This document shows positions 1 to 64,000 of a DNA stretch of 64,000 nucleotides, one piece after another; within the stretch, counting starts at the first letter, position 1; each line of letters opens with the position of its first letter. Made by a program: the position numbers and the translations under genes. The stretch covers positions 1,006,808 to 1,070,807 of the forward strand of contig CAVQXT010000007.1 in the NCBI GenBank assembly GCA_963717945.1. The letters are read 5' to 3'. The notes under the pieces are model-generated. The model had not been told where the DNA came from, did no database searches, and saw nothing but the letters and a program-made list of their open reading frames with translations. This DNA is from an uncultured Acidobacteriota bacterium. GTDB taxonomy: Bacteria > Acidobacteriota > Vicinamibacteria > Vicinamibacterales > Fen-181.

Positions 1-1295
1 GCGGCGTACACATACGTGCCGGTCGGCTGCGCGGCGTTATACGTGTCGGCATCCGACGTGTTGGCGAGCCGCTTGAGGATATTGGCTCCGTACTCGCTCG
101 ACCCGTAGGCGCACGTGGTGACCTCGTTGCTGTTCAGCATGGCGCCGAGGCCGATGGAGTAGATGGTGATGGCCGAGTTTCCCGCGGCCCCGCGCGCCGC
201 ATTGGCCACGTTCTCCACCATGTTCCTGGCCGCCCTGTTCACGTTGCACCAGGTGTTGGTGGCCGGGTTGCCCGAGAGGATCCGGGCGGCGTTGAAACTC
301 GCGAGATTCACCGTGCTCGTGTAGTCGGCCACGGGCAAGGTCAAAATATTGGTGGCCGTCGCAGGGTCGCTCGACACGAAGATCTGGTTGATGGTGTACA
401 GATCGCCCGGTTTGCCGCTGCTCCCGCCCTGCGACCACAGTCCGCCCGTGACGGCATGGGGGCTCGTTCCATGTGAGTTGTAGTCGGTGAAGGTACCGGA
501 CACGATGTTCGGCGCGCCGTCGCTGAAAAAGACGATCACCCTCAGGGTGGAGCGGAGAGTCGACGGGATCACATCGAGCTCCGCCTTGGCAATCCTCATC
601 GCCTCTTCGGCGTTGGTCGCGCCGTTGGCGGACTTGGCGTTGATGTGCCCGATCAGGTCCGACTTGCTGAAGCCCCGGTTGGCGTCCTTGTTGATCGCCG
701 CGTCCAGCACGGCGCCGGAAGCAAACGTGACCAGGCCGATCCTGTCCCCTCCCGACCCCTCCTGGAAGCCGTTCACGAAGGTGATGGCCGCGCTCTGCAG
801 GTCCTCGAACGTCCCGTGAGGTGAGGCCAGCGACCCGGAGCAGTCGAGGACGATCATCATGTCCAGCGTCTTGACCGTCGCTTCCGCCGACGAGAAGACG
901 TTGATCGGGATGTTGAAGATCCGGCCGAAGAACACCGGCGCCACGGCCGAGGCCGAGACGTCGATCGTCCAGGTGCCGGCATTGTTCTCGAGTCTGTCGA
1001 TGCTGAGCGCCGGACTGGTCGATCCCAAGATGCCCGTCGGGAAGTTCGCGTCGAAGAAGCTGGTCGCGGCCTGCCTGGCGTTCGCCTTTCGCGTGATGTC
1101 GTCCGCGCCGTTCTTCACCGACCTGCCGGCTTGAAGAGCGGCGGCATCGACGGCCGAGTTGAGCTTGGCCTTGACCGCATACGCCATCCCCAGGTCAACG
1201 GCAAAGGCGCACAGCGCAACCAGCAGCAGGAGCACGATCGCCGTCAGGATCAGGGCCTGTCCCTCGGTGCGTCTCAACAGCGATTTGAATCCCAT
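1..1295 (-). CDS. TadG-like Flp-pilus assembly protein with vWA domain (3' end runs off the window)
   Basis: Own translation of the minus strand from ATG 1295-1293, with GAGGAG upstream. It reads MGFKSLLRRTEGQALILTAIVLLLLVALCAFAVDLGMAY (TadE/G-like N-terminal segment), and later TLDMMIVLDCSGSL (vWA MIDAS-like DxSxS), in frame with the start. It is absent from the ORF track because no stop lies inside the window. Confidence 0.7.
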   Translation of the reverse strand, partial: MGFKSLLRRTEGQALILTAIVLLLLVALCAFAVDLGMAYAVKAKLNSAVDAAALQAGRSVKNGADDITRKANARQAATSFFDANFPTGILGSTSPALSIDRLENNAGTWTIDVSASAVAPVFFGRIFNIPINVFSSAEATVKTLDMMIVLDCSGSLASPHGTFEDLQSAAITFVNGFQEGSGGDRIGLVTFASGAVLDAAINKDANRGFSKSDLIGHINAKSANGATNAEEAMRIAKAELDVIPSTLRSTLRVIVFFSDGAPNIVSGTFTDYNSHGTSPHAVTGGLWSQGGSSGKPGDLYTINQIFVSSDPATATNILTLPVADYTSTVNLASFNAARILSGNPATNTWCNVNRAARNMVENVANAARGAAGNSAITIYSIGLGAMLNSNEVTTCAYGSSEYGANILKRLANTSDADTYNAAQPTGTYVYA

Positions 1296-1324
1296 GGCGT
1301 CTCCTCGGCAAGTTCAGGGCGTTA

Positions 1325-1852
1325 TCAGAAGATCGAGCGCGAGGCGAGCGTCGGATTGAACAGGGCTCCCAGGAAGAAGCTCTGGTATCGATAGTACACC
1401 TCGACACCGTACGCCACCTGTCCCGGCGCGAGCGTGATCCCGTTAAGGGCCGCCGCCGACCCATTCCTGGACGGCATCGGGCTGAGCGTGCTGCCGTTCC
1501 AGGCGAGTGACAGGGTGATCGTGTTCGTGTTATTGACGCGCTCCACCTTGTAGATGTACATCATGCCCTGGGCCGTCATGTTGAGCGGCTGCGCCGTCTG
1601 GCCGACCAGGTCCATGACGTTCTGGAAGTCCGCCAGTTCGTCGCCCGAGAGATTCTGGTTGGCCCGCGAAATCAGGTTCGCCGCCTCCCGGCTCATGTTC
1701 GTGATGACGGCCTGCGCATGGATCGCCCTGCCGTAATCGAAGGCCCCCATCATCAGCACCAGGAGCAGCGGCACCACCAGCGCGACCTCGATAATCGCCT
1801 GGCCTTTCTCGCCGGACAGCCGTTCGATGGGACGGGAAAGAGTCTTCCGCAT
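1325..1852 (-). CDS. TadE/TadF-like pilus assembly protein
   Basis: Distal part of ORF 1325..2143. ATG at 1852 gives MRKTLSRPIERLSGEKGQAIIEVALVVPLLLVLMMGAFDYGR, a TadE-like N-terminal motif. The upstream ORF extension is R/H-rich and overlaps the next gene. Confidence 0.7.
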   Translation of the reverse strand: MRKTLSRPIERLSGEKGQAIIEVALVVPLLLVLMMGAFDYGRAIHAQAVITNMSREAANLISRANQNLSGDELADFQNVMDLVGQTAQPLNMTAQGMMYIYKVERVNNTNTITLSLAWNGSTLSPMPSRNGSAAALNGITLAPGQVAYGVEVYYRYQSFFLGALFNPTLASRSIF

Positions 1853-1854
1853 GA

Positions 1855-2367
1855 TCAACTGGACGGCTCGTTGACCACCGTCGCCTTGACGGTGAAGGTG
1901 TACATGCCGTTTGTGAAGAAGGGCTTGAGGAACGGCGTCAGCAGCGGCCACGAATAATCGAGTCTCACGGTGATTGGCTGTTGCGGCGTGCCGCAGGAGC
2001 CGTCGCTGATCGCCGTGCCGGAGGTGCCGGAGACGTGGCCGAGCGACTGGGCGCTGATGACCGGCGTCTTCGAGGCGCTGGCGTTCTGGTCGTAAAACCC
2101 CATGGACTGCGCGTCGATGTTGGCAATCATGGCCGCCGCGCAACTCGAGCCGGGACTGATCACGGCGAGGCGGGATCCCGACCTCACGGCGTGCTGCATG
2201 GTCTGCTGGACGAAGAACATGAGGGCGAAATCCATCATGGTGAACAGGAACGTGAAGAAGATGACGGCGGCCAGCGCAAACTCGATCAACGACTGTCCGT
2301 CGTCGTTTCCCAGCGCCGGGGCGCCTGGTGGTCTTTCAGCCGTTTTCGATGCGTCGTGGTTCATCAT
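1855..2367 (-). CDS. TadE-like pilus assembly protein
   Basis: ORF 1855..2409. It contains GQSLIEFALAAVIFFTFLFTMMDFALMFF (TadE-like). I place the start at ATGATG 2367/2364 because a sigma-54 promoter occupies 2410-2424 and overlaps the TTG start at 2409. Confidence 0.65.
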   Translation of the reverse strand: MMNHDASKTAERPPGAPALGNDDGQSLIEFALAAVIFFTFLFTMMDFALMFFVQQTMQHAVRSGSRLAVISPGSSCAAAMIANIDAQSMGFYDQNASASKTPVISAQSLGHVSGTSGTAISDGSCGTPQQPITVRLDYSWPLLTPFLKPFFTNGMYTFTVKATVVNEPSS

Positions 2368-2405
2368 GGAAACCGCCGCCAGGAAACGCCATGTCGAAGT
2401 CCAAC

Positions 2406-2846
2406 TCAAGCAAAATCGGTGCCATGGACCGATTCGCCGGCCGCCGCCACCGGAGGCGCGGCCTCGACAGCGATCCTGTCGCCCGTCTGCGTCCCCGACC
2501 GCCCGATCATGCCAACTTCTCCCTCGACGACGGCGAACGCACGCCAGGCCGCCGCGATGCGCCAGGGGCGAACGTTCGGGCAGGTCTTCACCACCGTGCC
2601 GTCCTTCGCCACGAATATGATATCGAGCGGAAACCGCATGAAGAACATGTGCACGCTGTTTCCGGGCGCGATCACCATCGCGCTGCCCGGGAGCAGGCCG
2701 TCGCGCCCGAGCAGCCCCCGGTTGCGAGCCGCCGACTCGAATGCCGGCTCGAGGCGCGTGGCCAGGACCGTGCCCCGGTCCACGTTGACCAGTCGGTGAG
2801 CCGCGCCCGGCCGGTCGAGCATCGGGGCGAGGAACATCGACCGCAT
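2406..2846 (-). CDS. DUF192-like protein
   Basis: Distal 146 aa of ORF 2406..3962, starting [25 protein letters not shown] and containing MVIAPGNSVHMFFMRFPLDIIFVAKDGTVV. The start overlaps the stop of the upstream gene (TGATG). Confidence 0.55.
   Translation of the reverse strand: MRSMFLAPMLDRPGAAHRLVNVDRGTVLATRLEPAFESAARNRGLLGRDGLLPGSAMVIAPGNSVHMFFMRFPLDIIFVAKDGTVVKTCPNVRPWRIAAAWRAFAVVEGEVGMIGRSGTQTGDRIAVEAAPPVAAAGESVHGTDFA
2410..2424 (-). promoter_or_regulatory. sigma-54 (-24/-12) promoter TGGCAC-N5-TTGC
   Basis: The reverse complement of 2410-2424 is TGGCACCGATTTTGC and the next base gives TTGCT. It lies ~43 nt upstream of ATG 2367, and a sigma-54 activator is encoded at 2846..4174. Confidence 0.6.
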
Positions 2847-4174
2847 CAGAGACACCCGCCGCCGCCGCTCGTGGCCGTCGGCAGGCGGGACCGGGGCGAC
2901 CGGGACTCGCGCGCGTCGCTCTGCGGCGCGGCCGCCCGGCCCGCGGCAGGGCCGCTCTTCGCGCCGCTCCGATAGGGGTGGAAATCCACCACGCAGTCGT
3001 GCGTCGTCAGGAAGTTCAGGAAGCGCTTGTAGTCGGTCGCCGGCATGCCGAACAGCCGAACCAGCGCGCGGTAGTTGCCCAGGGTGGTCGCCAGGCCGCG
3101 TCCCACGAGATCCCGGATGTCGCGCCGTGTCAGGTCGCGCGCGAGAAACAGCGGGTGAACGTGTTCCCAGAACGACACGGTGCCCTCGGTGAGCGACTTG
3201 TAGAGATCGTCGGCCAGTTGCCGCCGTCGCTCCGGCACCGCCAGGATCCGCCCCGCGCGCCCTGGCTGCATCGCCGCCGGCAGATCGTCGGGCTCGACGA
3301 CGTCGCCGCCGCTCGTCCAGATGAGCCGTTCGACGACGTTCTGCAGCTCGCGCACGTTGCCGGGCCACCGGTAGGTCTCGAGGGCGCGGAGCGCGTCGTC
3401 GCTGAAGCGGATCTTGCGCTCGGCTTTCGACACCATGTGGAGCACGAGCGCCCTGACGTCCGCCGGGCGCTCGCGGAGGGGCGGCACGTGAAGGTGCACG
3501 ACGTCGAGGCGGTAGAGCAGGTCCTCCCGGAACTGCCCCGACGACACGGCCTGGTGGAGGTCCCGATTGGTGGCGGCGATGATCCGGACGTCCAGCCGCT
3601 CGCGCCCGTGGTCGGCGCCGACCGGCTGGATTTCGCCGCTCTCGAGGAAGCGGAGGAGCAGGACCTGCATCCGCAGGCTCATGTCGCCCACTTCGTCGAG
3701 GAAGAGCGTGCCGTCGTGCGCGAGCCGCAGCTTGCCGGTCGCGTCGCGCACGGCCCCGGTGAACGAGCCCTTCGCGTGGCCGAACAGCTCGGACTCGAGC
3801 AGGCTTTCGGGGACGCCGGCGCAGTTGATGGCCACAAAGGCGGCGGCCGCCCGCCTGGAGAGGAAGTGGACGAGCCGCGCGATCAGATCCTTGCCGACGC
3901 CGCTCTCGCCGGTGATCAACACCTTCGCGTCGCTCTCGGCCACGCGCCCGGCGAGCGAACACAGCTCCCGCAGCGCGTCGCTCTGGCCGACGATCAGCGG
4001 CCTGGCGACGCCGGCAGCCACGGTCGGCGACGACAGTGAGCTATCGGGCGCTTCGGCTGACACCTGTTCTCCAACCCGAATGGCGTCGAGAGCGGACACA
4101 CTATAGCACGATCGCTGCCAGTTCTCGGAATCCCGGTGCGGCCGCGTCGATTTGGCCGCCTGTTTTTTGGTCAC
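2846..4174 (-). CDS. sigma-54-dependent transcriptional activator (AAA+), no recognisable N-terminal sensor domain
   Basis: ORF 2846..4174. Walker [15 protein letters not shown] loop ([11 protein letters not shown]), RELQNVVER, and a C-terminal HTH-like region. GTG start at 4174. Confidence 0.85.
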
Positions 4175-4317
4175 CTGACAGAAGGTTGTTTTCTGGCAGA
4201 CATTGTTCCTCCCAACGAGGGCAAGAGGAGACTTTGCGTGAACGCGCTGGCCGGACTGGCGATCCCGTTGTCGAATCCCCGGTCGGGTCCGAGTTGTCCC
4301 GCGCGGAGCCGACTATG

Positions 4318-4368
4318 TTCCTGGAAGAACCAGGAATCCGGCCCGACACCGGGCCGTGGCTTTTGTGG
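4318..4368 (+). promoter_or_regulatory. Two leader hairpins upstream of the glycan cluster (candidate operator/attenuator)
   Basis: TTCCTGG-aagaa-CCAGGAA (4318-4336), followed by GGCCCG-acac-CGGGCC and GTGGCTTTTGTGG (4340-4368). Confidence 0.25.
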
Positions 4369-4418
4369 GATACTGCGTGCCTCGCCACAGAGGCGGAGCG
4401 GGAGCAGGGGTATCTGCG

Positions 4419-6192
4419 ATGGAAGGCAGCGTGAGTCCCAGCCAGGGGTTCGGGACGTTCTTCAATCGGGTCCTCCTGGTTCTGATCGCCGTCGCGGCCC
4501 TGCTGAGGGGTGCGCTGGTCTTCCGCCTGAACATCGACGGGGACGAGTTCCGATTTCTGTCGCTCGTGTACCGAGTACCTGCGGGGCCAACTCGCCACCC
4601 CGCTGATGACGATCCACGTGTATCTGTTCCGGTGGCTCCCGGCGGTCTCGACCAACGAGGCGGACCAGGTTGTCGCCGCGCGGGTGGTGATGCTCGCGCT
4701 CGCGCTGGGCTCCGCGGTCCTCACGTACCTGATCGCGAGAAGCTGTCTCTCCCGCCCGGGGGCCTTGTTCGCCGCGCTCTGTTATCTCACCTTCTCGAAC
4801 GTCGTCGTCCACGGAGCCAGCTTCCGGTTCGACCCGATCTGCTCGTTCTTCTTCCTGCTCTCTCTCTGCCTGGTGCTTTCGGCGCGCACGCGCGGGGTCA
4901 CCGGGCTGATCCTGGCCGGCGCGTGCCTCTCCGTGTCGCTGCTGGTCAGCTTGAAGTCGGTCTTCTTGATTCCGACGGCGGCGATCGTGCTCGCCATCGT
5001 GGTCCGATTCGAACACGCGAAGGGCGGCTGGAGGCCCTGGGCCTGGTTCGGCGCGGGCTCGGTGCTGGTCTCGGTTCCGCTGCTCTGGCTGCACAGCGGG
5101 CGACTCCCGCGAGGCGCCGAGGGTGCGCCGGCGGCCGCCGGCCGCCTGGCCCACGCCGTGCTGGGCCAGGCCGGTTTCTTCCCCCAGTGGCGCTACCTGC
5201 TGCTCAGCGTCCTGGAGAACCCGCTCGTCTGGGTTCTGCTCGCGCTGGGACTGGCGATGACGGCCAGGCGGGTGTTCCCCGTGAGGAGCGCCGCGAAGCG
5301 GGACCTCCTGCTCCTGAGCTTCTCCCTTCCCCTGGCGTCGCTGTCCTTCTACGGCTACGCGTATCCGTACTTCATCGCGGCGGTCATCGCGCCGGCGGTG
5401 GTGTTCTGCGGGGTCGTGTTCGACAGGCTCTACTCGAGGATGGAGGAGCACCCCGGGCACGCGGTGTGGCTCCTGCTGTTCATCCAGGTGGTGTTCGGCG
5501 GTTTCCTCGTCCAGTACCTCGGCTACTCGAACGACGAGGTCTCCCCCCAGCGGCAGACGCTGCAGGTGGTCCACGAGCTGTTCCCGGAGCCCGTCCGCTA
5601 CATCGACTCGTGCTCGATGGTGTCAGCCTATCCGCAGGTCGGGCTCTTCATGACCTCGTGGGACCTGCAGAACTACTTCGACCGCGGAGAGCCGATCATG
5701 CGGGAGGTGCTGCGGCGCGAGGTGCCGGCGTTCCTCGTGGCAGACACGTATTACCTGGCTCTCGACCGGCCGTGGCGCGACACGCTGAACGGCGGCCGTC
5801 TCGGTCTGCTGCCCGGGGACTACGCGGTCTTGAGGGACAACTTCGTGCGTCACTGGGGAGCCCTCTACGTCCCCGGCAAGCGCGTGGACTTCGCCGCGGG
5901 CGAGGCGGAGAGAGACGTCGACATCCTGATTCCCGGCGTGTATACCCTGGAGGCGGAGGACGGGGTCAGGATCGGCGGGGTCCTCGTCCGACCGGGGCAG
6001 ACGGTGTGGCTGGAGAGCGCCAGGGTCACGATCTCGCCCGCGAGAGCGCCCACGACGATCGTGCTTCGCCGGGGGGACCACCTCCGGAGGCCGTCGGCCC
6101 CGCCGCCCGGCCAGCCGCTCTTCGACGGATACTACTGGCGTACGCAGCCCTTTCCCTCTCCCGAGGAGCGCCGCAGGACATGGTCGAACTGA
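4419..6192 (+). CDS. GT-C fold membrane glycosyltransferase (PMT_2/ArnT-like) with an apparent +1 frame break at ~4572
   Basis: ORF 4606..6192 is a polytopic membrane protein. The missing N-terminus (MEGSVSPSQGFGTFFNRVLLVLIAVAALLRGALVFRLNIDGDEFRFLSLVY: TM1 plus a DE loop motif) is in another frame at 4419-4571. Skipping C4572 joins ...LVY to EYLRGQLATPLMTIHVYLF. Confidence 0.7.
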
Positions 6193-6381
6193 ACCCGCGG
6201 ACGACAGGTCAATGGCCCGGGGGCTCCGACATGGTGGCCGAGCGTGCCTGAGCGTCTGGAACGTCCTGCCCGGACCGTGAAACGCGCCGCGCTCGGGATC
6301 GCGCACGAGCTTTCGCTGGCCAGGCTGCGCGTCGAGGCCTGGCTCGCCGCATCCGGCAAGCGGCCGCGCCCCCCACGGATC

Positions 6382-7659
6382 ATGTCGAGCGGTGTCTGGA
6401 CATTTCCCGTCTACTCGCAGACATTCGTGCACCAGGAGGTCCTGGCGCTGGCGCGGGCCGGCTTTCCGGTCCGGTTCCTCTACGAGCAGCTCGGTCCCCG
6501 CGCCGAGCTCGCGCACACCTGCGACGATCTCTGGCCCCTCAAGCGGCGGCTCCTGCTGCACGCCGCGACCGGTGCCGCCGACCTCGCGCGATTCCGGCGC
6601 CGCATGCCCGCGAAGGTCGAGGCCCTGACGCAGCTCATCGCCACGGCCGCCGGGATGCGGACCGAGGAGGTCGAACGACACGAGTCCTTCCTCCAGGCGT
6701 TCTCGTACGCCAGGGCCGTCGAGGCCTGGCGGGCCGACTACCTGCACAGCTATTTCTTCTACGAACAGACGCTGTTTGCGCTGGTCGCCTCCCAGTTGCT
6801 GGACATTCCGCGCGGCGTGAGCTGCTATGCGGACCACATGCTGCGGGACTACCCGTTGAAGCTCGTGAATCTGCACCTGCAGACCTGCGACGTCGTCGTC
6901 GCGACCTCGCGCCGGATTCACGCCGAGCTCGAGACGCTGCACGGCGCGCCGCTGCCCCAGGTCGTCGTCAAGCCGAACGCGATCGACACGTCCGGTTTCC
7001 GGGTGAAGAACGGGCGGTCCCGGGCCGCCGGCACGCCGCTGCGGCTGCTGTGCGTGAGCCGGCTCGATCCCAAGAAGGGCCTCGAGTTCCTGATCGACGC
7101 GATGCGCGTGCTGACCGACCGCGGCGTGCCTGTGGTGGCGCACGTCGTCGGCGCGCCCGACACGCATTCGTCCGAGAGCCGCGACTACGCCGCGGCTCTC
7201 CGTGTCCGCGCCGCCGGACTCGGCCTGACCGACGCGGTGCGCTTCGCCGGGCGGCGGACCAGTCGCGAGGTCCGCGTCTTCCTCGCCGAGGCGGACGTGT
7301 TCGTCGCGCCGTTCGTCGATCTCCCGAGCGGCGACAAGGACGGGATTCCCACGGCCGTGCTCGAGGCGATGGCCGCCGGCAGCGTCATCGTGGCGACCGA
7401 CGCGGGCTCCATCCGCGAGATGATCGACGACGGACGTCAGGGACTGATCGTGCCGCAGCGCGACGCCGCCGCGCTGGCCGCCGCCGTGCACCGACTGGCG
7501 GGAGACCCGGCGCTCGCCGCGCGACTGGGTTCGGGCGCCGCCGCGCGCGCCCGCCTCGAGTTCGACATCGGGAGGTCGGAGACGGCCTTTCACGACCTGG
7601 TGCGGCGCGCGGTCGAGGCTCGGCGCCGGGGACGCGCGAACTCCGAGGGTCGCCGGTGA
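6382..7659 (+). CDS. GT4-family (GT-B) glycosyltransferase, WcaL-like
   Basis: ORF 6244..7659, with Glycos_transf_1-type C-terminus DKDGIPTAVLEAMAAGSVIVATDAGSIREMI. Start is either ATG 6382 or GTG 6244. Confidence 0.8.
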   Translation: MSSGVWTFPVYSQTFVHQEVLALARAGFPVRFLYEQLGPRAELAHTCDDLWPLKRRLLLHAATGAADLARFRRRMPAKVEALTQLIATAAGMRTEEVERHESFLQAFSYARAVEAWRADYLHSYFFYEQTLFALVASQLLDIPRGVSCYADHMLRDYPLKLVNLHLQTCDVVVATSRRIHAELETLHGAPLPQVVVKPNAIDTSGFRVKNGRSRAAGTPLRLLCVSRLDPKKGLEFLIDAMRVLTDRGVPVVAHVVGAPDTHSSESRDYAAALRVRAAGLGLTDAVRFAGRRTSREVRVFLAEADVFVAPFVDLPSGDKDGIPTAVLEAMAAGSVIVATDAGSIREMIDDGRQGLIVPQRDAAALAAAVHRLAGDPALAARLGSGAAARARLEFDIGRSETAFHDLVRRAVEARRRGRANSEGRR

Positions 7660-8879
7660 GGATCGCCCTGCTCTCGTTCGAGTACCCGCCGGAGACCGGA
7701 TTCGGCGGCATCGGCACGTATACGTGGTACCACGCTCGCGCGCTGGTGAAGCTGGGCCACGAGGTGCACGTGCTGGCCGGCGCGCGCGCGCCGACCGCGC
7801 GCCGTTCCAGCGAGCACGACGGCGTCCGCGTGCACCGGTTCTGGGCGGATGGCGTGGCGATGGGCAGCTTCCACCGCCTGGGCGCCTTCAGGCTCTGGTG
7901 GACCCGGCAACGGCTGCAGAACGCGTGGAGCATGTATCGAGGCCTCTCGGCGCTGCACCGCGAGCACGGGTACGACGTGGTCGAGATGCCCGAATGCGGA
8001 GCCGAAGGCGCCCTGGTGACGCGCCTGCTGACGGTGCCCTCGGTCGTGCGGCTGCACTCGCCCGCGCGGCTCATCATGCGGTACTACGACGTGCGCCCGG
8101 CGGACATCCGGCTCTGCTCGGCGGTCGAGCGGCAGGCGGTCGCGCGCGCGACGGCGCTGACGGCGTGCTCGCGGTTCGTCGCCGGCGAGGCCAGGGCGAC
8201 GCTTGGCGTTCGGCGCGAGATCCGCTCCATCACGAACGGCCTCGATCTGGACTTCTTCGATGCGACGGCGGAGAGTTTCGACGCGTTCGACCGGTTCGAG
8301 CTGCCGCGGCGGCGCCTGTTGATCGTCTTCACCGGCCGGATGGAGCGCCGCAAGGGCGTCCACCTTCTTGCCGGCATCGCCTCGTCCATCCTCGAACGGT
8401 TCGACGTCACGTTCGCGCTCGCCGGCGACGATCTGTTCGGCTATGTGGCCGGGACGCTGCTGCCGGCGCTCGCCCCGCGGAAGCGGCAGGGGTCGGTACA
8501 CTGGCTCGGGGCGCTCGGCATGACGGAGGTGCGGCAACTGGTGCGCGCGGCGGACATCGTCCTGCTGCCGAGCCTCTGGGAGAACTGCCCGTATTCGTGT
8601 CTCGAGGCGATGGCCGCCGGCCGGGCCGTCGTCTGCGCCGATCAGGGCGGCATGCCCGAGTTGATCGAGGACGGCGTGAACGGATTGCGCGCGGCGCCGG
8701 GCGAGGTCGCGTCCTTCGTCCGGCGGGTCGAAGAGCTGATCGAAGATCCGGCACTCAGGGCGCGACTGGGACGCGCCGCGCGCGCGACGATCGAACAGCG
8801 GCACGGCGACACGCACGTCGCGCGCCAGGCGCTGGACGTCTACCACGGGCTCGTCGCGGGAAGGAGGTCGGCCGCGTGA
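7656..8879 (+). CDS. GT4-family glycosyltransferase
   Basis: In-frame GTG 7656 within ORF 7050..8879, overlapping the previous stop (GTGA). The protein reads VRIALLSFEYPPETGFGGIGTYTW ... SLWENCPYSCLEAMAAGRAVVCADQGGMPELI. Confidence 0.85.
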   Translation: MRIALLSFEYPPETGFGGIGTYTWYHARALVKLGHEVHVLAGARAPTARRSSEHDGVRVHRFWADGVAMGSFHRLGAFRLWWTRQRLQNAWSMYRGLSALHREHGYDVVEMPECGAEGALVTRLLTVPSVVRLHSPARLIMRYYDVRPADIRLCSAVERQAVARATALTACSRFVAGEARATLGVRREIRSITNGLDLDFFDATAESFDAFDRFELPRRRLLIVFTGRMERRKGVHLLAGIASSILERFDVTFALAGDDLFGYVAGTLLPALAPRKRQGSVHWLGALGMTEVRQLVRAADIVLLPSLWENCPYSCLEAMAAGRAVVCADQGGMPELIEDGVNGLRAAPGEVASFVRRVEELIEDPALRARLGRAARATIEQRHGDTHVARQALDVYHGLVAGRRSAA

Positions 8880-11533
8880 ACATTCCGGTGCTCTCGCGGG
8901 CCTGGACGGAGGTACGGACGCGACTCGCCCCTCGGGCCGGTCTGTCGCGGCCAGCCGTGCCGTTTCAGGTGATCGTGGGCGCGACGGCCTGGACGGTGAA
9001 CGGCGTGAACGTCTTCTCCGCCAATCTCGTCCGGGGCCTCGCCGCACGAGGCGTGTCGGCGCACATCTTGTTGACGGAGGACGCGACCGAGCTGGCGCAG
9101 ACGCACGAGCAGGCGATGCCCCGCCCGAACGGCGTCCGCTTCGAGTCGATCCCGGTCGGCCGCGCCGCGAACTGGGGCAGGCATTGGGGAGGCATGGTGC
9201 GGTATCTCGAGCAATCCGCCCCGTGCGTCTACGTGCCGAACAGCGACTGGCGCCATTCGCTCGTGTCGCCGCGGCTCGGCCACGACGTGGTCGTCGTGGG
9301 CATCGTCCACAGCGACGACCCGATGCACTACGATCACGTGCGCCGCGTCGGGCGCTCCTGGAATGCCGTCGTGGCGGTCAGCGACACGGTGGCGCGGAAG
9401 ACCGTTGAAACGTGCCCGGACCTCGCCGGTCGCATCACGACCATTCCGATCGGCGTCCGGATTCCGGCGTCGCGGCCGCCGCGGCCACCGGCGAGCGATC
9501 GTCTCCGGGTCATCTACCACGGCATCCTGAAGCAGCATCAGAAACGGGTGCTGGACCTACCCCGCATCGTCCGGGCGGCGCGCGATCTCGGCGTGCCGAT
9601 CGAGCTGACGATCGCCGGGGCCGGTCCGGACGAATCCACGCTCAGGCGGGCCGCCGAGCCGCTGGTCTCGGAGGGCGCCATCCGCTTCCTTGGCGTCGTG
9701 TCACACGATGACATGCCGGCCGTTCTCGAATCCCACGACGTCTACCTGCTCGCGTCGGAGTTCGAGGGCATGCCCAACGCGTTGATTGAGGCCATGGGGT
9801 GCGGGCTGGTCCCGGTCGTGTCCCGCACGACGAGCGGCATCCCCGAACTCGTTCGCGATGGCCGGAACGGCTTCGTGGTGCCGATCGGAGACGCGGGCGC
9901 GTACGCCGATCGTTTGCGTACGCTCTGGCGTCATCCCTTTCGGCGCAGGCGAATGGCCGCGCGAGCGTACCGGACGGTTTCGAAGGGCCACTTTGGCGTC
10001 GAGGACATGGTCACGTCCTATCTCGAGGTCTTCGATCGCGCGTGGGGCGACGCCAGTGCCGGGCGCTTCGTGCGACCGAGGGGTCCGCTCTCTCCGCTTC
10101 CCGCCGAGGTCGCCGGAGTGAGCGTGTTTCCGGTCGACACCCCGCACGTCGTGCCGGACCTGGGCGCGTTTCCGTCGCTCGAGGACGCGGAGGATTACGA
10201 CGACGAGATTCGGACGCTGGCGAGGAACGCCGCGCGGCGGCGTCTTGTCCCTTCCAGGCGTGCTCCGGCATCGCTCGAGGACGTTCGCGTGATCGTCGCG
10301 TCGCCGGTCTGGACGCACAACGGCGTCAACCTGTGGTCTGAGGAGCTGGTGCGGGGGCTTCGAGGCGCGCGGGTCGATGCCCGGGTCCTGCTGACGGAGG
10401 AATCGACCCGCCTGGTGACGATCGACGAGCCGAGGATGGCGAGGCCGGCGGACGTCCCGGTCGAAGAACTGCAGGTGGCCGGCGCCGACAACTGGGGCGC
10501 CCGATGGGGAGCGATGGTCCGCACCCTGGAAGCCGCCGCCCCCTGCATCTACATTCCGAATTACGACTGGCGGCACTCCTGCGTGGTGCCGGCGCTCTCG
10601 GGACGCGTCGCGGTCGTCGGTCTCCTGCACGACGACGGCCCTCTCTATGCCGAGCACGCCTCGCGGCTCGGCGATTACTGGAATGCCGTGGTCGCGACGA
10701 GCCGACAAACCGCGCGCCACCTCCGCCAGGTGTCGCCCCGGTTGAGCGATCGGATGTGCACGATTCCGCACGGCGTCCGTGTGCCGGCCGAACTCGGCGA
10801 GCGGGCATGGGGCGAGGCCGGCGGAACGCTCCTGATCCCGCCGGAGACGTGTGGCGGGAGCGTGCTGTCGTTCATCCGGGCGATCGTCGAGTCGGGCAGA
10901 GGCTGGTCGCTCGTCGCCGTCGATCCGCCCGAGGCCGATCGGGAGTGGCTGGCGGCGGCGGGCGTGCGCCTGGTGATCCGCCCGGGCCGGCTGGCATGGC
11001 TGGAGTTGTGCGCGTCGAGCCACGTTGTCGTCTCTGCGGGGGGTGACCCGGGGGCGAGGCCGCCAGTCGTCGAAGCGATGGCCCATGGATGCGTGCCCGT
11101 CACGGTTGGGTCCGCGTCGGGGGACACCACCGCGAGCAGACGCCTGCGCGACACCGGCATCACCGTTCCGGACGGCCGGTGGCACGACGCGGTTGGACGC
11201 CTGCAAGCACTGGGGCAGGATGCCGACAAGTGGAAGGAGATGGCGGCGGCCGCGCACCGCACGGCTCGCGAGATCGCGTTTGGCTCGGACCAGATGACCG
11301 CCGCGTATCTCGAGCTCTTCCGGCAGGTCATCGCGGACGCCAATTCCGGCTTCTTCGCGCGTCGCCGGGGAGCGGTGCTTCCGCCGCCGGCGGCGGTTGG
11401 CGGCACCAGCGTCTTCCCCGTTCCGTTGACGCACGCGACCGAGGGGGGCGCCTTCCCCTCGGCTGAGGACGAGGCCAGCTATCGGGCGGAGCTGGCCGGA
11501 GGCGGTGAACCTGCGGTTCTGGGACTCCCGTGA
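8876..11533 (+). CDS. Tandem-duplicated double GT4-like glycosyltransferase (~885 aa)
   Basis: GTG 8876 (GTGA overlap) within ORF 7724..11533. Two homologous ~430-aa modules. The first has SEFEGMPNALIEAMGCG (EX7E). The second has a degenerate motif (GGDPGARPPVVEAMAHG). Confidence 0.8.
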   Translation: MNIPVLSRAWTEVRTRLAPRAGLSRPAVPFQVIVGATAWTVNGVNVFSANLVRGLAARGVSAHILLTEDATELAQTHEQAMPRPNGVRFESIPVGRAANWGRHWGGMVRYLEQSAPCVYVPNSDWRHSLVSPRLGHDVVVVGIVHSDDPMHYDHVRRVGRSWNAVVAVSDTVARKTVETCPDLAGRITTIPIGVRIPASRPPRPPASDRLRVIYHGILKQHQKRVLDLPRIVRAARDLGVPIELTIAGAGPDESTLRRAAEPLVSEGAIRFLGVVSHDDMPAVLESHDVYLLASEFEGMPNALIEAMGCGLVPVVSRTTSGIPELVRDGRNGFVVPIGDAGAYADRLRTLWRHPFRRRRMAARAYRTVSKGHFGVEDMVTSYLEVFDRAWGDASAGRFVRPRGPLSPLPAEVAGVSVFPVDTPHVVPDLGAFPSLEDAEDYDDEIRTLARNAARRRLVPSRRAPASLEDVRVIVASPVWTHNGVNLWSEELVRGLRGARVDARVLLTEESTRLVTIDEPRMARPADVPVEELQVAGADNWGARWGAMVRTLEAAAPCIYIPNYDWRHSCVVPALSGRVAVVGLLHDDGPLYAEHASRLGDYWNAVVATSRQTARHLRQVSPRLSDRMCTIPHGVRVPAELGERAWGEAGGTLLIPPETCGGSVLSFIRAIVESGRGWSLVAVDPPEADREWLAAAGVRLVIRPGRLAWLELCASSHVVVSAGGDPGARPPVVEAMAHGCVPVTVGSASGDTTASRRLRDTGITVPDGRWHDAVGRLQALGQDADKWKEMAAAAHRTAREIAFGSDQMTAAYLELFRQVIADANSGFFARRRGAVLPPPAAVGGTSVFPVPLTHATEGGAFPSAEDEASYRAELAGGGEPAVLGLP

Positions 11534-11584
11534 CCAACGCAGACGATCGGCAACGCTCGCTCCTCCTCGCCCCGCAACGACGCC

Positions 11585-12361
11585 GTGGCCGCGATCCGTC
11601 GGTACTGGTATCCGTCGCTGGCGCTCGCCCGGCGCGAGGTGCGGAAGCGGTACGCCTCGTCGGTGCTGGGCGTGGCGTGGACGGTTCTCCAGCCGCTCAT
11701 CCTCCTCGCCATCTACGTCTTCGTGTTCGGCTTCGTGCTCAGCGTCTCGCACCCCGCGGACGACGGCCGCGGGTTCGTGTTGTTCCTTCTGAGCGGCATG
11801 CTGCCGTATCTCGCGGCCGCCGATGGCATTCAGCGCGCCAGCCTGTCGCTGCGCGAAGACCGCGCGCTGGTCGAGCGCGACACGTTCCCCGCGCAGGTCA
11901 TTCCCGTCTCGAGGGTGCTCAGCGCGGCGGTGGGCGAAGTGGTGGGGCTCGGCCTGCTGATTGCGCTGGCGATCGCGTTCGGCAGACCCGTGAGCGTCTG
12001 GATTCTCGTCCTGCCGATCCTGGTCGTGCTCCGCGTGGTCATGACGTGCGGCATCGCGTGGATCGTCAGCATGCTGGCCGTCTTCGTCTCCGATCTGAAC
12101 GAGGCGCTCTCGCTGCTCCTGACGGCGTGGCTGTTCCTGACGCCGATCTTCTACCCCGAGGAGGCGGTGCCCCGGGTGCTTCGCTGGCTGCTGCTGGTCA
12201 ACCCGTTGCATCATGTCGTCCGCGCGTACCGGAGCGTGCTGCTCGAGGGGCGGGCGCCCGTGCCTGACGCGGGATACGTCGTGCTGTGGGCGGTCGGGCT
12301 GTCGGCGGTCGGCGCGTGGTTCTTCCGGAAGGCGCTGGACCGGGGAAAGGACTTTCTCTAA
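11585..12361 (+). CDS. wzm: ABC-2 type polysaccharide export permease (Wzm)
   Basis: ORF 11585..12361 reads LARREVRKRYASSVLGVAWTVLQPLILLAIYVFVFG, followed by six TM segments. Confidence 0.85.
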   Translation: MAAIRRYWYPSLALARREVRKRYASSVLGVAWTVLQPLILLAIYVFVFGFVLSVSHPADDGRGFVLFLLSGMLPYLAAADGIQRASLSLREDRALVERDTFPAQVIPVSRVLSAAVGEVVGLGLLIALAIAFGRPVSVWILVLPILVVLRVVMTCGIAWIVSMLAVFVSDLNEALSLLLTAWLFLTPIFYPEEAVPRVLRWLLLVNPLHHVVRAYRSVLLEGRAPVPDAGYVVLWAVGLSAVGAWFFRKALDRGKDFL

Positions 12362-12365
12362 ATCG

Positions 12366-13547
12366 ATGATCAGCATACGGGCGCAGGGACTCGGCAAGGC
12401 GTATCGCATTTACAAGCGGCCCTTCGACAGCTTGAAGGAACTGGTGCTCCGCCGCGAGTACTCCGAGACGTTCTGGGCGCTGCGCGACGTGTCGCTGGAA
12501 GTCGCCAGGGGCGGGTCGCTCGGCATCATCGGCGACAACGGCGCCGGCAAGTCCACGCTCCTCAAGCTGCTCGCCGGGGCGACGGCGCCGAGCGCGGGGC
12601 AGGCCGAGCGCAGCGGCCGGGTCTCGGCCATTCTCAGTCTCGGCGCGGGCTTCCACCCGGATCTGTCGGGCATCGAGAACATCCGGATCGGCTGCGCGAT
12701 TCTGGGGCTCTCGCCGGCAGAGACCGAGGTGCACCTGGCGGAGATCGTGGAGTTCTCCGAGCTGGGTTCGTTCGTGGAGCGCCCGGTGAGGACGTACTCC
12801 TCGGGCATGTACCTGCGGCTCGGCTTCTCGGTCGCCACCGCCGTGGCGCCACAGATTCTGATCGTTGACGAGCATCTCTCCGTCGGTGACCAGCACTTCA
12901 GACGCAAGTGCATGCGCCGCATCATGGCGTTGCGGGAGGCCGGCTGCACGCTCGTGTTCTGCTCGCACGACCTGCACGCGGTCCGGGAGGTGTGCGACCG
13001 CACGTTGTGGCTCCAGGCCGGCCGGCCGGCGATCCTGGCCGCCACGTCTTCGGCGATCGAAGCCTACCAGGATCACATCCGGGCCCGTGATGCGGAAGTC
13101 GAGGGGCCGGTCGGGAACCAGGAAGCGCCGCGCGACCACCCCGCGGACAACTACCTGACCGACGTGGCGCTTGGCGGCGACTGCCGGGACGGCCAGGTCG
13201 AGACAGGCGGAAAGCTCGAACTCCGGATTCTCGCGCGGCTGTCGCAAGCGGTATACCGCGACGGGGTCCACGTTGGATTGATCCTCGTCCGAAAGGACGC
13301 CGTCTGGTGCTATGGCGTCGCGACGAAGTGGGATGGCCTGTCTTCTGGATTGTACCCGAGGGGAGGCGATGACTATGGCGTGCGCTTCGTGGTGGATGCG
13401 CTGCCGTTACTGTCAGGTCAATACAGCTTTATCGTTGCGCTGATGGACGATCGCAGTCCGCACCTGTACGACACCTGGTCCAACGTCGCGGCCGTTCACG
13501 GTACAGCACGGCGGCAAGGAGGTCGGTGTCATGCGGATACCCCATAG
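12366..13547 (+). CDS. wzt: Polysaccharide ABC exporter ATPase (Wzt) with C-terminal glycan-binding domain; its true end is probably 13566 after a +1 frame break near 13494-13503
   Basis: ATG 12366 within ORF 12213..13547. Walker A GDNGAGKST, signature YSSGMYLRLGF, Walker B ILIVDE. The C-terminal ~150 aa are Wzt_C-like. See the finding for the frame break. Confidence 0.85.
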   Translation: MISIRAQGLGKAYRIYKRPFDSLKELVLRREYSETFWALRDVSLEVARGGSLGIIGDNGAGKSTLLKLLAGATAPSAGQAERSGRVSAILSLGAGFHPDLSGIENIRIGCAILGLSPAETEVHLAEIVEFSELGSFVERPVRTYSSGMYLRLGFSVATAVAPQILIVDEHLSVGDQHFRRKCMRRIMALREAGCTLVFCSHDLHAVREVCDRTLWLQAGRPAILAATSSAIEAYQDHIRARDAEVEGPVGNQEAPRDHPADNYLTDVALGGDCRDGQVETGGKLELRILARLSQAVYRDGVHVGLILVRKDAVWCYGVATKWDGLSSGLYPRGGDDYGVRFVVDALPLLSGQYSFIVALMDDRSPHLYDTWSNVAAVHGTARRQGGRCHADTP

Positions 13548-13562
13548 ATGGGATCGCCCGGA

Positions 13563-14738
13563 ATGACGTTCACACCTGGCGATGGAGGGTGTCGACCCTA
13601 TGACATCGTTATTGTCGGGACCGGCCCCGCCGGGTCGGCATTCGCCCGGTCAGTGAGGCGGGCAGCCCCGCACCTCCGGATCCTCGCGATTGAGGAGAAC
13701 CCCCATCCCAGAGACAAGGTCTGCGGCGGCGCGCTGACCTACCGTGCCTTGCCGCTCGTGCGGACGCTCTTTCCAGAGGTCGGCTCCATTCCCACGACGA
13801 GCTTCACCAGGGAGTATCGGCTCTGCTTCCCCAACGGTCGGAGCGTTGCTCGAGGCGACGGCGAGTTCGCCGTCGTCTGTCGGCGCGTGTTCGATGAGGC
13901 CCTGTGGAATGCGGCGCGATCGGATGGCGTGGAGACGCTCGAGGATGCTCGCGTCACCGGGCTGCTGCGGAGCGCCGGACGGGTCACCGGCGTCTGCGTG
14001 GAGCGGCGGTCGGCACGTTGGAACGTCGAGTGCAGGATGGTCGTGGGAGCGGACGGGTCGACGAGCGTCGTGCGACGGTGCACGGGGAGCGGACCATCAC
14101 GCAGCCGAGGAGCAGCCGTCCGACAGTTCATGCGTGGCGTCGAGCCGGCGGCCCGGGCACTTGTGTTCCTCGTCGATCCGGGGTGTCATGGGTATCTCTG
14201 GATCTTCCCCTTCGAGTCGGAGGGGGAGCGGTGGGCCAACGTCGGGTACTTCTGCCATACCGGGCGAGGCGTGGACCCTCGAGGGCGGTATGCGTCGATG
14301 CGGCAACATGCGGTTGCGAGACGATACTTGACTGGCGCGACCGAGGTCACGCCGCTGGAGGGCTTTCCTCTGAACCTGGCCCGAACGCACCGGGGCCGAC
14401 TTGTGCTCGATCGGCGGGTCACCGGCCCCGGGTACGTGCTCGTCGGCGACGCGGCAGGATTGGCGCATCCCGATACAGGCGAGGGAATCGCGTTTGCCTT
14501 GCACTCGGGGAGGATCGCCGGCGAGCTGGCGGCGGAGTCGCTCGACGCGGCCACGTGGGGACCGGCGTACGAACGTCTGGCTGTCCGATTCGCCCAGGAC
14601 GCAGATCCTACGGGGTTGCTGTCGTTCGTGTTCCGAGTCCCGGGCGCGTTGCCCCCCCTGGCCAGGGACTTGTATATGCGTCTGTTGCCATGGTGGCTGA
14701 ACAGGCGGCAAGGAGAGCGCGCGGCATGGCCAGCCTGA
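13563..14738 (+). CDS. FAD-dependent oxidoreductase, geranylgeranyl-reductase family
   Basis: ORF 13548..14738. YDIVIVGTGPAGSAF (dinucleotide fold) and RDKVCGGAL. Start is ATG 13548 or ATG 13563; the latter makes an ATGA overlap with the frame-corrected wzt stop. Confidence 0.75.
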   Translation: MTFTPGDGGCRPYDIVIVGTGPAGSAFARSVRRAAPHLRILAIEENPHPRDKVCGGALTYRALPLVRTLFPEVGSIPTTSFTREYRLCFPNGRSVARGDGEFAVVCRRVFDEALWNAARSDGVETLEDARVTGLLRSAGRVTGVCVERRSARWNVECRMVVGADGSTSVVRRCTGSGPSRSRGAAVRQFMRGVEPAARALVFLVDPGCHGYLWIFPFESEGERWANVGYFCHTGRGVDPRGRYASMRQHAVARRYLTGATEVTPLEGFPLNLARTHRGRLVLDRRVTGPGYVLVGDAAGLAHPDTGEGIAFALHSGRIAGELAAESLDAATWGPAYERLAVRFAQDADPTGLLSFVFRVPGALPPLARDLYMRLLPWWLNRRQGERAAWPA

Positions 14739-16340
14739 GCAAAGAGCTTATCGAAGAGTACAACCGGACCCGTGGCGAGGACGTCGATCGGAGCGTCCTC
14801 TGCCACGCGCCGTTCACGAGCATGAACTTCGAGCAGACGGGCAAGGCCAGCGCCTGCTGCTACAACAGGACCCACGTCTTCGGCGAGTATCCCAGGGACA
14901 GCGTCGAGCAGATGTGGTTCGGCGCGGCGGCGGAACAGCTCCGGAACGACATCCGCCAGGACAGTCTCGAGGGCGGCTGCAGCATGTGCAAGCGGCAGCT
15001 CGAGAGCGGCAACCTCGCCGGCTGCAAGGCCAGGATCTACGACCAGTACGCTCAGGGAACGCCGGAGCAGGGAAGCAGAGTCCTCACGTTGCCATCGCCC
15101 GCGCGGGCCGTTGCGATGCCCAGGGTGATGGAGTTCGAACTCGAGAATACCTGCAACCTCCAGTGCATCATGTGCGACGGGTTCTTTTCCTCGGCGATTC
15201 GCAGACACCGCGAGAAGCAACCGCCTCAGCACAGGCCGTACGACGCCGATTTCGTGAAGCAGCTCGCGGAGTTCATGCCGCATCTCGAGGAGATGAAGTT
15301 TCTCGGCGGCGAGCCGTTCATGATCGGGATCTACTACGACATCTGGGAGCAGGTGGCGCGCGTCAACCCCGGCGTGAAGATCCACATCACGACGAACGCG
15401 ACCACGCTCAACCCGCGCACGAAGACGCTGCTCGAGAAGATGAGGGGGGCGGGGTTGAGGTGTACCTTCTGCGTCTCGATCGACTCGGTGCGGAAGGAGA
15501 CCTACGAGGCGATCCGGGTTGGCGCCTGCTACGAACAGGTGATGGAGAACATCGCGTGGCTCTCGGACTACGCGATGAAGCGGAACGCCTCTCTCGGCTT
15601 CGCCGTCTGCCCGATGGCCATCAATCGGTTCGAGATGCCAGACCTCGTAAGGTTCGCGAGCGAGAGGGGCATCGTCGTGACCTACAACACGGTGCTGAAG
15701 CCGCCCGAGCAGGCGTTGCGCTTCCTGAACCATGAGGAACTCGATGAGCTGATCGCGAACTACGAGAGCCGCATGCCAACACACGGCTCACCGATCGGCA
15801 AGATCAACCTCGACTACTTCACGGGCTACGTGAACCAGGTGAGGGCGTGGAGGGACGAAATCGAGAAACCCAGTGATCAGATGGCCGAGCTCAGGCGCAT
15901 CGACCCGTCATCCCGCCCGCAGGCGCCGGAACTGACGCGGAAGATCCTGCTGGCCAGCATCATCGGAGCCGGCGGCCGGCGGGACCGGCTGCCGCCGGAC
16001 CCCGAACTGGACGGTGTGACGCCGGAAGACTTCCGGGGCTACCTCTGCGCGAAGCTCTCCGAGACTGCGCCGGAGCAGTTCTGGGACGCCTACCTCGCCT
16101 GCCTCGACTGGGTCGCTTCGGAATGCCTGCCGCCGGCCGAGTACCGAGGAGTTTCGGCGCAAGTGGGACGCGCTCCTGAAGATCGCGGTGGGCCTCGTCG
16201 CGAGCGCGAAACTCGCAATACTCTCAGACCTGCTCCGGGGCGATGTGGTCGCGCACCTGCGTTTCATTCTGGCCACGGACATCGCCGTCATCGTGGGGGG
16301 ACTTCATCGGTACGAGAAGTCACCCGCGTCTCACCCCTGA
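14726..16340 (+). CDS. Radical SAM enzyme with an N-terminal SPASM-like Cys cluster; apparent +1 frame break at ~16145
   Basis: ATG 14726 (RBS AGGAGAG) inside ORF 13904..16987. CNLQCIMC (CX3CX2C). The N-terminal region is LCHAPFTSMNFEQTGKASACCYN...GGCSMCKRQ. After 16145 the called frame turns R/G/P-rich, while the +1 frame gives EEFRRKWDALLKIAVGLVASAKLAILSDLL... and stops at 16338-16340. Confidence 0.75.
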
Positions 16341-16493
16341 TCAAACCCCGCACCGGCTACGGACCGCGCAGAACGCGACAGTTGCGTGCAGCCGGCCGGA
16401 CACGAGGGAGTGTAGTATCAGCAGCACGTCGAACGGGCCGGAACCGGACCACGCGTTCCGACCCGGTACCGTTCACGTCGAGGCGGCTGAGAT

Positions 16494-18665
16494 ATGAAGA
16501 CGGTCATCGTGACGCCAGAACTGGCCGGGCTTTGCCCTCAGGGGGGCATCGGGTCATTCGCCTGGCATCTGTCCCGGCTCCTGCGGTCGGTGGGGGAGGA
16601 GGTGACGGTTCTGCTCACGGGACGAGCCCGCCCCGCCCGGATGCGCTGGGCGGGTCGGTACGAAGGGGCGGGCATCGACGTGCGCACGGTCAGCCCGAGG
16701 GCCTTCCCTCCGAACACGATCGGGGCATGGGATTTCGTCGGTCGCGGACATGCCGTCGCGGATGCGATCCCGGGCGACGCCGATGTGGTCTATTTCCAGG
16801 ATTGGCTGGCAGACGGATTCGTTCCGGTTCGCATGAGGCGATTGCAGAGGAGGCGGCACCCTGTGTTCGTGAACGTCCTGCACAGTCCGACGGCCTGGAT
16901 CCGCGAGGCCATGGCCGAGTATCCGCGCCACGTGCTCCACGACATGAGCCTGGATTTCGCCGAGCGCTACGTCGCCGAGCACGTTGACTTCATTGCCTCG
17001 CCGAGTCAGTACATGCTCAGGTTCGTATCGGACCAGGGCTGGCAGTTGCCGGATTCGGATCGTACTGCGGTGCTTGGTTACCCGATTGTGCCGGACTCGA
17101 CGCCACCTGGTGCGCCCAGCTCGTCGCGACCGGGCGAGTTTCGCCGCATCGCGTTTCTCGGGAGATTCGAAGTCAGGAAGGGCACGGGGCTTTTCGTCGA
17201 TGCCCTGCGTCAGCTTCACCGCCGGCGGCCGGAGCTCCTGGACTCGATCGAGGAGATCGCCTTCGTCGGCCGGGAGGGAAACACCGGCGATCTCTCACCG
17301 CGACGCGCGGCGAACCGGCTGTCTTCGCTGCGCGCGCGGATTCGGTTCCTGAGCCGTCTGGACACAGAGGAGGTTCAGGCCCTCCTGCGATCCTGGGCAC
17401 ACGACACGCTGGTGGTGGTTCCCAGCCTCGACGACAACTACCCTTACGTCGTGATCGAAGCGTCGCTCGTTGCCGGCTTGCATGTCATCTGCTCGAACGC
17501 GGGCGGCATGCGCGAGATTCTCCTGCCCGCGGCCGGCGACCAGTTCTTCGACCCTTCCGAGCGGTCTCTCGGCGACGCTCTCGCGCGGTACCTGGCATCC
17601 GGTCCGCGTTCTCAGGCGGGACTGCATCCATATGACTGGAATCGCCACAACCGGGAGTGGCTCGATTTTCACGACCGGGTCCGGCGCGCCAGAGAGCCGC
17701 AACCGGGCGCCCTCGCCGTCTCCAGCAGGCCGACCCGGCACGTGGACGTCTGCATTCCCTTCTTCAATCACGGGGCATACCTGCCGGCGTTGCTCGAAGC
17801 GCTGGCGAACCAGACGCTGTCGGCGGGCTCGGTCACGGTGGTCGACGACGGTTCAACCGACGGTGAGTCGCAGCGCGTTCTTGCTGAGATGGGAAGCAAG
17901 TATGCCGACCGGAACTGGCGCTTCGAGGCCTCGGCGGTCAACAGGGGCGTCAGCGCCGCCAGGAACGCCGCGGCCTCGAAGGGGCATGCCGAGTACCTGC
18001 TGTTCCTCGACGCCGACAACGTGCCCGTTCCCCACATGGTCGAGCGGTTCCTGTCGGCCATCGAGGATTCCGGCGACGACTGCCTGACCTGCTACTTCCG
18101 TGCCTTCGAGGGCAGGCACGCTCCGTTCGAACGGGCCACCGAAGAGGCGGGGAAGTGCGCCATCCGCCAGGTCGTCCCCACCAGGTACGATTTCCTGCCT
18201 CTCGGACCGTGTCTCCCGCTCGGGCTCTTCGACAATTTCTTCGGAGACGCCAATTTCATCGTTCGACGATCGGTCTTCGAAGCCCTCGGAGGGTTCTCCG
18301 AGGAGCCCGAATACCGGTACGACACCCACGAGGATTACGAGTTCCTGCTGCGGCTCATCCTCGCGGGAAAGACCCTGGATGTGGTGCCGGAGGTCCTGTT
18401 CTTCTACCGAGTCACCGGGAGCGGCCTCATGGGGACGACGAGCGAGTACCGGAATCGCCTGCGCGTGCACCGGGCTTACGCCGCGCTCCTGCAGAACGCG
18501 GGCCTGCCCGGCCTCGTGCCGTACGTCTACGGCCTGTACGAGAGGGGCAAGCCGCTGGAGTTCCTGGTGGCTGAAGCGCGACGGGCGCTCCGTCATCCGC
18601 TCGCGGCCGCCGCGACGATCGGTCGGGCGGGGCTGCGGACCCTGTGGAAGCGGTTCGACGGCTGA
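16494..18665 (+). CDS. Bifunctional glycosyltransferase (N-terminal GT4/GT-B + C-terminal GT2/GT-A)
   Basis: ORF 16494..18665. The N-terminal half is GT-B-like. The C-terminal half reads VDVCIPFFNHGAYLPALLEALANQT...VVDDGSTDGES...LFLDADN (GT2 DxD). Confidence 0.8.
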   Translation: MKTVIVTPELAGLCPQGGIGSFAWHLSRLLRSVGEEVTVLLTGRARPARMRWAGRYEGAGIDVRTVSPRAFPPNTIGAWDFVGRGHAVADAIPGDADVVYFQDWLADGFVPVRMRRLQRRRHPVFVNVLHSPTAWIREAMAEYPRHVLHDMSLDFAERYVAEHVDFIASPSQYMLRFVSDQGWQLPDSDRTAVLGYPIVPDSTPPGAPSSSRPGEFRRIAFLGRFEVRKGTGLFVDALRQLHRRRPELLDSIEEIAFVGREGNTGDLSPRRAANRLSSLRARIRFLSRLDTEEVQALLRSWAHDTLVVVPSLDDNYPYVVIEASLVAGLHVICSNAGGMREILLPAAGDQFFDPSERSLGDALARYLASGPRSQAGLHPYDWNRHNREWLDFHDRVRRAREPQPGALAVSSRPTRHVDVCIPFFNHGAYLPALLEALANQTLSAGSVTVVDDGSTDGESQRVLAEMGSKYADRNWRFEASAVNRGVSAARNAAASKGHAEYLLFLDADNVPVPHMVERFLSAIEDSGDDCLTCYFRAFEGRHAPFERATEEAGKCAIRQVVPTRYDFLPLGPCLPLGLFDNFFGDANFIVRRSVFEALGGFSEEPEYRYDTHEDYEFLLRLILAGKTLDVVPEVLFFYRVTGSGLMGTTSEYRNRLRVHRAYAALLQNAGLPGLVPYVYGLYERGKPLEFLVAEARRALRHPLAAAATIGRAGLRTLWKRFDG

Positions 18666-18762
18666 CGAGGCGGCGGCGACGCCGCGGACCACTCCGCGAC
18701 GCGCGGGTGTTCACGCGGTTCCATGGTAGGATGCCGTCTCGCAGGCCTCAGTCGAGATCACG

Positions 18763-19725
18763 GTGGTTCAGGAGTTCAAATCTCTGCCAAAGGACGGAGG
18801 GTCGAAAGCGCCGCGGTCGCCGACGGTGTCGGTCGTGATCCCGACGCTCAACGCCGAGCCCTTTCTGCGGGGCATTCTCGAGGCGGTCTTCACCCAGGAA
18901 CCGACGAGCCCGTCGGAAGTCGTCCTGGTGGACTCGATGTCCACCGACGCCACGCGGGACATCGCCGCCTCCGTGGCCCGCGTCCGGGTCGTCCCGATCT
19001 CCGACTTCTCGCACGGCCGCGCCCGGAACCTCGGCGCGCGCGCGGCGACGGGGGAGATCGTCGTCATGCTGACGCAGGACGCGATGCCGGCCGGCAGGAC
19101 GTGGCTCGCTGCGCTTCTCACCGCCTTCGCCGACCCGCAGGTCGTGGCGAGCTACTCGCGGCAGGTCCCGCGGGCCGACGCGAACCCGATGGAACGGTTC
19201 TTCCTCGAGCGGCGATTCCCGCCGCGCCCGCCGGTGCGACGAGCGCGGCGCGGCGACGGCCCGCTCACGCTGGAGGACGTGTTCTTCTCGAACGTCAGCG
19301 CCGCGATCCGCCGGGAGGCGCTGGTCTGTCATCCGTTCGACGAAGGGCTGATCATGAGCGAGGATCAGCAGTTCTCCCGGGACGTGATCGCGGCCGGGCA
19401 CGCGGTGGTCTACCAGCCGGAGTCGGTCGTGATCCACTCCCACGACTACTCGGCGGCCACGTGTTTCAGGCGCTACTTCGACAGCGCGTGCTCGCTCAAG
19501 GTGATCTTCCCGGAGCACGGGCTCGCAAGAACCGTGGCGATGGCCGCCAGCTACCTGCCCGACGAGGCCAGGTACATGGTGCGCGCGCATCCGCGGTCGC
19601 TCCCGAGGTACCTCCTCTATAATCTCGCGAAGGTCGGCGGCACCCTGGCCGGCCTCATGGGCGATCGGCTGCCGCGCCGGGCCGCCCGGGCCCTCAGCCT
19701 GCACCGGTACCACTGGGAGGAGTAG
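18763..19725 (+). CDS. GT2-family glycosyltransferase (rhamnosyltransferase-like)
   Basis: ORF 18763..19725 contains VSVVIPTLNAEPFLRGILEAV...VLVDSMSTDATRDIA...MLTQDAMP. Confidence 0.8.
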   Translation: MVQEFKSLPKDGGSKAPRSPTVSVVIPTLNAEPFLRGILEAVFTQEPTSPSEVVLVDSMSTDATRDIAASVARVRVVPISDFSHGRARNLGARAATGEIVVMLTQDAMPAGRTWLAALLTAFADPQVVASYSRQVPRADANPMERFFLERRFPPRPPVRRARRGDGPLTLEDVFFSNVSAAIRREALVCHPFDEGLIMSEDQQFSRDVIAAGHAVVYQPESVVIHSHDYSAATCFRRYFDSACSLKVIFPEHGLARTVAMAASYLPDEARYMVRAHPRSLPRYLLYNLAKVGGTLAGLMGDRLPRRAARALSLHRYHWEE

Positions 19726-19806
19726 CGTGGTGATCCCGCCGGGGGCCGCATCAGCAGGCCTGACGCCGCCCGACGGGCGAGGCGCGGGCGAACGCCCGGG
19801 CCTTCG

Positions 19807-20466
19807 TTATGCCGGCTGCCCGTCTTCGAGGGCTCCGCTCGACGGCGCGGCGTCGTCCGCCTCCCAGCGTTCGGGAGGCGCGGCGTCGTTCGCCGCCCAG
19901 CGTTCGGGAGGCACGGCGACGTTCCCGGTCGACAGGAGCCGGTCGTCGCTGATGCGCAACCGGTCGTGCTCGATCCGGTCCACGCCGAGCGCACTGATCG
20001 CCAGCTGGCCCGTGTCCAGGCGGAAGACCAGGCGCTTCTCGCGCAGGTACCACAGGTGGAACTCCACCATCTCGATCGGCATGCGGAGCAGGCGGGAGAT
20101 CTCGTACTCACCGAGGCCGGGCATCCGCATCTCGGTCCGGCGCTGCACGTAGAGCAGCGACAGGATCCGCTGCCTGGTGGCGGTGTCTTCGGCGAACGCG
20201 GTGCCGTGCGTCGCCTCCGATGCGAGCTTCCACTTGCGGTTCCAGTATTCCTGGTACTTCGCGTCGTAGCCGGCCCGCGTTTCGGGGTCGCCCAGGATCG
20301 CCCTGGCCCTGCTCAGCCGGCGGAACCTGGCTTCGTCGCTGGCTTCGCCGATGTCCGGGTGGCACTTCTTGGCCAGGTGGCGAAACACGCGGTCGATGGT
20401 GTCCTCGTCGGCGTTGGGGCTGAGCTGCAGAAGGTCGTAGTAGTCGACAAACGGTTCCTCGGTCAC
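19807..20466 (-). CDS. J-domain (DnaJ-like) protein with C-terminal winged-helix-like region
   Basis: ORF 19807..20466, GTG start. DYYDLLQLSPNADEDTIDRVFRHLAKKCHPDIG (HPD motif). A C-terminal 33-nt tandem duplication encodes PPERWAANDAA/PPERWEADDAA. Confidence 0.75.
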   Translation of the reverse strand: MTEEPFVDYYDLLQLSPNADEDTIDRVFRHLAKKCHPDIGEASDEARFRRLSRARAILGDPETRAGYDAKYQEYWNRKWKLASEATHGTAFAEDTATRQRILSLLYVQRRTEMRMPGLGEYEISRLLRMPIEMVEFHLWYLREKRLVFRLDTGQLAISALGVDRIEHDRLRISDDRLLSTGNVAVPPERWAANDAAPPERWEADDAAPSSGALEDGQPA

Positions 20467-20574
20467 ACGTCACTCCCTGGTTCGGGCGGAGCCCACTCAC
20501 CGCGCCGGCACGGTCCCACCCGTCAGAATGTATCGGCCGCTCGACACCACAGGGCCAGTCCCCCCCGATCAAGG

Positions 20575-20643
20575 CCCGTGGTATCCTCCCTTCCCGTGCG
20601 CACCGGCCGTCCGAATTCCCCCTGACGGTGGAGCGTCTTCGCC
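20575..20643 (+). pseudogene. Degenerate copy A of the yigZ promoter-proximal/5' coding segment
   Basis: Aligns with 23431-23526 and 27298-27392 (tatcctccc..cgtgcgca..tccgaattc..ctgac.gt.ga.cg) but carries indels. Confidence 0.5.
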
Positions 20644-20660
20644 ACGGGAGACCGCGCCCG

Positions 20661-21859
20661 ATGATCGACCCCGTCGAACGTGCCGCCCGCGAAATGCGCA
20701 ACCAGGCGAAAGTCGTGGCGGTGGTCATGTGGGCGGCGTTCGCGCTCAACTGGGCCGACCCCCACGCTTGTGGATCGCTATCTCGGGGGGCGTCAAAGGC
20801 GCTGACTTCGTTCAGTTCTACAGCCTGGCCACCGCGAGTCGGTTACATGACTTTGCCGCCCTCACATCGTCCCGTGAGCTGCACATCGTGCAGGCCAGGG
20901 CCGTCCCGCAGGCCGTCGGGGACAACTTCCCCGCAGTGTACCCACCGCAGGTCGGGCTTGCGCTCCAGCCGCTCGCGTTCTTCTCGTACCCGGTCGCCCT
21001 CGCACTGTGGACCCTGCTGACCTGGGCTCTTTACGGCACGGCTACCTGGCTTCTCTGGAGGTGCTGCCCGCGCCTGCGGCCGTACGGCCGGACAGTCGCG
21101 TGGGTGGCATGCGCATTCCCGGCGTTCTGGTGGCTCGTCACGACCGGCCATCTGTCTGCAGTGGCGTTGGGAGCGCTGGCGCTGGCCTGCCTTGCCCTGG
21201 ACCGGAAACGGTCCTGGCTGGCCGGGTGCGCCATCGGGTTGCTGGCATACAAATGGACGCTGCTGCTTCCGGCTGTCGCGGTTTGCCTCCTTGCCGGTGA
21301 ATTCACGATGCTGCTGGGCGCCGCGGCCGTCACCGCAGGCCAACTCGGCCTCGCGGTGCCGTTTGTCGGCCTGGACGGCGTCCGCCAGCACTTTGTCACG
21401 ATGTTCGACTTGAGTCGAACGCCGGATGTGCTGGCCGCCAAGCCATACATGATGTACTCGCTGCGTACCTTCTGGGCGACCCTCGTGCCTGACCGTCTCG
21501 CGGTCGTCCTGTATCTCGCCTCGGCGCTGTGCGTCTTGATCGTGGCCGCTCGCGCGTGGCGTCGAACTTCGTCAGCAACAGGCCGCGTCGGGCTCCTGGC
21601 CTGCGCGGTCGTGCTGGCGACGCCGCACTTGTTTGCGTACGACCTCGTGGTCCTCGTCCCGGCGATCCTGCTCGCGGCAGACACGGCCCTGGCGCTGCCA
21701 CGCGGAAGCGCCGCGAGGACGATGCTGACTCGAACGAACCATGCCGTGTTCTTCGTGATGTTGTTCAGCCTTGTGGCCGCGGTGGCGCGGATTCAACTCG
21801 CCACCCCGCTGCTATTCTTCTGGCTCGTTCTGCTCGCCCGTTCCGTCCGCCTCCGTTGA
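20661..21859 (+). CDS. DUF2029/GT87-like polyprenol-phosphate-dependent membrane glycosyltransferase; apparent -1 frame break at the C5 run 20759-20763
   Basis: ORF 20528..21859 carries the core (GADFVQFYSLA plus many TMs). The N-terminal TM segment MIDPVERAAREMRNQAKVVAVVMWAAFALNWADP lies in the frame of ORF 20628..21020. One extra C in the run would join ADP-PRLWIAISGGVKGADFVQFY. Confidence 0.65.
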
Positions 21860-23338
21860 CGCTGGGCCGACCGGCGTCGGTGCGGGCAAGGGAGGCCCGC
21901 CGGCCCCCGGCGCACGTTCCGGCTTCATGGAGAATCGGCGGATTTCAACCGGCGCGTCCTCGGCGCCGAGCCATATCCCCAGGCTTGCGCGGTCGTCGTC
22001 TTCTGCCGCGGCGAAGCTGAGGTCCATCACCGTCCACCGGTCCGTCAGCACCAGCTCCTCGCGCAATCCCAGCGAGTGCCAGGGCGCATGGTCCTGCCAC
22101 AGCCCCACCGCCACCCGGCGCAGGCGCTCCGCTCGAATCTCCAACTCCACTTGGTATCGACGGCAGGCGGAGACCGAACCACAGGGCCGCGTCAGGCGCA
22201 CGTCCCACGGCTGCCCCCCGGGCCGCGGGATCACCAAGCGGACGACGCCCGGGTTCCCCCGCTCGACACGGGCTTCGGCCCCATCGTCCAGGTGCAATTG
22301 CCCGCGGCAGATCAGCCAGATTCGAAGTTGTCCTGCAAACCGCCAGAGTTCACGCACCCGCCGCTGGTAATTGCCTTGAAAGAGCAGCACCTGAACCACC
22401 GGCAGGGGCGCGAGCGACGGAGAACGCCAGGCGCACTGCAGCGCCAGAATCAGCGGCAGGTAGCATTCGTAAAAGGGGTGGCTGAAGCGCCACCATTCGA
22501 TCGCGGCCGCCTCCCCCCGCTCGTGGACGTAGTAATTCCAATTGTGAGCGACCTTCGTCCGAACCATCGCGACGTACAGCGCGGCGCCGGCCGCCAGCAG
22601 TGGGCTCAGGCGAACCAGAGAGACCAGGAGCGCGAGGAACGCCGCCAGTTCGGCGGCGTAGACTCGATTCACCAGGATGCGGGTTCGGGACCGGCCCAGC
22701 CCGGTGGCCAGCGTCGAGACCCCCGCCTGCAAATCGCCGGCGCGGTCCTGGAATTCGTGGATGATGATTCCCTTGATGCCCAGACCGAGCGACCAGATCG
22801 CCCCGCATGCGGGAAACAGCCACCACCACGGGCCGGCGCCCGAGTGCGCCGTCCCGGCGCTGGCGAGCACCGAGATGGTGTAGAGGCAGGGCACGACGTG
22901 CGCTCCCAGGGTGTCGCACAGCACGCCGGCGACGCCGCGCTCCTTCAAGCGAAGTGGTGGAGCCGAATAAATCGTCGGCAGCAGATACTCGACGGCGAGC
23001 AAGCCGAGACTCAGCCGCGAATAGTGGAACAAGGCGGCGGGAGCGAAGCCCAGCGCCAGCGCCACCGCGCAGCCCGCGTATTTCTGCCAGGAGGGCAGCC
23101 GGCTGAGGGAGTTCTCCTTTCCCGTCCGACGGTCGGCCTCGATGTCGAACAGGTCATTGATGAGATGCCCGTAGGAACCCGCGCACAGCCCCACGAAGAG
23201 GATCAGGCCGATGCACCCCGCGGCAGCCGCCGGAGGAACATCGTACAGGAGCACCGAGGCGTAGCAGAAGGCGAGAACCGGCGGGATCTTGGAATCCCAC
23301 CAGTTGTCGGTCCGTGCTAACTCTCGCAGCGAGGGCAT
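21812..23338 (-). CDS. UbiA-family prenyltransferase fused to a C-terminal CBM-like beta domain
   Basis: ORF 21812..23458, with the likely start at ATG 23338 (MPSLRELARTDNWWDSKIPP). HLINDLFDIEADRRTGKEN (NDxxDxxxD). The C-terminal ~200 aa are soluble (GQPWDVRLTRP...YQVELEIRAE...VAVGLWQDH). It overlaps the convergent GT87 gene by 48 nt. Confidence 0.7.
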   Translation of the reverse strand: MPSLRELARTDNWWDSKIPPVLAFCYASVLLYDVPPAAAAGCIGLILFVGLCAGSYGHLINDLFDIEADRRTGKENSLSRLPSWQKYAGCAVALALGFAPAALFHYSRLSLGLLAVEYLLPTIYSAPPLRLKERGVAGVLCDTLGAHVVPCLYTISVLASAGTAHSGAGPWWWLFPACGAIWSLGLGIKGIIIHEFQDRAGDLQAGVSTLATGLGRSRTRILVNRVYAAELAAFLALLVSLVRLSPLLAAGAALYVAMVRTKVAHNWNYYVHERGEAAAIEWWRFSHPFYECYLPLILALQCAWRSPSLAPLPVVQVLLFQGNYQRRVRELWRFAGQLRIWLICRGQLHLDDGAEARVERGNPGVVRLVIPRPGGQPWDVRLTRPCGSVSACRRYQVELEIRAERLRRVAVGLWQDHAPWHSLGLREELVLTDRWTVMDLSFAAAEDDDRASLGIWLGAEDAPVEIRRFSMKPERAPGAGGPPLPAPTPVGPASTEADGTGEQNEPEE

Positions 23339-23430
23339 CGATTGATCTGGACCATCCCGCAATGGTGTTGACCGTTTCGGTCGTCTGCCAATGACGCTCG
23401 CGGACAGCATACACGCCCTGGGCCTTCGTG

Positions 23431-23526
23431 CCGTGCCATCCTCCCTTTTCGTGCGCATCGACCGACCCTCCGAATTCGCCCCGACCGTCGAACGCTCCCG
23501 CTTCTACGCGCTCCTGGCGCCGCTCC
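23431..23526 (+). pseudogene. Copy B of the yigZ promoter-proximal/5' coding segment (remnant)
   Basis: 9 mismatches in ~95 nt versus 27298-27392 (hand count). ORF 23391..23609 reads VRIDRPSEFAPTVERSRFYALLAPL and then diverges. Confidence 0.7.
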
Positions 23527-23716
23527 TCGACCGGTTGGTCCACAAGGCGTATACGATCGCCCTGAATGGCCCCTCGCGACGGAAACCGGAGGACACCAAT
23601 AAGGCCTGACACCCAGACAGACGCCCGACGTCGCTACGCTCCGATCACGATGCGTGGAATAGGTTCCGGCGCGCCGGCGGGCCCGCATGCCATTCCGTCA
23701 CCTGATATGATTCCCG

Positions 23717-24142
23717 GTGATGGACCGCGGCCGCTCCTCGGGTGCCTCCGTGCCGTCGCGACGAACCGTGATTCGCGGCGCCTTCTGGCTGCTGGCCGCC
23801 GCGGCCGTGGGCGTCTTCGTCTCGATGACCACCCGCATCGAGAAGGCCGTCAAGCGGCCGCGACCACTCACCATTCCGCCCGGCAGCGGCGATGCGATCA
23901 CGTTCGTGGACGACGTCATCGTCTGCCGCGGGGACCGGAAGGTCCGGGTGTTCTCCGCCCGGTGCACCCATCTCGGCTGCCGGATCTCCCAGACCGCGGG
24001 TGGGCTGATCGCCTGCCCGTGCCACGGGTCGAAGTTCAGGCCCGACGGCAGCGTGGCCTCAGGCCCCGCGACGCGCCCGCTCGTGGAACTTGCGCACACC
24101 ATCGACCCGCGATCGGGAGCCCTGGTCGTTCATGTCTCCTGA
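23717..24142 (+). CDS. Rieske [2Fe-2S] protein with twin-arginine signal
   Basis: ORF 23717..24142. SRRTVIRGAFWLLAAAAV (Tat-like), CTHLGC and CPCHGS. Confidence 0.85.
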   Translation: MMDRGRSSGASVPSRRTVIRGAFWLLAAAAVGVFVSMTTRIEKAVKRPRPLTIPPGSGDAITFVDDVIVCRGDRKVRVFSARCTHLGCRISQTAGGLIACPCHGSKFRPDGSVASGPATRPLVELAHTIDPRSGALVVHVS

Positions 24143-27014
24143 GGGTTCGCAGCCTCACGCGCCTCGACGCTGGTCGCTCCACTCGTCGTGGGGGGAGCTG
24201 GCGTTCGCGGGCCTCCTTGTCGCCATGGCGTCGGGCGTCGCGCTGGCCTTGCCCTACGACGCCGGCCGTCCGTACGACTCGGTGGCGTGGCTGATCCTGA
24301 CCAACCCGGCGGCGTCCTTCTTCCGGAACGTCCACTACTGGGCAGGGCAGTGGTTCCTTGTCCTGACCCTCGCGCACACCTGGGACCATCTGTCGAGATG
24401 GACCGAGACGCGGGTCCCCCGAAGCAGGTGGTGGCGAGTCACGGCGTCGCTGCCGCTTGCCGGGTTCGTGATGTTCTCGGGCTTCCTGTTGAAGGGGGAC
24501 GCGGAGTCGCAGCAGGCGCTGCGTCTCGTCACGGCCCTGCTGGACCAGGTCCCTGTCGTCGGCCATCTGCTCGCCGTCTCCCTGTTCGGGTCCGAGGGAC
24601 ACCGCCAGATCCTCTACGTGCACCACGTGGCGACGGCCTCGATGCTGACGTGGGTCTTTACCGCGGAACATGCCCGCGCCCTCTGGCCGCGCTTCGTCTC
24701 GGTCGTCGAAACGGTGGTGCCGATTGCGTGGCTGAGCTTGTTCCTGACGCCCGCGCTGCATGACGGGCTCGACCCTGTCGCCAAGGGGCCCTGGTATTTC
24801 CTGGGTCTGCAGGAGGCCCTCCACTGGATCAGCGAGCCGTTGTGGCTCGTTGCGGTCGCGGTCGCGGTCTTGATCGTGATCCTTCGGCTGCCGCGATGGT
24901 CCGAGCGCCGGGCCCGCACAGCCAAGTGGGCGCTGGTGGTTGTGACCGTCGGCTACGCGATGCTGACGGTGGTCGGCGTGTGGTTTCGCGGAGAGAACTG
25001 GTCGCTCGTCGAGCCGTGGAGCGCGAACGCGGATATCTCGCGGTCCACCGGCCTCGAACTGGCCGGCCTCGGGCGCTGGTGGGGACCGCCGGTGGCAGAC
25101 GTCGTCGCGCACGACATCCCGGTTGTCCTCGGGCGCCGGGAGGGGTGCCTGTTCTGTCATGCCGGCATGGCCGGGTTGTCACCCTCGCACAGCGCGGAGG
25201 CGGTGGGCTGCGCGTCGTGTCACGACGGAAATCCGTTCAGCCTGGACAAGACGACGGCGCACGCGGGGCTCGTGCTGATTCCGGGCAACCTCGCGTCGGC
25301 GAGTCGCACGTGCGGCACGCCGGCCTGCCATCCCTCTCAGGTCGAGCGGGTGTCGCGCTCGCTGATGACGACGATGGCCGGTGTCGTGTCAGTCGATCGC
25401 GCGGTGTGGGGAACGCCGGCGCGGGAGGCGCGACCGGCGAACGTCGAGACCCTCGGGCGGACGGGCGCCGACAGCCACCTGAGACAGTTGTGCGCGTCGT
25501 GCCATCTCGGGGCGGTGAAGACGGTGCCCGGTCCGACGCGCGAGGACTCGCGGGGCGGCGGCTGCAACGCCTGCCATCTGCAGTACTCGCCGGCGGCGCT
25601 GGCCGACTTGTCGCGCCGAACCACCGCGGCGCCGCGCGCGCACCCGGACGTCTCGATCGCGATTCAGCCAGTCGCCTGCTTTGGCTGCCACAGCAGGTCG
25701 GGACGGATCTCGACGAGCTACGAGGGGTGGAGCGAAATCTCCGGCAAGGCTGAAGCCTCGCCCAACGCTCGAAGCGAGGGATGGGGCGCTACTCCGGTAG
25801 GGCGGGGCTCAAGCCCTGCCAAGACTCGCCGTCTCGCGGATGGCCGCGTCTTCATCTTCGTCTCTCCCGACGTTCACGCGCGCAGCATGGACTGCGTGGA
25901 CTGCCACACCGCGCGGGAAGTGATGGGCGACGGCGCGACCCACGCGCGTCAGTACCAGGCCGTGCGGGTGCAGTGCGAGGACTGCCACTCGCGACGGCTC
26001 TCGGCTTCGGGCTCCGGGCTTCAGGCCTCAGGCCGTGCCACACCGTTCACCACCGACGGCCTGCTGCCTGCTATTTCGTCCGATCGTCTCGACTCGGAGT
26101 CCCGGAAGATCGCGGAACTACGGGGCCGGAACAGGCCGGGCGAGCTGTTCCTCGCCACGGCCAGGGGCGGCGACGCGCTGATGAACACCGGCGTCGATCC
26201 GCAAGGCGTGGCCTGGCTCGCGGCGAAACGATCCGGCAAGCGCCTCCCTCTCAAACCGCCGGCGGCGGTGTGCGTGCGGGGCGCCGGGCACGAGCGGCTC
26301 TCGTGCATCAGTTGCCACGCGGCCTGGGCGCCGCGCTGCCCGCAGTGCCACACGGCGTTGGATCCGCAGGCGAAGGCCGTGGATCTGCTGGACGGCCGGA
26401 CGACCGAGGGCGCCTGGATCGAGACGCCGGGAGAATATCGCGCCGTGCCGCCGACACTCGGCATTCGCCTCGACCCGACGGGGCAGGCGGCGCGAGAAGC
26501 CGTGGACACGTTCATCCCGGGGATGGTGATGACGCTCGATCGGAACCAGGCGGCCGGCGCGAAGCCGGACCTGGTGTTCCGGCGCCTGTACGCGCGTGCC
26601 TTCTCGCACACGATCGGCAAGACGGCGCGGTCCTGCCAGTCGTGCCACGCGGACCCCGTGGCGCTCGGATACGGGGAGGGGACGCTGCGCTACGGCCGGG
26701 ATGGTGACCGTGGGCGGTGGCGCTTTGCGCCGCGCTTCGCGCCGGGTCCGGACGGCCTGCCGGCCGACGCCTGGATCGGATTCCTGCAGGAACGGAGCGC
26801 GGCGACATCCACGCGCCGGGACGTGCGGCCCTTCACCGTTGCGGAGCAGAAGAGGATTCTGACCGTCGGCGCGTGCCTGACCTGTCACGCACCCTCAGGG
26901 AATGGCACGGAACTGAAGTTCTGTGCCGACAGGAGGAAGGCCTGTGCGCCGATTCCAGACTGGCGCGCCGCGCTCGCACGCGTGACTCCGAAGTGTCTGG
27001 TCCCGTCTTGGTGA
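24132..27014 (+). CDS. Cytochrome b (b6 + subunit-IV-like) fused to a periplasmic multihaem cytochrome c (11 CXXCH + 1 CX4CH)
   Basis: ATG 24132 within ORF 24090..27014, overlapping the Rieske stop. HYWAGQWFLVLTLAH (13 residues between the His), HHVATASMLTWVFTAEH (14 between), and GPWYFLGLQE (PEWY-like). Haem motifs follow: CLFCH, CASCH, CGTPACH, CASCH, CNACH, CFGCH, CVDCH, CEDCH, CISCH, CPQCH, CQSCH, CLTCH. Confidence 0.85.
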   Translation: MSPEGSQPHAPRRWSLHSSWGELAFAGLLVAMASGVALALPYDAGRPYDSVAWLILTNPAASFFRNVHYWAGQWFLVLTLAHTWDHLSRWTETRVPRSRWWRVTASLPLAGFVMFSGFLLKGDAESQQALRLVTALLDQVPVVGHLLAVSLFGSEGHRQILYVHHVATASMLTWVFTAEHARALWPRFVSVVETVVPIAWLSLFLTPALHDGLDPVAKGPWYFLGLQEALHWISEPLWLVAVAVAVLIVILRLPRWSERRARTAKWALVVVTVGYAMLTVVGVWFRGENWSLVEPWSANADISRSTGLELAGLGRWWGPPVADVVAHDIPVVLGRREGCLFCHAGMAGLSPSHSAEAVGCASCHDGNPFSLDKTTAHAGLVLIPGNLASASRTCGTPACHPSQVERVSRSLMTTMAGVVSVDRAVWGTPAREARPANVETLGRTGADSHLRQLCASCHLGAVKTVPGPTREDSRGGGCNACHLQYSPAALADLSRRTTAAPRAHPDVSIAIQPVACFGCHSRSGRISTSYEGWSEISGKAEASPNARSEGWGATPVGRGSSPAKTRRLADGRVFIFVSPDVHARSMDCVDCHTAREVMGDGATHARQYQAVRVQCEDCHSRRLSASGSGLQASGRATPFTTDGLLPAISSDRLDSESRKIAELRGRNRPGELFLATARGGDALMNTGVDPQGVAWLAAKRSGKRLPLKPPAAVCVRGAGHERLSCISCHAAWAPRCPQCHTALDPQAKAVDLLDGRTTEGAWIETPGEYRAVPPTLGIRLDPTGQAAREAVDTFIPGMVMTLDRNQAAGAKPDLVFRRLYARAFSHTIGKTARSCQSCHADPVALGYGEGTLRYGRDGDRGRWRFAPRFAPGPDGLPADAWIGFLQERSAATSTRRDVRPFTVAEQKRILTVGACLTCHAPSGNGTELKFCADRRKACAPIPDWRAALARVTPKCLVPSW

Positions 27015-27019
27015 TCCTG

Positions 27020-27146
27020 CCCGCCTCGCCGATGTCCGGGTGGCATTTCCTGGCCAGGCGGCGAAACACCCGGTCGATGGTGCCTTCGTCCGCGTTGGGG
27101 GTGAGTTGCAGCAGGTCGTAGCAGTCGACGAACGGGTCCTCGGTGA
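27020..27146 (-). pseudogene. Truncated copy (first ~42 codons) of the J-domain gene
   Basis: ~17 mismatches in 127 nt versus 20340-20466 (hand count). It translates VTEDPFVDCYDLLQLTPNADEGTIDRVFRRLARKCHPDIGEA. Homology stops about 5 nt downstream of the multihaem gene's stop codon (27012-27014). Confidence 0.75.
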
Positions 27147-27317
27147 CTGGTCACCCCCCTCGGCCGGGCGCATCAAGCGGCCCGTCTCGACACAAAACCG
27201 TTCACCACGGTGCGTCGGCCGCTCGACGGGCGAGCATCGGTTCCCACGGCCGGAGGCCCATCCAGCCCCGCGCCAGGCAGGCGCTGCGCCCGCCGGACCG
27301 TGCTATCCTCCTCGTCC

Positions 27318-27722
27318 GTGCGCATCGACCGACCCTCCGAGTTCTCCCTGACCGTCGAACGCTCCCGCTTCTACGCGCTGCTGGCGCCGCTCGCCTCGCC
27401 GGGCGATATCGACCTGCTGCTGAAGAACAGGCGCCGCGACTACCGCAAGGCCGTTCACCATTGCTGGGCCTACCGCTGCCGTGATGCCGCCGGCGCCATT
27501 GTCGAGGTGTCGAAAGACGATGGGGAAGTGGGACATCCGGGCCGGGTCCTGCTCGAACTGCTGAAGAAGCACGATCTCGAGGGGGTGCTCGTCGTCTCGC
27601 GGATCTTCGGCGGCGTGAAGCTCGGCGTCGGCGGCGTCTCGCGGGCGTTTCGCGATGCGGGGCAGGGAGCCATCAACAGGATGGCTCAGGGCTCAGGACT
27701 CAAGGCTCAGGGCTCGGAGTGA
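27318..27722 (+). CDS. yigZ: YigZ/IMPACT-family (UPF0029) protein
   Basis: ORF 27210..27722, plausible GTG start at 27318. VERSRFYALLAPL...AVHHCWAYRC...SKDDGEVGHPG...VVSRIFGGVKLGVGGVSRAF. The last ~12 codons are encoded by a GGCTCAR heptamer tract. Confidence 0.75.
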   Translation: MRIDRPSEFSLTVERSRFYALLAPLASPGDIDLLLKNRRRDYRKAVHHCWAYRCRDAAGAIVEVSKDDGEVGHPGRVLLELLKKHDLEGVLVVSRIFGGVKLGVGGVSRAFRDAGQGAINRMAQGSGLKAQGSE

Positions 27723-27854
27723 GGGGCGCCTGTCCGCCGAAGCCGTGAGGGCGAAGGCGGAAGGGGCAAGGGATCAGCGGTCAGCGGATCGCGGTTGGTG
27801 GTCCGCCACCACCGGGCAACGCGCCCGTCGGCACCACCGGGATTGGAGAGCGGC

Positions 27855-28163
27855 ATGGGGCACACGCTTCGATGGAAATTCGACCTTGTGGAATTCCTGC
27901 TGATTGTCGTCTTCGTCGGTGTCGTATCGTGGCGTCTGGGGTCAGCATCGGGGGGCTACGTCTATTCTGAACAAACGACGCGCGCGGAACAGGCGGAGCT
28001 GAAAAGCCGATATGGACCCCAGCGTTACTCGGAGCACGACGAGGAGTGGATTGCCCGCGACTTCTTTCAGGACCGACGCGGTGGAGTGTTCGTCGACATC
28101 GGCGCCGGCCACTATCGCGATTTCAGTAACACGTTCTACCTCTGCTTTCAGCCGCTCAAGTGA
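27855..28163 (+). pseudogene. N-terminal fragment of an FkbM-type SAM methyltransferase
   Basis: ATG 27855 within ORF 27795..28163. GGVFVDIGAGHYRDFSNTFYL is followed by an early stop, and no continuation was found in other frames. Confidence 0.45.
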
Positions 28164-28248
28164 TTGTGGCGGCTGGCAGCAGGCAGACGACCGTGGCCCG
28201 AAGTCCGAAGCCCGTGACCTGAAGCTTGAGGATCGAAAGGGCGCAACG

Positions 28249-28677
28249 ATGACAGCACGCACCTACGAGATCTATCTGCCGGGCGCATTCAGGGTCTGGT
28301 TCCTGATCATGGCCATCATCACGATCGGGATGCCGATCCTGGTCCTTGTGACGACCGGTCAGCCCGGAGGGCCCCCTTGGCCTGTGGCGGTCCTCTTCCC
28401 GGGTGTCATGGGAATCGTCTGGGTCATGGTCTTGCGGACTCCGCATCGCATCGAGGTGCACGCGGACGAGCGCATCGAGTTCGTTGCGGTCCTGAGGCGA
28501 CGAATCGTTCCTGTCTCCGACATCTTCAGCGTACGGCCGCACCGTACTCAATTCGGGTGGCTGGTCATTCGATATTCCGGCGGCAGAATCGCCATCGCGA
28601 ACCAGTTCACCGGTTTCCACCAGCTGCTCTCCGAACTGGCGCAGCGCAACCCCGGCGCTGAGCTGTTGGGCTGCTGA
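28249..28677 (+). CDS. Small membrane protein, hypothetical
   Basis: ATG 28249 within ORF 28012..28677. Two TM helices, then a soluble beta-rich tail (HRIEVHADERIEFVAVLRRRIVPVSDIFSVRP). Confidence 0.5.
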   Translation: MTARTYEIYLPGAFRVWFLIMAIITIGMPILVLVTTGQPGGPPWPVAVLFPGVMGIVWVMVLRTPHRIEVHADERIEFVAVLRRRIVPVSDIFSVRPHRTQFGWLVIRYSGGRIAIANQFTGFHQLLSELAQRNPGAELLGC

Positions 28678-28920
28678 TCGGGCCTCGGGAGCACGCTGCC
28701 ACGAGGCAGGCAAATCGTCGGGCTTGACGCCGAACGCGAGCGAATATGGGCAGACGACTTCGCAAGGCTGACTTGCTCATCTCTCGTGGACCGGGCCCTC
28801 CTGGACGCTCAGCGATTACCTCCGCGCCTCGACGGCCGCGCACTACTTGTGGGCGCGGACCCGAGTCCGCCGCTGGCAACGGGCCCAGGAGCGGGATGAC
28901 GATAAGAGCTGAAGGGGATC

Positions 28921-28960
28921 CGATCTTGCGATCTTGCGATCTTGTAATCTTGCGATCTTG
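28921..28960. repeat. Five tandem octamers CGATCTTG (one variant TAATCTTG)
   Basis: Read directly: cgatcttg cgatcttg cgatcttg taatcttg cgatcttg. Four GATC sites at 8-nt or 16-nt spacing. Confidence 0.9.
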
Positions 28961-29113
28961 CGAAGCCTGCCCGCCGAAGCTCGACTTGTCCGCCATCGCC
29001 ACATCGCGGCGAAGGCGGAAGAGCCAAGGCGGGAGAGACGTAAGCCGCCAGCCGTGAGGCTACCAGGGCTTGGATCGGGTATCGTATGGAGTAACTGCTT
29101 CGAAAGGAATCAA

Positions 29114-29245
29114 ATGGCCAGGCAGAACTACCAGTTCGAGAAGCGCAAGAAAGAGCTCGAGAAGAAGAAGAAGAAGGCGGAAAAGCTGGAGCGAAAAGCG
29201 TCCAAGTCCACTTCCGAACCCGAGAAGGTAGACACTCCCACCTAA
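29114..29245 (+). CDS. 43-aa lysine-rich small protein
   Basis: ATG 29114 within ORF 28934..29245: MARQNYQFEKRKKELEKKKKKAEKLERKASKSTSEPEKVDTPT. Locally AT-richer codons. Confidence 0.45.
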   Translation: MARQNYQFEKRKKELEKKKKKAEKLERKASKSTSEPEKVDTPT

Positions 29246-29306
29246 CGGGAAGTGTCGGACGTCGCCAGCGGCCCGGGTTTGGCCGGTCGGTCCGATTCGA
29301 GGAGGT

Positions 29307-29786
29307 GTGCTCGTGCAGAAGCAGACACCCAGAGTCAATCCGTCGGAAGAGACCATCGAGATTGGTCCGGTACGCATCCGGTTTCTCCTCACGTCCGACG
29401 ACTCGGGCGGCAGCGCATCGGTGTTCGAGTTCACCGTCCCCGCCGGTCAGAAGCTGGCGGCGCCGGCCCACAAGAACGACGCCTACGAGGAGGTCCTCTA
29501 CGGGGTCGCGGGGGTCCTGACCTGGACGGTTGACGGCACGCCGATCGAGGTCGGCCCCGGGCAGGTCCTGTGCATCCCGCGCGGTGCGGTGCATCGGTTC
29601 GACAACTTCGGCCGCGAAGACGTGAAACAGCTCGTAGTCATCGCCCCTGCGATCATGGGCCCCGCGTACTTCCGCGAGGCGGCCGAGCTCCTCGTGTCCG
29701 CCGGCGGCGGTCCGCCCGACAAGGCAAAGATGATGGACGTCTTCCGCCGTCATGGCATGACGTTGGCGCCACCGCCGGCCAGGTAG
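29307..29786 (+). CDS. Cupin-domain protein
   Basis: ORF 29307..29786 with GGAGG upstream. PAHKNDAYEEVLYGVAGVL...GQVLCIPRGAVHRFDN. Confidence 0.65.
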   Translation: MLVQKQTPRVNPSEETIEIGPVRIRFLLTSDDSGGSASVFEFTVPAGQKLAAPAHKNDAYEEVLYGVAGVLTWTVDGTPIEVGPGQVLCIPRGAVHRFDNFGREDVKQLVVIAPAIMGPAYFREAAELLVSAGGGPPDKAKMMDVFRRHGMTLAPPPAR

Positions 29787-29835
29787 CGGGCGGCGGTTCA
29801 GGGCCGGCCGCAAGGTCGGCGGCTAAAGACCCGGC

Positions 29836-32916
<3,081 letters not shown>

Positions 32917-32967
32917 AGCGGGGAAGCCATGTTACCATCGCCTCTCGAGTTCGCGCGAACAGGCCCC

Positions 32968-34152
32968 ATGAACGAACCGAAGCGACTTCTCCTCACGGGC
33001 GGCGGCACGGCCGGTCACGTGAACCCGGCCCTCGCCATCGGCCGGGCCGTGGCGGGCGCGAGCACGCGCGTGCTGTTCGTCGGCGTGCGCGGCCGGGCCG
33101 AGGCCACCATCGTGCCGCGGGAGGGGATTCCGATCCGCTTCGTCCGGGCGTCGGGCTTTCCCGGCGGCCGCCCGTCGATGGCGCTCGCCCGGTTCTTCGC
33201 GAACCTCGCAATCGGCTTCTGCCAGGCCTGCGTGATCGTGCTGACGTTCCGGCCGACGGTCATCGTCGGCACCGGAGGGTTCGCGTCGGCGCCGGTGATG
33301 TTCGCGGCGGCGTTCCTCCGAAGGCTCGGGCTCAGCCGGGCGCGCCTCTACGTCCACGAGCAGAACGCCGAGCCCGGCAAGCTCAACCAGGTGGCGGGCC
33401 GGCTGGCCGATCGGGTCTTCGTGACCTTCCCCGAGACGCTGCGGCGCTTTCCGGGAAACGGCGTGCTCGCGGGCTATCCGCTGCGCCGGCGCATCGCGGC
33501 CGTCGATCGCGAGCAGGCGAGGGCCCGGCTCGATTTCGTGATTCCTCCGGGCCGCCAGGTCGTGTTCGCCTTCGGCGGCTCGCAGGGGGCTCGCACCATC
33601 AACCGCGCGGTCGTGGACGCGCTCGGCGACCTGATCCCCCAGAAGGACCGCCTGTTCGTCGTGCACGGCACGGGCCTTTTCAAGGGCGCGGGCTACGACG
33701 CCGGCGCGGATACGAAGGCGAGGCTCGAGTCGGTCTACACGGAGGCGGAACGGCGCGAGATCGAGTCGTTCTACGTCAGCCGCCCGTTCTTCTACCAGAT
33801 CGAAGACGTGTACGCTCTGGCCGACCTGGTCGTCACGCGGGGCGGGGCGGGCAGCCTCTACGAGATTGCCTCGCTCGGCTTGCCGGCGATCGTCATCCCG
33901 AAGGCGAACCTGCCGGGCGACCACCAGGTGATGAACGCGCGCGCCATGGCCCGATGCGGCGGCGCGGTGGTGATCTACGAGGGCGCCAGCCTGGCGGGCG
34001 GACGGATCGACGAGCGGGTGGACGGCCGGACGCTCGCCGCCGCGATCACCAGGCTGCTCTCCGACGAGCGCGCGCTCGCCGCGATGGCGCAGCGCAGCCG
34101 CGCGTTCAGCCAGGCCGACGCCGTGAGCGTGATCGAGCGGTGCATCAAAGGG
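32968..34152 (+). CDS. murG: MurG-like GT28 glycosyltransferase; there is no in-frame stop, and it appears to continue by a +1 shift into the HEAT ORF
   Basis: Part of the 2057-aa ORF 29953..36126. MNEPKRLLLTGGGTAGHVNPALAIGRAV...FGGSQGARTIN...VVTRGGAGSLYEIASLGLPAIVIP. Alternative start ATG 32929. Confidence 0.7.
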
Positions 34153-34189
34153 CGCGGATGCCGCGGGGAACGCCGCCCGGCCGGCCGTC

Positions 34190-35023
34190 GTGCAGGCGAA
34201 CGGCGAAATGCGCGGCGCGCCGGCGATCGAGGCGCTACCGTCCAACGACGTGCTGCTCGGGCGCCTGGAACGGGCGCTGGCCGCGCGCGGGGCCGCGTAC
34301 CGGCCCGACGACGTCGTCACCGCGCCCGGCGATCGCGCGTACTTCGTCAGCCGCGCCGCCCTGCTGCTGGCGAGGACCTCGTGGGAGCGCCGCAACGTCG
34401 GCGTCAAGCTGCTCGGCCTGCTCAAGGCGCGCGAGGGAGTGCCGCTGCTGCTGGCCCTGCTGGCCGACAAGCGTCCGGCGCCCCTCATCAAGCGGATGCT
34501 CGGCGGCGACTACGAGCAGGTGGGCTTCATCCGGCGCAACATCGTGACCGCGTTCGGCCGGATCGGGGACCCTTCGCCCGAGGTGGAGGCGGCGCTCGTC
34601 GCGGCGTTCGAGGATCCCTACTACGAAGTGAGAGCCGAGGCCGCGCGGGTGTCGGCCCGGCTGGCGGCCGGCTTCCGGGACCGCGACGCCCTGGTGGCCG
34701 GCCTGAAGCGCCTGCTGCCCGATCGCTGGCTCGAAGTGGCGGCCGCCGCGGCGCGGGCGCTGGGCGAGGTGGGGTCGGAGCGCGACGCGCTCCCGGCCCT
34801 GCTCGCGCTCAAGGACGCGCGGTTCTGGCACGTGCGGGCCGCCGCGCTCGAGGGGCTGCTGTCGCTCGTCGAGCGGGGGGAGGGCGGCGACCCGAACGCG
34901 CTGGTCGCCGGCCTGGGCGGCTTCGTCCTCACCTCGACCGACTTCAAGCCGGAATTCGAGATCAAGCGCCTGTACGGCCGGCTGCTGAAATCGGTGGCCG
35001 ACCGCGAAGGAGGCGAGCGGTGA
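34190..35023 (+). CDS. HEAT-repeat protein (probably the C-terminal domain of the MurG-like protein)
   Basis: ORF 34190..35023; the frame is open from 34133. It contains repeated ...VRAEAARVSARL..., WLEVAAAAARALGEVG and WHVRAAALEGL. Confidence 0.6.
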   Translation: MQANGEMRGAPAIEALPSNDVLLGRLERALAARGAAYRPDDVVTAPGDRAYFVSRAALLLARTSWERRNVGVKLLGLLKAREGVPLLLALLADKRPAPLIKRMLGGDYEQVGFIRRNIVTAFGRIGDPSPEVEAALVAAFEDPYYEVRAEAARVSARLAAGFRDRDALVAGLKRLLPDRWLEVAAAAARALGEVGSERDALPALLALKDARFWHVRAAALEGLLSLVERGEGGDPNALVAGLGGFVLTSTDFKPEFEIKRLYGRLLKSVADREGGER

Positions 35024-36126
35024 TCTACCTGATCGGCGCGCTGGTGCACTCGCGGGTCGGCGCGTTCGGCCTGCTGCGCCTCTCGGAATACCTGACCATT
35101 CGGGCGATCGGCGCCGCGCTCACGGCGATCGTCCTCATGCTCATCGTCACGCCCCGCTTGATCTGGTACCTCCACCGGCGCGGCGTGGTGGACCAGTTGC
35201 GCGACACCGGCGTGCCGTCGGCGTTCGACAAGGCCGGGACGCCGGTGATGGGCGGCACGGTGATGATCGCGTGCATCATCATCGGGACGTTGCTGTGGTG
35301 CAACCTGGCCAGCCGCTACGTGCTCACGGTGCTGGTGGCCCTGGTGTGGTTCGGCGCGATCGGCCTGGTGGACGACGTGGCGAAGTGGAAGACGGGGTCC
35401 GGCAACTCCGGCATGACCGAGGCGATGAAGCTCGTGCTCCAGGGCCTCTTCGCCGCCGGGTTCGTGCTGCTGCTGGCCAGCCCGTACTCGCCGCTGCCGG
35501 CGTCGCAGGCGACGACGCTCTACGTGCCGTTCCACAAGTTCCCCATCGCGCGGTCGGCGATGATCTACCTGCCGTTCGTGTTCGTCTTCGTGATGCTCGT
35601 CGGCAACGCCGTGAACATCACCGACGGCATGGACGGCCTGGCGATCGTACCGTCGGTGTTCGTCGTCGGCGTGCTCGGGTTCTTCGCCTACATCATGGGG
35701 AACGCCATCTGGGCGAAGTACCTCTTCTACCCGCTGCTCAAGGACGCCGGCGAGCTGATCGTCTTCTGCGCGGCGTTCGCGGGCGCGGGGATCGGCTTCC
35801 TCTGGTATAACGCCTACCCGGCCCAGATCTTCATGGGGGACGCCGGGTCGCTGGCGATCGGCGGCTGCATCGCCACCATCTCGGTCCTGCTCAAGCAGGA
35901 GGCGCTGTTCCTCATCCTCGGCGGCCTGTTCGTCGTCGAGGCGGCCACGTCGCAGATCCAGGACAAGATCGGCATCAAGTGGCTCGGGCGCCGGCTGTTC
36001 TACCGGGCGCCGTTCCACCACCAGATGCAGCACACCGGCCTGGCCGAGACCAAGGTGGTCATCCGGCTCTGGATTATCTCGGGGATGCTGGCCCTGGCGG
36101 CGCTGGCGACGGTCAAGTTGCGCTAG
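35020..36126 (+). CDS. mraY: MraY-like phospho-sugar:polyprenyl-phosphate transferase
   Basis: GTG 35020 (GTGA overlap with the HEAT stop), in the frame of ORF 29953..36126. KAGTPVMGG, NAVNITDGMDGLA, FMGDAGSLAIGG, APFHHQMQ. Confidence 0.8.
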   Translation: MIYLIGALVHSRVGAFGLLRLSEYLTIRAIGAALTAIVLMLIVTPRLIWYLHRRGVVDQLRDTGVPSAFDKAGTPVMGGTVMIACIIIGTLLWCNLASRYVLTVLVALVWFGAIGLVDDVAKWKTGSGNSGMTEAMKLVLQGLFAAGFVLLLASPYSPLPASQATTLYVPFHKFPIARSAMIYLPFVFVFVMLVGNAVNITDGMDGLAIVPSVFVVGVLGFFAYIMGNAIWAKYLFYPLLKDAGELIVFCAAFAGAGIGFLWYNAYPAQIFMGDAGSLAIGGCIATISVLLKQEALFLILGGLFVVEAATSQIQDKIGIKWLGRRLFYRAPFHHQMQHTGLAETKVVIRLWIISGMLALAALATVKLR

Positions 36127-36127
36127 C

Positions 36128-36255
36128 GCGCAGCGCCTTACGCCGTACGGCCGGATTCGCCCGGGCGCAGGCCTGAAGGCCTGCGCTATCTGCAGTTCTT
36201 GCGGGGATCCACAGATAGCGCAGGGCTTCAGCCCTGCGCAGCAGCGTCAGCGCGA
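36128..36255. repeat. Class-II hairpin-pair element (GCGCAGGCC-TGAA-GGCCTGCGC TATCTG ... CAGATA GCGCAGGGC-TTCA-GCCCTGCGC)
   Basis: Near-identical to 54330-54440 (about 10 differences in ~120 nt by eye). It sits between the convergent mraY-like and phosphoesterase genes. Confidence 0.85.
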
Positions 36256-36259
36256 GTCG

Positions 36260-37396
36260 TCACCGTCTCCTGAGCGTGATCGCGGTGATCTCTCCCGGCC
36301 GGAAGAGGCGCATCGGCGGGCCCCAGAAGCCGGTGCCGCGCGACACGAGCAGCGTCATCCCGTTCACCTCGTAACGTCCGACGACATACGGATACATCAG
36401 CCGCACGACGTGGGTGAAGGGCCAGATCTGTCCGGCGTGCGTGTGGCCCGACAGCATCAAGTCCACGCCCAGCTCGGCGGCGCGTTCGACCTGCCACGGG
36501 CTGTGCGACATGTAGATGGTCGTGCCCGCGGGCCGGTGCGCGAGCGCCCGGTCAACCGGCTGGCCGTTGCCGCCAAACTGGCGGCGGGCCGACAGGTCGT
36601 CGATGCCGGCCAGCACCAGGCCGGGGGCCAGTTCCGTGGCCCGATCCCGCAGGAGCGTGATCCCGGAGGCGTCGAAGATGCGGATCGCCCGGTCGAGCCC
36701 CGCGTAGTACTCGTGGTTGCCGAGCACGCCCCAGACGCCGAGCCGCGCGCGCAGGTGGCGGAACAGCGGCGCGAGCGATTCCGATATCACGCCGTCGTGA
36801 TCGACGAGGTCGCCGGTGACCAGCACGAGATCGGGCCGCAGGGCTTCGACTTGTGCCACGCGCTCCCGGACCCAGTCGCCGCCGAGCAGTGGCCCGATGT
36901 GCAGGTCGGTCAACTGGACGATCCGCAGGCCGTCGTACTCGGGGCGGAGACCGGACACGCGGACTTCGTGCTCGCGCACCTCTGGCGGCCGCAGCCCCTG
37001 GACGAGCGCGACCAGGCTCAGGACGCCGGCCGCCGTGACGGCCAGCCAGCGCGCCTGCCGCCACCAGGAGGGCGTCAGCCAGCCGAAGCCGGTCACGACG
37101 TCGGTGGCCAGCAGGCACACGAGCAGCAGGAAGAGCAGGCCCACCCACACCGACGCGCCGACCTCGAGCGGCAGGGCGGAGCGCCCGACCGAGCGGGACA
37201 GCCACTGGGCCAGCGGGAAGCTGGTCCAGAGAGCCGCCGCGCCGAGCGACAGGCCGAGGTGCCATCCGAATGACGGGCTGGCGGGGAGGTTCCAGAGCCG
37301 GGACACCACATAGAGATGCATGAGTGTCCAGACCCCGAGCACGATCAGAAGAAAGGTCATGATTCGACCGGCGTTGTCCGCGGGGGCGGAGGGCAT
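36260..37396 (-). CDS. Membrane-anchored metallophosphoesterase
   Basis: ORF 36260..37396. N-terminal TMs, then QLTDLHIG, VTGDLVD, GNHEY, SGHTHAGQ. Confidence 0.8.
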   Translation of the reverse strand: MPSAPADNAGRIMTFLLIVLGVWTLMHLYVVSRLWNLPASPSFGWHLGLSLGAAALWTSFPLAQWLSRSVGRSALPLEVGASVWVGLLFLLLVCLLATDVVTGFGWLTPSWWRQARWLAVTAAGVLSLVALVQGLRPPEVREHEVRVSGLRPEYDGLRIVQLTDLHIGPLLGGDWVRERVAQVEALRPDLVLVTGDLVDHDGVISESLAPLFRHLRARLGVWGVLGNHEYYAGLDRAIRIFDASGITLLRDRATELAPGLVLAGIDDLSARRQFGGNGQPVDRALAHRPAGTTIYMSHSPWQVERAAELGVDLMLSGHTHAGQIWPFTHVVRLMYPYVVGRYEVNGMTLLVSRGTGFWGPPMRLFRPGEITAITLRRR

Positions 37397-37413
37397 GGGC
37401 TATCGTAACCGAA

Positions 37414-37463
37414 GGCTCAGGGCTCAAGGAAAGACGGCTCAAGGCTCAAGGCTCAGGGCTCTG
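37414..37463. repeat. GGCTCAR heptamer tract element
   Basis: ggctcag ggctcaa ggaaagac ggctcaa ggctcaa ggctcag ggctctg. Related in reverse complement to 59712-59776, sharing the core GGAARGACGGCTCAAGGCTC. Confidence 0.85.
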
Positions 37464-37500
37464 GCCGGCCTGCAGACGATCACTGTGGTCTAATACGACG

Positions 37501-38193
37501 ATGAGCGGGCCGGTCTATCTCATTCATCGCGCGATCGTCGCGCCCGAGCATCGCGGCGACCGGCAGGGACCGGCCTGGCGCGTCGCCGACACGATGTCGA
37601 TCGCGGCCTTCCATCCCCGGAGCTCGAGCCATCGTCCCGACGCCGAGGCGGCGCTCCTCTACGACCCGTCGCACCTGCACGTCCTGTTCCGGGTGAAGGA
37701 CCGTTACGTGCGCTCGGTGCACACCGCTTACGACAGCGACACCTACAAGGACAGTTGCGTGGAGCTCTTCCTCCAGCCGACGGCAGAGCCGGGCTACTTC
37801 GCCTTCGAGGTGAACTGCGGCGGCGCCTTCTCGCTGCGCTACATCGAGGACCCGACGCGGACCGCCAATCGGTTCGCGAAGTGGTCGCGGGTGGACGAGG
37901 GGCTGGCGGGGGCCATCCGCGTGTCGCACTCGATGCCGGAGGTCGTGGACCCCGAGCAGCCGGGGCCGGTTGACTGGTGGGTCGAGGTCTCGTGGCCGTT
38001 TGCGGTCATGGAGCCGTATTGCGGCGAGGTCCGACCGGTTGCCGGGCGCCTCTGGCGAGGGAACGCGTTCAAGTGCGGCGACGAGACCTCCCACCCGCAC
38101 TGGGCGAGCTGGGCGAGCGTCGGCGAGGCGCTCAACTTCCACCAGCCCAGGTGTTTCGGGGAGCTTCGTTTCGAGCCTTCCCCCCAAGACTGA
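37501..38193 (+). CDS. CBM9/DOMON-like carbohydrate-binding family protein (tentative)
   Basis: ORF 37501..38193. DSCVELFLQP...YFAFEVNCGG...WRGNAFKCGD...NFHQPRCFGELRF. Confidence 0.45.
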   Translation: MSGPVYLIHRAIVAPEHRGDRQGPAWRVADTMSIAAFHPRSSSHRPDAEAALLYDPSHLHVLFRVKDRYVRSVHTAYDSDTYKDSCVELFLQPTAEPGYFAFEVNCGGAFSLRYIEDPTRTANRFAKWSRVDEGLAGAIRVSHSMPEVVDPEQPGPVDWWVEVSWPFAVMEPYCGEVRPVAGRLWRGNAFKCGDETSHPHWASWASVGEALNFHQPRCFGELRFEPSPQD

Positions 38194-38241
38194 AGCAGTT
38201 ACGGGCACGGCCGATAAGATGGGTGGAGTGTTGGTCGGACT

Positions 38242-39576
38242 GTGCCTATGCCTCTTTCCGTCCGGACGCCGTCACCGTCTGTCGCAGACGACGGCCAGGT
38301 TTCGTCGGCAGCCCAGCGTTTTCAGTGGCTTATCGGCTCGCCTCTGCGCGCCGAACTGCTGCGATTCCTGCACGCCCGGCCGGACCACACCTTCGAGCTC
38401 GAGACGCTGACCGGCGCGATCGGGTGCCTCCGCGTCGATGCCGAGCGCTGCCTCGAGTCGCTGATGAACGGAGGCGTGGTCCGGCGGGGCCAGCCCGGCT
38501 CGAACCGCTTTGCCGCCATGCGCCCGTCCGATCCGGGGATGGCGCGCGCGCTGGCCGATTTCCTGGCGGCAGCGGCAGCCTCGACGCCGCGGACCGAGCC
38601 GCCCTCGGTCCGGAAGCTGATGGAGCTGGTCGGGCGCGACGAGAAGATGCTGCTCGTGCTCGAGTCGATCCGCACCGCCGCGAAGACCGACATCTCGGTG
38701 CTGATCCTCGGGCCGACCGGCGCCGGCAAGGAAGTGGCGGCCAAGGCCATTCACGACCTGAGCCGGCGGCAGTCGCGGGCGTTCCAGGCCGTGAGCTGCG
38801 CGGCCGTGCCCGACTCGCTGTTCGAGGCCGAGGTGTTCGGCCACGAGCGCGGCGCGTTCACCGGCGCCCACGAGCGGCGGATCGGGCGGGTCGAGCTGGC
38901 CGATCACGGCACGCTGTTCCTGGACGAGATCGGCGACCTGGCCCTCGTGTCGCAGGCCAAGCTGCTGCGGGTGCTCGAGCAGCGCCAGGTCGAACGGCTG
39001 GGGGGCCGAGTCGGGATCGACGTGGACTTCCGTCTGATCTCGGCGACCAACCGGCCGCTCGAGGTGTTCGTCAGCGAGCAGCGGTTCCGCGAGGACCTCT
39101 ACTACCGCATCAACGCCTTCACGATCCGCCTGCCCGCGCTCAAGGAGCGGCCCGAGGACATTCCGCTGCTGGCCCGCACGTTCCTGGCCAAGCTGTGCGT
39201 TTCGGAAGGGCAGCCGGCCGATGCGCGGCATTTCACGCCCGGCGCGCTCGCCCGGCTCGCCGGTCACTCGTGGCCGGGGAATATCCGCGAGCTCGTCGCC
39301 ACGATCTCCCGCGCGGCGCTGTCGGCCGACGGGCCCGTGATCGCCGAGCAGCACGTCGGCTTCCTCTCCCTCGGCCTGGAGAACGGAACCCAGGTGGTGA
39401 CCGATCGCCGGGTCCGGCCGCTGGCCGACGTCGAGCGCGACCATATCAGCGGGGCGCTTCGCGCCACGGGCTGGAACAAGAAGGAAACCGCCCGCCTGCT
39501 CCGGATCAGCCGCGAGACGCTCTACCGGAAGATCCGGACCTTCCAGCTGGCCGACAGCCGGGAGTCACGCCCGTGA
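38242..39576 (+). CDS. sigma-54-dependent activator (N-terminal wHTH-like domain, AAA+, Fis-type HTH)
   Basis: ORF 38242..39576. GPTGAGKE, FGHERGAFTGA, GNIRELV, TGWNKKETARLLRISRETLYRKI. Confidence 0.85.
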   Translation: MPMPLSVRTPSPSVADDGQVSSAAQRFQWLIGSPLRAELLRFLHARPDHTFELETLTGAIGCLRVDAERCLESLMNGGVVRRGQPGSNRFAAMRPSDPGMARALADFLAAAAASTPRTEPPSVRKLMELVGRDEKMLLVLESIRTAAKTDISVLILGPTGAGKEVAAKAIHDLSRRQSRAFQAVSCAAVPDSLFEAEVFGHERGAFTGAHERRIGRVELADHGTLFLDEIGDLALVSQAKLLRVLEQRQVERLGGRVGIDVDFRLISATNRPLEVFVSEQRFREDLYYRINAFTIRLPALKERPEDIPLLARTFLAKLCVSEGQPADARHFTPGALARLAGHSWPGNIRELVATISRAALSADGPVIAEQHVGFLSLGLENGTQVVTDRRVRPLADVERDHISGALRATGWNKKETARLLRISRETLYRKIRTFQLADSRESRP

Positions 39577-41948
39577 AAAGACTCGAATGGTGGTACATCG
39601 GGGCCGTAGGCGTCGTGGGCGCGATCGCGCTCGGGTACTCGATCCACGACGTCGGCGCGATGCCGTTCGACCGCCGCATGATCCTCCTGGCCGTGCTGAC
39701 GTGGGTGAGCGGGTCGTTCCCGATACGCATCCCCGGCCTCCCGGTCACGATCGGCGTGTCCGAGGCGTTCGTCTTCACGCTCATCCTGCTGTTCGGCGGC
39801 CCGCCGGCGGCGGTGGCCCTTGCCATCGACGGGCTGCTCATCTCGAAGCGGCGCAAGCACCAGGAACCCTACCGAATCCTCTTCAACTTCTCCGAGCCGG
39901 TCATCTCGGTGCTCGCGGCCTCGGCGGTCTTCTACTGGATTTACGGCGGACCACCGCTCGCGACCAGGCCGGCGACGGGCTTTGGCGACGTGCTGCTTCC
40001 GGCGGCGGCCATGACGGCGGTGTATTTCCTGTTCAACAGCGGCCTGAACGCGTTTGCCGTGGCGACCGAGACCGGCGAATCGCCGTACCGCGTCTGGCGC
40101 CAGCACTTTACCTGGCTGTCGCTGACCTACTTCGGCGCCTGCTCGGTCGCGATCCTGCTGGCCGTCAAGTGGCCGGGCCTCTTCAGCCCCGGCGCGGTCG
40201 CGGTGGCCCTGCCCCTGGTCGTCGTCTTCTGGATCACCTTCAAGACGTCGATGGCCCGCGCCGACGATGCCAACAAGCACCTCACCGAGCTCAACCGGCT
40301 ATACCTGTCGACGGTCGAGACGCTGGCGATGGCCATCGACGCGAAGGACCAGATCACGCACGGGCACATCCGCCGCGTCCAGACCTACGCGGTCGGCCTG
40401 GCGAAATACCTCGGCGTCACCGACACGAAGATCCTCCGCGCGATCGAGGCCTCCGCGCTGCTGCACGACATGGGCAAACTGGCGGTGCCCGAGCACATCC
40501 TCAACAAGCCCGGCAAGCTGACCGCGTCGGAGTACGAGCGGATCAAGCTGCACTCCTCGGTCGGGGCGCAGATCCTGTCGGCCATCGACTTCCCCTACCC
40601 GGTCGTGCCGATCGTCCGCCATCACCACGAGAACGTCGATGGCACGGGGTACCCGGACGGCCTGAGCGGCGAAGACATCCCGCTCGGCGCCCGCATCATG
40701 GCGGTCGTCGACTGTTACGACGCCCTGACGTCCGACCGTCCGTACCGGCCCGCCCTGTCCGACGAAGAGGCGCTCGCGATCATCGAGGCGCGGAAGGGGA
40801 CGATGTACGACGCGGGGGTCACCGACGCCTTCGTCAAGGTGCACGCGGAGATCGCCGCCGAGGTCAACGGGCACGAACAGGACGTCAGCGCGCTCAGCGA
40901 GCTGCTGCACCAGCCGCCGTCGGTCGCGGCCGTGGTCCCCGAAAGCGGGCCCGGCTCGGAGGAGACGAGCGCGGCGCTGCTCGCGCTGTCGGACCTCGCG
41001 GCCGAGCTCGCCGGGCACACGGCGGTCGAAGACCTGGCCGTGGCCATCGGGTCGCGCATTCGCCAGACGGTCCCGTGCGATCTCGCGGTCTTCTACCTGC
41101 GGGACCGGGTGACCGACGACCTGGTGTCGGTCTACGCCCTCGGCGCCGGCAGCGAGGTGACCAAGGGCCTCCGCCTGCGGATGGGGGAGGGGCTGAGCGG
41201 ATGGGTGGCCCTGAACCGGACGACGATCATCAACTCGAGCGGGGCGCTCGACCTCACCGACCGCCGGCACGCGCTTCCCGTGCCGCTCGATAGCGCGCTG
41301 GCGACGCCGCTCTACGCGCGTGACAACGTGGTGGGCGTGCTGACGCTCTACGCGGCGTCGCGCGAGGCGTTCACGAGCGCGCACCAGCAGGTCGTGGAGT
41401 TCGCCGCGCGCCAGATCGGGCCGGCCCTCGAACAGGCGCTCAGCTTCGAGAAGGAGCGGATGGCGAGCCTGTTCGACGCCGAGACCGGCCTGCCCAACGA
41501 GAAATACCTCGAGCGCGTGCTGAACTCGGCGATCTACTCCTGCCAGGGCAACGGGCCGAAGCCCGGCATTCTCCTGCTGTCCGGGGCCGGCGATGCGGCA
41601 GAGGCCGCCGGGCAGGGCGGCGAGACCGCCACGCCGGGCGGGCCGAGCCAGCTGGTCAGGCTGGCCGCCACCTGCCGGATGGCCGTGCGCGTGACCGACC
41701 TCGTGTTCCGCACCGGAAAAGACGAGGTGGCCGTGCTCGTGACCGACAGCACGCCCGACGCGATGGCCGCGGTCGCCCGGCGGGTGACCGAAGCCATGAG
41801 CGACGAGGCCCGCGAGCGCGGTCACACGACCATCGAATCGGCGTTCGCGCTGTTCCCCGACCACTCGGCGGAGCCCGCCGATCTGCCCCGCGCCGCGCGC
41901 GCCCGGCGCGTGCAACTGCGGCTGGTCTCCCAAGCCCGCCCGGCCTGA
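39573..41948 (+). CDS. Membrane HD-GYP phosphodiesterase with GAF and degenerate GGDEF-like domains
   Basis: GTG 39573 (GTGA overlap) within ORF 37977..41948. ~7 TM segments, then HGHIRRV...LLHDMGK...HHENVDGTGYPDGL (HD-GYP), a GAF-like region and a GGDEF-like tail lacking GGDEF. Confidence 0.8.
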   Translation: MKRLEWWYIGAVGVVGAIALGYSIHDVGAMPFDRRMILLAVLTWVSGSFPIRIPGLPVTIGVSEAFVFTLILLFGGPPAAVALAIDGLLISKRRKHQEPYRILFNFSEPVISVLAASAVFYWIYGGPPLATRPATGFGDVLLPAAAMTAVYFLFNSGLNAFAVATETGESPYRVWRQHFTWLSLTYFGACSVAILLAVKWPGLFSPGAVAVALPLVVVFWITFKTSMARADDANKHLTELNRLYLSTVETLAMAIDAKDQITHGHIRRVQTYAVGLAKYLGVTDTKILRAIEASALLHDMGKLAVPEHILNKPGKLTASEYERIKLHSSVGAQILSAIDFPYPVVPIVRHHHENVDGTGYPDGLSGEDIPLGARIMAVVDCYDALTSDRPYRPALSDEEALAIIEARKGTMYDAGVTDAFVKVHAEIAAEVNGHEQDVSALSELLHQPPSVAAVVPESGPGSEETSAALLALSDLAAELAGHTAVEDLAVAIGSRIRQTVPCDLAVFYLRDRVTDDLVSVYALGAGSEVTKGLRLRMGEGLSGWVALNRTTIINSSGALDLTDRRHALPVPLDSALATPLYARDNVVGVLTLYAASREAFTSAHQQVVEFAARQIGPALEQALSFEKERMASLFDAETGLPNEKYLERVLNSAIYSCQGNGPKPGILLLSGAGDAAEAAGQGGETATPGGPSQLVRLAATCRMAVRVTDLVFRTGKDEVAVLVTDSTPDAMAAVARRVTEAMSDEARERGHTTIESAFALFPDHSAEPADLPRAARARRVQLRLVSQARPA

Positions 41949-41978
41949 CGGCCGAGGGCGGTGGGCGGCCCGGGATCA

Positions 41979-42006
41979 TCAGATAGAGCAGGGCTTCAGC
42001 CCTGCT
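41979..42006. repeat. Solitary class-II hairpin CAGATA-GAGCAGGGC-TTCA-GCCCTGCTC
   Basis: Read directly. It differs from the 36.2 kb and 54.4 kb copies by a paired C>A / G>T change that keeps the stem. Confidence 0.8.
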
Positions 42007-42081
42007 CCTCAACCCGCCTCCTTCAGATGGCGCCGGCGGCGGTAAAATGGGGCGACCGAAGGACTCTCCCCGGAGGGCACC

Positions 42082-42720
42082 ATGAGCGCATCGGGCCGGT
42101 GCGTGGTCGCGATCTCGCGGCAGGTCGGCGCGGGCGGCGCGTACGTCGGACAGGCCCTGGCCCGCACGCTGGGTGTCCGGTACGTCGATCGCGAGATCCT
42201 CAAGGAAGCCGCGTCCCTGCTCGGCCGGGACGCCACCGAGATCGAGAGCCTCGAGGAGCGCGTGTCCACGCTCTGGAGCCGGATGGCGGGCGCGCTGGCC
42301 TGGGGCGGGCCGGAAGCCACCTACATGCCGCCGCCGATGCCGGCCCTCTACGAGGAGGATCTGTTCGCCGTCCAGGCGCGGATCATCCGTCAGATCGCCG
42401 CGCAGGAAGAAGCGGTGTTCGTCGGCCGCGCGGCCACGTGGGTGCTGCGGGAGCGCGCGGACCTCATCAGTGTCTTCCTGCACGCGCCGGAGGCGATCCG
42501 CGTCGAGCGCGTGGCGCGGGAATATGGCATGAAGGACCCGGAAGAGGCCCGCAAGATGGTCTCCCGCTCGGACCAGCAGCGCAGCCGGTTCCTGCAGTCG
42601 GTGACCGGCGGGTCCTGGCTCGACCTCACCCACTATCACCTGTGCGTGGACACGGGCGTTGTCGGCCTCGACGACACCGTCAAGCTCCTGGTCGGGCTGG
42701 CGGCGGCGCGGAGGGGTTGA
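42082..42720 (+). CDS. Cytidylate-kinase-like (AAA, Cytidylate_kin2) family protein
   Basis: ORF 42082..42720. VVAISRQVGAGGAYVGQALARTLGVRYVDREIL. Confidence 0.6.
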   Translation: MSASGRCVVAISRQVGAGGAYVGQALARTLGVRYVDREILKEAASLLGRDATEIESLEERVSTLWSRMAGALAWGGPEATYMPPPMPALYEEDLFAVQARIIRQIAAQEEAVFVGRAATWVLRERADLISVFLHAPEAIRVERVAREYGMKDPEEARKMVSRSDQQRSRFLQSVTGGSWLDLTHYHLCVDTGVVGLDDTVKLLVGLAAARRG

Positions 42721-42734
42721 CGGCGGCCCGTCAG

Positions 42735-42791
42735 GCGGGTCTGAAGACCCGCTCTACGTACGGATTTGTAGGCCGGCCCTTCAGGGCCGGC
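42735..42791. repeat. Head-to-head hairpin pair GCGGGTC-TGAA-GACCCGC CTAC ... GTAG GCCGGCCC-TTCA-GGGCCGGC
   Basis: Read directly. It has the same architecture as class-II elements (inner GTAG/CTAC, TGAA/TTCA loops). Confidence 0.75.
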
Positions 42792-42884
42792 GCCAGGTGG
42801 TCCGGGACGCCCGTGTTGCGCTTCTGCCCCATTCCTGTCAAACTAATGACATCTGCATCGACTTAGATTGAGACCTTCCGTCAG

Positions 42885-44204
42885 TTGGATCTATTGAACC
42901 CAAATACAACTTCGACTTATTCTGTTCGGCCACGACGACGGCGCACCCGGCGGCCAGCGAGTCCAACCACAGACCCGTCCTCCCAGGGATTACCGGTCGG
43001 CGTCGGCCTTGAAGCGGAGGAGCGCGGACCCACGTTCGAGTCGTTCCAGTTTCCGCAGGCCCTGCTGCGCGGTATCAAAGAGCGAGGCTTCGAGACCGCC
43101 ACGCCCGTGCAGCGTGACGTGATCCCCGTCGCGCGGACGGCCGGCGACCTGATCGCCTGCGCCGAGACCGGCACGGGCAAGACGGCCGCGTTCGTCCTGC
43201 CCATCCTGGAGCACCTGCTCGTGTCGCGGTCGCCGGACCAGATCGGCGCGGCCGCCCGCACCGCGGCGCTCATCCTCACGCCGACCCGCGAGCTCGCCGT
43301 CCAGATCGACGACGACATCCAGGGCTTCGCGTATCACACGGGCCTGTCGAGCGTGGCCGTCTACGGCGGCGCGCCCGCCGACCCGCAGGAGCGCGCGCTC
43401 CGCGCCGGCGTGGACATCGTCGTCGCGACGCCCGGCCGGCTGATGGACCACATGCGCGGGGGCGCGACGGACTTCTCCGGCCTCGGCGTGCTCGTGCTCG
43501 ACGAAGCCGACCGGATGATGGACATGGGGTTCTGGCCCGACATCACGCGCATCGTGTCCGAGCTGCCGGCCTCGCGCCGGACGTTCCTCTTCTCGGCGAC
43601 CATGCCCGAGGAGGTGATGAGGCGCGCCAGGGCCATCACGCGCGACGCCGTGATGATCGAGAGCGGGGTCCGCAACGGGCCCGCCCGGACGATCCATCAC
43701 ACGGCGGTGATGGTGCACGCCGGCGAGAAGGCCGCGTGGCTGGCGAAGTTCCTGCGGCGCGAAGCCGGCCCGGTGCTGGTGTTCTGCCGCACCAAGGCCG
43801 GCGCCGACCGGCTGACGTCCCGGCTCGTGGCCCAGGGGATTCGGACGACGGCGCTGCACGCCGACCGGACGCAGCAGCAGCGCTCGGCGGCCGTGGAGGG
43901 ACTGCGGTCCGGGCGGTTCACCGCCGTGGTGGCGACCGACCTCGCGGCGCGCGGCCTCGACATCGAGGCGATCTCGCACGTCGTCAACTACGAGGTGCCC
44001 CAGACGCGCGACGCGTACGTCCACCGGGTCGGGCGGACCGGGCGCGCCAGCCTCGCCGGCACCGCCGTCACGCTCGTGTCGCCCGAGGAGCGGCGAGCGA
44101 TGAACGCCATCGCCCGCGAGTTGTCGATCACCATCCAGGAGCCGGACGCCCGTCCGGCCGACAAGCCCTACGCTCCCCAGAGCCCGACGATTCCGCTATC
44201 GTAG
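42885..44204 (+). CDS. DEAD-box ATP-dependent RNA helicase (RhlE-like)
   Basis: ORF 42885..44204. AETGTGKTAAF, VLDEADRM (DEAD), SAT, HRVGRTGRA. Only TTG starts are available (42885/42894), so the start is uncertain. An AT-richer leader lies upstream. Confidence 0.8.
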   Translation: MDLLNPNTTSTYSVRPRRRRTRRPASPTTDPSSQGLPVGVGLEAEERGPTFESFQFPQALLRGIKERGFETATPVQRDVIPVARTAGDLIACAETGTGKTAAFVLPILEHLLVSRSPDQIGAAARTAALILTPTRELAVQIDDDIQGFAYHTGLSSVAVYGGAPADPQERALRAGVDIVVATPGRLMDHMRGGATDFSGLGVLVLDEADRMMDMGFWPDITRIVSELPASRRTFLFSATMPEEVMRRARAITRDAVMIESGVRNGPARTIHHTAVMVHAGEKAAWLAKFLRREAGPVLVFCRTKAGADRLTSRLVAQGIRTTALHADRTQQQRSAAVEGLRSGRFTAVVATDLAARGLDIEAISHVVNYEVPQTRDAYVHRVGRTGRASLAGTAVTLVSPEERRAMNAIARELSITIQEPDARPADKPYAPQSPTIPLS

Positions 44205-44208
44205 AACG

Positions 44209-46659
44209 ATGGCATTTCGGCTGCGCCTCGGCGCGCTGACGCTGCTCTCGGCCGTCGCGTGTCTCGCGGCGGCCGGCGACTCCGGCGTGCGCGGGCGCGT
44301 CCGCGATCCCGACGGCCTCTCGCTCCCGGGCGTCACCATCAGCGTTGCGACCGCGTCAGGCGCCGCGCTGCGGGCCGCGCCGACCGCGACGACCGATGCC
44401 GACGGGACGTTCTTCATCCGGCTCCCGCCGGGCGCCTACCGCATCCGGGCGAACCTCGAAGGGTTCGCGTCAATCGACCAGCCGATGACGGTGACGGCCG
44501 GCGTCGCCCTCCAGCTCGACCTGCAGATGCGGCTGGCCGACGTGAAAGAGCAGGTGACCGTCAAGGGCGACACGCCGCAGCCGGTGCTGGGCGTGCCCAG
44601 CCCGGCCGCGCCGGTGACCGCGACGCGCGAGGTCGTGGACACGGGAATGCTCCCCAACAGCCAGTACGACGACGTGCTGCCGCTGCTGCCGAATGTCGTG
44701 CGCGGCCCCGACGGCCTCATCGCCGTGGCCGGCGCGAGCGCGCCGCAGGGCGGGCTGCTGGTCAACGGCGTCAACCTGTCGGACCCGATCACCGGGGAGG
44801 CCGTGCTGCTGCTGCCGCTCGAGGCCATCGACTCGGTGGACGTCTTCTCGGGCGGATACCCGGCCGACGCCGGGAGGGCCACGGGCGGCGTGACGTCGGT
44901 CCACACGCGCCCGGGCGGCGACAAGTGGCAGTGGTCGGCCAACAGCTTCTTCCCGCGCATCAAGTTGGTCGGCATCGGCCAGCACGGCGTGGACTCGTGG
45001 GAGCCGAACGCCGGCGCGAGCGGCCCGCTGTTCGGGGGGCGGCTCTCGGTCGAGCAGGCCGTCAGCTACCGCTACAACCGCAACCGGTTCGAGACGCTGT
45101 GGGGAGAGCAGGAGAGCACCTACGCGGCGCTGATGTCCTGGACGCAGGCCGACTGGCGCGTGTCGGATCGGAACCACCTGGTGGCGTCGCTGTCGCTCGA
45201 CCCGCAGCGCGACGACGCGGCGGGCATCACCGCCTTCACGTCGGCCGCCAGCGCGCCGCAGGTGCGGGTCGGTGGCTGGAGCGCCGCGCTCTCCGATCGC
45301 CTGACCATCGGCGACCGCTTCACGCTCGACGTGGGCGGGTCGGTGGTGCGCGGGCGGCTGGCCATCACGCCGACCGGCACCGACCCGTACGAGGTCGGCC
45401 ACGACATCACCCGCGGCAGCTACTTCGACCGGCGGGACCTCGACGGCACGAGAGCCGAGATCACTGCGGCCTGGGGATGGACGGCGCCGTCGGGCCACCA
45501 GGTCCTGACCGGCGTGTCGGCCGCGACCGAGTCGATCGACGGCAGCGAGGCCGCCGGCGCGATCGACCTGCTGAACAGCGCGGGACAGCTCGTGCGGCGG
45601 GTGAGCTTCCTGCCCTCGGCGGTCCCCATCGCGGCCGACGCCAGGCACGTCGGAGGGTTCGCGCAGGACCGGTGGACGGTGCGGTCGTGGTTCACGGTCG
45701 ACGCCGGTATCCGCTACGACTGGTCTTCGACCTCGCGCGCGGCCCTGTCGCCGCGGGTGGCGTGGACGATCAAGCTGCCGGGCGGGGCCTCCACGTTCGG
45801 GGGCAGCGCCGGGGTCTATGCCGACAAGATCCCGCTCCAGGCGTATGCGTTCGCGGACGGTCAGTCCCGGCTCATGCAGACGTGGGACGCCAGCGGCGCG
45901 ATGACGTCCTCCGTCCTCTTCACCAATGCCCGGACGGGAACCTGGTCCACGCCGATCGCGTCGAGGTGGGACCTGGAGTTCGACCATCGGCTGAACCAGG
46001 CGTGGCAGGTGCGCGCGAAGTACCAGGAGCGCCACGGGCGACACGAGCTCGTCGTCGATCCGGTCGTGAACTCGGCGCAGTCCGGGGCGCTGGTGCTCGG
46101 CGACGGGGGCGCATCGAGCGCGCGGAGCCTCGAGCTGACGGCCGCGTATCGGGGCAAGGGTCGGGGGAACGAGCTCTATCTGTCCTACGTCCGCTCCCGG
46201 TCGCTCGGGTCGAGCGACACGCTCGCCGCGGTTGACGGCATGTTCCGGAACGCGTACGTGCAGCCAGGGCAGGTGGCGCCGCTCCGGGCCGACGTGCCGC
46301 ACCGGCTGCTCGTCTGGGGGGTGTTCCACCTGCCGGCGCGAATCAGCGTGGCGCCGTTTGTCGAGGTGCGCAGCGGGTTTCCCTATACGCCGATCGACGA
46401 GGTGTGGACCTACGCCGCCCCGGTCAACAGCGCCAGGCTGCCCTGGTTCGGCGCGCTCGACCTCTACGTGAACAAGGAGATGGTGCTGTCTCCGCGCCTG
46501 CCGGAAGTCCGCTTCGGCCTCAAGCTCTTCAACGTGGCCTCGGTGCACACCGAGCGCGACGTGCAGCGGGACCTCGCCCGGCCGGACTTCGGGCAGACCT
46601 ACAATCCGATCCCGCGCGACTTCAGCTTCGTCTTCGAACTGCTGTGGGGCAAGCGGTAG
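44209..46659 (+). CDS. Outer-membrane TonB-dependent-receptor-like protein with N-terminal carboxypeptidase-regulatory-like domain
   Basis: ORF 44209..46659. Signal peptide, GRVRDPDGLSLPGVTISV...DADGTFFIRLPPGAYRI, a plug-like region, and a beta-barrel tail ending in an aromatic-rich segment. Confidence 0.75.
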   Translation: MAFRLRLGALTLLSAVACLAAAGDSGVRGRVRDPDGLSLPGVTISVATASGAALRAAPTATTDADGTFFIRLPPGAYRIRANLEGFASIDQPMTVTAGVALQLDLQMRLADVKEQVTVKGDTPQPVLGVPSPAAPVTATREVVDTGMLPNSQYDDVLPLLPNVVRGPDGLIAVAGASAPQGGLLVNGVNLSDPITGEAVLLLPLEAIDSVDVFSGGYPADAGRATGGVTSVHTRPGGDKWQWSANSFFPRIKLVGIGQHGVDSWEPNAGASGPLFGGRLSVEQAVSYRYNRNRFETLWGEQESTYAALMSWTQADWRVSDRNHLVASLSLDPQRDDAAGITAFTSAASAPQVRVGGWSAALSDRLTIGDRFTLDVGGSVVRGRLAITPTGTDPYEVGHDITRGSYFDRRDLDGTRAEITAAWGWTAPSGHQVLTGVSAATESIDGSEAAGAIDLLNSAGQLVRRVSFLPSAVPIAADARHVGGFAQDRWTVRSWFTVDAGIRYDWSSTSRAALSPRVAWTIKLPGGASTFGGSAGVYADKIPLQAYAFADGQSRLMQTWDASGAMTSSVLFTNARTGTWSTPIASRWDLEFDHRLNQAWQVRAKYQERHGRHELVVDPVVNSAQSGALVLGDGGASSARSLELTAAYRGKGRGNELYLSYVRSRSLGSSDTLAAVDGMFRNAYVQPGQVAPLRADVPHRLLVWGVFHLPARISVAPFVEVRSGFPYTPIDEVWTYAAPVNSARLPWFGALDLYVNKEMVLSPRLPEVRFGLKLFNVASVHTERDVQRDLARPDFGQTYNPIPRDFSFVFELLWGKR

Positions 46660-46668
46660 CGCGGCGTC

Positions 46669-47271
46669 TCAGGCCGAGTCGCGACCCGCGGTCTGCACGA
46701 AAAGCTCGGGGTAGAGGCGCCTGGAGCACTCGGGGCACAGCCCGTGCGAGAACTTCAGATCGAGGTGGGCGTCGAGGTACGCCTCGACCTGCATCCACAG
46801 GCCCTCGTCCCGCACCTTCTTGCAGCCCATGCAGATCGGCAGCGCGTCGGCGAGCGACAGCAGCAGCGTGAGGTCCTCGATGCAGACCAGCGCAGAGCGC
46901 CGGCCGTCGTAGTCGAGCGGCGAGGCGGTGACCAGCGCATACATCTGCTGGACGTTGCCGTCCTGGTGGTACTCGAGGCGAGCCCGCCTGCGGGCCGGCT
47001 CTCCGCCCGAGATCGCGAAGGTGATCAGGGATCTGATCACGCAGTCCGTGCAGGCCGCCGACTTCCCGCACCCCTCGGCGCTGTTGATGCAGTGCAGCAC
47101 CTCTCCGTAGCGCTGGCGCAGCTCCGACTTGTCTCCGCCTCGCAGGAAGCGGCGCGCGGCGGGGTTGGTCGCCAGGATCCGCACGTCGCCGTCGGCGACG
47201 AAAGCGGGGAAGGGCAGGGCGTCGAACACGGTTGACGAGAACGCGGCACCGGCGGGGTCGAGCGGGCTCAC
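46669..47271 (-). CDS. PAS-domain protein with C-terminal Cys4 motif (ICMGCKKVRD...HGLCPEC)
   Basis: GTG 47271 (RBS AGGAGG 6 nt upstream) within ORF 46669..47895. Upstream ORF sequence runs through REP repeats. Confidence 0.7.
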   Translation of the reverse strand: MSPLDPAGAAFSSTVFDALPFPAFVADGDVRILATNPAARRFLRGGDKSELRQRYGEVLHCINSAEGCGKSAACTDCVIRSLITFAISGGEPARRRARLEYHQDGNVQQMYALVTASPLDYDGRRSALVCIEDLTLLLSLADALPICMGCKKVRDEGLWMQVEAYLDAHLDLKFSHGLCPECSRRLYPELFVQTAGRDSA

Positions 47272-47328
47272 GGCATCCTCCTGACTGGGTGTCCCCAATT
47301 CTAGTCCAGAACGATCCGAAGAGAGGAA

Positions 47329-47500
47329 GCTCGCGCCACACAGACCAGGTCGCGCCACACAGACCAGGTCGCGCCACACAGACCAGGTCGCGCCACACCA
47401 GCCATGTGTAGCGCCGGCGTTCTCGCCGGCCGCCCGACCATGTGTGGGGCCGGCCTCGCCGGCCGCCCGACCATGTGTGGGGCCGGCCTCCTGGCCGGCC
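47329..47500. repeat. REP (class I) cluster: 4 minus-oriented GTGTGGCGCGA units (19-nt tandem) then 3 plus-oriented GTGT(A/G)G hairpins
   Basis: tcgcgccacacagaccagg occurs three times (47331, 47350, 47369) plus a partial copy. Then GTGTAGCGCCGGCG-TTCT-CGCCGGC, a degenerate copy, and GTGTGGGGCCGGCC-TCCT-GGCCGGCC. Confidence 0.85.
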
Positions 47501-47819
47501 TGAGGGCGCGACGGTTCCAAGCTATTGCCCGCCTGAAAAGAATCCGCGATTCCCAGCCACGCCGAACCGCGGGCGCCTCGTCCTCGCGATCCGGCTCCGC
47601 AGGCCGGGAAGGCTCCTCGCTCTGCGCCGGTTTCCGGATTTCTGTGTCCGGCTGGCGCTATTCGCGCTGGATCGACCGCACGCGCTGCGCCGGGGAAACC
47701 GGCGCAGGAGCTCATCGCCTTCCGGCATCTTGCGCGGCCTGCTCCGAACGGCTCGTTCGGCGAGTCATCCCACGGTCCGGCTCGCGATCCCGAATCGCTG
47801 TGGCCCGGCCGCCCCGCAA

Positions 47820-47898
47820 TGTGTGGGGCCGGCCTCCTGGCCGGCCGGGGTCCGCGAGCCAGAAGGTTCGCGCCACACAGACCAGGTCGCGCCACACA
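47820..47898. repeat. REP (class I) cluster: one plus and two minus units
   Basis: GTGTGGGGCCGGCCTCCTGGCCGGCC, then cgcgagccagaaggttcgcgccacac and gaccaggtcgcgccacaca. Confidence 0.85.
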
Positions 47899-47952
47899 GA
47901 CGGGAACCGGTCAGTGTCCAACGCGTCGGACCCGAGCTGATAGAATCCCGGG

Positions 47953-49194
47953 GTGGGAGAATCCCGGTCGCCATCGCGTGATGCGCGCATCCGCTGGTTC
48001 GTGGTCAGCGTGCTCGTGCTCTCGACCGCGCTGAGCTTCGTCGATCGCCAGGTGCTCGCCGCGCTCGCCCCCTTCCTCAAGGAGCAGTTCCACCTCTCCA
48101 ACGAAGGCTACGGCCTGGTCGTGTCGGCGTTCTCGCTCGCGTATGCGATCGTCGCCCCGGCGGCCGGCCTGCTCATCGACCGGATCGGGCTGACCGCCGG
48201 CGCCGCGGTCGCGGTCGGGCTCTGGTCGGTGGCGGGCGTGGCGACCGGCCTGGTCGGCGGCCTGGGCGGGCTGCTGACCTGCCGGGCCCTGCTCGGCGCC
48301 GCCGAATCGGGCGGCATCCCGGCGACGGCGAAGGGGTTCGCCCTCTACCTCGAGCCGCGCGAACGGGCGATGGGGACCGCGCTCAACCAGGTCGGCATCA
48401 CCCTCGGCATGATGCTCGCGCCGCTGCTGGTCGGCGGCCTCGCCGCCGTCTGGGGCTGGCGGGCCGCGTTCGTGGCCACGGGGCTGGCCGGCTTCGCCTG
48501 GGTGCCCCTGTGGCTGGTGACGGCCCGGAGATTCCCCGCGCGCGAACAGGCGCGCGTCGCGACAGCCGGCCCGGCGCTCTGGCGCGACTGGCGGCTGTGG
48601 GCGCTCGCCGTCGCCAACATCCTGATGATGACCGTCTACAGCCTGTGGATGAACTGGACGACGGTGTTCCTGGTGTCCGCGCACGGGCTGGACCCGGTGG
48701 CCGCGAACCGGCGCTTCGCCTGGGTGCCACCCGTGTTCGCCTCGCTCGGCGGCCTGGCCGGCGGGTGGCTGTCGATGAGGTGGGTGAGCGCCGGCGCGGG
48801 CCTGTACGCGGCGCGCCTTCGCGTGTGCGCGGTCGGCGCCGTGCTGCTCGTGTCGACCGCGCTCGTGCCGGCCGTGCCGGGCGCGCTGCCGGCGACGGCG
48901 CTCATCTCGCTCAGCTTCTTCGCGGCCGTGGCCATGAGCGCGAACATCTACGCGATGCCGCTCGACCTGTTCGGCGCGGGCCGGGCCGCGTTCGCCATCT
49001 CGGTCCTCACCGCGTCCTACGGCCTGATGCAGACCGTCGTCTCGCCGCTCATCGGCTACTCGGTGGACCATTACGGGTTTGGGCCGGTCTGCGCTGTCTG
49101 CGGCGTGCTGCCGCTGGCGTCGCTGGTGGTGCTGGTCGCGGTGGGGCGATCAGAAACAGGCTCTCGGCCTGAGGGTGAAGAAAGGCGAATATGA
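47953..49194 (+). CDS. MFS transporter
   Basis: ORF 47953..49194, 12 predicted TMs. VDRQVLAALAPFLKEQFHLSNEGYGLVVSAFSLAYA. Confidence 0.8.
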   Translation: MGESRSPSRDARIRWFVVSVLVLSTALSFVDRQVLAALAPFLKEQFHLSNEGYGLVVSAFSLAYAIVAPAAGLLIDRIGLTAGAAVAVGLWSVAGVATGLVGGLGGLLTCRALLGAAESGGIPATAKGFALYLEPRERAMGTALNQVGITLGMMLAPLLVGGLAAVWGWRAAFVATGLAGFAWVPLWLVTARRFPAREQARVATAGPALWRDWRLWALAVANILMMTVYSLWMNWTTVFLVSAHGLDPVAANRRFAWVPPVFASLGGLAGGWLSMRWVSAGAGLYAARLRVCAVGAVLLVSTALVPAVPGALPATALISLSFFAAVAMSANIYAMPLDLFGAGRAAFAISVLTASYGLMQTVVSPLIGYSVDHYGFGPVCAVCGVLPLASLVVLVAVGRSETGSRPEGEERRI

Positions 49195-50501
49195 GAACCA
49201 ATGGGCCCGGCGTGCTCTTCTCGCGGTTGTCTCTCGTCCCGCTGGCCATGTTGGCGGCTTTCTCGGCCGGCGCGCGCGGCCAGGCTCCGTCGCCGATTCT
49301 CGAGAGTCACGAAGGCGACGATTACACGCGGTACGAGCTGCTGGCGCCGGGCTCGGGGAAGTTCCGCATCGTCTACGAGGTCACGGCCACGACGGCGGGT
49401 GCGCGGTTCTACTTCAACCCGATTCGGCAGGGGAGCGAGGCCAGCGACGAGGCGGTCTTCGACCGGGCGACGGGGCAACCGCTTCGGTTCGAGATCGTCG
49501 ATGGCGCGGCCGCGCGCGCGGCGGGCTTCTCGCGGGCCGATCTCGGCACACGCTACATCCAGGTCACGCTGCCGCGCCCCGTGCCGGAGGGCGGAGAGAT
49601 CCGGCTCCGGATCGACAAGACCTACGCCGACCCGAAGTCGTACTACCAGGAGGGCGGCGGGATCGTCTTCGACCGCGGCCTGGGCATCCGGCGAAACGCC
49701 GTCGTGATGCCGGCCGGCTACGAGATCGTGTCGTGCAACGTGCCGTCGCAGGTGCTGAGGCAGCCGGACGGCCGGCTGATGGTCAGCTTCTTCCACGTTG
49801 GGGCCGGCGAGGCGCCGCTGGTCGTCAAGGCTCGCCCGCTGCCGCGGGAGGCGTCGGCGCCGCCGGCTTCCGTCTCGTCGGCCGTCAAGCCGCGCGCGAG
49901 CGGTGGGGCAGCCGCGCCGGCCGCGGCGCCCACGATCGCGGAGCGTCTTTCGGAGCGCGCGCACGAGGACCCCGAGATCGTCTACTTCCTGCAGCAGCCC
50001 GAGACGCACGCCTTCTCCCTCTACCACGACTACACGGAGACGCACGAAGGCAACGACAAGTACCTGAACGTCGTCCGCGCCGGGAGCCGCGCGTCCAACC
50101 CGTCGGCCCGGCTCCTCGACACCGGCGAGGCGCTGAAGGTCGAGACGCTCAAGGGGCCCCAGATCACCGCCGCCCGCCTCGACATCGGGGAGCCGGTGAC
50201 GCCCGCGAGCGAGGTCGTCGTGATCCACTACCCGGCCGTGACGAAGGGCCAGTCGATCCGCCTGCGCATCAGCGAGACCTACACGGACGAAGGGCGCTAC
50301 TACCTCGAGGGCGGCCTGCTGGTCTTCGACAGGAGTTTCGGGCGGGCGCGGAACGCGGTCGTGCTGCCGGCGGGCTGGTACGTCACCGACAGTTCGATCC
50401 CGGCCACGATCGGCTTGACGAAGGATGGGCGCGTGCGGCTGGACTACGACAACCCGCGGCCCGACGAGGTCAGCGTGCTCTTGAGGGCGGCCCGGCGATA
50501 G
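49191..50501 (+). CDS. Secreted protein of unknown function with two homologous ~180-aa halves
   Basis: ORF 49191..50501 (ATGA overlap with the MFS gene). Signal peptide. IRLRIDKTYADPKSYYQEGGGIVFDRGLGIRRNAVVMPAGY parallels IRLRISETYTDEGRYYLEGGLLVFDRSFGRARNAVVLPAGW. Confidence 0.6.
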   Translation: MRTNGPGVLFSRLSLVPLAMLAAFSAGARGQAPSPILESHEGDDYTRYELLAPGSGKFRIVYEVTATTAGARFYFNPIRQGSEASDEAVFDRATGQPLRFEIVDGAAARAAGFSRADLGTRYIQVTLPRPVPEGGEIRLRIDKTYADPKSYYQEGGGIVFDRGLGIRRNAVVMPAGYEIVSCNVPSQVLRQPDGRLMVSFFHVGAGEAPLVVKARPLPREASAPPASVSSAVKPRASGGAAAPAAAPTIAERLSERAHEDPEIVYFLQQPETHAFSLYHDYTETHEGNDKYLNVVRAGSRASNPSARLLDTGEALKVETLKGPQITAARLDIGEPVTPASEVVVIHYPAVTKGQSIRLRISETYTDEGRYYLEGGLLVFDRSFGRARNAVVLPAGWYVTDSSIPATIGLTKDGRVRLDYDNPRPDEVSVLLRAARR

Positions 50502-50543
50502 GGACGACGGCCCCAGGCTCTGGGCTCTTGGCTCTTGGAGGGG

Positions 50544-51122
50544 TCAAGCCTTCGGCGTTCCGCCACTCGCATTAGCGATCACCATTTCGACCGCTGCGAT
50601 GGCCCGGGCCTGGCGCTCGGGCCACGCGCCACGGATTTCGACGATCGTCGCGCCGGCCGCGGCCAGCGTTTCGCGGAACAGCCCGTGAATCAGCGCGCGG
50701 GCCTCTTCGTCCGGGCGATCGCGCATGAGGCCATCCGCGATCCAGGGGACGTCTGGGTAAAGGAGCAGGTAGAGGTCGCCGGTTCGCGCGCGCGCCGCCT
50801 CGACGATCCAGCCCGGACAATCCCCGTAATAGTGCCGGCTGTAGACGACGGTTGAATGGAGGTCCGTGTCCCGGACGACCACGCCAGGTCCGCCGTCGGC
50901 CGCCGCCAGGTCCGCAGCCTGCTCGCCGGCAAGCTGGCCCCGGGCGATCGGCTCCACGTCCGACGCGTCGAGCTCGGTCCGCTTCAGGTCCACGTACTGC
51001 CGCGCGAACTCCTTCGACCACGGCGCGCCGAACCTCTCGGCCAGCGCCGCGGCCAGCGTGGTCTTTCCGGTGCACTCCGACCCGGTGACGACGATGGTGA
51101 GCGGGCGGCGTGGGGAGGTCAT
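50544..51122 (-). CDS. NadR-C-terminal-like (AAA_28) small-molecule kinase
   Basis: ORF 50544..51149, with ATG 51122 overlapping the pnuC-family stop (ATGA). VVTGSECTGKTTLAAALAERFGAPWSKEFAR. Confidence 0.7.
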   Translation of the reverse strand: MTSPRRPLTIVVTGSECTGKTTLAAALAERFGAPWSKEFARQYVDLKRTELDASDVEPIARGQLAGEQAADLAAADGGPGVVVRDTDLHSTVVYSRHYYGDCPGWIVEAARARTGDLYLLLYPDVPWIADGLMRDRPDEEARALIHGLFRETLAAAGATIVEIRGAWPERQARAIAAVEMVIANASGGTPKA

Positions 51123-51682
51123 GCGGCGTGTCCGAGCGACCGGCGCCACTGGCGCAGGCCCGACACCGCGAGCGCCACGTAGACGGCGTAGAGGAGGGCA
51201 GTCCAGGCCAGGCCCTGCGACAGGTACATCACGACGTAGACGAGGTCAACGACCAGCCAGACCCACCAGTTCTCGATGAGCTTCCTCGTCTGCATCCACT
51301 GCGCCACGAGGCTGAACGACGTCGTGGCCGCGTCGGTGATCGGCAGCGCTTCGTCGGTCTGGCGGGCGAGCCAGGCCGCCAGCGCCGCGGCGCCGACCGC
51401 ACCGACAACGCCCGCCACGACGAGCGTGCGCCGGGTGGCCTTCGACACGCGGAGCGGCCCGACGCCCTGCCCGCCGTTCACCCAGGCGTACCAGCCGTAG
51501 ACGGCCAGGCCGATGTAGACGACCTGCAGGCCCATCGCGCCGTAGAGCCGGGCGCGAAAGAAGACGGCGACAAACAGCGCGACCGACACGATGCCGACCG
51601 GCCAGCACCACACCTTCTCACGCGTCGTCAGCCACACGGCGACGATCCCCGTCGCCACGCCGGCAATCTCGAGTGCGCTCAT
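51119..51682 (-). CDS. PnuC-family vitamin transporter (probably thiamine-type PnuT given the TPP riboswitch)
   Basis: ORF 51119..51682. WLTTREKVWCWPVGIV...QWMQTRKLIENWWVWLVVD. Confidence 0.75.
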   Translation of the reverse strand: MSALEIAGVATGIVAVWLTTREKVWCWPVGIVSVALFVAVFFRARLYGAMGLQVVYIGLAVYGWYAWVNGGQGVGPLRVSKATRRTLVVAGVVGAVGAAALAAWLARQTDEALPITDAATTSFSLVAQWMQTRKLIENWWVWLVVDLVYVVMYLSQGLAWTALLYAVYVALAVSGLRQWRRSLGHAA

Positions 51683-51692
51683 CGTGTCGGGA

Positions 51693-54062
51693 TCAGAATC
51701 TCAGCTCGAGGGCGACATACACGTTCCGCGTCGCCAGGGGGTAATAGTAGCGCGTGCCCTCGAGCGTCAGCATCGACGGGTTGGTCCCCTCGACGAAGTA
51801 CTGGTAGCTGTAGCCGTTCGGGAACATGCGTCGATTGTCGAGCACGTTGTTGACCTGCACGCGCAGCCTCGGGTGCGCCGCCGAGAGCATCCGCAGCGGG
51901 CGCGACAGATCGAGCGACGCGGAGAGGGCGACGTCGGTTAAGGGCGGCGCCGTGAAATAGCTGTTGCCGGTATTGTCGAGGAACGACTGGCCCACGTGCT
52001 TCACGGTGGCGTCGAGCGTGGCGCCGCGCGTCGGCGTGTAGTCGGCGGAGAAGGTGGCCAGCACCGCGGGCGTGTTGTAGGGCGCGACGTCCTGGAAGGT
52101 GCGGCTCGTCGAGCCGGTCCAGTTTCCCGCGGCGTCGTAGACGTCGAAGAACTGCGTCCAGGTCGAGATCCGATTGAGGCTGTACGTCGCGGTGTGCCTG
52201 AGCTGGAGCGAATCGACCGGCCGCCATCTCAGGTCCATCTCGATGCCGGTGCGATAGCTGCGATCGACGTTCTGGTGGAGCGGGAGGCCGATCTCCGAGA
52301 GCTGACCGGTCTGGGCGATTTCGTGGCGGAACGACATCACGTAGCCGTTGACCTGCGCGCTGGCCCGGCGGCCCGTGTATGTCAGCCCGAACTCCCCGTC
52401 GACCACCTGCTCGGGCTGGACGGCCGCCAGGTTGTACACGACGCTGGCGTTGTCCTCGCCCTGCAGCATGTCCGAGCGGCCCGGTTCCCGCCCGGCGCGG
52501 CCGACCGACGCGTAAAAGCTCACGCCGCGGCCCACATCGAGCCGGACGCCGCCCTTCGGATTGAAGAACGTCCAGTGGATCGAGCCGAGGTCGAGCGAGC
52601 CGGCGTAGCGGAAGCGGGCCCATCGCACCTGGACGTCGCCGAGGTAGCTCCACCGCCCCCGCGTCCACGAGAACTTGGCGAAGGTGTTGAATTCCTGCTT
52701 GTAGCCGTGATTGAGGTAGTCGGCCGGCCCGGAGACGACGTCCCGGGTGTGCCGGCTCTCGAACGCGCTGGCGTAGGTGCCCCAGGTGAAGTCGGTGTGC
52801 GCGCCCGCCACGTGCAGCGTCGTGGACACGCCGACGTTGTGCCAGCTCAGGCCGTACTGGAAGAGGCCCGACGGCTCGGCGGCCGCGTCACGGAGGCGGT
52901 ACCAGCCGTCGGCGGCGTTGTAGAACCCCTGGACGGCCAGCTCGGTCCCCGGTTTCAGCGCGCGGTGATACTGCGCCGTCACGAAGCCCTGGGAGAACTC
53001 GTCGCGCTCCTCCGGCGTGAGCGGGTTGGTGCGAAGGTCCACGGCGAGCGCGGCTTCGTCGGCGGCGAGAAAGGCCTCCTGCGTGTGCTCGCGGCCGAAG
53101 AAGCCGAAGATCTTGAAGTAGGAGTCTGACGTGTCACGGCTGGCGCCGAGGTAGATACTCTTCTCGCCGACGCCGGAGTTGTGCTTGAACCCGTCGGAGG
53201 TCTGCGTCGCCGCCTGCGCATACAGCTTGAATCCGTGCGCGAGCTTGCCCGAGTTGAACACGCCGCTCAGGCGCTCGGTGCCGAAACTGCCGGCGCCGGT
53301 CCTGACGACCACCCCGGGCCGGTCGGTGAACGACGCGCTCGCGAAGTTGATCGAGCCGACAAACGACGAGGCGCCGACCGTGGAGGTGCCGACGCCGCGC
53401 TGCACCTGGATGCTGTCCACGGCGTTGGCGAAGTCGCCCAGGTCCGCGAAGTAGAAGGCGGAGTCTTCCGGCTCGGCGATCGGCATGCCGTCGATGGTGA
53501 CGTTCATCCGCGTCTGCGGGATGCCGCGCAGGTAGATGTAGGCGTAACCCGCCGGCGCCCCCGAGTCGGCGTATTGGGTCAGCGACGGGACCTGCTCGAG
53601 CAGGAAGGGGATCTCCTGGCCCCAGTTGCGGGCCTCGATCTCCTCGCGCGGGATGTCGGTCTTCGACACCGGCGCGTCTTCGGGCGCCCGGACCGCCTCG
53701 ACGGTGACGTCCTCGCGGAACCGCGCGAGCGGCGAGAGGACGACGTCCAGCGCCACCGCGGTCGTGCGGACGTCCACGCGCTGGTCGGCATCGACGTACC
53801 CCGCGTGCGAGAGGCGCAGCGTGTAGGACCCGGGCGGCAGATCGAGCTGGCAGCTTCCGTCGGCGCCGGTCTCGACCGACCGGGCCGGGGCCGCCACCGC
53901 AACGACGACGGCGGCGATCGGCGCGCCGGCGGCGGTGCGGACAACGACGCGGACCGGCACCGTGGATTGAGCGTCGAGCACGGCCGCGCCCGGGACGGCC
54001 AGCGCGAACGCGGCCAGGGCGAGCAGCCGGACGATCGATCTTGCGCGTGTGCGTACGTTCAC
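51693..54062 (-). CDS. TonB-dependent receptor with carboxypeptidase-regulatory-like N-domain
   Basis: ORF 51693..54062, GTG start with GAGGAGG upstream. Plug motifs (IYLRGIPQTRMNVTIDGMPI, IQVQRGVGTSTVGASSF) and a terminal ...VALELRF. Confidence 0.85.
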   Translation of the reverse strand: MNVRTRARSIVRLLALAAFALAVPGAAVLDAQSTVPVRVVVRTAAGAPIAAVVVAVAAPARSVETGADGSCQLDLPPGSYTLRLSHAGYVDADQRVDVRTTAVALDVVLSPLARFREDVTVEAVRAPEDAPVSKTDIPREEIEARNWGQEIPFLLEQVPSLTQYADSGAPAGYAYIYLRGIPQTRMNVTIDGMPIAEPEDSAFYFADLGDFANAVDSIQVQRGVGTSTVGASSFVGSINFASASFTDRPGVVVRTGAGSFGTERLSGVFNSGKLAHGFKLYAQAATQTSDGFKHNSGVGEKSIYLGASRDTSDSYFKIFGFFGREHTQEAFLAADEAALAVDLRTNPLTPEERDEFSQGFVTAQYHRALKPGTELAVQGFYNAADGWYRLRDAAAEPSGLFQYGLSWHNVGVSTTLHVAGAHTDFTWGTYASAFESRHTRDVVSGPADYLNHGYKQEFNTFAKFSWTRGRWSYLGDVQVRWARFRYAGSLDLGSIHWTFFNPKGGVRLDVGRGVSFYASVGRAGREPGRSDMLQGEDNASVVYNLAAVQPEQVVDGEFGLTYTGRRASAQVNGYVMSFRHEIAQTGQLSEIGLPLHQNVDRSYRTGIEMDLRWRPVDSLQLRHTATYSLNRISTWTQFFDVYDAAGNWTGSTSRTFQDVAPYNTPAVLATFSADYTPTRGATLDATVKHVGQSFLDNTGNSYFTAPPLTDVALSASLDLSRPLRMLSAAHPRLRVQVNNVLDNRRMFPNGYSYQYFVEGTNPSMLTLEGTRYYYPLATRNVYVALELRF

Positions 54063-54124
54063 GTCCCGCCTCCTCTCGACCGGTCGAACGATCAGACACG
54101 GCGAGCGATGCGGATGCTTTGGGG

Positions 54125-54241
54125 AGTTCTCGAAATCGACGGGGAGCGCCGGCGCTCCCGATCGCCTTCCCTACGCCGGTACTACCCGGTTCAGGTTCGA
54201 GGGTGTGATCTCAGGCCGTAGTCTTTGGCCACCCCTAGGCG
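54125..54241 (-). promoter_or_regulatory. TPP (THI-box) riboswitch plus expression-platform hairpin
   Basis: The minus strand reads CGCCU-AGGGGUGGCC...CCUGAGAUCACACCCUCGAACCUGAACCGGGUAGUACCGGCGUAGGGA-AGGCG (aptamer 54241->54163), then GGGAGCGCC/GGCGCUCCC followed by GUCGAUUUCG. Confidence 0.85.
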
Positions 54242-54288
54242 TCCTGCCAGGCATCAGTGTGGCGCAGGGAGCCGGCAGAGTCAACGGC

Positions 54289-54468
54289 GCCTTACGCCGC
54301 GCCTTACGCCGTACGGCCTTACGCCTTACGGCCGGATTCGCCCACGCGCAGGCCTGAAGGCCTGCGCTATCTGCAGATAGTGCGGGGATCCACAGATAGC
54401 GCAGGGCTTCAGCCCTGCGCAGCAGCGTCAGCGTGAGGCGTGAGGCGTAAGGCGTAAGCCGTAAGCCG
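54289..54468. repeat. Class-II hairpin-pair element with CCTTACGCC-type terminal inverted short repeats (MITE-like)
   Basis: Left end (gccttacgcc)n and right end gtgaggcgtgaggcgtaaggcgtaagccgtaagcc (inverse complement). The core is identical in plan to 36128-36255 and includes the 14-nt palindrome CTATCTGCAGATAG. Confidence 0.85.
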
Positions 54469-54483
54469 CGAGGCGGTGGTACC

Positions 54484-55620
54484 ATGTCCCCCGTGAAGCT
54501 CGACGATCTCCCCACGCCCGCGCTCGTCGTCGACGAAGACCGGATGGCCCGGAACATCGACCGAATGCGACGGCGCCTGTCCGACCTCGGCGTCGGCTTT
54601 CGACCTCACGTCAAGACCGCAAAGAGCATCGAGATCTCCCGCCGACTGATGCCGACGGCGCACGGCCCGATCACCGTGTCGACGCTCAAGGAGGCCGAGC
54701 AGTTCTTCGCCCATGGCGTCACCGACGTGCTGTACGCGGTGGGCATCGAACCGGGGAAACTGACCCACGTTGCTGACCTGAGGGCACGCGGTTGCGACCT
54801 GACGGTGATCCTCGACAGCGTCGAGGCGGCGGCCGACGTCTCGGCGTTCTGCGCCGCAGGGCGGTGCGAGATCCCGGCGTTGGTCGAGATCGATTCGGAC
54901 GGCCACCGTGGCGGCGTGAAGCCCGATTCGGACGGCCTGCTCGGCGTGGCCGCCGCCCTGAAGTCGGGCGCCCGCTGTCGCGGAGTGATGACACACGCCG
55001 GCGCCTCCTACGACTGTCGATCCACCGACGCCATCGCCGCCATGGCCGAGCAGGAGCGCGCCGCCGTCGTGGGCGCGGCCGCGCGGCTTCGGGCCGCGGG
55101 CCACGACGCTCGAATCGTCAGCGTCGGGTCCACGCCGACGGCCACCTTCGCGCGAAACCTCGCCGGCGTCACCGAGGTGCGCGCCGGGGTATTCGTGTTC
55201 CAGGATCTCGTCATGGCGGGCCTCGGCGTCTGCGCGATCGAGGAGATTGCGCTCTCGGTGCTCGTGAGCGTCATCGGGCACCAGCGCGAGAAGGGCTGGA
55301 TCGTCACCGACGGCGGATGGATGGCCGTGTCGCGCGACCGCGGCACGGCGGGGCAGCCGATCGACCAGGGCTACGGCCTCGTGCGCGACGCGGACGGCCG
55401 GCTGCTCGAGTCCCTCGTCATGCACGGCGCCAACCAGGAGCACGGCCTGCTGTCGCGCCGGGACGGCGGCCCGCTCGACTGGGAGGCGTTCCGCATCGGA
55501 CGGCGGCTGCGGATCGTGCCCAACCACGCCTGCGCCACGGCCGCCCAGCACGCCGAGTACTTCGTCGTCAAAGGCTCTCGCGAGGTCGTCGCCCGCTGGG
55601 AGCGGTTCGGAGGATGGTGA
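54484..55620 (+). CDS. PLP-dependent D-threonine aldolase / D-serine dehydratase-like (alanine racemase N-domain family)
   Basis: ORF 54484..55620. LPTPALVVDEDRMARNIDRM...FRPHVKTAKS (PLP Lys) ...RIVPNHACATAAQH. Confidence 0.7.
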   Translation: MSPVKLDDLPTPALVVDEDRMARNIDRMRRRLSDLGVGFRPHVKTAKSIEISRRLMPTAHGPITVSTLKEAEQFFAHGVTDVLYAVGIEPGKLTHVADLRARGCDLTVILDSVEAAADVSAFCAAGRCEIPALVEIDSDGHRGGVKPDSDGLLGVAAALKSGARCRGVMTHAGASYDCRSTDAIAAMAEQERAAVVGAAARLRAAGHDARIVSVGSTPTATFARNLAGVTEVRAGVFVFQDLVMAGLGVCAIEEIALSVLVSVIGHQREKGWIVTDGGWMAVSRDRGTAGQPIDQGYGLVRDADGRLLESLVMHGANQEHGLLSRRDGGPLDWEAFRIGRRLRIVPNHACATAAQHAEYFVVKGSREVVARWERFGGW

Positions 55621-56003
55621 TGAGCCTCACTCGCATCGACCCGGGCACGATGGCCACGCCCGGCGGCCACTACAGCCACGTGGTCGTCCACAACGGCGTG
55701 GCCTACGTCTCCGGCCAGCTCCCGATTGCGCCGGTCGGCCCGCTGCCGGCGACGGCCTCGTTCGAGGAGCAGGCCCGCCAGGTGCTCGCCAACGTCCGCG
55801 CGGCGGTCACCGCGGCTGGCTCCGATCTCTCGAAAGTGCTGAAGTGTACCGTCTACGTGAACGACATCGCGGACTGGCCGGTCTTCAACCGGCTTTACGC
55901 CGAGACGTTCGGCGACCACAAACCGGCCCGCGTCGTCGTGCCCGTGTCACCGCTGCACTATGGGTATCGCGTGGAAATGGACGCGATAGTTGCAGTCGAC
56001 TGA
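55620..56003 (+). CDS. ridA: RidA/YjgF-family reactive-intermediate deaminase
   Basis: ATG 55620 (or GTG 55617) within ORF 54792..56003. GGHYSHVVVHNGVAYVSGQLP...KCTVYVNDIADWPVFNRLY...ARVVVPV. Confidence 0.75.
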   Translation: MSLTRIDPGTMATPGGHYSHVVVHNGVAYVSGQLPIAPVGPLPATASFEEQARQVLANVRAAVTAAGSDLSKVLKCTVYVNDIADWPVFNRLYAETFGDHKPARVVVPVSPLHYGYRVEMDAIVAVD

Positions 56004-56024
56004 CGGCCGGTGGCCGAAGGCCGA

Positions 56025-56370
56025 ACGCTGGCGCTACACGGCCGGCCAGGAGGCCGGCGCTACCGCCGGAAGTGTGTGGCGCGAGCCTCCTGGCTCGCGC
56101 GGGGCCAGTGCAGCAAGTGCCAGTTCGGCAGCGACCCCGACGCGCAGTTTCTGCCGCCGGTCTGCCGGCGACCCTAGGCCGGCCAGGAGGCCGGCGCTAC
56201 CGCCGGAAGTGTGTGGCGCGAGCCTCCTGGCTCGCGATGGCGGCCGACCAGGAGGCCGGCGCTACCGCCGGAAGTGTGTGGCGCGAGCCTCCTGGCTCGC
56301 GATGGCGGCCGGCCAGGAGGCCGGCGCTACCGCCGGAAGTGTGTGGCGCGAGCCTCCTGGCTCGCGATGG
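56025..56370. repeat. REP (class I) array upstream of RAYT: 4 composite units (inverted hairpin A + direct hairpin B), three at an exact 65-nt period
   Basis: The unit is ggccggccaggaggccggcgctaccgccggaaGTGTGTGGCGCGAGCCTCCTGGCTCGCGatggc. Hairpin B starts at 56072, 56209, 56274 and 56339. Confidence 0.9.
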
Positions 56371-56416
56371 CGGCCGGCATCACGTGACCCGGCATTGAGA
56401 ATGCACCTGGGCGGGC

Positions 56417-56863
56417 ATGGAGCGGTTCTATCGAAGGCGCCTCCCTCATTGGCGCGTCGAGGGGTCGTCGGCCGATTACTTCGTCACCTGGCGGATCGCC
56501 GCGTCGCAGGCCGAACTCTCATCGGCCGAGAGAGATCTCGTCGCAGGGTCCTTGGCCCATTGGGATGCGCGCACATGCCGGCTGTCCGCGTGGGTGGTCA
56601 TGAATGATCACGTCCACGTCGTCGTGGCGCCGGCGGTCGGCGTCCGGCTCGAGACGGTGCTGCACTCCTGGAAGTCCTACACCGCCACGCGAATGGTCCG
56701 AGGACATGGCCGCGCAGGCCCGGTGTGGCAGCGCGAGTCCTATGACCGCGTGATCAGAAACGACGAAGAGCTCCGGCTATTGATCGAATACGTCTGCCAC
56801 AACCCGTGGAAGCGATGGCCCAGCATGGGCGCCTACCGGTGGGTGTGGCCACAGCCGGCCTAG
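56417..56863 (+). CDS. REP-associated tyrosine transposase (RAYT, IS200/IS605 Y1 HUH family)
   Basis: ORF 56417..56863. FYRRRLPHW, HUH motif DHVHVVV, catalytic-Tyr region LIEYVCHNPWK. REP arrays lie on both flanks. Confidence 0.85.
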   Translation: MERFYRRRLPHWRVEGSSADYFVTWRIAASQAELSSAERDLVAGSLAHWDARTCRLSAWVVMNDHVHVVVAPAVGVRLETVLHSWKSYTATRMVRGHGRAGPVWQRESYDRVIRNDEELRLLIEYVCHNPWKRWPSMGAYRWVWPQPA

Positions 56864-56867
56864 CTGT

Positions 56868-56996
56868 GCGCCGGCCAGGAGGCCGGCGCTACACATTGTC
56901 GAGTGGTTCCGCGGATGCTGGAGGCCGGCGCTGAAACTCGGCCGGCCAGGAGGCCGGCGCTGAAATTCGGCCGGCCAGGAGGCCGGCGCTACACAT
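56868..56996. repeat. REP (class I) cluster downstream of RAYT (hairpin A: 3 full copies + 1 partial)
   Basis: gccggccaggaggccggcgctacac and ...gctgaaa variants at ~56870, 56940 and 56969, plus a partial at 56915. The minus strand reads GTGTAGCGCCGGCCTCCTGGCCGGC. Confidence 0.85.
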
Positions 56997-57028
56997 GGTC
57001 CGTGTTGCGCGAGGGCCGGGCGCGTCGA

Positions 57029-58591
57029 TTACGAGCCGCTTCGCTTTCCGAGTGCGACCGGTATAGGCGCCGTCAGCACCGCGGCGAGCGTCGTGATCCC
57101 GGTGAAGAACGTGCCCATCCGGAGGTTCTCGTTCTCGCCGTGCTGGTTGTTGTCGAAGTTGACGATGGGGACGCCGATCGCGGGCACGCCCATCGCCTCG
57201 ATGAACGGCGCAATCGGCACCGTGCCGCCCATCGTGCGGATCTGCACCGGCGGCCGGCCGAACATCCGGGTGATGGCGGCGACGATCTGCCGCGACGCCG
57301 GGGCGAGCGGCGAGGTCCGATAGGCGTTGGTCTCTCCGCCTTCGACCGTCAGCTTCACGATCCGGGCATGCGCCGCCCGCGTGGCATCGTCCGGGTCGCG
57401 GTCCACCAGGAAGAAGCCCTGCCGGGCGATGTGGGCCTTCAGGCGCGCGAGCATCGCGGCCGACGGCGTCTCTTTCACCAGCCGGATGTCGAGGGCCCCC
57501 GTGGCGCGGTCGGGAATGATCGTGCGGGCGTTCTCGCCGACAAACGCGCTCGAGAGGCCGCGGATGTTGAGGGACGGGCGCTGGACGGCTTCCTGGAGCG
57601 ACAGCCCGGGCTGCTCGACCTCGGCGATCCCGAACAGCTTCTCGAGCGCGGCTTCGTCGTCCGGCACCGCGGCCAGCATCGCCTTCTCCTCGGGGGCGAG
57701 CGGCTCGAGGCCGTCGTAAAAGCCCTGGACGAGCACGTGCCCGCGGTCGTCCTTCATCGAGGCCAGCAGGCGGACCAGCTCGAACGCCGGGTTCGGCACC
57801 CAGTTGCCGTAATGGCCGCTGTGCAGGGCGAACTTCGGGCCGAAGACCGTGAGCTCGACGGTCAGGATCCCGCGCGCGCCGAAGGTGATCGTCGGACGCC
57901 CGCTCGGGTGGACGGGGCCGTCGAGGATCACGATGGCGTCGGCGGCGAGCTTCTGGCGGTAACGGGCGATCGCCCCGATGAGGCTCGGCGAGCCCGCCTC
58001 CTCCTCGCCGTCGAGGACGACGTGCACGTTCGAGGTCGGCGCGTGCCCGGTGGCCTTCAGCGCGTCGAGCGCCGCGCACAGGGCGACAATCGGCGACTTG
58101 TCGTCGGAGGAAGAGCGGCCGTAGATCCGCCATCCAGGTTCGTATCGGGCGCGGTCCACCGGGCCGGGCAATTCGCGGCCGCCGTCCTCGAGCCGGCCGT
58201 CCCGCAGAATCGGCACGAACGGGTTGGGCTGCCTCCAGTTCTTCGGGTCCACCGGCTGGCCATCGTAGTGGGCGTACACGAGCACCGTCCCGGTCGCGCC
58301 GGGCACGGCCATTTCGCCGTAGACCAGCGGGTTGCCGGCGGTGGCGAGTGTCTCGGTCTTGAAGCCGTGCCGCGCGAGCATCGCCCTGAGCGCCTCGACG
58401 TTACGGGCGATGTCGGGCCCGTCGGCGGCGACGTTGGGAATCGCCAGCAGGTCGGCGAGCTCGCGGACGACTGCCTGCTGGTGCGCCTCGACCCAGGCGT
58501 CGATGCCGGCTCTCGGGGACGGGGACTGGGCGCGCGGGAGGGCGACCGCGGCGAGAAGGGCGGCGAGCACGAGCGAAAGGCGTGAGCGCAT
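57029..58591 (-). CDS. Secreted M20-family metallopeptidase (dipeptidase-like)
   Basis: ATG 58591 within ORF 57029..59005 (the upstream extension is REP array). Signal peptide MRSRLSLVLAALLAAVALPRAQS. YAHYDGQPVD, GRSSSDDKSPI, DGEEEAGSPSL. Confidence 0.8.
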   Translation of the reverse strand: MRSRLSLVLAALLAAVALPRAQSPSPRAGIDAWVEAHQQAVVRELADLLAIPNVAADGPDIARNVEALRAMLARHGFKTETLATAGNPLVYGEMAVPGATGTVLVYAHYDGQPVDPKNWRQPNPFVPILRDGRLEDGGRELPGPVDRARYEPGWRIYGRSSSDDKSPIVALCAALDALKATGHAPTSNVHVVLDGEEEAGSPSLIGAIARYRQKLAADAIVILDGPVHPSGRPTITFGARGILTVELTVFGPKFALHSGHYGNWVPNPAFELVRLLASMKDDRGHVLVQGFYDGLEPLAPEEKAMLAAVPDDEAALEKLFGIAEVEQPGLSLQEAVQRPSLNIRGLSSAFVGENARTIIPDRATGALDIRLVKETPSAAMLARLKAHIARQGFFLVDRDPDDATRAAHARIVKLTVEGGETNAYRTSPLAPASRQIVAAITRMFGRPPVQIRTMGGTVPIAPFIEAMGVPAIGVPIVNFDNNQHGENENLRMGTFFTGITTLAAVLTAPIPVALGKRSGS

Positions 58592-58621
58592 CGGTCGAGT
58601 GTAAACCCGAACCGGGGGCGA

Positions 58622-59008
58622 CGGTCGCGCTGACCCCGGCTTTCGCGAGCCAGGAGGCTCGCGCCACACAGTGCCGCTTGAAGCGCCGACCCTGGCATTC
58701 GCGAGCCAGGAGGCTCGCGCCACACAGTGCCGCTTGAAGCGCCGACCCTGGCATTCGCGAGCCAGGAGGCTCGCGCCACACAGTGCCGCTTGAAGCGCTG
58801 ACCCCGGCTTTCGCGAGCCAGGAGGCTCGCGCCACACAGTGCCGCCTGTAGCGCCGGCGCCGGCAGCCGCGAGCCAGGAGGCTCGCGCCACACAGTGCCG
58901 CTTGAAGCGCCGACCCTGGCATTCGCGAGCCAGGAGGCTCGCGCCACACAGTGCCGCCTGTAGCGCCGGCCCCGGCAGCCGCGAGCCAGGAGGCTCGCGC
59001 CACACAAT
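58622..59008. repeat. REP (class I) array: 7 hairpin-B copies (minus orientation) at an exact 56-nt period
   Basis: cgcgagccaggaggctcgcgccacaca starts at 58644, 58700, 58756, 58812, 58868, 58924 and 58980. The linkers alternate between two sequence types. Confidence 0.9.
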
Positions 59009-59017
59009 GCCGCCCGA

Positions 59018-59347
59018 TCAGACCGTCGCGGTGTGACTCCGGATGTCGTGATTGAGCGCGTGGATCTGGCGACGGAGCGCCTTGAGCGTCTTGCTGTCGC
59101 CCGCCGCGATTGCTTCGCTCCGCTTCTGCCTGAGGGCCCGCATCTTCGCCTTGATCGCCGACTTGTCGAACCCGCCCGCGGCGTGGTGCTCGTGCAACGG
59201 AATCTTGAGGGCGGTGCACAGGGCCGCCAGCAAGTGATCCTTGTTGAGCTGGGTGTAGCCCTTCACCGCCTCGTGTTCGAGCCCCCTGGCGATTTCACGC
59301 AGTTCAACGACGGTCTTTCCCTTGAGGTCGTGGTACGTGTAGGACAT
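59018..59347 (-). CDS. Small protein with Rho_N/SAP-like N-terminal domain
   Basis: ORF 59018..59347. DLKGKTVVELREIARGLEHEAVKGYTQLNKDHLLAALC. Confidence 0.5.
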   Translation of the reverse strand: MSYTYHDLKGKTVVELREIARGLEHEAVKGYTQLNKDHLLAALCTALKIPLHEHHAAGGFDKSAIKAKMRALRQKRSEAIAAGDSKTLKALRRQIHALNHDIRSHTATV

Positions 59348-59386
59348 CGAAGCTCCTTTTCAGCCGCATTCTACCGCGAGGCCGCG

Positions 59387-59698
59387 TCAGCGAACCACGA
59401 CGCGACGCACACCCCAGCCGATGGCCGCGCCCAGAGCGGCAATCGCAACCGCGATGAACACCCCATAACCGCCGGCTATCTCCGCGCCGACCATGGGGCC
59501 GGCAACGAGGAGGACGACCAGCCAGGGCCAGGCTCCCGCCCCCGAGGTCAGCGCCGACGCCAGGAACAAGCAGCCAGCGGTGATGCCCGCATCGTCCCAG
59601 CCGGGGCGGGTGTCCATCCAGGCGATGGCGACGCCGGAGACGAGCGCCACCAGAGACGCCACATATGCCGATACCTTTGCGCGGGTCTCGTTGGGCAT
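59387..59698 (-). CDS. Small (103 aa) three-TM membrane protein
   Basis: ATG 59698 within ORF 59387..60271: MPNETRAKVSAYVASLVALVSGVAIAWMD... Confidence 0.45.
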   Translation of the reverse strand: MPNETRAKVSAYVASLVALVSGVAIAWMDTRPGWDDAGITAGCLFLASALTSGAGAWPWLVVLLVAGPMVGAEIAGGYGVFIAVAIAALGAAIGWGVRRVVVR

Positions 59699-59711
59699 GC
59701 GTGATGTCCTC

Positions 59712-59776
59712 GCCTTAGCCTTGAGCCCGAGCCTTGAGCCGTCCTTCCCTGAGCCTTGAGCCCTGAGCCTTGAGCC
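59712..59776. repeat. GGCTCAR heptamer tract element (reverse orientation)
   Basis: The reverse complement reads ggctcaa ggctcag ggctcaa ggctcag ggaaggac ggctcaa ggctcgg gctcaag. It lies between the ABC-2 permease stop and the small membrane gene. Confidence 0.85.
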
Positions 59777-61074
59777 TATTCGCTTTCCCACCTGAACCGC
59801 GCGACGGCCAGGCCTCCGAAAACGAGCGCCGCGGCCAGCAGGAACAGGATGGGCCAGCCGACCGACGAGAGGCCCAGCCCGCGCCAGGTCGTCGCATCCA
59901 GGCCGTCTACCGCCCACCGGGTCGGCACCACGGCGGTCGCCTGCTGGAGCCACTTCGGGAAGACGAACGTGGGGACCCACGCGCCGCCGAGCATCACGAG
60001 CAGCAGCGTGGAGACGATCGCCAACCCGCGGGCGCTGTCCGGCGTCCGGCCGAGGCTGGCGATGAGCAGGCCGAATGCGGCGGCGAGCAGCGAGAACGCG
60101 ACGGCCACGCCCATGAAGCCGACGAGGCTGCCCTCGATGCGGACGCCGAAGACCACCCACGCGAACAGGTAGAGGCAGGCCAGGATGAAGAGCGACAGCA
60201 GCGCCGTGCTGACGGCCCTGCTGCCGAGCAGGACGGTCCTGGAGAGCGGTGCGGCGCGCAGCCGTTTCCAAAGCCCCTCGCGTCGCTGCATCAGCAGCCC
60301 CACGCCCATCTCGATCGCCATGAAGAGGATGAACTGCACGCCCATGCCGGCAAACGAGTGGGCGTAGCCGTTGTAGACGATGCCCGGGCCCGACGTGACG
60401 GCCGCCTTCTTCACCTCGAACGGGACCGTCAGGCCGTTGGCCTCGCCGGTCGATCCGGAGGTGCGGCTGACGTCGTTCCAGCCCTTCACGCCCTCGAGCA
60501 GCGTCGTCAGCGCGCGCCGCTGGTCCGAGGCGATGGCGGTGTCCTCGCGGACCCTCGCCAGCGACGCGTCCACCGCGTCCCGGCCGGTCTTCCCGCTGAA
60601 CATCTCCTTGCTGACCGCCTCCATGGCGTGGCCGGCGAGAATGCCCTGGACCATGCCGGCTTCGGTCGCGTGAGAGGGGTCGTACAGCAGCTCGATGTCC
60701 GCCTTCGCGGCACCCGGTCCGCCGAAGAAGGCGGCAGACGCCGTTTTACCGAACCCCGCCGGGACGCGGAGAGCGACCGGCGCCTTCCCGCGCCGGACCG
60801 CGTCCCGCGCCTCGCCCGGCGAAGCGGCTTTCACGTCGAGCGCGGCGTCGGCCTTCAGCAGCGCCGCCAGGTTGGTGGAGATCGCGCTGTGGTCCTCGTC
60901 GGCGATCATCACCACGACGCGGCTCATCTCGCGCTGGCCGCCCGTCTCTCCGAAGATGAACCCGAAGAACGACGCGATCGCGATCGGCGCGACGACCGAC
61001 ATCAGCACCGCGCGCCGGTCCGACAGGTAGATCCGGATGTCCTTTGTGACGAGCGCGGTGAAGGCTCGCATCAT
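59776..61074 (-). CDS. ABC-2 type exporter permease
   Basis: ATG 61074 (ATGA overlap with the ATPase stop) within ORF 59776..61176. One N-terminal TM, a large periplasmic loop and five C-terminal TMs. Confidence 0.75.
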   Translation of the reverse strand: MMRAFTALVTKDIRIYLSDRRAVLMSVVAPIAIASFFGFIFGETGGQREMSRVVVMIADEDHSAISTNLAALLKADAALDVKAASPGEARDAVRRGKAPVALRVPAGFGKTASAAFFGGPGAAKADIELLYDPSHATEAGMVQGILAGHAMEAVSKEMFSGKTGRDAVDASLARVREDTAIASDQRRALTTLLEGVKGWNDVSRTSGSTGEANGLTVPFEVKKAAVTSGPGIVYNGYAHSFAGMGVQFILFMAIEMGVGLLMQRREGLWKRLRAAPLSRTVLLGSRAVSTALLSLFILACLYLFAWVVFGVRIEGSLVGFMGVAVAFSLLAAAFGLLIASLGRTPDSARGLAIVSTLLLVMLGGAWVPTFVFPKWLQQATAVVPTRWAVDGLDATTWRGLGLSSVGWPILFLLAAALVFGGLAVARFRWESE

Positions 61075-62006
61075 CGATCTCGCAGCGCCCGCCCGGTGAG
61101 GGTCAGGAAGACGGTTTCGAGGCTGGCCCGCTCGGTGGCGACGTGGTGGTAGTTGTGGCCGTGGGCGGTGAACCACTGCAGCACCGAGGGCATCGTGGCG
61201 CCCAGGTCGGCCACCGTGACCCGGATCACGCCCTGGGCCGTCTCGACGCGCTGCACGCCACCCAGCGCCTGCAGCCCGTCGGCCGGGACGGCGTCGGCCG
61301 CGACGGCAAGGGTGACGGTGATGACGTTCCGGGCCGGCACGAGCTTCGACAACTCCTGCGCGGTGCCGTCGGCGATCACCCGGCCGTGGTCGAGGATGAC
61401 GATCCGGTCGCAGAGCCGCTCGGCCTCCTCCATGTAGTGCGTCGTGTAGAGGATCGTCGTGCCGCGCCGCTTGAGCGTCTCGAGGTTGTCGAAGATCGCG
61501 TTGCGGCTCTGCGGATCGACGCCGACCGTCGGCTCGTCGAGCAGGAGGATGGCCGGGGCGTGGAGCAGGGCGGCCGCGAGGTTCAGCCGCCGCTTCATGC
61601 CGCCGCTGAAGGTCCGGACCTTGTCCTGCGCCCGTTCGGTCAGCCCGGTCAGGCCCAGCGCGTCGGCGATGGCGCGACGGGTCGCCTGGCGATCGAGGTC
61701 GTAGAGCGCCGAGAACAGCCGCAGGTTCTCGGCCGCCGAGAGCTCGTCGATGAGCGCCAGATCCTGGGTGACCAGGCCGATCCGCGACTTGAGGGGGTCG
61801 GTGTCGCCGGCGAGCCGGCGCCCGTCGATCAGCACCTCGCCCGAGTCCGGGCGCAGCAGCCCCGCAATCATCGCCACCGTCGTGGTCTTGCCCGCCCCGT
61901 TGGGGCCGAGCAGGCCGACCGTCTCGCCCGCGGCGGCGGCGAACGTCACGTGATCGACCGCCGTCAGAGTGCCGAAGCGCCGTGTGACGTCGTGCAGGTC
62001 AAGCAT
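61071..62006 (-). CDS. ABC transporter ATP-binding protein (ABC-2 subfamily)
   Basis: ORF 61071..62006. GPNGAGKTTT, FSGGMKRRLNLAAAL, LLLDEPTVGVD. Confidence 0.85.
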   Translation of the reverse strand: MLDLHDVTRRFGTLTAVDHVTFAAAAGETVGLLGPNGAGKTTTVAMIAGLLRPDSGEVLIDGRRLAGDTDPLKSRIGLVTQDLALIDELSAAENLRLFSALYDLDRQATRRAIADALGLTGLTERAQDKVRTFSGGMKRRLNLAAALLHAPAILLLDEPTVGVDPQSRNAIFDNLETLKRRGTTILYTTHYMEEAERLCDRIVILDHGRVIADGTAQELSKLVPARNVITVTLAVAADAVPADGLQALGGVQRVETAQGVIRVTVADLGATMPSVLQWFTAHGHNYHHVATERASLETVFLTLTGRALRDR

Positions 62007-62101
62007 CGGAGCGATCGCCCGAATTGGACAAACGTGGCTGCCGGGAAGTTCGCCGGGACGCCGAATCTGGTATTCTCCAGCTGCGCATCAGGGAGTGTCT
62101 C

Positions 62102-63178
62102 ATGATTCAAGCCAGGATCACAGTGGCGCCCTGTCTCGTCGCACTCGTCCTCGCCGGTGCCGCCTGCGGCACCAAGCCACCGGCGTCCGACGCCGGGCCT
62201 GACAACAGCCGCCCGGTCGTGGCCAGGGAACGGCTCGCGGTCTTCGCGCCGCTCCCCTCCTCGGTGACGCCCGACTCCGGCCGCATCGACGAGCACGCCG
62301 TCGTGCTCGGCCGGATGCTCTTCTACGAGCCGCGCCTCTCGAAGAGCCAGACCATCTCCTGCAACACCTGCCACGACTTGTCGCAGTACGGCGCGGACGG
62401 CCAGCCCACCTCCGACGGGTTCAAGGGGCAGCGGGGCACGAGGAACGCTCCGACGGTGTTCAACGCCGCGGCGCACTTCGCCCAGTTCTGGGACGGCCGC
62501 GCGGCGGACGTCGAGGCGCAGGCCAAGGGCCCCGTGCTGAACCCGGTGGAAATGGCGCTGCCGAGCGCCAATCGGGCGGTCGTCGTCCTGAAGTCGATGC
62601 CCGAGTACGTGGACCTGTTCAGGCGGGCGTTCCCAAATGAGAAGGACCCGGTCACCTTCGACAACATGGCGAAGGCGATCGGCGCCTTCGAGCGCAAGCT
62701 GATGACGCCGTCGAGGTGGGACGCGCTGCTCAACGGGGATACCGCCGCGTTGACGCCCGCCGAGACGATGGGCCTGCGCACGTTCCTCGACACCGGCTGC
62801 CAGGTCTGCCACAACGGGGCGCTGCTCGGGGGGACGAGCTATCAGAAGCTGGGGCTGGCCAAGCCCTATCCCGGCCTCGCCGACCCCGGCCGCTTCGACG
62901 TGACGAAGGTCCAGTCCGACTTCGGCATGTTCAAGGTGCCGTCGCTGCGCAACGTGGCGCGGACAGGGCCGTACTTCCACGACGGCAAGGTCGCCACGTT
63001 GGACGACGCGGTGCGGAAGATGGCCGAGTTCCAACTGGGGAAGAAGCTGTCGGACGAAGAGGTCCGGCAGATCGTCGCCTTCCTGAGGGTGCTGACCGGG
63101 CGCATCGATCCCGAGTACATCAAGCCGCCCGTGCTGCCGAAGAGCACGGCGAAGACGCCGAAGCCGGAACCGCGGTAG
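62102..63178 (+). CDS. Dihaem cytochrome c peroxidase (CCP/MauG family) lipoprotein
   Basis: ATG 62102 within ORF 62024..63178. Lipobox LAGAAC, CNTCH and CQVCH, FKVPSLRNVARTGPYFHDG. Confidence 0.85.
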   Translation: MIQARITVAPCLVALVLAGAACGTKPPASDAGPDNSRPVVARERLAVFAPLPSSVTPDSGRIDEHAVVLGRMLFYEPRLSKSQTISCNTCHDLSQYGADGQPTSDGFKGQRGTRNAPTVFNAAAHFAQFWDGRAADVEAQAKGPVLNPVEMALPSANRAVVVLKSMPEYVDLFRRAFPNEKDPVTFDNMAKAIGAFERKLMTPSRWDALLNGDTAALTPAETMGLRTFLDTGCQVCHNGALLGGTSYQKLGLAKPYPGLADPGRFDVTKVQSDFGMFKVPSLRNVARTGPYFHDGKVATLDDAVRKMAEFQLGKKLSDEEVRQIVAFLRVLTGRIDPEYIKPPVLPKSTAKTPKPEPR

Positions 63179-63181
63179 CGC

Positions 63182-63946
63182 TCACCGCCTGGCGTCGGTC
63201 CTCCGAATCGCGCTGACCCACGGCTCGAGCCGCGCGCCCCAGCGAACCGTGGCCACGTAGCGCGGCGGGCGAGGCTCGGTGTCTATCCCGGGCATGCCGG
63301 CTCGTCGTGGCGTTCCCGGACGGGCGGCGAGCGTCTCGATGTCGTGGCGCAGGTCGCGCGGCAGGTTCAGGTCGGAGACCAGCACGCTGTACACCCGGCC
63401 CGCCACTCGAGGCGGGAGGCCGGGTTGAGAGACGACCGTCAGCCCCACGACGGCCTGCACGATGGCGACGCGCGTACGGTCGGGGTAGCGCGCGCGGAGC
63501 CGTGCGGCGTCGAGGTCGAGATCCACGAGCATGAGGTGGGGCACGCCGTCGGCCGACGTCGTATCCACATTCGGAGGCAGGCTCGCAGCGTAGCGCTGCC
63601 AGGCCGGCCCCTCGTACTCCAGGGCCGCGTAGACGCGCCGCGCCGGCATGGACGAATAGCGCCTGGCGTTCTCCCGCGTCACCGGAACGCTGCAATCGAA
63701 GCCGAGCGAAGCGAGCTTCGCCTGGTTGAACCAGTCGGTATTGCGGGCGATGTTCGGGCCGGTCCAATCCAGCCGGAGCGAAACGGCGCTGTTCTCCGGC
63801 GCCCCGGGCACCAGCCGCACCTCGCGCTCGGTGAGCTGGAGCACCGCGTCGGAGTCGCCCAGTCGATTGACGGCGGCCAGCCCGAGCGCCCAGAAGTTGG
63901 ATCCGACGACGACCGCGGCGGCCAGCCAAAGACCCTTGCGCGTCAT
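63182..63946 (-). CDS. Membrane-anchored hypothetical protein (DUF4824-like, tentative)
   Basis: ORF 63182..63946, with one N-terminal TM. Its ATG overlaps the stop of the upstream gene (ATGA). Confidence 0.45.
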   Translation of the reverse strand: MTRKGLWLAAAVVVGSNFWALGLAAVNRLGDSDAVLQLTEREVRLVPGAPENSAVSLRLDWTGPNIARNTDWFNQAKLASLGFDCSVPVTRENARRYSSMPARRVYAALEYEGPAWQRYAASLPPNVDTTSADGVPHLMLVDLDLDAARLRARYPDRTRVAIVQAVVGLTVVSQPGLPPRVAGRVYSVLVSDLNLPRDLRHDIETLAARPGTPRRAGMPGIDTEPRPPRYVATVRWGARLEPWVSAIRRTDARR

Positions 63947-64000
63947 CTCGCGCCTCCCCTCATCCGCAGCCGGAGTCTCGCGAGCAGAGCCATGGCACCC
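63943..64000 (-). CDS. 3' end of an unidentified gene (5' part outside the window)
   Basis: The minus-strand frame reads ...GAMALLARLRLRMRGGAR-stop, with TGA at 63945-63943. Confidence 0.3.
   Translation of the reverse strand, partial: GAMALLARLRLRMRGGAR

Follow-up and report, generated by a model that had tools for sequence, protein, structure and literature searches.

Scars consistent with two nested insertion-duplications upstream of a yigZ-like gene in an uncultured acidobacterium

The region described here extends from a J-domain gene to a yigZ-like gene in a 64,000-nt stretch of acidobacterial DNA, all of which was analysed and which is referred to as the window. The J gene (19807..20466, minus strand) is complete and looks functional. 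It encodes a 219-aa protein (Pfam DnaJ, E = 4e-16) that is 81 to 86% identical to the J proteins of two relatives, L001 and L057, and TRF detects a tandem duplication of 33 nt towards the 3' end of the gene (19844-19924). An exact look-up found no record of this protein, so there are no strain-level variants to compare; the window's own cytochrome and yigZ proteins likewise gave no 100% match. A metagenome scan with the J protein returned 41 loci, all of them distant (about 55 to 67% amino acid identity) and none with common neighbours, which makes them uninformative on the J/yigZ locus. The relatives compared below are metagenome assemblies, represented by 73 loci.

Every open reading frame between 19.8 and 27.7 kb can be assigned. 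The non-coding gaps are no longer than 378 nt, so that the coding space is completely accounted for, and no integrase gene, att site or attC site that would point to an integrase-mediated island or integron is found there. Scans for tRNAs and Rfam families found none in the region. An earlier note on this DNA had suggested looking for compositional deviation. The window has 62 to 73% GC throughout, with no sharp island boundary, and the lower GC3 of GT87/UbiA and parts of the glycan cluster (0.75 to 0.82, against ~0.90 in backbone genes) is suggestive only.

The functional yigZ-like gene (27298..27722, plus strand; Pfam UPF0029/Impact_N, E = 7e-24) starts with GTG at 27318 and stops at 27720-27722. 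Its product is 85 to 93% identical to the proteins of relatives. Proteins of this group consist of 125 to 134 aa and match PF01205 as their sole Pfam domain. They have no C-terminal DUF1949 domain and thus differ from the two-domain YigZ of Escherichia coli (UPF0029/Impact_N plus DUF1949); single-domain Impact_N/UPF0029 protein is the most fitting name for the product. The start codon is preceded by TGCTATCCT (27301-27309). The element TGnTATCCT is conserved 8 to 9 nt before the GTG in all contexts, even where an upstream xTG is out of frame, and homology among relatives always restarts a few bases ahead of it. The earlier proposal that "tatcctcc" belongs to the yigZ promoter therefore holds up, and TGnTATCCT probably represents the extended -10 box of a near-leaderless yigZ. 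A simple scan found no canonical sigma-70 promoter, so that all statements on promoters rest on conservation.

Parts of both genes are repeated between them. Self-comparison of the window by blastn confirmed that these repeats are real and far above chance level. The 5' end of the J gene recurs at 27023-27158 (86.8% identity to 20342-20477 over 136 nt, E = 7e-41), and the 5' end of yigZ (27298-27392) recurs at 23431-23525 (90.5% over 95 nt, E = 1e-30). A third, decayed yigZ copy, which shows ~78% identity to both others over 20573-20635 and has a 4-nt deletion, occupies 20573-20645. The repeats of the earlier note are thus borne out where it placed them, and their similarity is highly significant on formal alignment. 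The rest of the 64 kb contains no further copies, and a search of all 73 loci revealed no additional yigZ or J stubs outside the window and one relative, L005.

The decayed copy, z' (20573..20645, plus strand, delimited by alignment), is an old yigZ 5' stub. It consists of TGGTATCCT (20579-20587), a GTG at 20596, and about 18 decayed codons with the 4-nt deletion, followed by GGGAGA and then by the ATG (20661) of a GT87 glycosyltransferase gene. This deletion and 14 substitutions are common to the stubs of the window and L005; in both, the -10-like element is retained and the coding part has decayed. The GT87 gene (20661..21859, plus strand; Pfam GT87, E = 8e-19 on the frame 20528-21859) is broken between its ATG and the domain, with the N-terminal helix in another frame. 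It has two 1-nt insertions relative to L005, whose own GT87 gene carries an in-frame stop. The next gene (21812..23338, minus strand) encodes a UbiA-family prenyltransferase with a C-terminal extension (Pfam UbiA, E = 1.5e-16), which is 83 to 92% identical to the protein of L005 and 90% identical to that of L068. With its minus-strand orientation UbiA converges on GT87 and points away from the second yigZ copy, so that the two genes form a convergent pair and not the plus-strand module that had been proposed. Judging from the retained element, z' might drive GT87, and promoter capture at this gene is plausible; the disrupted frame in the window and the in-frame stop in L005 make selection for such capture less credible.

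The second copy, z'' (23431..23525, plus strand; 90.5% identical to 27298-27392), appears to be the resident yigZ 5' end, cut by a second insertion. It comprises TGCCATCCT (23434-23442), a GTG at 23451 and codons 1 to 25, so that the joints of the two stubs, at codons 18 and 25, lie 21 nt apart. The sequence CGTGCCGTGC upstream of z'' is also present in L005, and its spacer is of the type seen in L005 (CCCTTTTC) and L068 (CCCTCTTC). The spacer of the functional yigZ (CCTCGTCC) differs from this resident type and is contiguous with foreign DNA. Five of the 95 positions of z'' show private changes; a private T->C change of the first -10 base has turned the element into CATCCT.

An IS21-family remnant (23526..23690, plus strand) adjoins z''. 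The last 27 codons of istB and its stop (23526-23609, stop at 23607-23609) are fused in frame to z'', and the stop is followed by about 80 nt that presumably represent the 3' end of the insertion sequence (IS). The tail matches positions 208 to 230 of 232 in NCBIfam NF038214 (E = 4e-4) and 209 to 234 of 238 in PF01695 (E = 0.01), and tblastn places it at the C termini of annotated istB genes. The remnant falls short of an intact IS21 element: istA and a target-site duplication are missing, inverted repeats are not recognisable, and only positions ~208 to 232 of the IstB profile are covered. Since blastn homology to L057 restarts at 23691, there is no room for istA, and since the z''-istB joint lies inside istB, it is not a transposition joint. 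IS21 is found upstream of the Rieske gene in no sampled genome of the T1 type, defined below, which counts against the explanation preferred here. The 72-codon yigZ-IstB chimera is a scar reading frame created by the fusion of z'' to the istB tail. The earlier statement that the region holds no integrase, transposase or tRNA stands for integrase and tRNA and has to be amended for the istB 3' end.

The respiratory module (23691..27019, plus strand), identified by its Pfam domains and a conserved upstream motif, consists of a Rieske gene (23717-24142) and a cytochrome b/multihaem c fusion gene (24090/24132-27014). The Rieske gene has its own element, TGATATGAT (23703-23711), found also in L057 and, as TGGTATGAT, in L056. 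With this element present, the z'' -10 box mutated, and the way from z'' to Rieske interrupted by a stop codon and the IS tail, promoter capture is unnecessary here; the capture proposed for both modules is plausible for GT87 and unsupported for Rieske. The module shows 85.0% nucleotide identity to that of L057 and 84% to that of L056, and L057 and its sister L061 are only 80.8% identical to each other. Its nearest neighbour is L057 in 150 of 200 bootstraps and L056 in the other 50, a weak signal. A mosaic test of identities to the left and right of the junctions, which bears on the earlier suggestion to compare cargo with flanks, gave mostly star-like relationships, with weak incongruence for Rieske-cytochrome only.

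The J fragment, j' (27022..27147, minus strand), retains codons 1 to 42 of a J gene that was joined to the cytochrome gene; by tblastn, residues 1 to 42 of the L057 DnaJ protein align to 27147-27022. It had been described as still in frame. The 42 codons are indeed uninterrupted, but the start codon has been lost (GTC, not GTG) and 10 of 124 nt show private substitutions. Codons 43 to the end (about 530 bp) are deleted, to within 5 to 7 nt of the cytochrome stop. With these losses j' is a pseudogene in decay. Two derived sites are common to the J 5' copies on the left and right. The intergenic regions attached to them were compared by alignment. The left one, IG_L (20467..20572), is a conserved version, with 84% identity to L005, 78% to L057 and 87% over 98 nt to L061-63. 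The right one, IG_R (27148..27297), is highly diverged and retains no more than TCGGCCGCTCGAC and, on the J side, the stretch GTCACCCCCCTCGG; it is 54 to 63% identical to all other copies and has no blastn-short match in any relative. Identity between IG_L and IG_R is no higher than ~55%, compared with 88 to 90% in the flanking coding repeats.

Relatives retain several other states of the locus. The empty site that the earlier note had suggested looking for is present in L001, in the order GT2-J-yigZ. An intact J-intergenic-yigZ arrangement with the conserved intergenic region is found in L001 and in all T1-type genomes, in which Rieske-cytochrome occupies the slot between a sigma54 activator gene (S, 2846-4063 on the minus strand in the window) and J. 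Four contigs (L057, L061-63) have the order Rieske-cytochrome-complete J-yigZ-A, where A is an APH/M23/aminotransferase gene, and L058/59 have Rieske-cytochrome-yigZ-A. L005 has J-z'-GT87-UbiA-yigZ: it is collinear with window positions 16000 to 23436 and then runs directly into an intact yigZ behind UbiA and an intergenic stretch, without the window's 23526-27297 and thus without Rieske-cytochrome, j' or IG_R. UbiA is located 3.3 kb upstream of yigZ in L068, where a different 3.3-kb insert occupies the UbiA-yigZ joint and there is no trace of Rieske-cytochrome, j' or stubs. The genes just 3' of yigZ (27795-28677) are also found in L068 and are absent from T1-type genomes. The contig of the closest relative, L065, ends just short of the J/yigZ region.

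Downstream of yigZ the backbone (A, GT28, GT4) is conserved; it groups the window with L060, L068 and L005, the T1 genomes forming a separate pair, in a star-like phylogeny of about equidistant lineages (84 to 89% nucleotide identity). The gene immediately upstream of yigZ differs by lineage and is of at least seven kinds (cytochrome, J, UbiA, tRNA-edit, TadE, PepSY_TM and a 463-aa gene). In soil Acidobacteria, the position just before yigZ is a hot spot of rearrangement. Among the sampled genomes, only the window has z'', the istB remnant, Rieske, cytochrome, j' and a diverged intergenic region before yigZ. A search of the relatives for a donor-type genome, in which UbiA would immediately precede yigZ and J would be missing, found none.

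The earlier note explained all of this by one Campbell integration of a circle that carried an internal J 5'-intergenic-yigZ 5' fragment and the entire 6.4-kb cargo, the middle yigZ copy being a later or internal duplication. Such an event does predict the outer geometry, a complete J and truncated yigZ followed by a truncated J and complete yigZ, and its empty site exists in L001. However, L005 has z', GT87, UbiA and an intact yigZ without j', IG_R or Rieske-cytochrome, so that the two arms differ in age; the 14 changes of z' are shared with L005, yet j' and z'' are window-specific; cytochrome-J-yigZ is native in four other contigs, so that no crossover in the resident J is needed to account for j'; and the intergenic copies have diverged far more than the coding repeats beside them. 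A single event is thus extremely unlikely. What survives of that proposal is the Campbell geometry itself, truncated copy, insert and complete copy being the footprint of a single crossover, and its diverged donor is plausible.

The S-J slot of the window is filled by a glycan-biosynthesis cluster, B1 (4345..19725, plus strand), delimited by Pfam matches and the gene calls of L064/L065. It encodes a PMT_2-type GT-C (F, the first gene of the cluster), a GT4, a large GT4, Wzm, Wzt, a FAD oxidoreductase, a radical-SAM-like ORF, GT4+GT2 and GT2. Between S and F lies a hairpin, CGGCCCG-ACAC-CGGGCCG (4339..4356), which is empty in the window and is the exact insertion point of Rieske-cytochrome in L056 (by blastn, window 3610-4345 corresponds to L056 1-732 and window 4345-5937 to L056 4088-5679). 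A 12-nt similarity around the L056 insert is explained by the GC-rich hairpin arms and was rejected as a target duplication. The S-proximal intergenic DNA of L064 and L061 is visibly alike over about 320 nt, after which the two genomes part into B1 or Rieske; scored local alignments cover only the S-proximal part of this.

These junctions bring up an intragenomic relocation, in which an ancestral Rieske-cytochrome pair at S/F, as in L056, reached the yigZ joint, about 19 kb away, by IS21-mediated or duplication-loss steps. The exact correspondence of the L056 insert to ~4345, a clean hairpin in the window, the IS21 remnant adjoining the pair and the two derived sites common to the J 5' copies are all compatible with it. 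It offers no reason for the J 5' remnant behind the cytochrome gene or for the long and diverged J-yigZ intergenic region beyond it. Moreover, only T1-type genomes have cytochrome next to J, L056 having F after its cytochrome gene. The spacer of the functional yigZ is of the non-resident type, and S directly adjoins F, without the pair, in L064 and L065 as well as in the L005 contig. Relocation is accordingly very improbable.

The scars may instead record two nested insertion-duplications of different age, brought about by single crossovers of small circles, a reading that we hold with evenly balanced confidence. In the older event, common to the window and L005, a J-yigZ locus like that of L001 would have taken up by recombination a small DNA molecule with a yigZ 5' fragment, GT87 and UbiA, leaving z' (promoter and about 18 codons) before GT87 and an intact yigZ behind UbiA; the presence of this insertion in L005, with the same 14 changes in z', marks it as the older one. 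In the second event, the donor genome would have had Rieske-cytochrome-J-yigZ as its native order, and a fragment of it would have circularised at the joint now read as yigZ codon 25-istB 3' end. A single crossover between this circle and the locus, somewhere in the ~95 nt that the two yigZ 5' ends have in common, would have turned the resident 5' end into z'' and placed the IS21 scar, Rieske, cytochrome, J and an intergenic region before yigZ. The redundant incoming J would afterwards have lost about 530 bp and its start codon, while its promoter region drifted. Since the order Rieske-cytochrome-J-yigZ is native in L057 and L061-63, the right arm would have come along with the respiratory genes, and j' would be what is left of a passenger gene rather than the outcome of a crossover in the resident J. 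Because yigZ probably has a self-contained extended -10-like promoter and needs no upstream sequence, nearly anything could be joined to it on that side.

Several observations fit this reading. For the inner event, direct repeats flank the insert, z'' is truncated at codon 25, yigZ is complete, and L005 represents the empty site; for the outer event, z' occurs in the window and L005, and J-intergenic-yigZ is intact in L001, L057 and L061-63. A reciprocal mosaic of the kind expected of a crossover may be present, judged from about 8 to 12 informative nucleotides that include an 8-nt hypervariable spacer: z'' has a spacer and upstream sequence of the L005/L068 type, and yigZ has a different spacer, contiguous with the foreign IG_R and j'. 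No circular intermediate, recombinase or intact IS was seen at the locus; the mechanism is read from the scars, from which we infer both the circles and the direction of the second event.

That direction rests on parsimony, since the lineages are roughly equidistant and recombining. The opposite polarity, with the window arrangement ancestral and L005, ultimately also L001, derived by deletions between direct yigZ 5' repeats, is rather unlikely. Direct repeats of 75 to 95 nt are good substrates for deletion, the phylogeny is star-like, and the decay of j' (10/124 nt) and z'' (5/95) is similar to that of z' since the window/L005 split (6/~70), which makes the second event about as old as that split. 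Yet distances in gene A would require at least two independent exact losses, L068 has UbiA near yigZ and an unrelated insert with no vestige of the module or its stubs, the intact J-intergenic-yigZ of L001 and all T1 genomes is what an ancestral state should look like, and the duplicated structure would still need an insertion-duplication as its origin.

Linear DNA could have served in both events, either by homology-facilitated illegitimate recombination, with one end anchored in yigZ or downstream and the other joined illegitimately, or by template switching during replication. Each insert has one homologous side (yigZ) and one non-homologous joint (z'-GT87 leader; z''-istB), much as in the scheme of one anchor and one illegitimate end that has been put forward for sequential displacement at the T6SS and Rhs loci (PMC5361080). 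Classical recombination of this kind is predicted to delete recipient DNA, whereas both events here duplicated 75 to 95 nt with no detectable deletion, and duplications of homologous segments have been traced to single crossovers of circles (PMC3240628). This route is a minor possibility, although one of some substance. An assembly artefact, a chimeric contig of two co-occurring strains, might be suspected because the window lies in a 700-kb metagenome-assembled contig, several genes contain frameshifts and the L065 contig ends near the region. But chimeras join at identical sequence, and here the novel joints are non-homologous (yigZ codon 25-istB tail; cytochrome stop-J codon 42), the repeats are 9 to 13% diverged and the stubs show pseudogene-type decay; an artefact is scarcely credible.

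Two nested insertion-duplications by circles, the preferred reading, would make the locus a cleanly resolved natural change of gene order at the 5' end of a conserved gene in uncultured Acidobacteria, with empty, intermediate and donor-type states all kept in extant relatives. Glycan-synthesis genes, like the respiratory module of Rieske and cytochrome b-multihaem, would have been shuffled between lineages with no dedicated mobile-element machinery. The locus further suggests that a self-contained extended -10/leaderless promoter may free the upstream DNA to vary, and that the promoter itself may be left behind as a stub. A far-reaching extension is highly unlikely: that the yigZ 5' end is a recurrent capture site, from which cassettes are excised with a short yigZ 5' segment and re-inserted into the yigZ of other genomes, each event leaving a portable extended -10 stub able to drive the captured gene, in an integron-like accretion by host recombination without an integrase. 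For annotation, j', z', z'' and the yigZ-IstB chimera should be treated as scars, not genes. Insertion-duplication itself is of a known kind, and the locus is an instructive, fairly ordinary case of bacterial gene-order reshuffling.

Among known systems, the IS21 family (istA/istB) is represented by 27 residues that match the extreme IstB C terminus, a 3' scar alone. Elements of the SXT/R391 type insert into the 5' end of prfC and supply a new 5' end and promoter, using a tyrosine integrase and defined att sites. As in the window, insertion takes place at a gene 5' end, the intact gene is regenerated from incoming DNA and the old 5' end becomes a stub; the window has no integrase, att core or excision functions. 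The closest parallel to the proposed events is Campbell insertion-duplication by a non-replicating circle with a truncated chromosomal gene, such as a suicide plasmid, which also leaves direct repeats with a truncated and a complete copy, causes no target deletion and requires no integrase. Single crossovers of circles have been shown experimentally to leave duplications of 109 to 950 bp, including lacZ duplications (PMC3240628), and the 75- to 95-nt repeats of the window are close to the lower end of this range. Compared with those experiments, the events proposed here are natural and ancient, took place between diverged lineages without a vector backbone, used a gene 5' end including its promoter as the homologous segment, and followed each other at one gene, the second with an IS21 scar at its closure joint. 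T6SS effector-immunity and Rhs/CDI orphan arrays grow by sequential displacement at a conserved anchor (PMC5361080 and references therein). They resemble the window in that a conserved gene end serves as the anchor, new modules displace older remnants into ordered stub arrays and intermediate states survive in extant relatives. Their constant part is a 5' anchor with variable or orphan 3' ends downstream, and their cargo consists of toxin-immunity pairs, whereas the additions in the window lie upstream, leave promoter-bearing 5' stubs and bring in metabolic or cell-envelope genes.

The J/yigZ locus is built around repeats of two gene starts, recovered both by the repeat search and by a self-blastn of the window. 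The 5' end of the DnaJ gene J is found at 20342 to 20477 and again at 27023 to 27158 (87% identity over 136 nt; E value of 7e-41), and that of yigZ at 23431 to 23525 and 27298 to 27392 (90.5% over 95 nt; E value of 1e-30). The repeat search adds a decayed third yigZ 5' copy at 20573 to 20635 (~78%, with a 4-nt deletion), and neither search finds further copies elsewhere in the 64 kb. The repeats claimed in the earlier note are thus real. The gene order is sigma54 activator gene (S), glycan cluster B1 (4345 to 19725; first gene F; PMT_2, GT4s, Wzm/Wzt, radical SAM, and GT2s), J (19807 to 20466, minus strand), the left intergenic region IG_L (20467 to 20572), the yigZ stub z' (20573 to 20645), GT87, UbiA (21812 to 23338, minus strand), the second stub z'' (23431 to 23525), an IS21 remnant with the 3' end of istB (23526 to 23690), the Rieske gene (23717 to 24142), a cytochrome b/multihaem-c fusion (ending at 27014), the J fragment j' (27022 to 27147), the right intergenic region IG_R (27148 to 27297), yigZ, and A, an APH/M23/aminotransferase gene. 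The DnaJ, GT87, UbiA, Rieske, and cytochrome assignments come from Pfam, as does that of yigZ, the name used here for a single-domain UPF0029/Impact_N protein (27318 to 27722). The 3' end of J contains a 33-nt tandem duplication (19844 to 19924; 2.5 copies, 91%), which adds ~10 residues (a PPERW.A.DAA repeat) relative to the 209-residue J proteins of the relatives L057 and L061.

The J protein was used to scan genomes, and mapping of the loci by tblastn and blastn yielded two close Acidobacteriota MAGs, L001 and L005. In L001 (GT2, J, yigZ), nothing separates J from yigZ, which is the empty site that had been predicted. L005 is collinear with window positions 16000 to 23436 at 85% nucleotide identity (GT4GT2, GT2, J, z', GT87, UbiA) but has an intact yigZ directly after the UbiA-side homology and lacks 23526 to 27297. 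The stub z' is common to both genomes, with 14 substitutions and the 4-nt deletion shared, whereas j', IG_R, z'', and the Rieske-cytochrome pair at this site are specific to the window. Thus, the two arms, which had been ascribed to a single event, did not form together.

The native context of the Rieske-cytochrome pair was read from contigs of cytochrome and yigZ homologues. L057 and L061 to L063 share an arrangement, designated T1, in which S is followed by Rieske-cytochrome, a complete J (minus strand), yigZ, and A, and then by GT28, GT4, and further genes. L058 and L059 have tRNA-edit, Rieske-cytochrome, yigZ, and A, the cytochrome stop codon abutting GTGCTATCCT. The gene order before yigZ is tRNA-edit in L060, S-Tad-TadE in the P0122 contig, PepSY_TM in L066 and L067, and UbiA, a toxin-antitoxin pair, and three genes in L068 to L073. 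Downstream of yigZ, window positions 29851 to 38190 match the conserved backbone. These arrangements and the backbone match suggest that the cytochrome-J-yigZ adjacency is ancestral synteny; it is native to the T1 genomes, so the Rieske-cytochrome pair is not the cargo foreign to yigZ that the earlier note had assumed. The right arm (cytochrome, j', IG_R, and yigZ) appears to be a piece of a T1-type locus with a shortened J, and the window would combine an L005-type genome at the left with a T1-type fragment at the right, overlapping in the yigZ 5' end.

The older event, in which GT87-UbiA came in and z' was left (event 1), is read as an insertion because J, the intergenic region, and yigZ are intact in L001 and in all T1 genomes. 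Insertion is also the most parsimonious reading of event 2, in which Rieske-cytochrome came in and z'' was left, since neither L005 nor L068 bears any sign of it. The fragments j' and z'' have decayed about as far as z' has since the split of the window and L005, so event 2 is old. This decay, together with the near equidistance of the lineages, would also suit the reverse polarity, with the window-type arrangement coming first, which is a possible reading, although the absence of any trace of event 2 in L005 or L068 speaks against it.

Both events show a truncated copy, the insert, and a complete copy, with nothing deleted, and the recombination geometry proposed in the earlier note is retained. 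In E. coli, duplications of this kind (109 to 950 bp) were attributed to single crossovers by circles with truncated homology, whereas the outcome expected of classical homology-facilitated illegitimate recombination is loss of recipient DNA (PMC3240628). Each insert could have entered by a single crossover of a circle carrying truncated yigZ homology. At its start, z'' has the upstream sequence and the spacer of the resident kind, as in L005 (spacer CCCTTTTC) and L068 (spacer CCCTCTTC). The spacer of the functional yigZ, CCTCGTCC, differs from these and adjoins IG_R and j' without a break. Immediately downstream of yigZ, the genes are again resident in type, being common to L068 and absent from T1 genomes. 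A single-crossover mosaic is thus weakly discernible. By backbone distances, the window groups with L060, L068, and L005, and L057 with L061, whereas the Rieske-cytochrome sequence of L057 is closer to that of the window (85.0%) than to that of L061 (80.8%), an incongruence that weakly favors transfer.

The fragment j' is decayed. In the window, the cytochrome stop codon is followed within 5 to 7 nt by codon 42 of J, whereas the complete J of L057 ends 10 nt from the cytochrome stop. The start codon of j' is GTC, and it has 10 private substitutions, compared to 2 or 3 in functional J copies; it is 86 to 88% identical to every J gene, compared to 91 to 94% among the J genes themselves. IG_L is the conserved version of the J/yigZ intergenic region; for IG_R, no match was detected among the relatives.

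After codon 25 of yigZ, the z'' frame runs on as LDRLVHKAYTIALNGPSRRKPEDTNKA to a stop. The similarity of this tail to IS21 IstB profiles is confined to their final ~25 positions (NF038214, E value of 4e-4; PF01695, E value of 0.01), and the tail also matches the C termini of annotated istB genes. Homology to L057 restarts at 23691, just ahead of the conserved TGATATGAT and the Rieske GTG. The novel joint is therefore marked by an IS21 scar, contrary to the earlier view that transposable elements had left no trace. The resulting 72-codon open frame (23391 to 23609, plus strand; 52 codons from the GTG at 23451), with the first 25 yigZ codons fused in frame to the last 27 IstB codons, is a junction scar that a gene caller would probably report as a hypothetical protein. 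An intact IS was considered and rejected, as only the istB remnant is found in the region. An integrase-type island was also rejected, since all coding space of the region is assigned to genes and no tRNA or Rfam match was found there. The window has a single tRNA gene, for tRNA-Arg (anticodon TCG; 55072 to 55145, minus strand), which lies far from yigZ, inside an open reading frame (54484 to 55620) whose GC3 looks coding-like; a TPP riboswitch (Rfam RF00059, 63 bits; 54151 to 54246, minus strand) is similarly distant.

The promoter-like element proposed for yigZ is conserved: in every context compared, TGnTATCCT precedes the conserved GTG (VRIDRP...) by 8 to 9 nt. Upstream xTG codons are out of frame in L058 and L060, so this conservation is not for coding, and homology across all contexts starts 2 to 9 nt upstream of the element. 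We infer an extended -10 promoter that works independently of upstream sequence and serves a leaderless or near-leaderless yigZ, which would explain why the joint falls exactly there; a simple sigma-70 scan found no canonical promoter. The element stands before the functional yigZ (TGCTATCCT, ending at 27309) and, in altered form, in z'' (TGCCATCCT, ending at 23442); Rieske has an element of its own (TGATATGAT, ending at 23711). The stub z' also keeps the yigZ element (TGGTATCCT, ending at 20587; TGTTATCCT in L005), although its coding part has decayed, and GGGAGA and the ATG of GT87 come after the stub, making promoter capture by GT87 plausible. The N terminus of GT87 is shifted out of frame in the window (20740 to 20790, two 1-nt insertions relative to L005) and interrupted by an in-frame TAG in L005, which may reflect assembly error or real decay. 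Rieske needs no such capture, as had been suggested for it, because it has its own element and both a stop codon and the tail of the IS lie between it and z''. In z'', moreover, the first base of the -10 element carries a private T-to-C change.

The slot between S and J varies as well. The upstream neighbors in L057 (DUF192 and S) map to window positions 2470 to 4063. In L056 (S, Rieske-cytochrome, F), the pair (733 to 4087) is inserted exactly at window position ~4345, a hairpin. S adjoins F, as in the window, in L005's own contig (L064) and in the closest relative, L065 (contig_53951 of ERZ25039489), whose F gene is 94% identical at the nucleotide level and whose contig ends ~2.5 kb before the J-yigZ region. 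As printed, the sequences of L064 and of L061, a T1 genome, have ~320 nt of S-proximal intergenic DNA in common and then diverge into B1 or Rieske-cytochrome, which makes these two alternative occupants of the slot. The AT-rich S-Rieske intergenic region of L057 (6228 to 6605; ~380 nt) has no local-alignment match to its counterparts in the window, L056, and L061; it may represent a further insertion scar or have a regulatory role. F has an apparent frameshift (4419 to 4606), with ~60 N-terminal residues in another frame relative to L056; this and the GT87 frameshifts could be long-read assembly errors or real pseudogenization.

The space between yigZ and A holds Methyltransf_21, an unknown open reading frame, and cupin in the window (27723 to 29835), DUF6326/DinB/SWIB in L060 (10421 to 13868), and nothing in L057. 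In L068, the toxin-antitoxin pair and three unannotated minus-strand genes (545 to 3851) lie between UbiA and yigZ. With variable DNA on both sides, yigZ thus forms a small conserved island. A heptad-like GGCTCAG/CCTGAGC repeat forms the 3' end of yigZ (27683 to 27720; AQGSGLKAQGSE) and recurs at 59706 to 59777 and, in the opposite orientation, in the L005 UbiA-yigZ intergenic region (~13600 to 13692, reverse complement). A 126-nt, partly palindromic element (36135 to 36260 and 54316 to 54441, 94%; 34-nt fragment at 41972 to 42005), one copy of which lies between GT4 and metallophosphatase backbone genes, looks MITE- or REP-like. Tandem arrays at 47331 to 47500, 56040 to 56378, 56870 to 57000, and 58627 to 59013 (19-, 33-, 56-, and 65-nt units) have a GC-rich palindromic core (CGCGAGCCAGGAGGCTCGCG...CACACA) in common and, because whole units are conserved, look REP/BIME-like rather than CRISPR. 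Positions 47560 to 47783 match an L057 intergenic region (17360 to 17583, 83%) at a different backbone position.

The locus is a well-documented example of an already known kind of genome rearrangement. Structurally, Campbell-type insertion-duplication is the closest match. In terms of how the locus evolved, its nearest counterparts are the T6SS effector-immunity and Rhs orphan arrays, for which sequential displacement next to a conserved anchor has been described (PMC5361080); in contrast to those arrays, the window has its additions upstream of the anchor, and what remains of earlier states are 5' stubs that putatively carry promoters.

Follow-up and report, generated by a model that had tools for sequence, protein, structure and literature searches.

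What does a kinase of the NadR ribosylnicotinamide-kinase type do at the end of an operon that opens with a TPP riboswitch? The question is raised by three minus-strand genes in the window, as we call the whole 64 kb stretch of DNA that was analyzed (Table 1). The initial annotation proposed thiamine, or a precursor of it, as the substrate of the kinase. Comparative evidence has strengthened this proposal, because the arrangement recurs to give 36 operons, because the kinase also has an independent setting beside a THI-box and thiBPQ, and because the operon parallels the known OMthi-pnuT-tnr3 operon; the function itself is one that we infer. Our favored reading, with a probability of roughly 0.58, is that the genes form a thiamine-scavenging operon that is repressed by TPP via its 5' riboswitch, and that the kinase traps imported thiamine by phosphorylation.

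Table 1. Window coordinates of the operon and its leader elements.
Feature	Coordinates	Strand	Remarks
TPP riboswitch aptamer (THI-box), predicted	54151..54246	-	RF00059 match; P3a stem absent
GC-rich hairpin GGGAGCGCC/GGCGCTCCC	54142..54159	-	Directly 3' of P1; read from the sequence, folded
C-rich box CUCCCC	54121..54126	-	Conserved; can pair with the GGGG of the aptamer
Shine-Dalgarno GGAGG of receptor gene	54069..54073	-	6 nt before GTG start
TonB-dependent outer-membrane receptor, 789 aa	51693..54062	-	First gene of the operon; Plug and CarboxypepD_reg domains
Pnu-family inner-membrane facilitator, 187 aa	51119..51682	-	PF04973, 189.7 bits
Stand-alone P-loop AAA_28 kinase, 192 aa from ATG	50544..51122	-	PF13521, 123.2 bits; Walker A GSECTGKT

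The aptamer was the sole match to an Rfam covariance model within the window. It aligned to the full TPP model (RF00059, positions 1-105; window 54246..54151, minus strand) with a score of 63.1 bits (E = 4.9e-10), above the curated gathering score of 54.3 bits, so that the well-formed THI-box described initially is borne out. The motifs quoted for it (GGGGTG, CTGAGA, ACCC, GAACCTGA, CCGGCGTAGGGA and the P1 pair CGCCT/AGGCG) were all found in the sequence; its end had been placed at 54241, with the Rfam match extending 5 nt further, and the remaining details were accurate. Helices P1-P5 and the ligand-contacting motifs CUGAGA, ACCUGA and GCGUAGGGA are present, and these motifs did not vary in alignments that comprised 22-27 homologous aptamers. 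Homologous aptamers scored above the Rfam gathering score in 47 related loci. The GC-rich hairpin, which is not followed by a U-tract, has counterparts of differing sequence at the same position in nine of ten aligned leaders (it is missing in locus L002), and it may belong to the expression platform. RNAalifold analysis of the ten leaders paired columns 12-15 with columns 126-129, all as G-C or G-U pairs except for two gap positions, and the CUCCCC box is a candidate switching element. The receptor's GGAGG was invariant in 10 aligned leaders.

The coordinates agree with the description of three tightly packed genes with 10-nt and ATGA junctions, the former lying between receptor and Pnu genes and the latter being the stop/start overlap of Pnu and kinase. 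A terminator separating the kinase from the operon had been named as an observation that would count against the proposal. No terminator was predicted between the genes; the scan's one match, inside the Pnu coding sequence, was no more than shuffled sequences give. The three genes are probably co-transcribed. The receptor has Plug (E = 2.2e-13) and CarboxypepD_reg (E = 2e-10) matches in Pfam, and its C-terminus (...ALELRF) ends in an aromatic residue, as TonB-dependent receptors require. The Pfam barrel model was below threshold for this protein and above it in the orthologues of L155 and L157. Receptor orthologues of 40-64% identity are the first gene after the THI-box in related loci, and by analogy to OMthi the receptor presumably takes up thiamine.

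The TM6 motif of the Pnu protein, WWVWLVVD, fits the WxxW(x)3D/N motif of Pnu transporters (PMC5749112). Its match to the PnuC structure 4QTN was 41 bits, and it scored 90.7 bits against the NCBI PnuC model TIGR01528, above the cut-off of 42.45. The latter score favors an alternative in which Pnu protein and kinase are a nicotinamide riboside system (PnuC plus an NR kinase, with NMN passing to a separate NMN adenylyltransferase), the riboswitch serving the receptor and the downstream genes being passengers or co-regulated without a substrate reason. On the evidence of both kinds given below, we regard this alternative as unlikely. By position, the Pnu gene would be under THI-box control, and in L075 the aptamer lies directly before it; the protein is presumed to be a PnuT-type thiamine channel.

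The kinase likewise has much in common with NAD salvage. Its Pfam matches were confined to AAA_28, AAA_18 and AAA_16, and its AlphaFold2 model (pLDDT 91.4) had the E. coli NadR kinase domain as its top Foldseek match (8x7f; TM 0.79, from the predicted structure). The kinase family profile matched NadR structures at 63-76 bits, with TM values of 0.72-0.79. The assignment to the NadR-kinase type therefore stands, as does the statement that the third gene is not a thiamine pyrophosphokinase: there was no Pfam match to a ThiK-type (PF01636-type) domain or to the catalytic or B1-binding domains of thiamine pyrophosphokinase. As a thiamine kinase, it would thus be a non-orthologous one. The Walker A, DTD and PW.ADG..RDR lid motifs are invariant, and they are intact in the window kinase, and this match of fold and motifs to NadR kinase domains also favors the nicotinamide riboside alternative.

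The PnuC-NadR pair of nicotinamide riboside salvage was reportedly described by Kurnasov in 2002, and we take its structures to be 1LW7, 6GYE, 8X7F and 4QTN. It shares with the window a homologous transporter family and kinase domain, with facilitator and trapping kinase encoded side by side. However, the window kinase has neither an NMN adenylyltransferase (NMNAT) nor an HTH domain; only a kinase domain was found across its 192 aa, and since its start overlaps the Pnu stop there is no room for an additional one. It was also below the NCBIfam NadR equivalog cut-offs (TIGR01526, 87.6 versus 341.15; NF005988, 52.4 versus 201), and its Walker A, GSECTGKT, differs from the GGESSGKS of NadR. Control is by NadR, NrtR or a NAD riboswitch in those systems and by a TPP riboswitch here, where a TonB receptor also lies inside the operon.

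To place the operon, we compared about 150 related loci. The order THI-box, receptor, Pnu, kinase was Rfam-confirmed in 35 other loci, mostly Acidobacteriota (18 GTDB species and 17 metagenome contigs). In addition, a THI-box was found by regular expression in every receptor-bearing locus whose contig extends well 5' of the receptor start, although two of these (L032, L077) scored below the Rfam threshold and five were without an Rfam test. The receptor-Pnu gap had a median of 7 nt in 64 loci, and 52 of these had the 4-nt overlap of Pnu stop and kinase start. Pnu::kinase fusion proteins also occur (P0139, P0140 and P0253), one of them following a homologous receptor. That the overlap and the 7-10 nt gaps have been kept across dozens of species argues against the downstream genes being passengers. 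The same is true of three related loci in which the receptor gene has decayed and the riboswitch, Pnu and kinase have been kept, the aptamer lying 67, 226 and 481 nt before Pnu; the riboswitch there is therefore not serving the receptor alone.

Other loci are closer to what a nicotinamide riboside function would predict. Pnu-kinase pairs without a riboswitch are numerous, and about 26 of 70 species loci, with Pnu-kinase or kinase alone, had no TPP element within 6 kb. Relatives of 40-51% identity are fused to NMNAT and partnered with Pnu in L051, L156 and L157. The Pnu protein of L156 grouped among the THI-linked Pnu proteins in a comparison that included no characterized PnuT sequence. In L157 and L158 the order is NrtR, a THI-like element, TonB receptor, Pnu and a full NMNAT-kinase, with homologues 40% (receptor), 52% (Pnu) and 40% (kinase domain) identical to those of the window. 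This hybrid resembles the window operon in gene order and leader, but it has a complete NMNAT domain on the kinase, NrtR upstream, and a THI-like element in which the invariant bases of the aptamer are preserved but whose score is below the Rfam threshold. Regulation of the thiamine type can therefore occur in one operon with enzymes of the NAD type, and the NrtR gene beside a THI-like operon in L157 is a point for the nicotinamide riboside alternative. Pairs linked to thiamine could not be told by any sequence marker from those presumed to act on nicotinamide riboside: neither the D/N residue of the Pnu motif, nor EC or ES in Walker A, nor neighbor-joining trees distinguished them.

Against that alternative, no NAD riboswitch was reported at any of the about 150 scanned loci, and no NrtR gene was found among them outside L157 and L158. 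In L002, a bifunctional, NadR-like NMNAT-kinase is already encoded as a paralogue 1.6 kb away from the THI operon, and the two are therefore not redundant. A further setting of the kinase was seen in nine marine gammaproteobacterial species, where a homologue (38-49% identical) without Pnu is separated by 8-69 nt from a downstream TPP aptamer, itself followed by thiB, thiP and thiQ. ThiBPQ there are above NCBI's thiamine-specific equivalog cut-offs (ThiB, 379.5 bits versus 317). An NR kinase that lacks an NR channel is implausible in these genomes, and the position just before riboswitch-controlled thiBPQ would fit a role like that of ThiK in the ThiBPQ-ThiK/ThiL salvage of E. coli, namely the conversion of thiamine to thiamine monophosphate (TMP). 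ThiK itself has the APH fold and is unrelated to AAA_28, and its E. coli gene is unlinked to thiBPQ. Two Gemmatimonas genomes show another independent context, in which a THI-box and receptor lie divergent to Pnu-kinase. After the kinase, L054 and L069 have the same glutathione peroxidase gene but lack thiBPQ, so the adjacency of kinase and thiBPQ may reflect one or few events.

The closest known counterpart is the Bacteroidetes thiamine operon, which is said to go back to Rodionov in 2002. It consists of a TPP riboswitch, OMthi, pnuT and tnr3 (Costliow and Degnan 2017, PMC5613172). Both operons have the riboswitch first, then a TonB receptor and a Pnu facilitator, with a cytoplasmic kinase last and all genes tightly packed, and they would share a logic of uptake, metabolic trapping and TPP feedback. 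They differ in that the last gene encodes a thiamine pyrophosphokinase in Bacteroidetes and a P-loop AAA_28 kinase of NadR fold here; the expected product is therefore TMP, not TPP. In addition, the window operon type is found in Acidobacteriota and relatives, and its receptor has an N-terminal CarboxypepD_reg domain.

An operon of this type could instead salvage a compound related to thiamine, such as a thiazole alcohol (HET or cHET), the pyrimidine HMP or a breakdown product, with the kinase functioning like ThiM or ThiD. In favor of this, the hydroxyethyl group that would be the target of a thiamine kinase is also present in HET, and the substrates of receptor and Pnu protein are presumed ones. 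Precursor transporters are also found under TPP riboswitches, as is known from thiamine regulons (transporter table in PMC6593275). However, the characterized THI-box-linked Pnu proteins carry thiamine (PMC5749112), the kinase's other context is the thiamine-specific ThiBPQ, and the match to OMthi-pnuT-tnr3 is gene for gene; we therefore think precursor salvage improbable. Less probable by far is that the kinase is a TMP kinase (a ThiL analogue) or carries out both phosphorylations. The fold is thymidylate-kinase-like, thymidylate kinases, which act on a monophosphate, were the next-best Foldseek matches after NadR, and ThiBPQ imports TMP as well. But the nearest relatives of the kinase are nucleoside kinases, not nucleotide kinases, and because PnuT binds neither TMP nor TPP (PMC5749112), the partner of a Pnu protein has to act on thiamine in its free form in order to trap it.

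We hypothesize that in the thiamine-scavenging operon the TonB-dependent receptor carries thiamine over the outer membrane and the PnuT-type facilitator lets it diffuse through the inner membrane. The kinase, translationally coupled to Pnu, would then phosphorylate it, most likely to TMP, which would be unable to exit via Pnu and which ThiL would convert to TPP. This would agree with the view that Pnu facilitators require a trapping kinase (PMC5749112). When TPP is plentiful the aptamer would fold and expression of the whole unit would drop, either by occlusion of the translation start with polarity or by termination. This stand-alone kinase would descend from the ribosylnicotinamide-kinase domain of NadR and occupy the slot of tnr3.

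What appears to be new is thus the AAA_28 kinase, in an otherwise known type of riboswitch-receptor-Pnu-kinase operon. We found no paper on a thiamine kinase function for an AAA_28 or NadR-type kinase, and the signature enzymes recognized for phosphorylation of salvaged thiamine are ThiK and thiamine pyrophosphokinase only (PMC6593275). We see about even odds that the stand-alone "GSECTGK" AAA_28 proteins are an unrecognized thiamine kinase family, derived from the NadR kinase domain, that changed substrate jointly with Pnu (from PnuC-NadR to PnuT-kinase) and that phosphorylates thiamine in Acidobacteriota, some Gemmatimonadota and marine Gammaproteobacteria. If so, they would be a third, unrelated family of thiamine-phosphorylating enzymes. 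The kinase search returned 4,120 clusters (90% identity). Where JGI supplied a name, it was mostly NadR or NR kinase, and the Pnu partner is named "NMN transporter" in database annotation; thousands of such entries and their partners would then be misannotated. For abundant soil and marine phyla, vitamin B1 auxotrophy and exchange would be predicted differently, and the operon would be a clean case of a transporter and its trapping enzyme having switched substrate jointly.

The Rfam scan of the whole 64 kb window returned one match, a TPP riboswitch (RF00059) whose score of 63.1 bits (E = 4.9e-10) clears the gathering threshold of 54.3; the match covers the full model. This confirms the well-formed THI-box described in the initial annotation, every listed motif of which was found. 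The three minus-strand genes behind it are as tightly packed as had been claimed, with junctions of 10 nt and an ATGA overlap, and a terminator scan found no terminator-like site between them that would cut the kinase off from the operon. The CarboxypepD_reg and Plug domains of the first product identify it as a TonB-dependent receptor. As the gene downstream of the kinase is convergent, the unit consists of three genes. No fourth conserved gene was found downstream of the kinase when related loci were compared; the sole neighbour that recurs there does so within a single group of related contigs, and this uncharacterised ORF resembles a transposase by eye.

Coordinates of features in the window and at related, numbered loci (L)
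Feature	Sequence	Position	Strand	Details
TPP aptamer (RF00059)	window	54246..54151	-	
TonB-dependent receptor	window	54062..51693	-	789 aa; GTG start, GGAGG 6 nt upstream
Pnu transporter	window	51682..51119	-	187 aa; PF04973, 189.7 bits
AAA_28 kinase	window	51122..50544	-	192 aa; AAA_28, 123.2 bits
Repeat region within presumed promoter region	window	54285-54465		between riboswitch and divergent gene at 54484
Inverted repeat	window	54346-54378 / 54388-54420		33 nt, 88% complementary
Four direct repeats	window	56040-56376	+	~65-70 nt, 89-100% identical, palindrome in each
148-aa ORF	window	56417-56863	+	weak IS200-like Y1 transposase match (24.6 bits)
Receptor-deletion series	L001	4608-5185		
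Receptor-deletion series	L076	4441-4763		
Receptor-deletion series	L075	882-1045		
NMNAT-kinase paralogue	L002	229-1272		NadR-like
NrtR-linked operon	L157	940-6014		
THI-like element	L157	~1715-1800		
Gammaproteobacterial kinase/aptamer loci	L016, L024, L025, L026, L028, L033, L043, L046, L065			

Gene for gene, the operon has the design of OMthi-pnuT-tnr3, which most Bacteroidetes genomes carry as a single riboswitch-controlled operon (PMC5613172), with the difference that a NadR-fold P-loop kinase stands in place of the thiamine pyrophosphokinase. Pnu proteins are facilitators, and trapping of the vitamin depends on a cytoplasmic kinase (PMC5749112). We hypothesize, with a probability of about 0.58, that the operon functions in thiamine uptake with trapping by the kinase. 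A NadR-fold kinase would be expected to yield the monophosphate, as ThiK does, with ThiL finishing the conversion. PnuT binds neither TMP nor TPP (PMC5749112), and a TMP-kinase role for the enzyme seems very improbable.

The kinase was correctly read as an AAA_28 protein with a NadR-type kinase fold. In domain searches it resembled neither ThiK nor thiamine pyrophosphokinase and showed no NMNAT or DNA-binding domain. The NadR models of NCBIfam were matched in the C-terminal kinase part only, far under their cut-offs (87.6 bits vs 341; 52.4 vs 201). Against NadR structures the single sequence scored 25-41 bits, and a 41-sequence family profile scored 63-76 bits and spanned the whole domain. The best superposition of the AlphaFold model (pLDDT 91.4) was with the E. 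coli NadR kinase domain (TM 0.79); H. influenzae and L. lactis NadR came next, ahead of thymidylate kinases. The protein looks catalytically competent, as the family shows no variation in the Walker A motif (GSECTGKT), E..R, DTD or the PW.ADG..RDR lid. An exhaustive representative search returned 3,425 clusters at E <= 1e-3; in public annotation the kinases are named NadR or NR kinase, and the Pnu partner NMN transporter.

To gauge the conservation of the operon, one genome per GTDB species was scanned, which gave 70 loci, and a metagenome scan gave 80 more; the three proteins were mapped by tblastn, and THI-boxes were located by regular expression and then checked with Rfam. The gathering score was reached by 46 of the 48 regex-positive loci tested from both scans. 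An Rfam-confirmed aptamer lies upstream of receptor, Pnu and kinase, on the same strand, at 36 loci including the window, and the named hosts are mostly Acidobacteriota (Thermoanaerobaculia, Holophagales, Marinacidobacterales). Every receptor-bearing locus whose contig extends well 5' of the receptor start has a regex THI-box, those of L032 and L077 being under the Rfam threshold and five being regex-only. Among the 64 loci with all three genes, the median gap from receptor to Pnu is 7 nt, and the Pnu stop and kinase start overlap by 4 nt in 52. Three proteins (P0139, P0140 and P0253, from L153 and L155) hold Pnu and kinase domains in one polypeptide of 357-370 aa, one of them preceded by a homologous receptor; they are candidate Rosetta-stone fusions, although an artefact of gene calling where the two genes overlap by 4 nt could also explain them.

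Deletions at three related loci of one lineage have whittled the receptor to different extents, with aptamer-to-Pnu distances of 481, 226 and 67 nt. At L075 the leader with the riboswitch is fused to the final receptor codons and runs straight into Pnu-kinase. That riboswitch, Pnu and kinase were all kept after loss of the receptor argues that the riboswitch does not serve the receptor alone.

Ten aligned leaders share the aptamer and an invariant GGAGG ahead of the start codon. Most, though not that of L002, also have a GC hairpin right after P1, with no U-tract behind it. In the RNAalifold consensus of these leaders, a conserved C-rich box makes a convincing pairing with the aptamer GGGG; its pairing with the Shine-Dalgarno sequence is not found in all relatives, and the MFE z-score is just -0.51. 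Judged from sequence, this pattern fits an OFF switch acting on translation initiation of the receptor, and repression would reach Pnu and kinase via polarity and translational coupling. In the presumed promoter region, the inverted repeat is flanked on both sides by oppositely oriented CGTAAGG/CCTTACG heptamer arrays. Elsewhere in the window, the four direct repeats and the ORF just downstream of them resemble a REP array accompanied by the REP-associated transposase.

The kinase was also found in a second thiamine-linked context. Nine gammaproteobacterial species (Arenicellales, Acidiferrobacteraceae and others) have a kinase 38-49% identical to that of the window that lacks a Pnu partner and stops 8-69 nt short of a TPP aptamer, behind which come thiB, thiP and thiQ; ThiB here exceeds its cut-off of 317 with 379.5 bits. 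At the tightest spacings, 8-20 nt, a promoter would hardly fit. The riboswitch may sit within a kinase-thiBPQ transcript and gate the transporter genes alone. The THI-box and receptor are divergent from Pnu-kinase in two Gemmatimonas genomes, and convergent with it in a Telluria genome. Overall, a TPP riboswitch lies within 6 kb of the kinase gene in at least 30 of 70 species at the Rfam threshold (36 with regex-only elements added). This proximity is far beyond chance, as the 64 kb of the window hold just one such element. No NAD riboswitch was reported at any locus scanned. These comparisons support the earlier proposal that the kinase acts on thiamine or a precursor, although we consider a precursor an unlikely substrate.

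It is also possible, though doubtful, that the kinase has simply retained specificity for NR. Among its relatives, some with 39-46% identity carry a fused NMNAT domain and are therefore true NadR-like enzymes, and such fused kinases are also paired with Pnu (L156, L051). The most awkward case for a thiamine function is that of L157 and L158, where a gene for NrtR, the Nudix-type NAD regulator, is followed in order by a THI-like element, TonB receptor, Pnu and full NMNAT-kinase, the last three 40%, 52% and 40% identical to their window counterparts. The element in this operon keeps all invariant aptamer bases, and at both loci it is regex-positive but below the Rfam threshold. The L157/L158 elements were assessed by eye and regex alone; a purpose-built TPP covariance model was dropped because MAFFT set two aptamer groups out of structural register. 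The arrangement points either to dual control by NAD and TPP or to an evolutionary intermediate between NR and thiamine salvage operons. NrtR genes were absent at every other locus. Against retained NR specificity, the L002 genome also encodes a separate paralogue of NMNAT-kinase type, which lies 1.6 kb away from the THI-receptor-Pnu-kinase operon, beyond the D-serine-dehydratase-like and RidA genes that also flank the window operon; this argues that the two kinases are not redundant.

About 26 of the 70 species loci, mostly Gemmatimonadota and Desulfovibrionaceae with a few Acidobacteriota, have no TPP element, and at L054 and L069 thiBPQ is missing although the glutathione peroxidase gene is still next to the kinase. 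In five Desulfovibrionaceae loci (L050, L056, L059, L060, L063), where Rfam detected no riboswitch, Pnu-kinase pairs lie amid tRNA gene arrays, in which as many as seven genes have the same Rfam score. Markers that might split thiamine-linked from presumed NR-linked pairs were sought, and none did so. The Pnu TM6 residue, D in PnuT and N in PnuC (WxxW(x)3D/N), was rejected, because D also occurs in the NMNAT-kinase-partnered Pnu of L156, and the residue varies between sister Halodesulfovibrio genomes. Walker A variants (GSECTGK vs GxESxGK) failed as well: ES-type stand-alone kinases are interspersed in the neighbour-joining (NJ) tree, and the L051 kinase is EC-type yet has an NMNAT domain. NJ trees of kinases and of Pnu proteins did not separate riboswitch-linked from riboswitch-free members.

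Reviews name no B1 salvage enzymes other than ThiK, ThiM and ThiN (PMC6593275), and we found no report in the literature of a NadR-like or AAA_28 thiamine kinase. Freshwater acI Actinobacteria have been described as thiamine auxotrophs that lack nearly all biosynthesis and salvage enzymes and have a THI-box upstream of ‘pnuC’ (PMC5301498); an AAA_28 kinase could be the missing step there. Thiamine trapping by the window kinase would represent a new thiamine kinase family, a prediction that is specific and cheaply testable.

Follow-up and report, generated by a model that had tools for sequence, protein, structure and literature searches.

An intact RAYT gene among arrays of candidate cognate REP hairpins in an uncultured soil acidobacterium

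The 64-kb window, by which we mean the whole stretch of DNA analysed here, very probably contains a REPtron, that is an intact RAYT (class 2 Y1 HUH) gene, coding for a domesticated transposase of single-stranded DNA, lying inside arrays of its cognate REP hairpins. This reading draws on the fold and motifs of the encoded protein, on the REPs that bracket its gene, on REP copies elsewhere that have no such gene beside them, on insertion polymorphism, and on a polarity and spacing of the hairpins that recur across the protein clade. We regard the locus as an ordinary and clear REP–RAYT case in an uncultured soil acidobacterium and not as a new kind of system. REP–RAYT systems are well known from E. 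coli and Pseudomonas, and nothing described here overturns the current understanding of them. To our knowledge, that understanding comes almost entirely from work on E. coli, Pseudomonas, Stenotrophomonas and Neisseria; what is new is the presence of plain GT[AG]G REPs together with a RAYT in Acidobacteriota, which extends the range of these systems, and a tidy substrate rule.

The RAYT gene occupies positions 56417–56863 on the plus strand and encodes a TnpA_REP-type HUH/Y1 protein of 148 amino acids, assigned from profile matches, motifs and predicted fold. An earlier reading of the region made from the DNA letters and their translations (the sequence-only reading) had picked out HVH and EYVCHNP motifs in this protein, and both are borne out: the HUH motif is H65-V-H67 and the catalytic tyrosine is Y125 within EYVCHNP. 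The N-terminus (MERFYRRRLPHW) lines up with the starts of homologues. Against NCBIfam model NF047646 (REP_Tyr_transpos) the protein scores 73.2 bits (E 2e-20), 7 bits short of the curated RAYT cut-off of 80, and the IS200 model, whose cut-off is 55, gives 20.1 bits, 53 bits below the NF047646 score; the protein is a divergent member of the RAYT family, not a non-member. The Pfam Y1_Tnp match is barely over threshold (24.6 bits), and the sole PDB chain matched by sequence is 4ER8, E. coli RayT/TnpA_REP with bound REP. An AlphaFold2 model made with 27 homologues as input (mean pLDDT 88.2) has 4er8_A as its top Foldseek match in the PDB (E 6e-8, TM 0.62, rmsd 3.5 Å), with the IS200, ISDra2 and IS608 transposases ranking behind it (E 2e-5 to 1e-3), and hhalign against E. 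coli K-12 RayT (b0228) gives a probability of 94.8% over 113 columns. The sequence-only reading had named grouping with ordinary IS200 TnpA as the outcome that would speak against it; the protein instead falls with RAYTs on its profile scores (73.2 versus 20.1 bits), on its Y---NP motif and on the match to 4ER8.

Among the 27 homologues (50–83% identity), H65, H67, W104, D110, Y125, N129 and P130 are invariant; Q105, R111 and R114 are conserved at 90% or more in the same family alignment, which also contains a conserved N-terminal RRLPHW motif. According to Quentin et al. (2018; PMC6006769), Y---NP marks class 2 (TnpA_REP) and Y---Q marks IS200, the E. coli residues W94, Q95, E100, H101 and R104 touch the GTAG guide, and subclasses 2.5 and 2.7 have E to D and H to R changes at the guide-contact positions. 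Both the class-2 Y---NP signature and a WQ...DR..R motif are found in the 148-aa protein, the latter being a guide-contact-type motif (for GTAG) formed by W104 Q105 ... D110 R111 ... R114, with W104, Q105, D110, R111 and R114 equivalent to the five E. coli residues. The guide-contact residues thus appear to be kept, with the D and R substitutions of subclasses 2.5 and 2.7.

Among the candidates scored, 447 relatives of the protein reach E ≤1e-3, the best of them (P0001) at 83% identity; JGI labels many with the COG 'REP element-mobilizing transposase RayT', and the NCBI name is plain 'transposase'. The exact 148-aa protein is recorded on one contig only (ENA ERZ25039489 contig_61570, 1,331,989 bp). 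The gene is present in one copy in the 64-kb window, a tblastn search for a second or decayed copy in the window, including 47.5–47.8 kb, giving at best E 0.5, and no tnpB is present with it. A consensus scan of 55500–59300 found no sigma-70-like promoter or intrinsic terminator, and we infer that the gene may be expressed by read-through from upstream genes.

To simplify the description of the repeats, we will refer to two hairpin types, A, whose plus-strand reading is GCCGGCCAGGAGGCCGGCGCTAC, and B, which on the plus strand is GTGTGGCGCGAGCCTCCTGGCTCGCG. Hairpin A consists of (GT)GTAGC, a stem of 7–9 bp and TCCT, and hairpin B of GTGTGG, a stem of 8 bp and TCCT; foot plus stem is 12 nt in both. 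Both fit the definition of a REP as a palindrome of 20–40 nt that ends on one side in an unpaired GT[AG]G tag. The folding energies of the single-stranded DNA are -11.4 kcal/mol for B (z = -4.8) and -10.0 kcal/mol for A (z = -4.1). When up to 3 mismatches are allowed, A and B have 10 and 12 pattern matches, and neither has any match in 100 dinucleotide-preserving shuffles.

Upstream of the gene we find the four composite A/B units described in the sequence-only reading, with A starting at 56041, 56178, 56243 and 56308 and B at 56074, 56211, 56276 and 56341. The repeating unit throughout 56.0–56.4 kb is a head-to-head pair of A(-) and B(+) with 9 nt between the heads. The first pair spans 56041–56099 (A at 56041–56063, B at 56074–56099; pattern search) and is preceded by a degenerate A-type head (GTGTAGCGCC) that does not form a clean hairpin, situated on the minus strand at 56030–56039, straight after the RidA stop (56003). 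The other three are tandem 65-nt units at 56177–56378, located by pattern search and by Tandem Repeats Finder, which reports 3.1 copies of a 65-nt unit with 98% matches and so confirms the exact 65-nt period claimed previously. This array has one difference in its 202 nt, and the near identity of its units suggests recent tandem amplification, by way of either the enzyme or slippage. Each 65-nt unit folds into two separate hairpins, the stems of A and B being different. All four upstream copies of B are perfect, and the A copy at 56243 has a single stem mismatch (GCCGACC).

Downstream of the gene, a minus-strand A copy lies 7 nt past the RAYT stop (56870–56894); its head is GTGTAG and its stem is 9 bp long. 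It is followed on the same strand, at 56920–56994, by a half copy (~56920–56936), an A with a mutated head (56941–56965), in which TCAG replaces GTAG and both mismatches fall in the head, and a full A (56970–56994), with a period of 29 nt (Tandem Repeats Finder, 56920–56990). The previous count of three A copies and one partial copy on this side therefore stands as to number and position, with the reservation that the copy at 56941 has lost its GTAG. A GTGT(A/G)G head had also been proposed as common to both hairpin types; this holds for B and for the A copies at 56870 and 56970, the only ones with GTGTAG, but not for the four upstream A copies, all of which have GGTAGC. The REPs nearest to the gene bracket it with their hairpins toward the gene and their GT[AG]G heads outward, B on the plus strand upstream and A on the minus strand downstream.

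The same repeats fill two further intergenic regions of the window, at 47.3–47.9 kb and 58.6–59.0 kb; the repeats at 47320–47900 and 58627–59013 had been left out of the sequence-only reading. The array at 58627–59013, between the start of the M20 peptidase gene (58591) and the stop of a 109-aa gene (~59024), has a 56-nt period and 6.9 copies, with seven perfect B(-) hairpins alternating head-to-head with degenerate A(+). The decayed A(+) include a variant with 6 nt lost at the loop (CTCCTG) and a variant with a shortened loop. This array and that at 56.0–56.4 kb are built from the same facing A/B pair with its 9-nt gap, on opposite strands. At 47320–47500, truncated B(-) heads recur four times at a period of 19 nt, and after them come three A-type (+) hairpins with GTGTAG or GTGTGG heads and the loops TTCT, CTC and TCCT. 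The stretch 47805–47900, which includes repeat family D8, contains an A-type (+) hairpin together with two B(-) copies, one of them diverged and the other a truncated head. The loop TCCT is on the head strand in 19 of the 81 perfect hairpins (4-nt loop, stem of at least 6 bp) of the whole window. Pattern searches find no class-I REPs at 1–47000 or 59100–64000, so that the three REP-bearing intergenic regions span 12 kb, no copy observed is more than 9 kb from the RAYT gene, and the other 52 kb have none.

Comparison with close relatives provides further insight into these clusters. The gene order is D-Ser dehydratase (+), RidA (+), RAYT (+) and M20 peptidase (-). Named relatives of the M20 peptidase come only from Vicinamibacterales and Acidobacteria (63–67% identity), in keeping with a Vicinamibacterales-like (Acidobacteriota) source, and its orthologues on two contigs collinear with the window, L116 and L117, have 91% and 86% protein identity respectively. 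The differences between these contigs and the window fall exactly at the three REP-bearing stretches: positions 47318–47991 (674 nt in the window) correspond to 193 nt in L116, positions 58613–59010 (398 nt) to 64 nt in L116 and 74 nt in L117, and positions 55985–57054 (1070 nt) to 2247 nt in L116 with a GH127 glycosidase gene. The RAYT gene occupies the place where the relatives have the GH127 gene and one single REP; the flanking genes are intact in the window, which has no trace of GH127, and no RAYT gene is found in ~20 kb of either relative. Immediately 3' of the RidA stop each of these relatives carries a lone class-I REP in the same orientation: in L116 it is a B element (GGTGGTGGCGCGAGCCTCCTGGCTCGCG), and in L117 it is GGTAGCCGCGGCCCTCCTGGGCCGCGG, which shares head, loop and spacing with the L116 element and has a wholly different stem. 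Because L116 and L117 each carry a REP there, the single REP at the RidA site is older than the present arrangement. Relative to both contigs all three clusters are insertions, their orthology places every cluster outside genes, and the arrays and the RAYT gene were gained, or arose by rearrangement, in this lineage. Insertion differences of this kind between close relatives could serve to date the acquisition of REPs in an uncultured lineage.

The association of such hairpins with the gene extends across the protein clade. At 80 metagenome loci encoding relatives, many of them on truncated contigs, we counted hairpins with a perfect stem of at least 7 bp, a loop of 3–6 nt and a GT[AG]G head, and found 168 in the 67.6 kb lying up to 500 nt from the gene versus 28 in the 276.6 kb farther off, an enrichment of about 25-fold beside the gene; at least one such hairpin is present in 55 of the 80. 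The nearest pair is plus upstream and minus downstream, with the heads pointing outward as they do in the window, in 18 of the 33 two-sided loci. TCY or CTC is on the head strand in 126 of 158 loops, and 6 have the complement alone. Measured from the first G of the head, the T of TCY falls at exactly 12 nt in 127 of the 147 elements with a TCY-type loop and at 13 nt in another 16. The elements of the clade have GTAG and GTGG heads in roughly equal numbers. The substrate pattern predicted for this clade is a GT[AG]G head separated by 8 nt from a TCY in the loop, the stem being free to vary, and the window's A and B both fit GT[AG]G-N8-TCY despite paired stems of unlike length and sequence. Together with the RAYT features of the protein, this clade-wide association argues for the pairing of enzyme and REPs predicted by the sequence-only reading. 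The value of the locus is as a clean candidate enzyme–substrate pair with very short perfect hairpins, in which A and B are two natural candidate substrate variants differing only in stem and the GT[AG]G-N8-TCY rule offers a hypothesis of recognition that can be tested directly.

Two loci of the clade on long contigs, L120 (Vicinamibacterales GCA_036504215.1) and L119 (contig_53951, from the same sample), have the same layout with stems of their own, and so does L017. L120 has a clear extra REP copy in an intergenic gap 7.5 kb off the gene, and local REP copies more than 700 nt from the gene occur in 8 of the 26 loci with enough sequence. Repeats with a TTCA loop also occur in the window. We considered whether L119 belongs to the same genome as the window and whether its RAYT serves these repeats; the REPs flanking it are of a third type, and no connection was established.

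Exact matches to GTGTRGSGCSRGCCTCCTGGCYSGC occur at 34 places in a set of one genome per species, nearly all in Acidobacteriota, the hosts being Terracidiphilus, other Acidobacteriaceae, one Thermoanaerobaculia and one Bryobacterales. Several genomes have matches spread over three or four contigs. Most of the matches are A itself, and directly after it there is usually another GT[AG]G-headed hairpin, whose loop is TCCY and whose stem varies in sequence while staying perfectly complementary. A RAYT homologue is found at only one of these places (L017), and because the other 33 have none, this REP type is dispersed through acidobacterial genomes at a distance from the gene. REPs confined to the gene, an outcome that the sequence-only reading had set against itself, are not what we observe: they are also present in two more regions of the window, at the relatives' sites and on other acidobacterial contigs. 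The identical 25-nt A in Vicinamibacterales-like and Terriglobia genomes was considered as a sign of horizontal transfer, which we rejected as weakly founded because, if head and loop are constrained, only a 7-nt GC-rich stem is free; a coincidental match among many genomes is plausible.

A mechanism for the REPtron can be proposed by analogy with E. coli TnpA_REP, following the work of Ton-Hoang (2012) and Messing (2012) as far as it is summarised in PMC6006769 and PMC3733652. The enzyme would bind the hairpins as single-stranded DNA and read the 5' GT[AG]G guide; the TCY loop, at a set distance of 12 nt from the head, would probably be read too. Cleavage and rejoining would proceed via Y125 and an HUH-bound metal, and the outcome would be the seeding and amplification of A/B head-to-head pairs (BIME- or REPIN-like) with the enzyme's own gene staying in place. 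Reading of the loop is suggested because TCY is conserved at a fixed distance.

The layout resembles that of the E. coli K-12 REPtron (rayT = yafM, b0228; Y/Z2 REP pairs, BIME arrays) in the enzyme fold, the HUH, WQ and Y---NP motifs, a gene bracketed by two related REP subtypes in alternating orientation with a 5' GT[AG]G guide, and, as with BIME-2, pairs amplified in tandem elsewhere in intergenic DNA. It differs in that the two proteins share just 20% identity over the aligned core, E100/H101 of E. coli RayT correspond to D110/R111, and the conserved N-terminal RRLPHW is extra here; the E. coli REPs have long bulged stems whereas those here are short perfect hairpins with a 7–9 bp stem and a 4-nt loop, and the host phylum is Acidobacteriota. 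With two inverted REPs per unit and tandem arrays the repeats are BIME-like, and the BIME-like alternation of A and B noted previously is upheld, as two related hairpin types in alternating orientation are tandemly amplified.

RAYTs of the Pseudomonas/Xanthomonas type (Bertels group 3; Quentin subclass 2.5) are also ~150 aa long with D/R for E100/H101, and have short REPs in head-to-head doublets as here. Their foot plus stem is 10–13 nt (PMC6006769), a range that includes the 12 nt found here and in 127 of the 147 clade elements. The likeness, drawn from length, motifs and REPs, is less close in the HUH motif, which is DHVH here versus DH[LF]H, and in the Y motif, Y[IV]xxNP here versus YI[VI]ANP. 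As the stems of A and B differ, a doublet does not form the single long hairpin of a Pseudomonas REPIN in the strict sense, and the arrangement is nearer to an E. coli Y/Z2 BIME. We found no acidobacterial entries for subclass assignment in the supplementary tables of Quentin 2018; the protein may be 2.5-like or an outlier around 2.2.

Several observations sit less easily with a REPtron: the NCBIfam score under the curated cut-off (73.2 versus 80), the position of all class-I REPs seen in the window within 9 kb of the gene, the failure to find a promoter-like site in 55500–59300, and the absence of the gene at this position in close relatives, which misfits the strictly vertical, position-stable picture of E. 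coli-type RAYTs. The gene could instead be a decaying or idle relic, with host processes (replication slippage, recombination, or selection as terminators or mRNA stabilisers) keeping or amplifying the arrays. Such a history would account for the exact 65-nt and 56-nt periods, which slippage or unequal recombination produce, for the loop-deleted A copies of the 58.8-kb array, which resemble palindrome decay, for the undetected promoter, and for relatives that keep REPs without a nearby RAYT. We nevertheless consider it improbable, since the ORF is intact and its catalytic and guide-contact positions are conserved over 27 homologues of 50–83% identity. Moreover, a ~25-fold enrichment of hairpins beside homologous genes, drawn from 80 independent loci and accompanied by a conserved polarity and a constant distance from head to loop, is difficult to account for unless a protein reads the hairpins.

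There is a still smaller chance that the locus is an autonomous IS200/IS605-type insertion sequence, in which the hairpins would serve as the element's own left and right subterminal ends and transposition would move the whole unit. Because the orthologous site in the relatives lacks the gene, with GH127 there instead, the RAYT gene must have moved, been gained or been lost at some time. It also shares with IS200/IS605 TnpA (IS608, ISDra2) the HUH/Y1 fold and chemistry and the ssDNA hairpin-plus-guide logic, and it matches Pfam Y1_Tnp. However, the IS200 model gives 20 bits against its cut-off of 55, the Y motif is Y---NP and not Y---Q (PMC6006769), and there is no tnpB. The flanking hairpins are mutually inverted, stand in multi-copy arrays and turn up elsewhere, other genomes included, with no such gene beside them. 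The gene itself has one copy in the window, the exact protein being on one contig only. On Y motif, model score and copy number we reject membership of the IS200/IS605 insertion sequences. TnpAY1 class 3 (Planctomycetes/Acidobacteria) has a Y----Q motif and a CnGA hairpin foot (Quentin 2018), and membership of it is ruled out by the Y---NP motif together with the GT[AG]G foot. A degenerate CRISPR array or other structured-RNA locus, which palindromic repeats of ~26–34 nt recurring at 56–65 nt periods might bring to mind, is scarcely credible, as the 'spacers' are identical (65-nt array) or of two variants only that are themselves decayed A copies, the repeats alternate in orientation, cas genes are absent among the neighbours, and the class-I repeats have no match in Rfam.

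Returning to the REPtron, a broader interpretation would join four claims, and taken jointly we hold them only tentatively, as more doubtful than probable: that the protein belongs to a large uncharacterised soil and sediment RAYT subclade, that its substrate rule acts as a 'ruler', that the system is currently active, and that the REPtron has been relocated. The subclade would take in Acidobacteriota, Binatota-like and Planctomycetota-like lineages and others, with more than 440 relatives. Under a ruler, the enzyme would recognise measured spacing, not sequence (GT[AG]G head, 8 free nt, TCY loop); stems could therefore drift or swap freely, and one enzyme could serve A, B and further subtypes. 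Activity and relocation are suggested by the insertion of three clusters relative to contigs whose M20 peptidases are 86–91% identical (protein), and by the replacement of GH127 by the RAYT gene at a pre-existing single REP. Relocation, if true, would run contrary to the view that REPtrons never move.

In the survey of Di Nocera et al. (2013; PMC3733652), GTAG repeats are listed for Proteobacteria, Cyanobacteria, Chloroflexi and the PVC group, Acidobacteria not being among the phyla listed, and the acidobacterial RAYT-like genes, from T. saanensis, K. versatilis, A. capsulatum and G. mallensis, are TIR-associated 'TIRYTs' and not REP-associated. Compared by description only, the TIRYTs are alike in being acidobacterial RAYT-like genes with inverted-repeat flanks, some of them 'double palindromes', and unlike in that the flanks here are plain GT[AG]G-headed REPs that are also dispersed. 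The L017 locus (Acidobacteriaceae) matches the TIRYT description exactly: there the homologue, a 234-aa protein with 43% identity over the core, is situated between inverted two-hairpin units.

Between the M20 peptidase and RidA genes, both closest relatives, whose collinear contigs are L116 and L117, carry a gene for a GH127 (beta-L-arabinofuranosidase-like) protein. Comparison of positions 55985-57054 of the window with 8893-11139 of L116 and 11570-13705 of L117 shows that this gene is missing from the window and that its place is taken by the RAYT gene and its surrounding REPs. A D-Ser dehydratase gene, which the window shares with L117, is absent from L116.

The window also holds a second REP-like family, with a TTCA loop and a head that is either CAGATAGCGC or GTAG, located at 36135-36260, 41972-42005, 42740-42795 and 54316-54441. 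Two head-to-head doublets of this family (36186/36218 and 54367/54399) lie in 126-nt units that are 94% identical to each other; there is another such doublet at 42752/42772 and a lone copy at 41986, and in L117 a doublet arranged tail-to-tail is situated upstream of the M20 gene. No RAYT cognate to these repeats was found within the window. Short tandem repeats of GCCTTACGCCGTACG and, inverted, GCGTAAGGCGTGAG flank the doublet (54287-54333 and 54431-54475; also 36129-36152) and form an extended inverted repeat around it. Because of this bracketing arrangement, the whole unit of doublet and flanking repeats looks like a MITE-like element of 130-190 nt.

Two of the TTCA-loop hairpins, at 54347-54378 (+) and 54392-54419 (-), match the Acido-Lenti-1 RNA family (RF01687) at 21 and 25 bits respectively, below the Rfam gathering score of 37. 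The RF01687 consensus is a hairpin followed by CUA and resembles a TAG-headed REP read from the opposite strand; REP-type DNA repeats may form part of the membership of the family. A TPP riboswitch (RF00059) at 54151-54246 (-), scoring 63.1 bits and exceeding its gathering score, lies upstream of a TonB-dependent receptor gene (51693-54062, -), which is followed by genes for a PnuC-family transporter and an AAA_28 protein, in what is probably a thiamine uptake operon.

About 290 nt (47512-47804) separate two REP clusters and are bounded by 53-nt direct repeats (47459-47511 and 47805-47857) that are 87% identical and include an A-type hairpin. L116 is without this sequence, in which we found neither a RAYT remnant nor a meaningful Rfam match.

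When translated, the REP array yields long spurious ORFs with the repeating pattern ...VWREPPGSR...CGASLLAR..., listed in the window at 57029-59005 and 58401-59219 (-). The source assembly's gene caller seems to have been misled by the array, the affected calls at that locus (L001) being equivalent to window 58850-59179; by orthology, the real gene, of 109 aa, is placed at about 59027-59347 (-). Tandem repeats of the heptamers GCCTTGA, GGGGTCA, CGGCTGA and GGTCAGT recur between the genes of the Acidobacteriota compared here, sometimes adjoining REPs, and occur at 59706-59777 in the window, at about 11085-11120 in L116, at about 13650-13730 in L117 and at about 5640-5720 in L017, an Acidobacteriaceae locus with a RAYT homologue.
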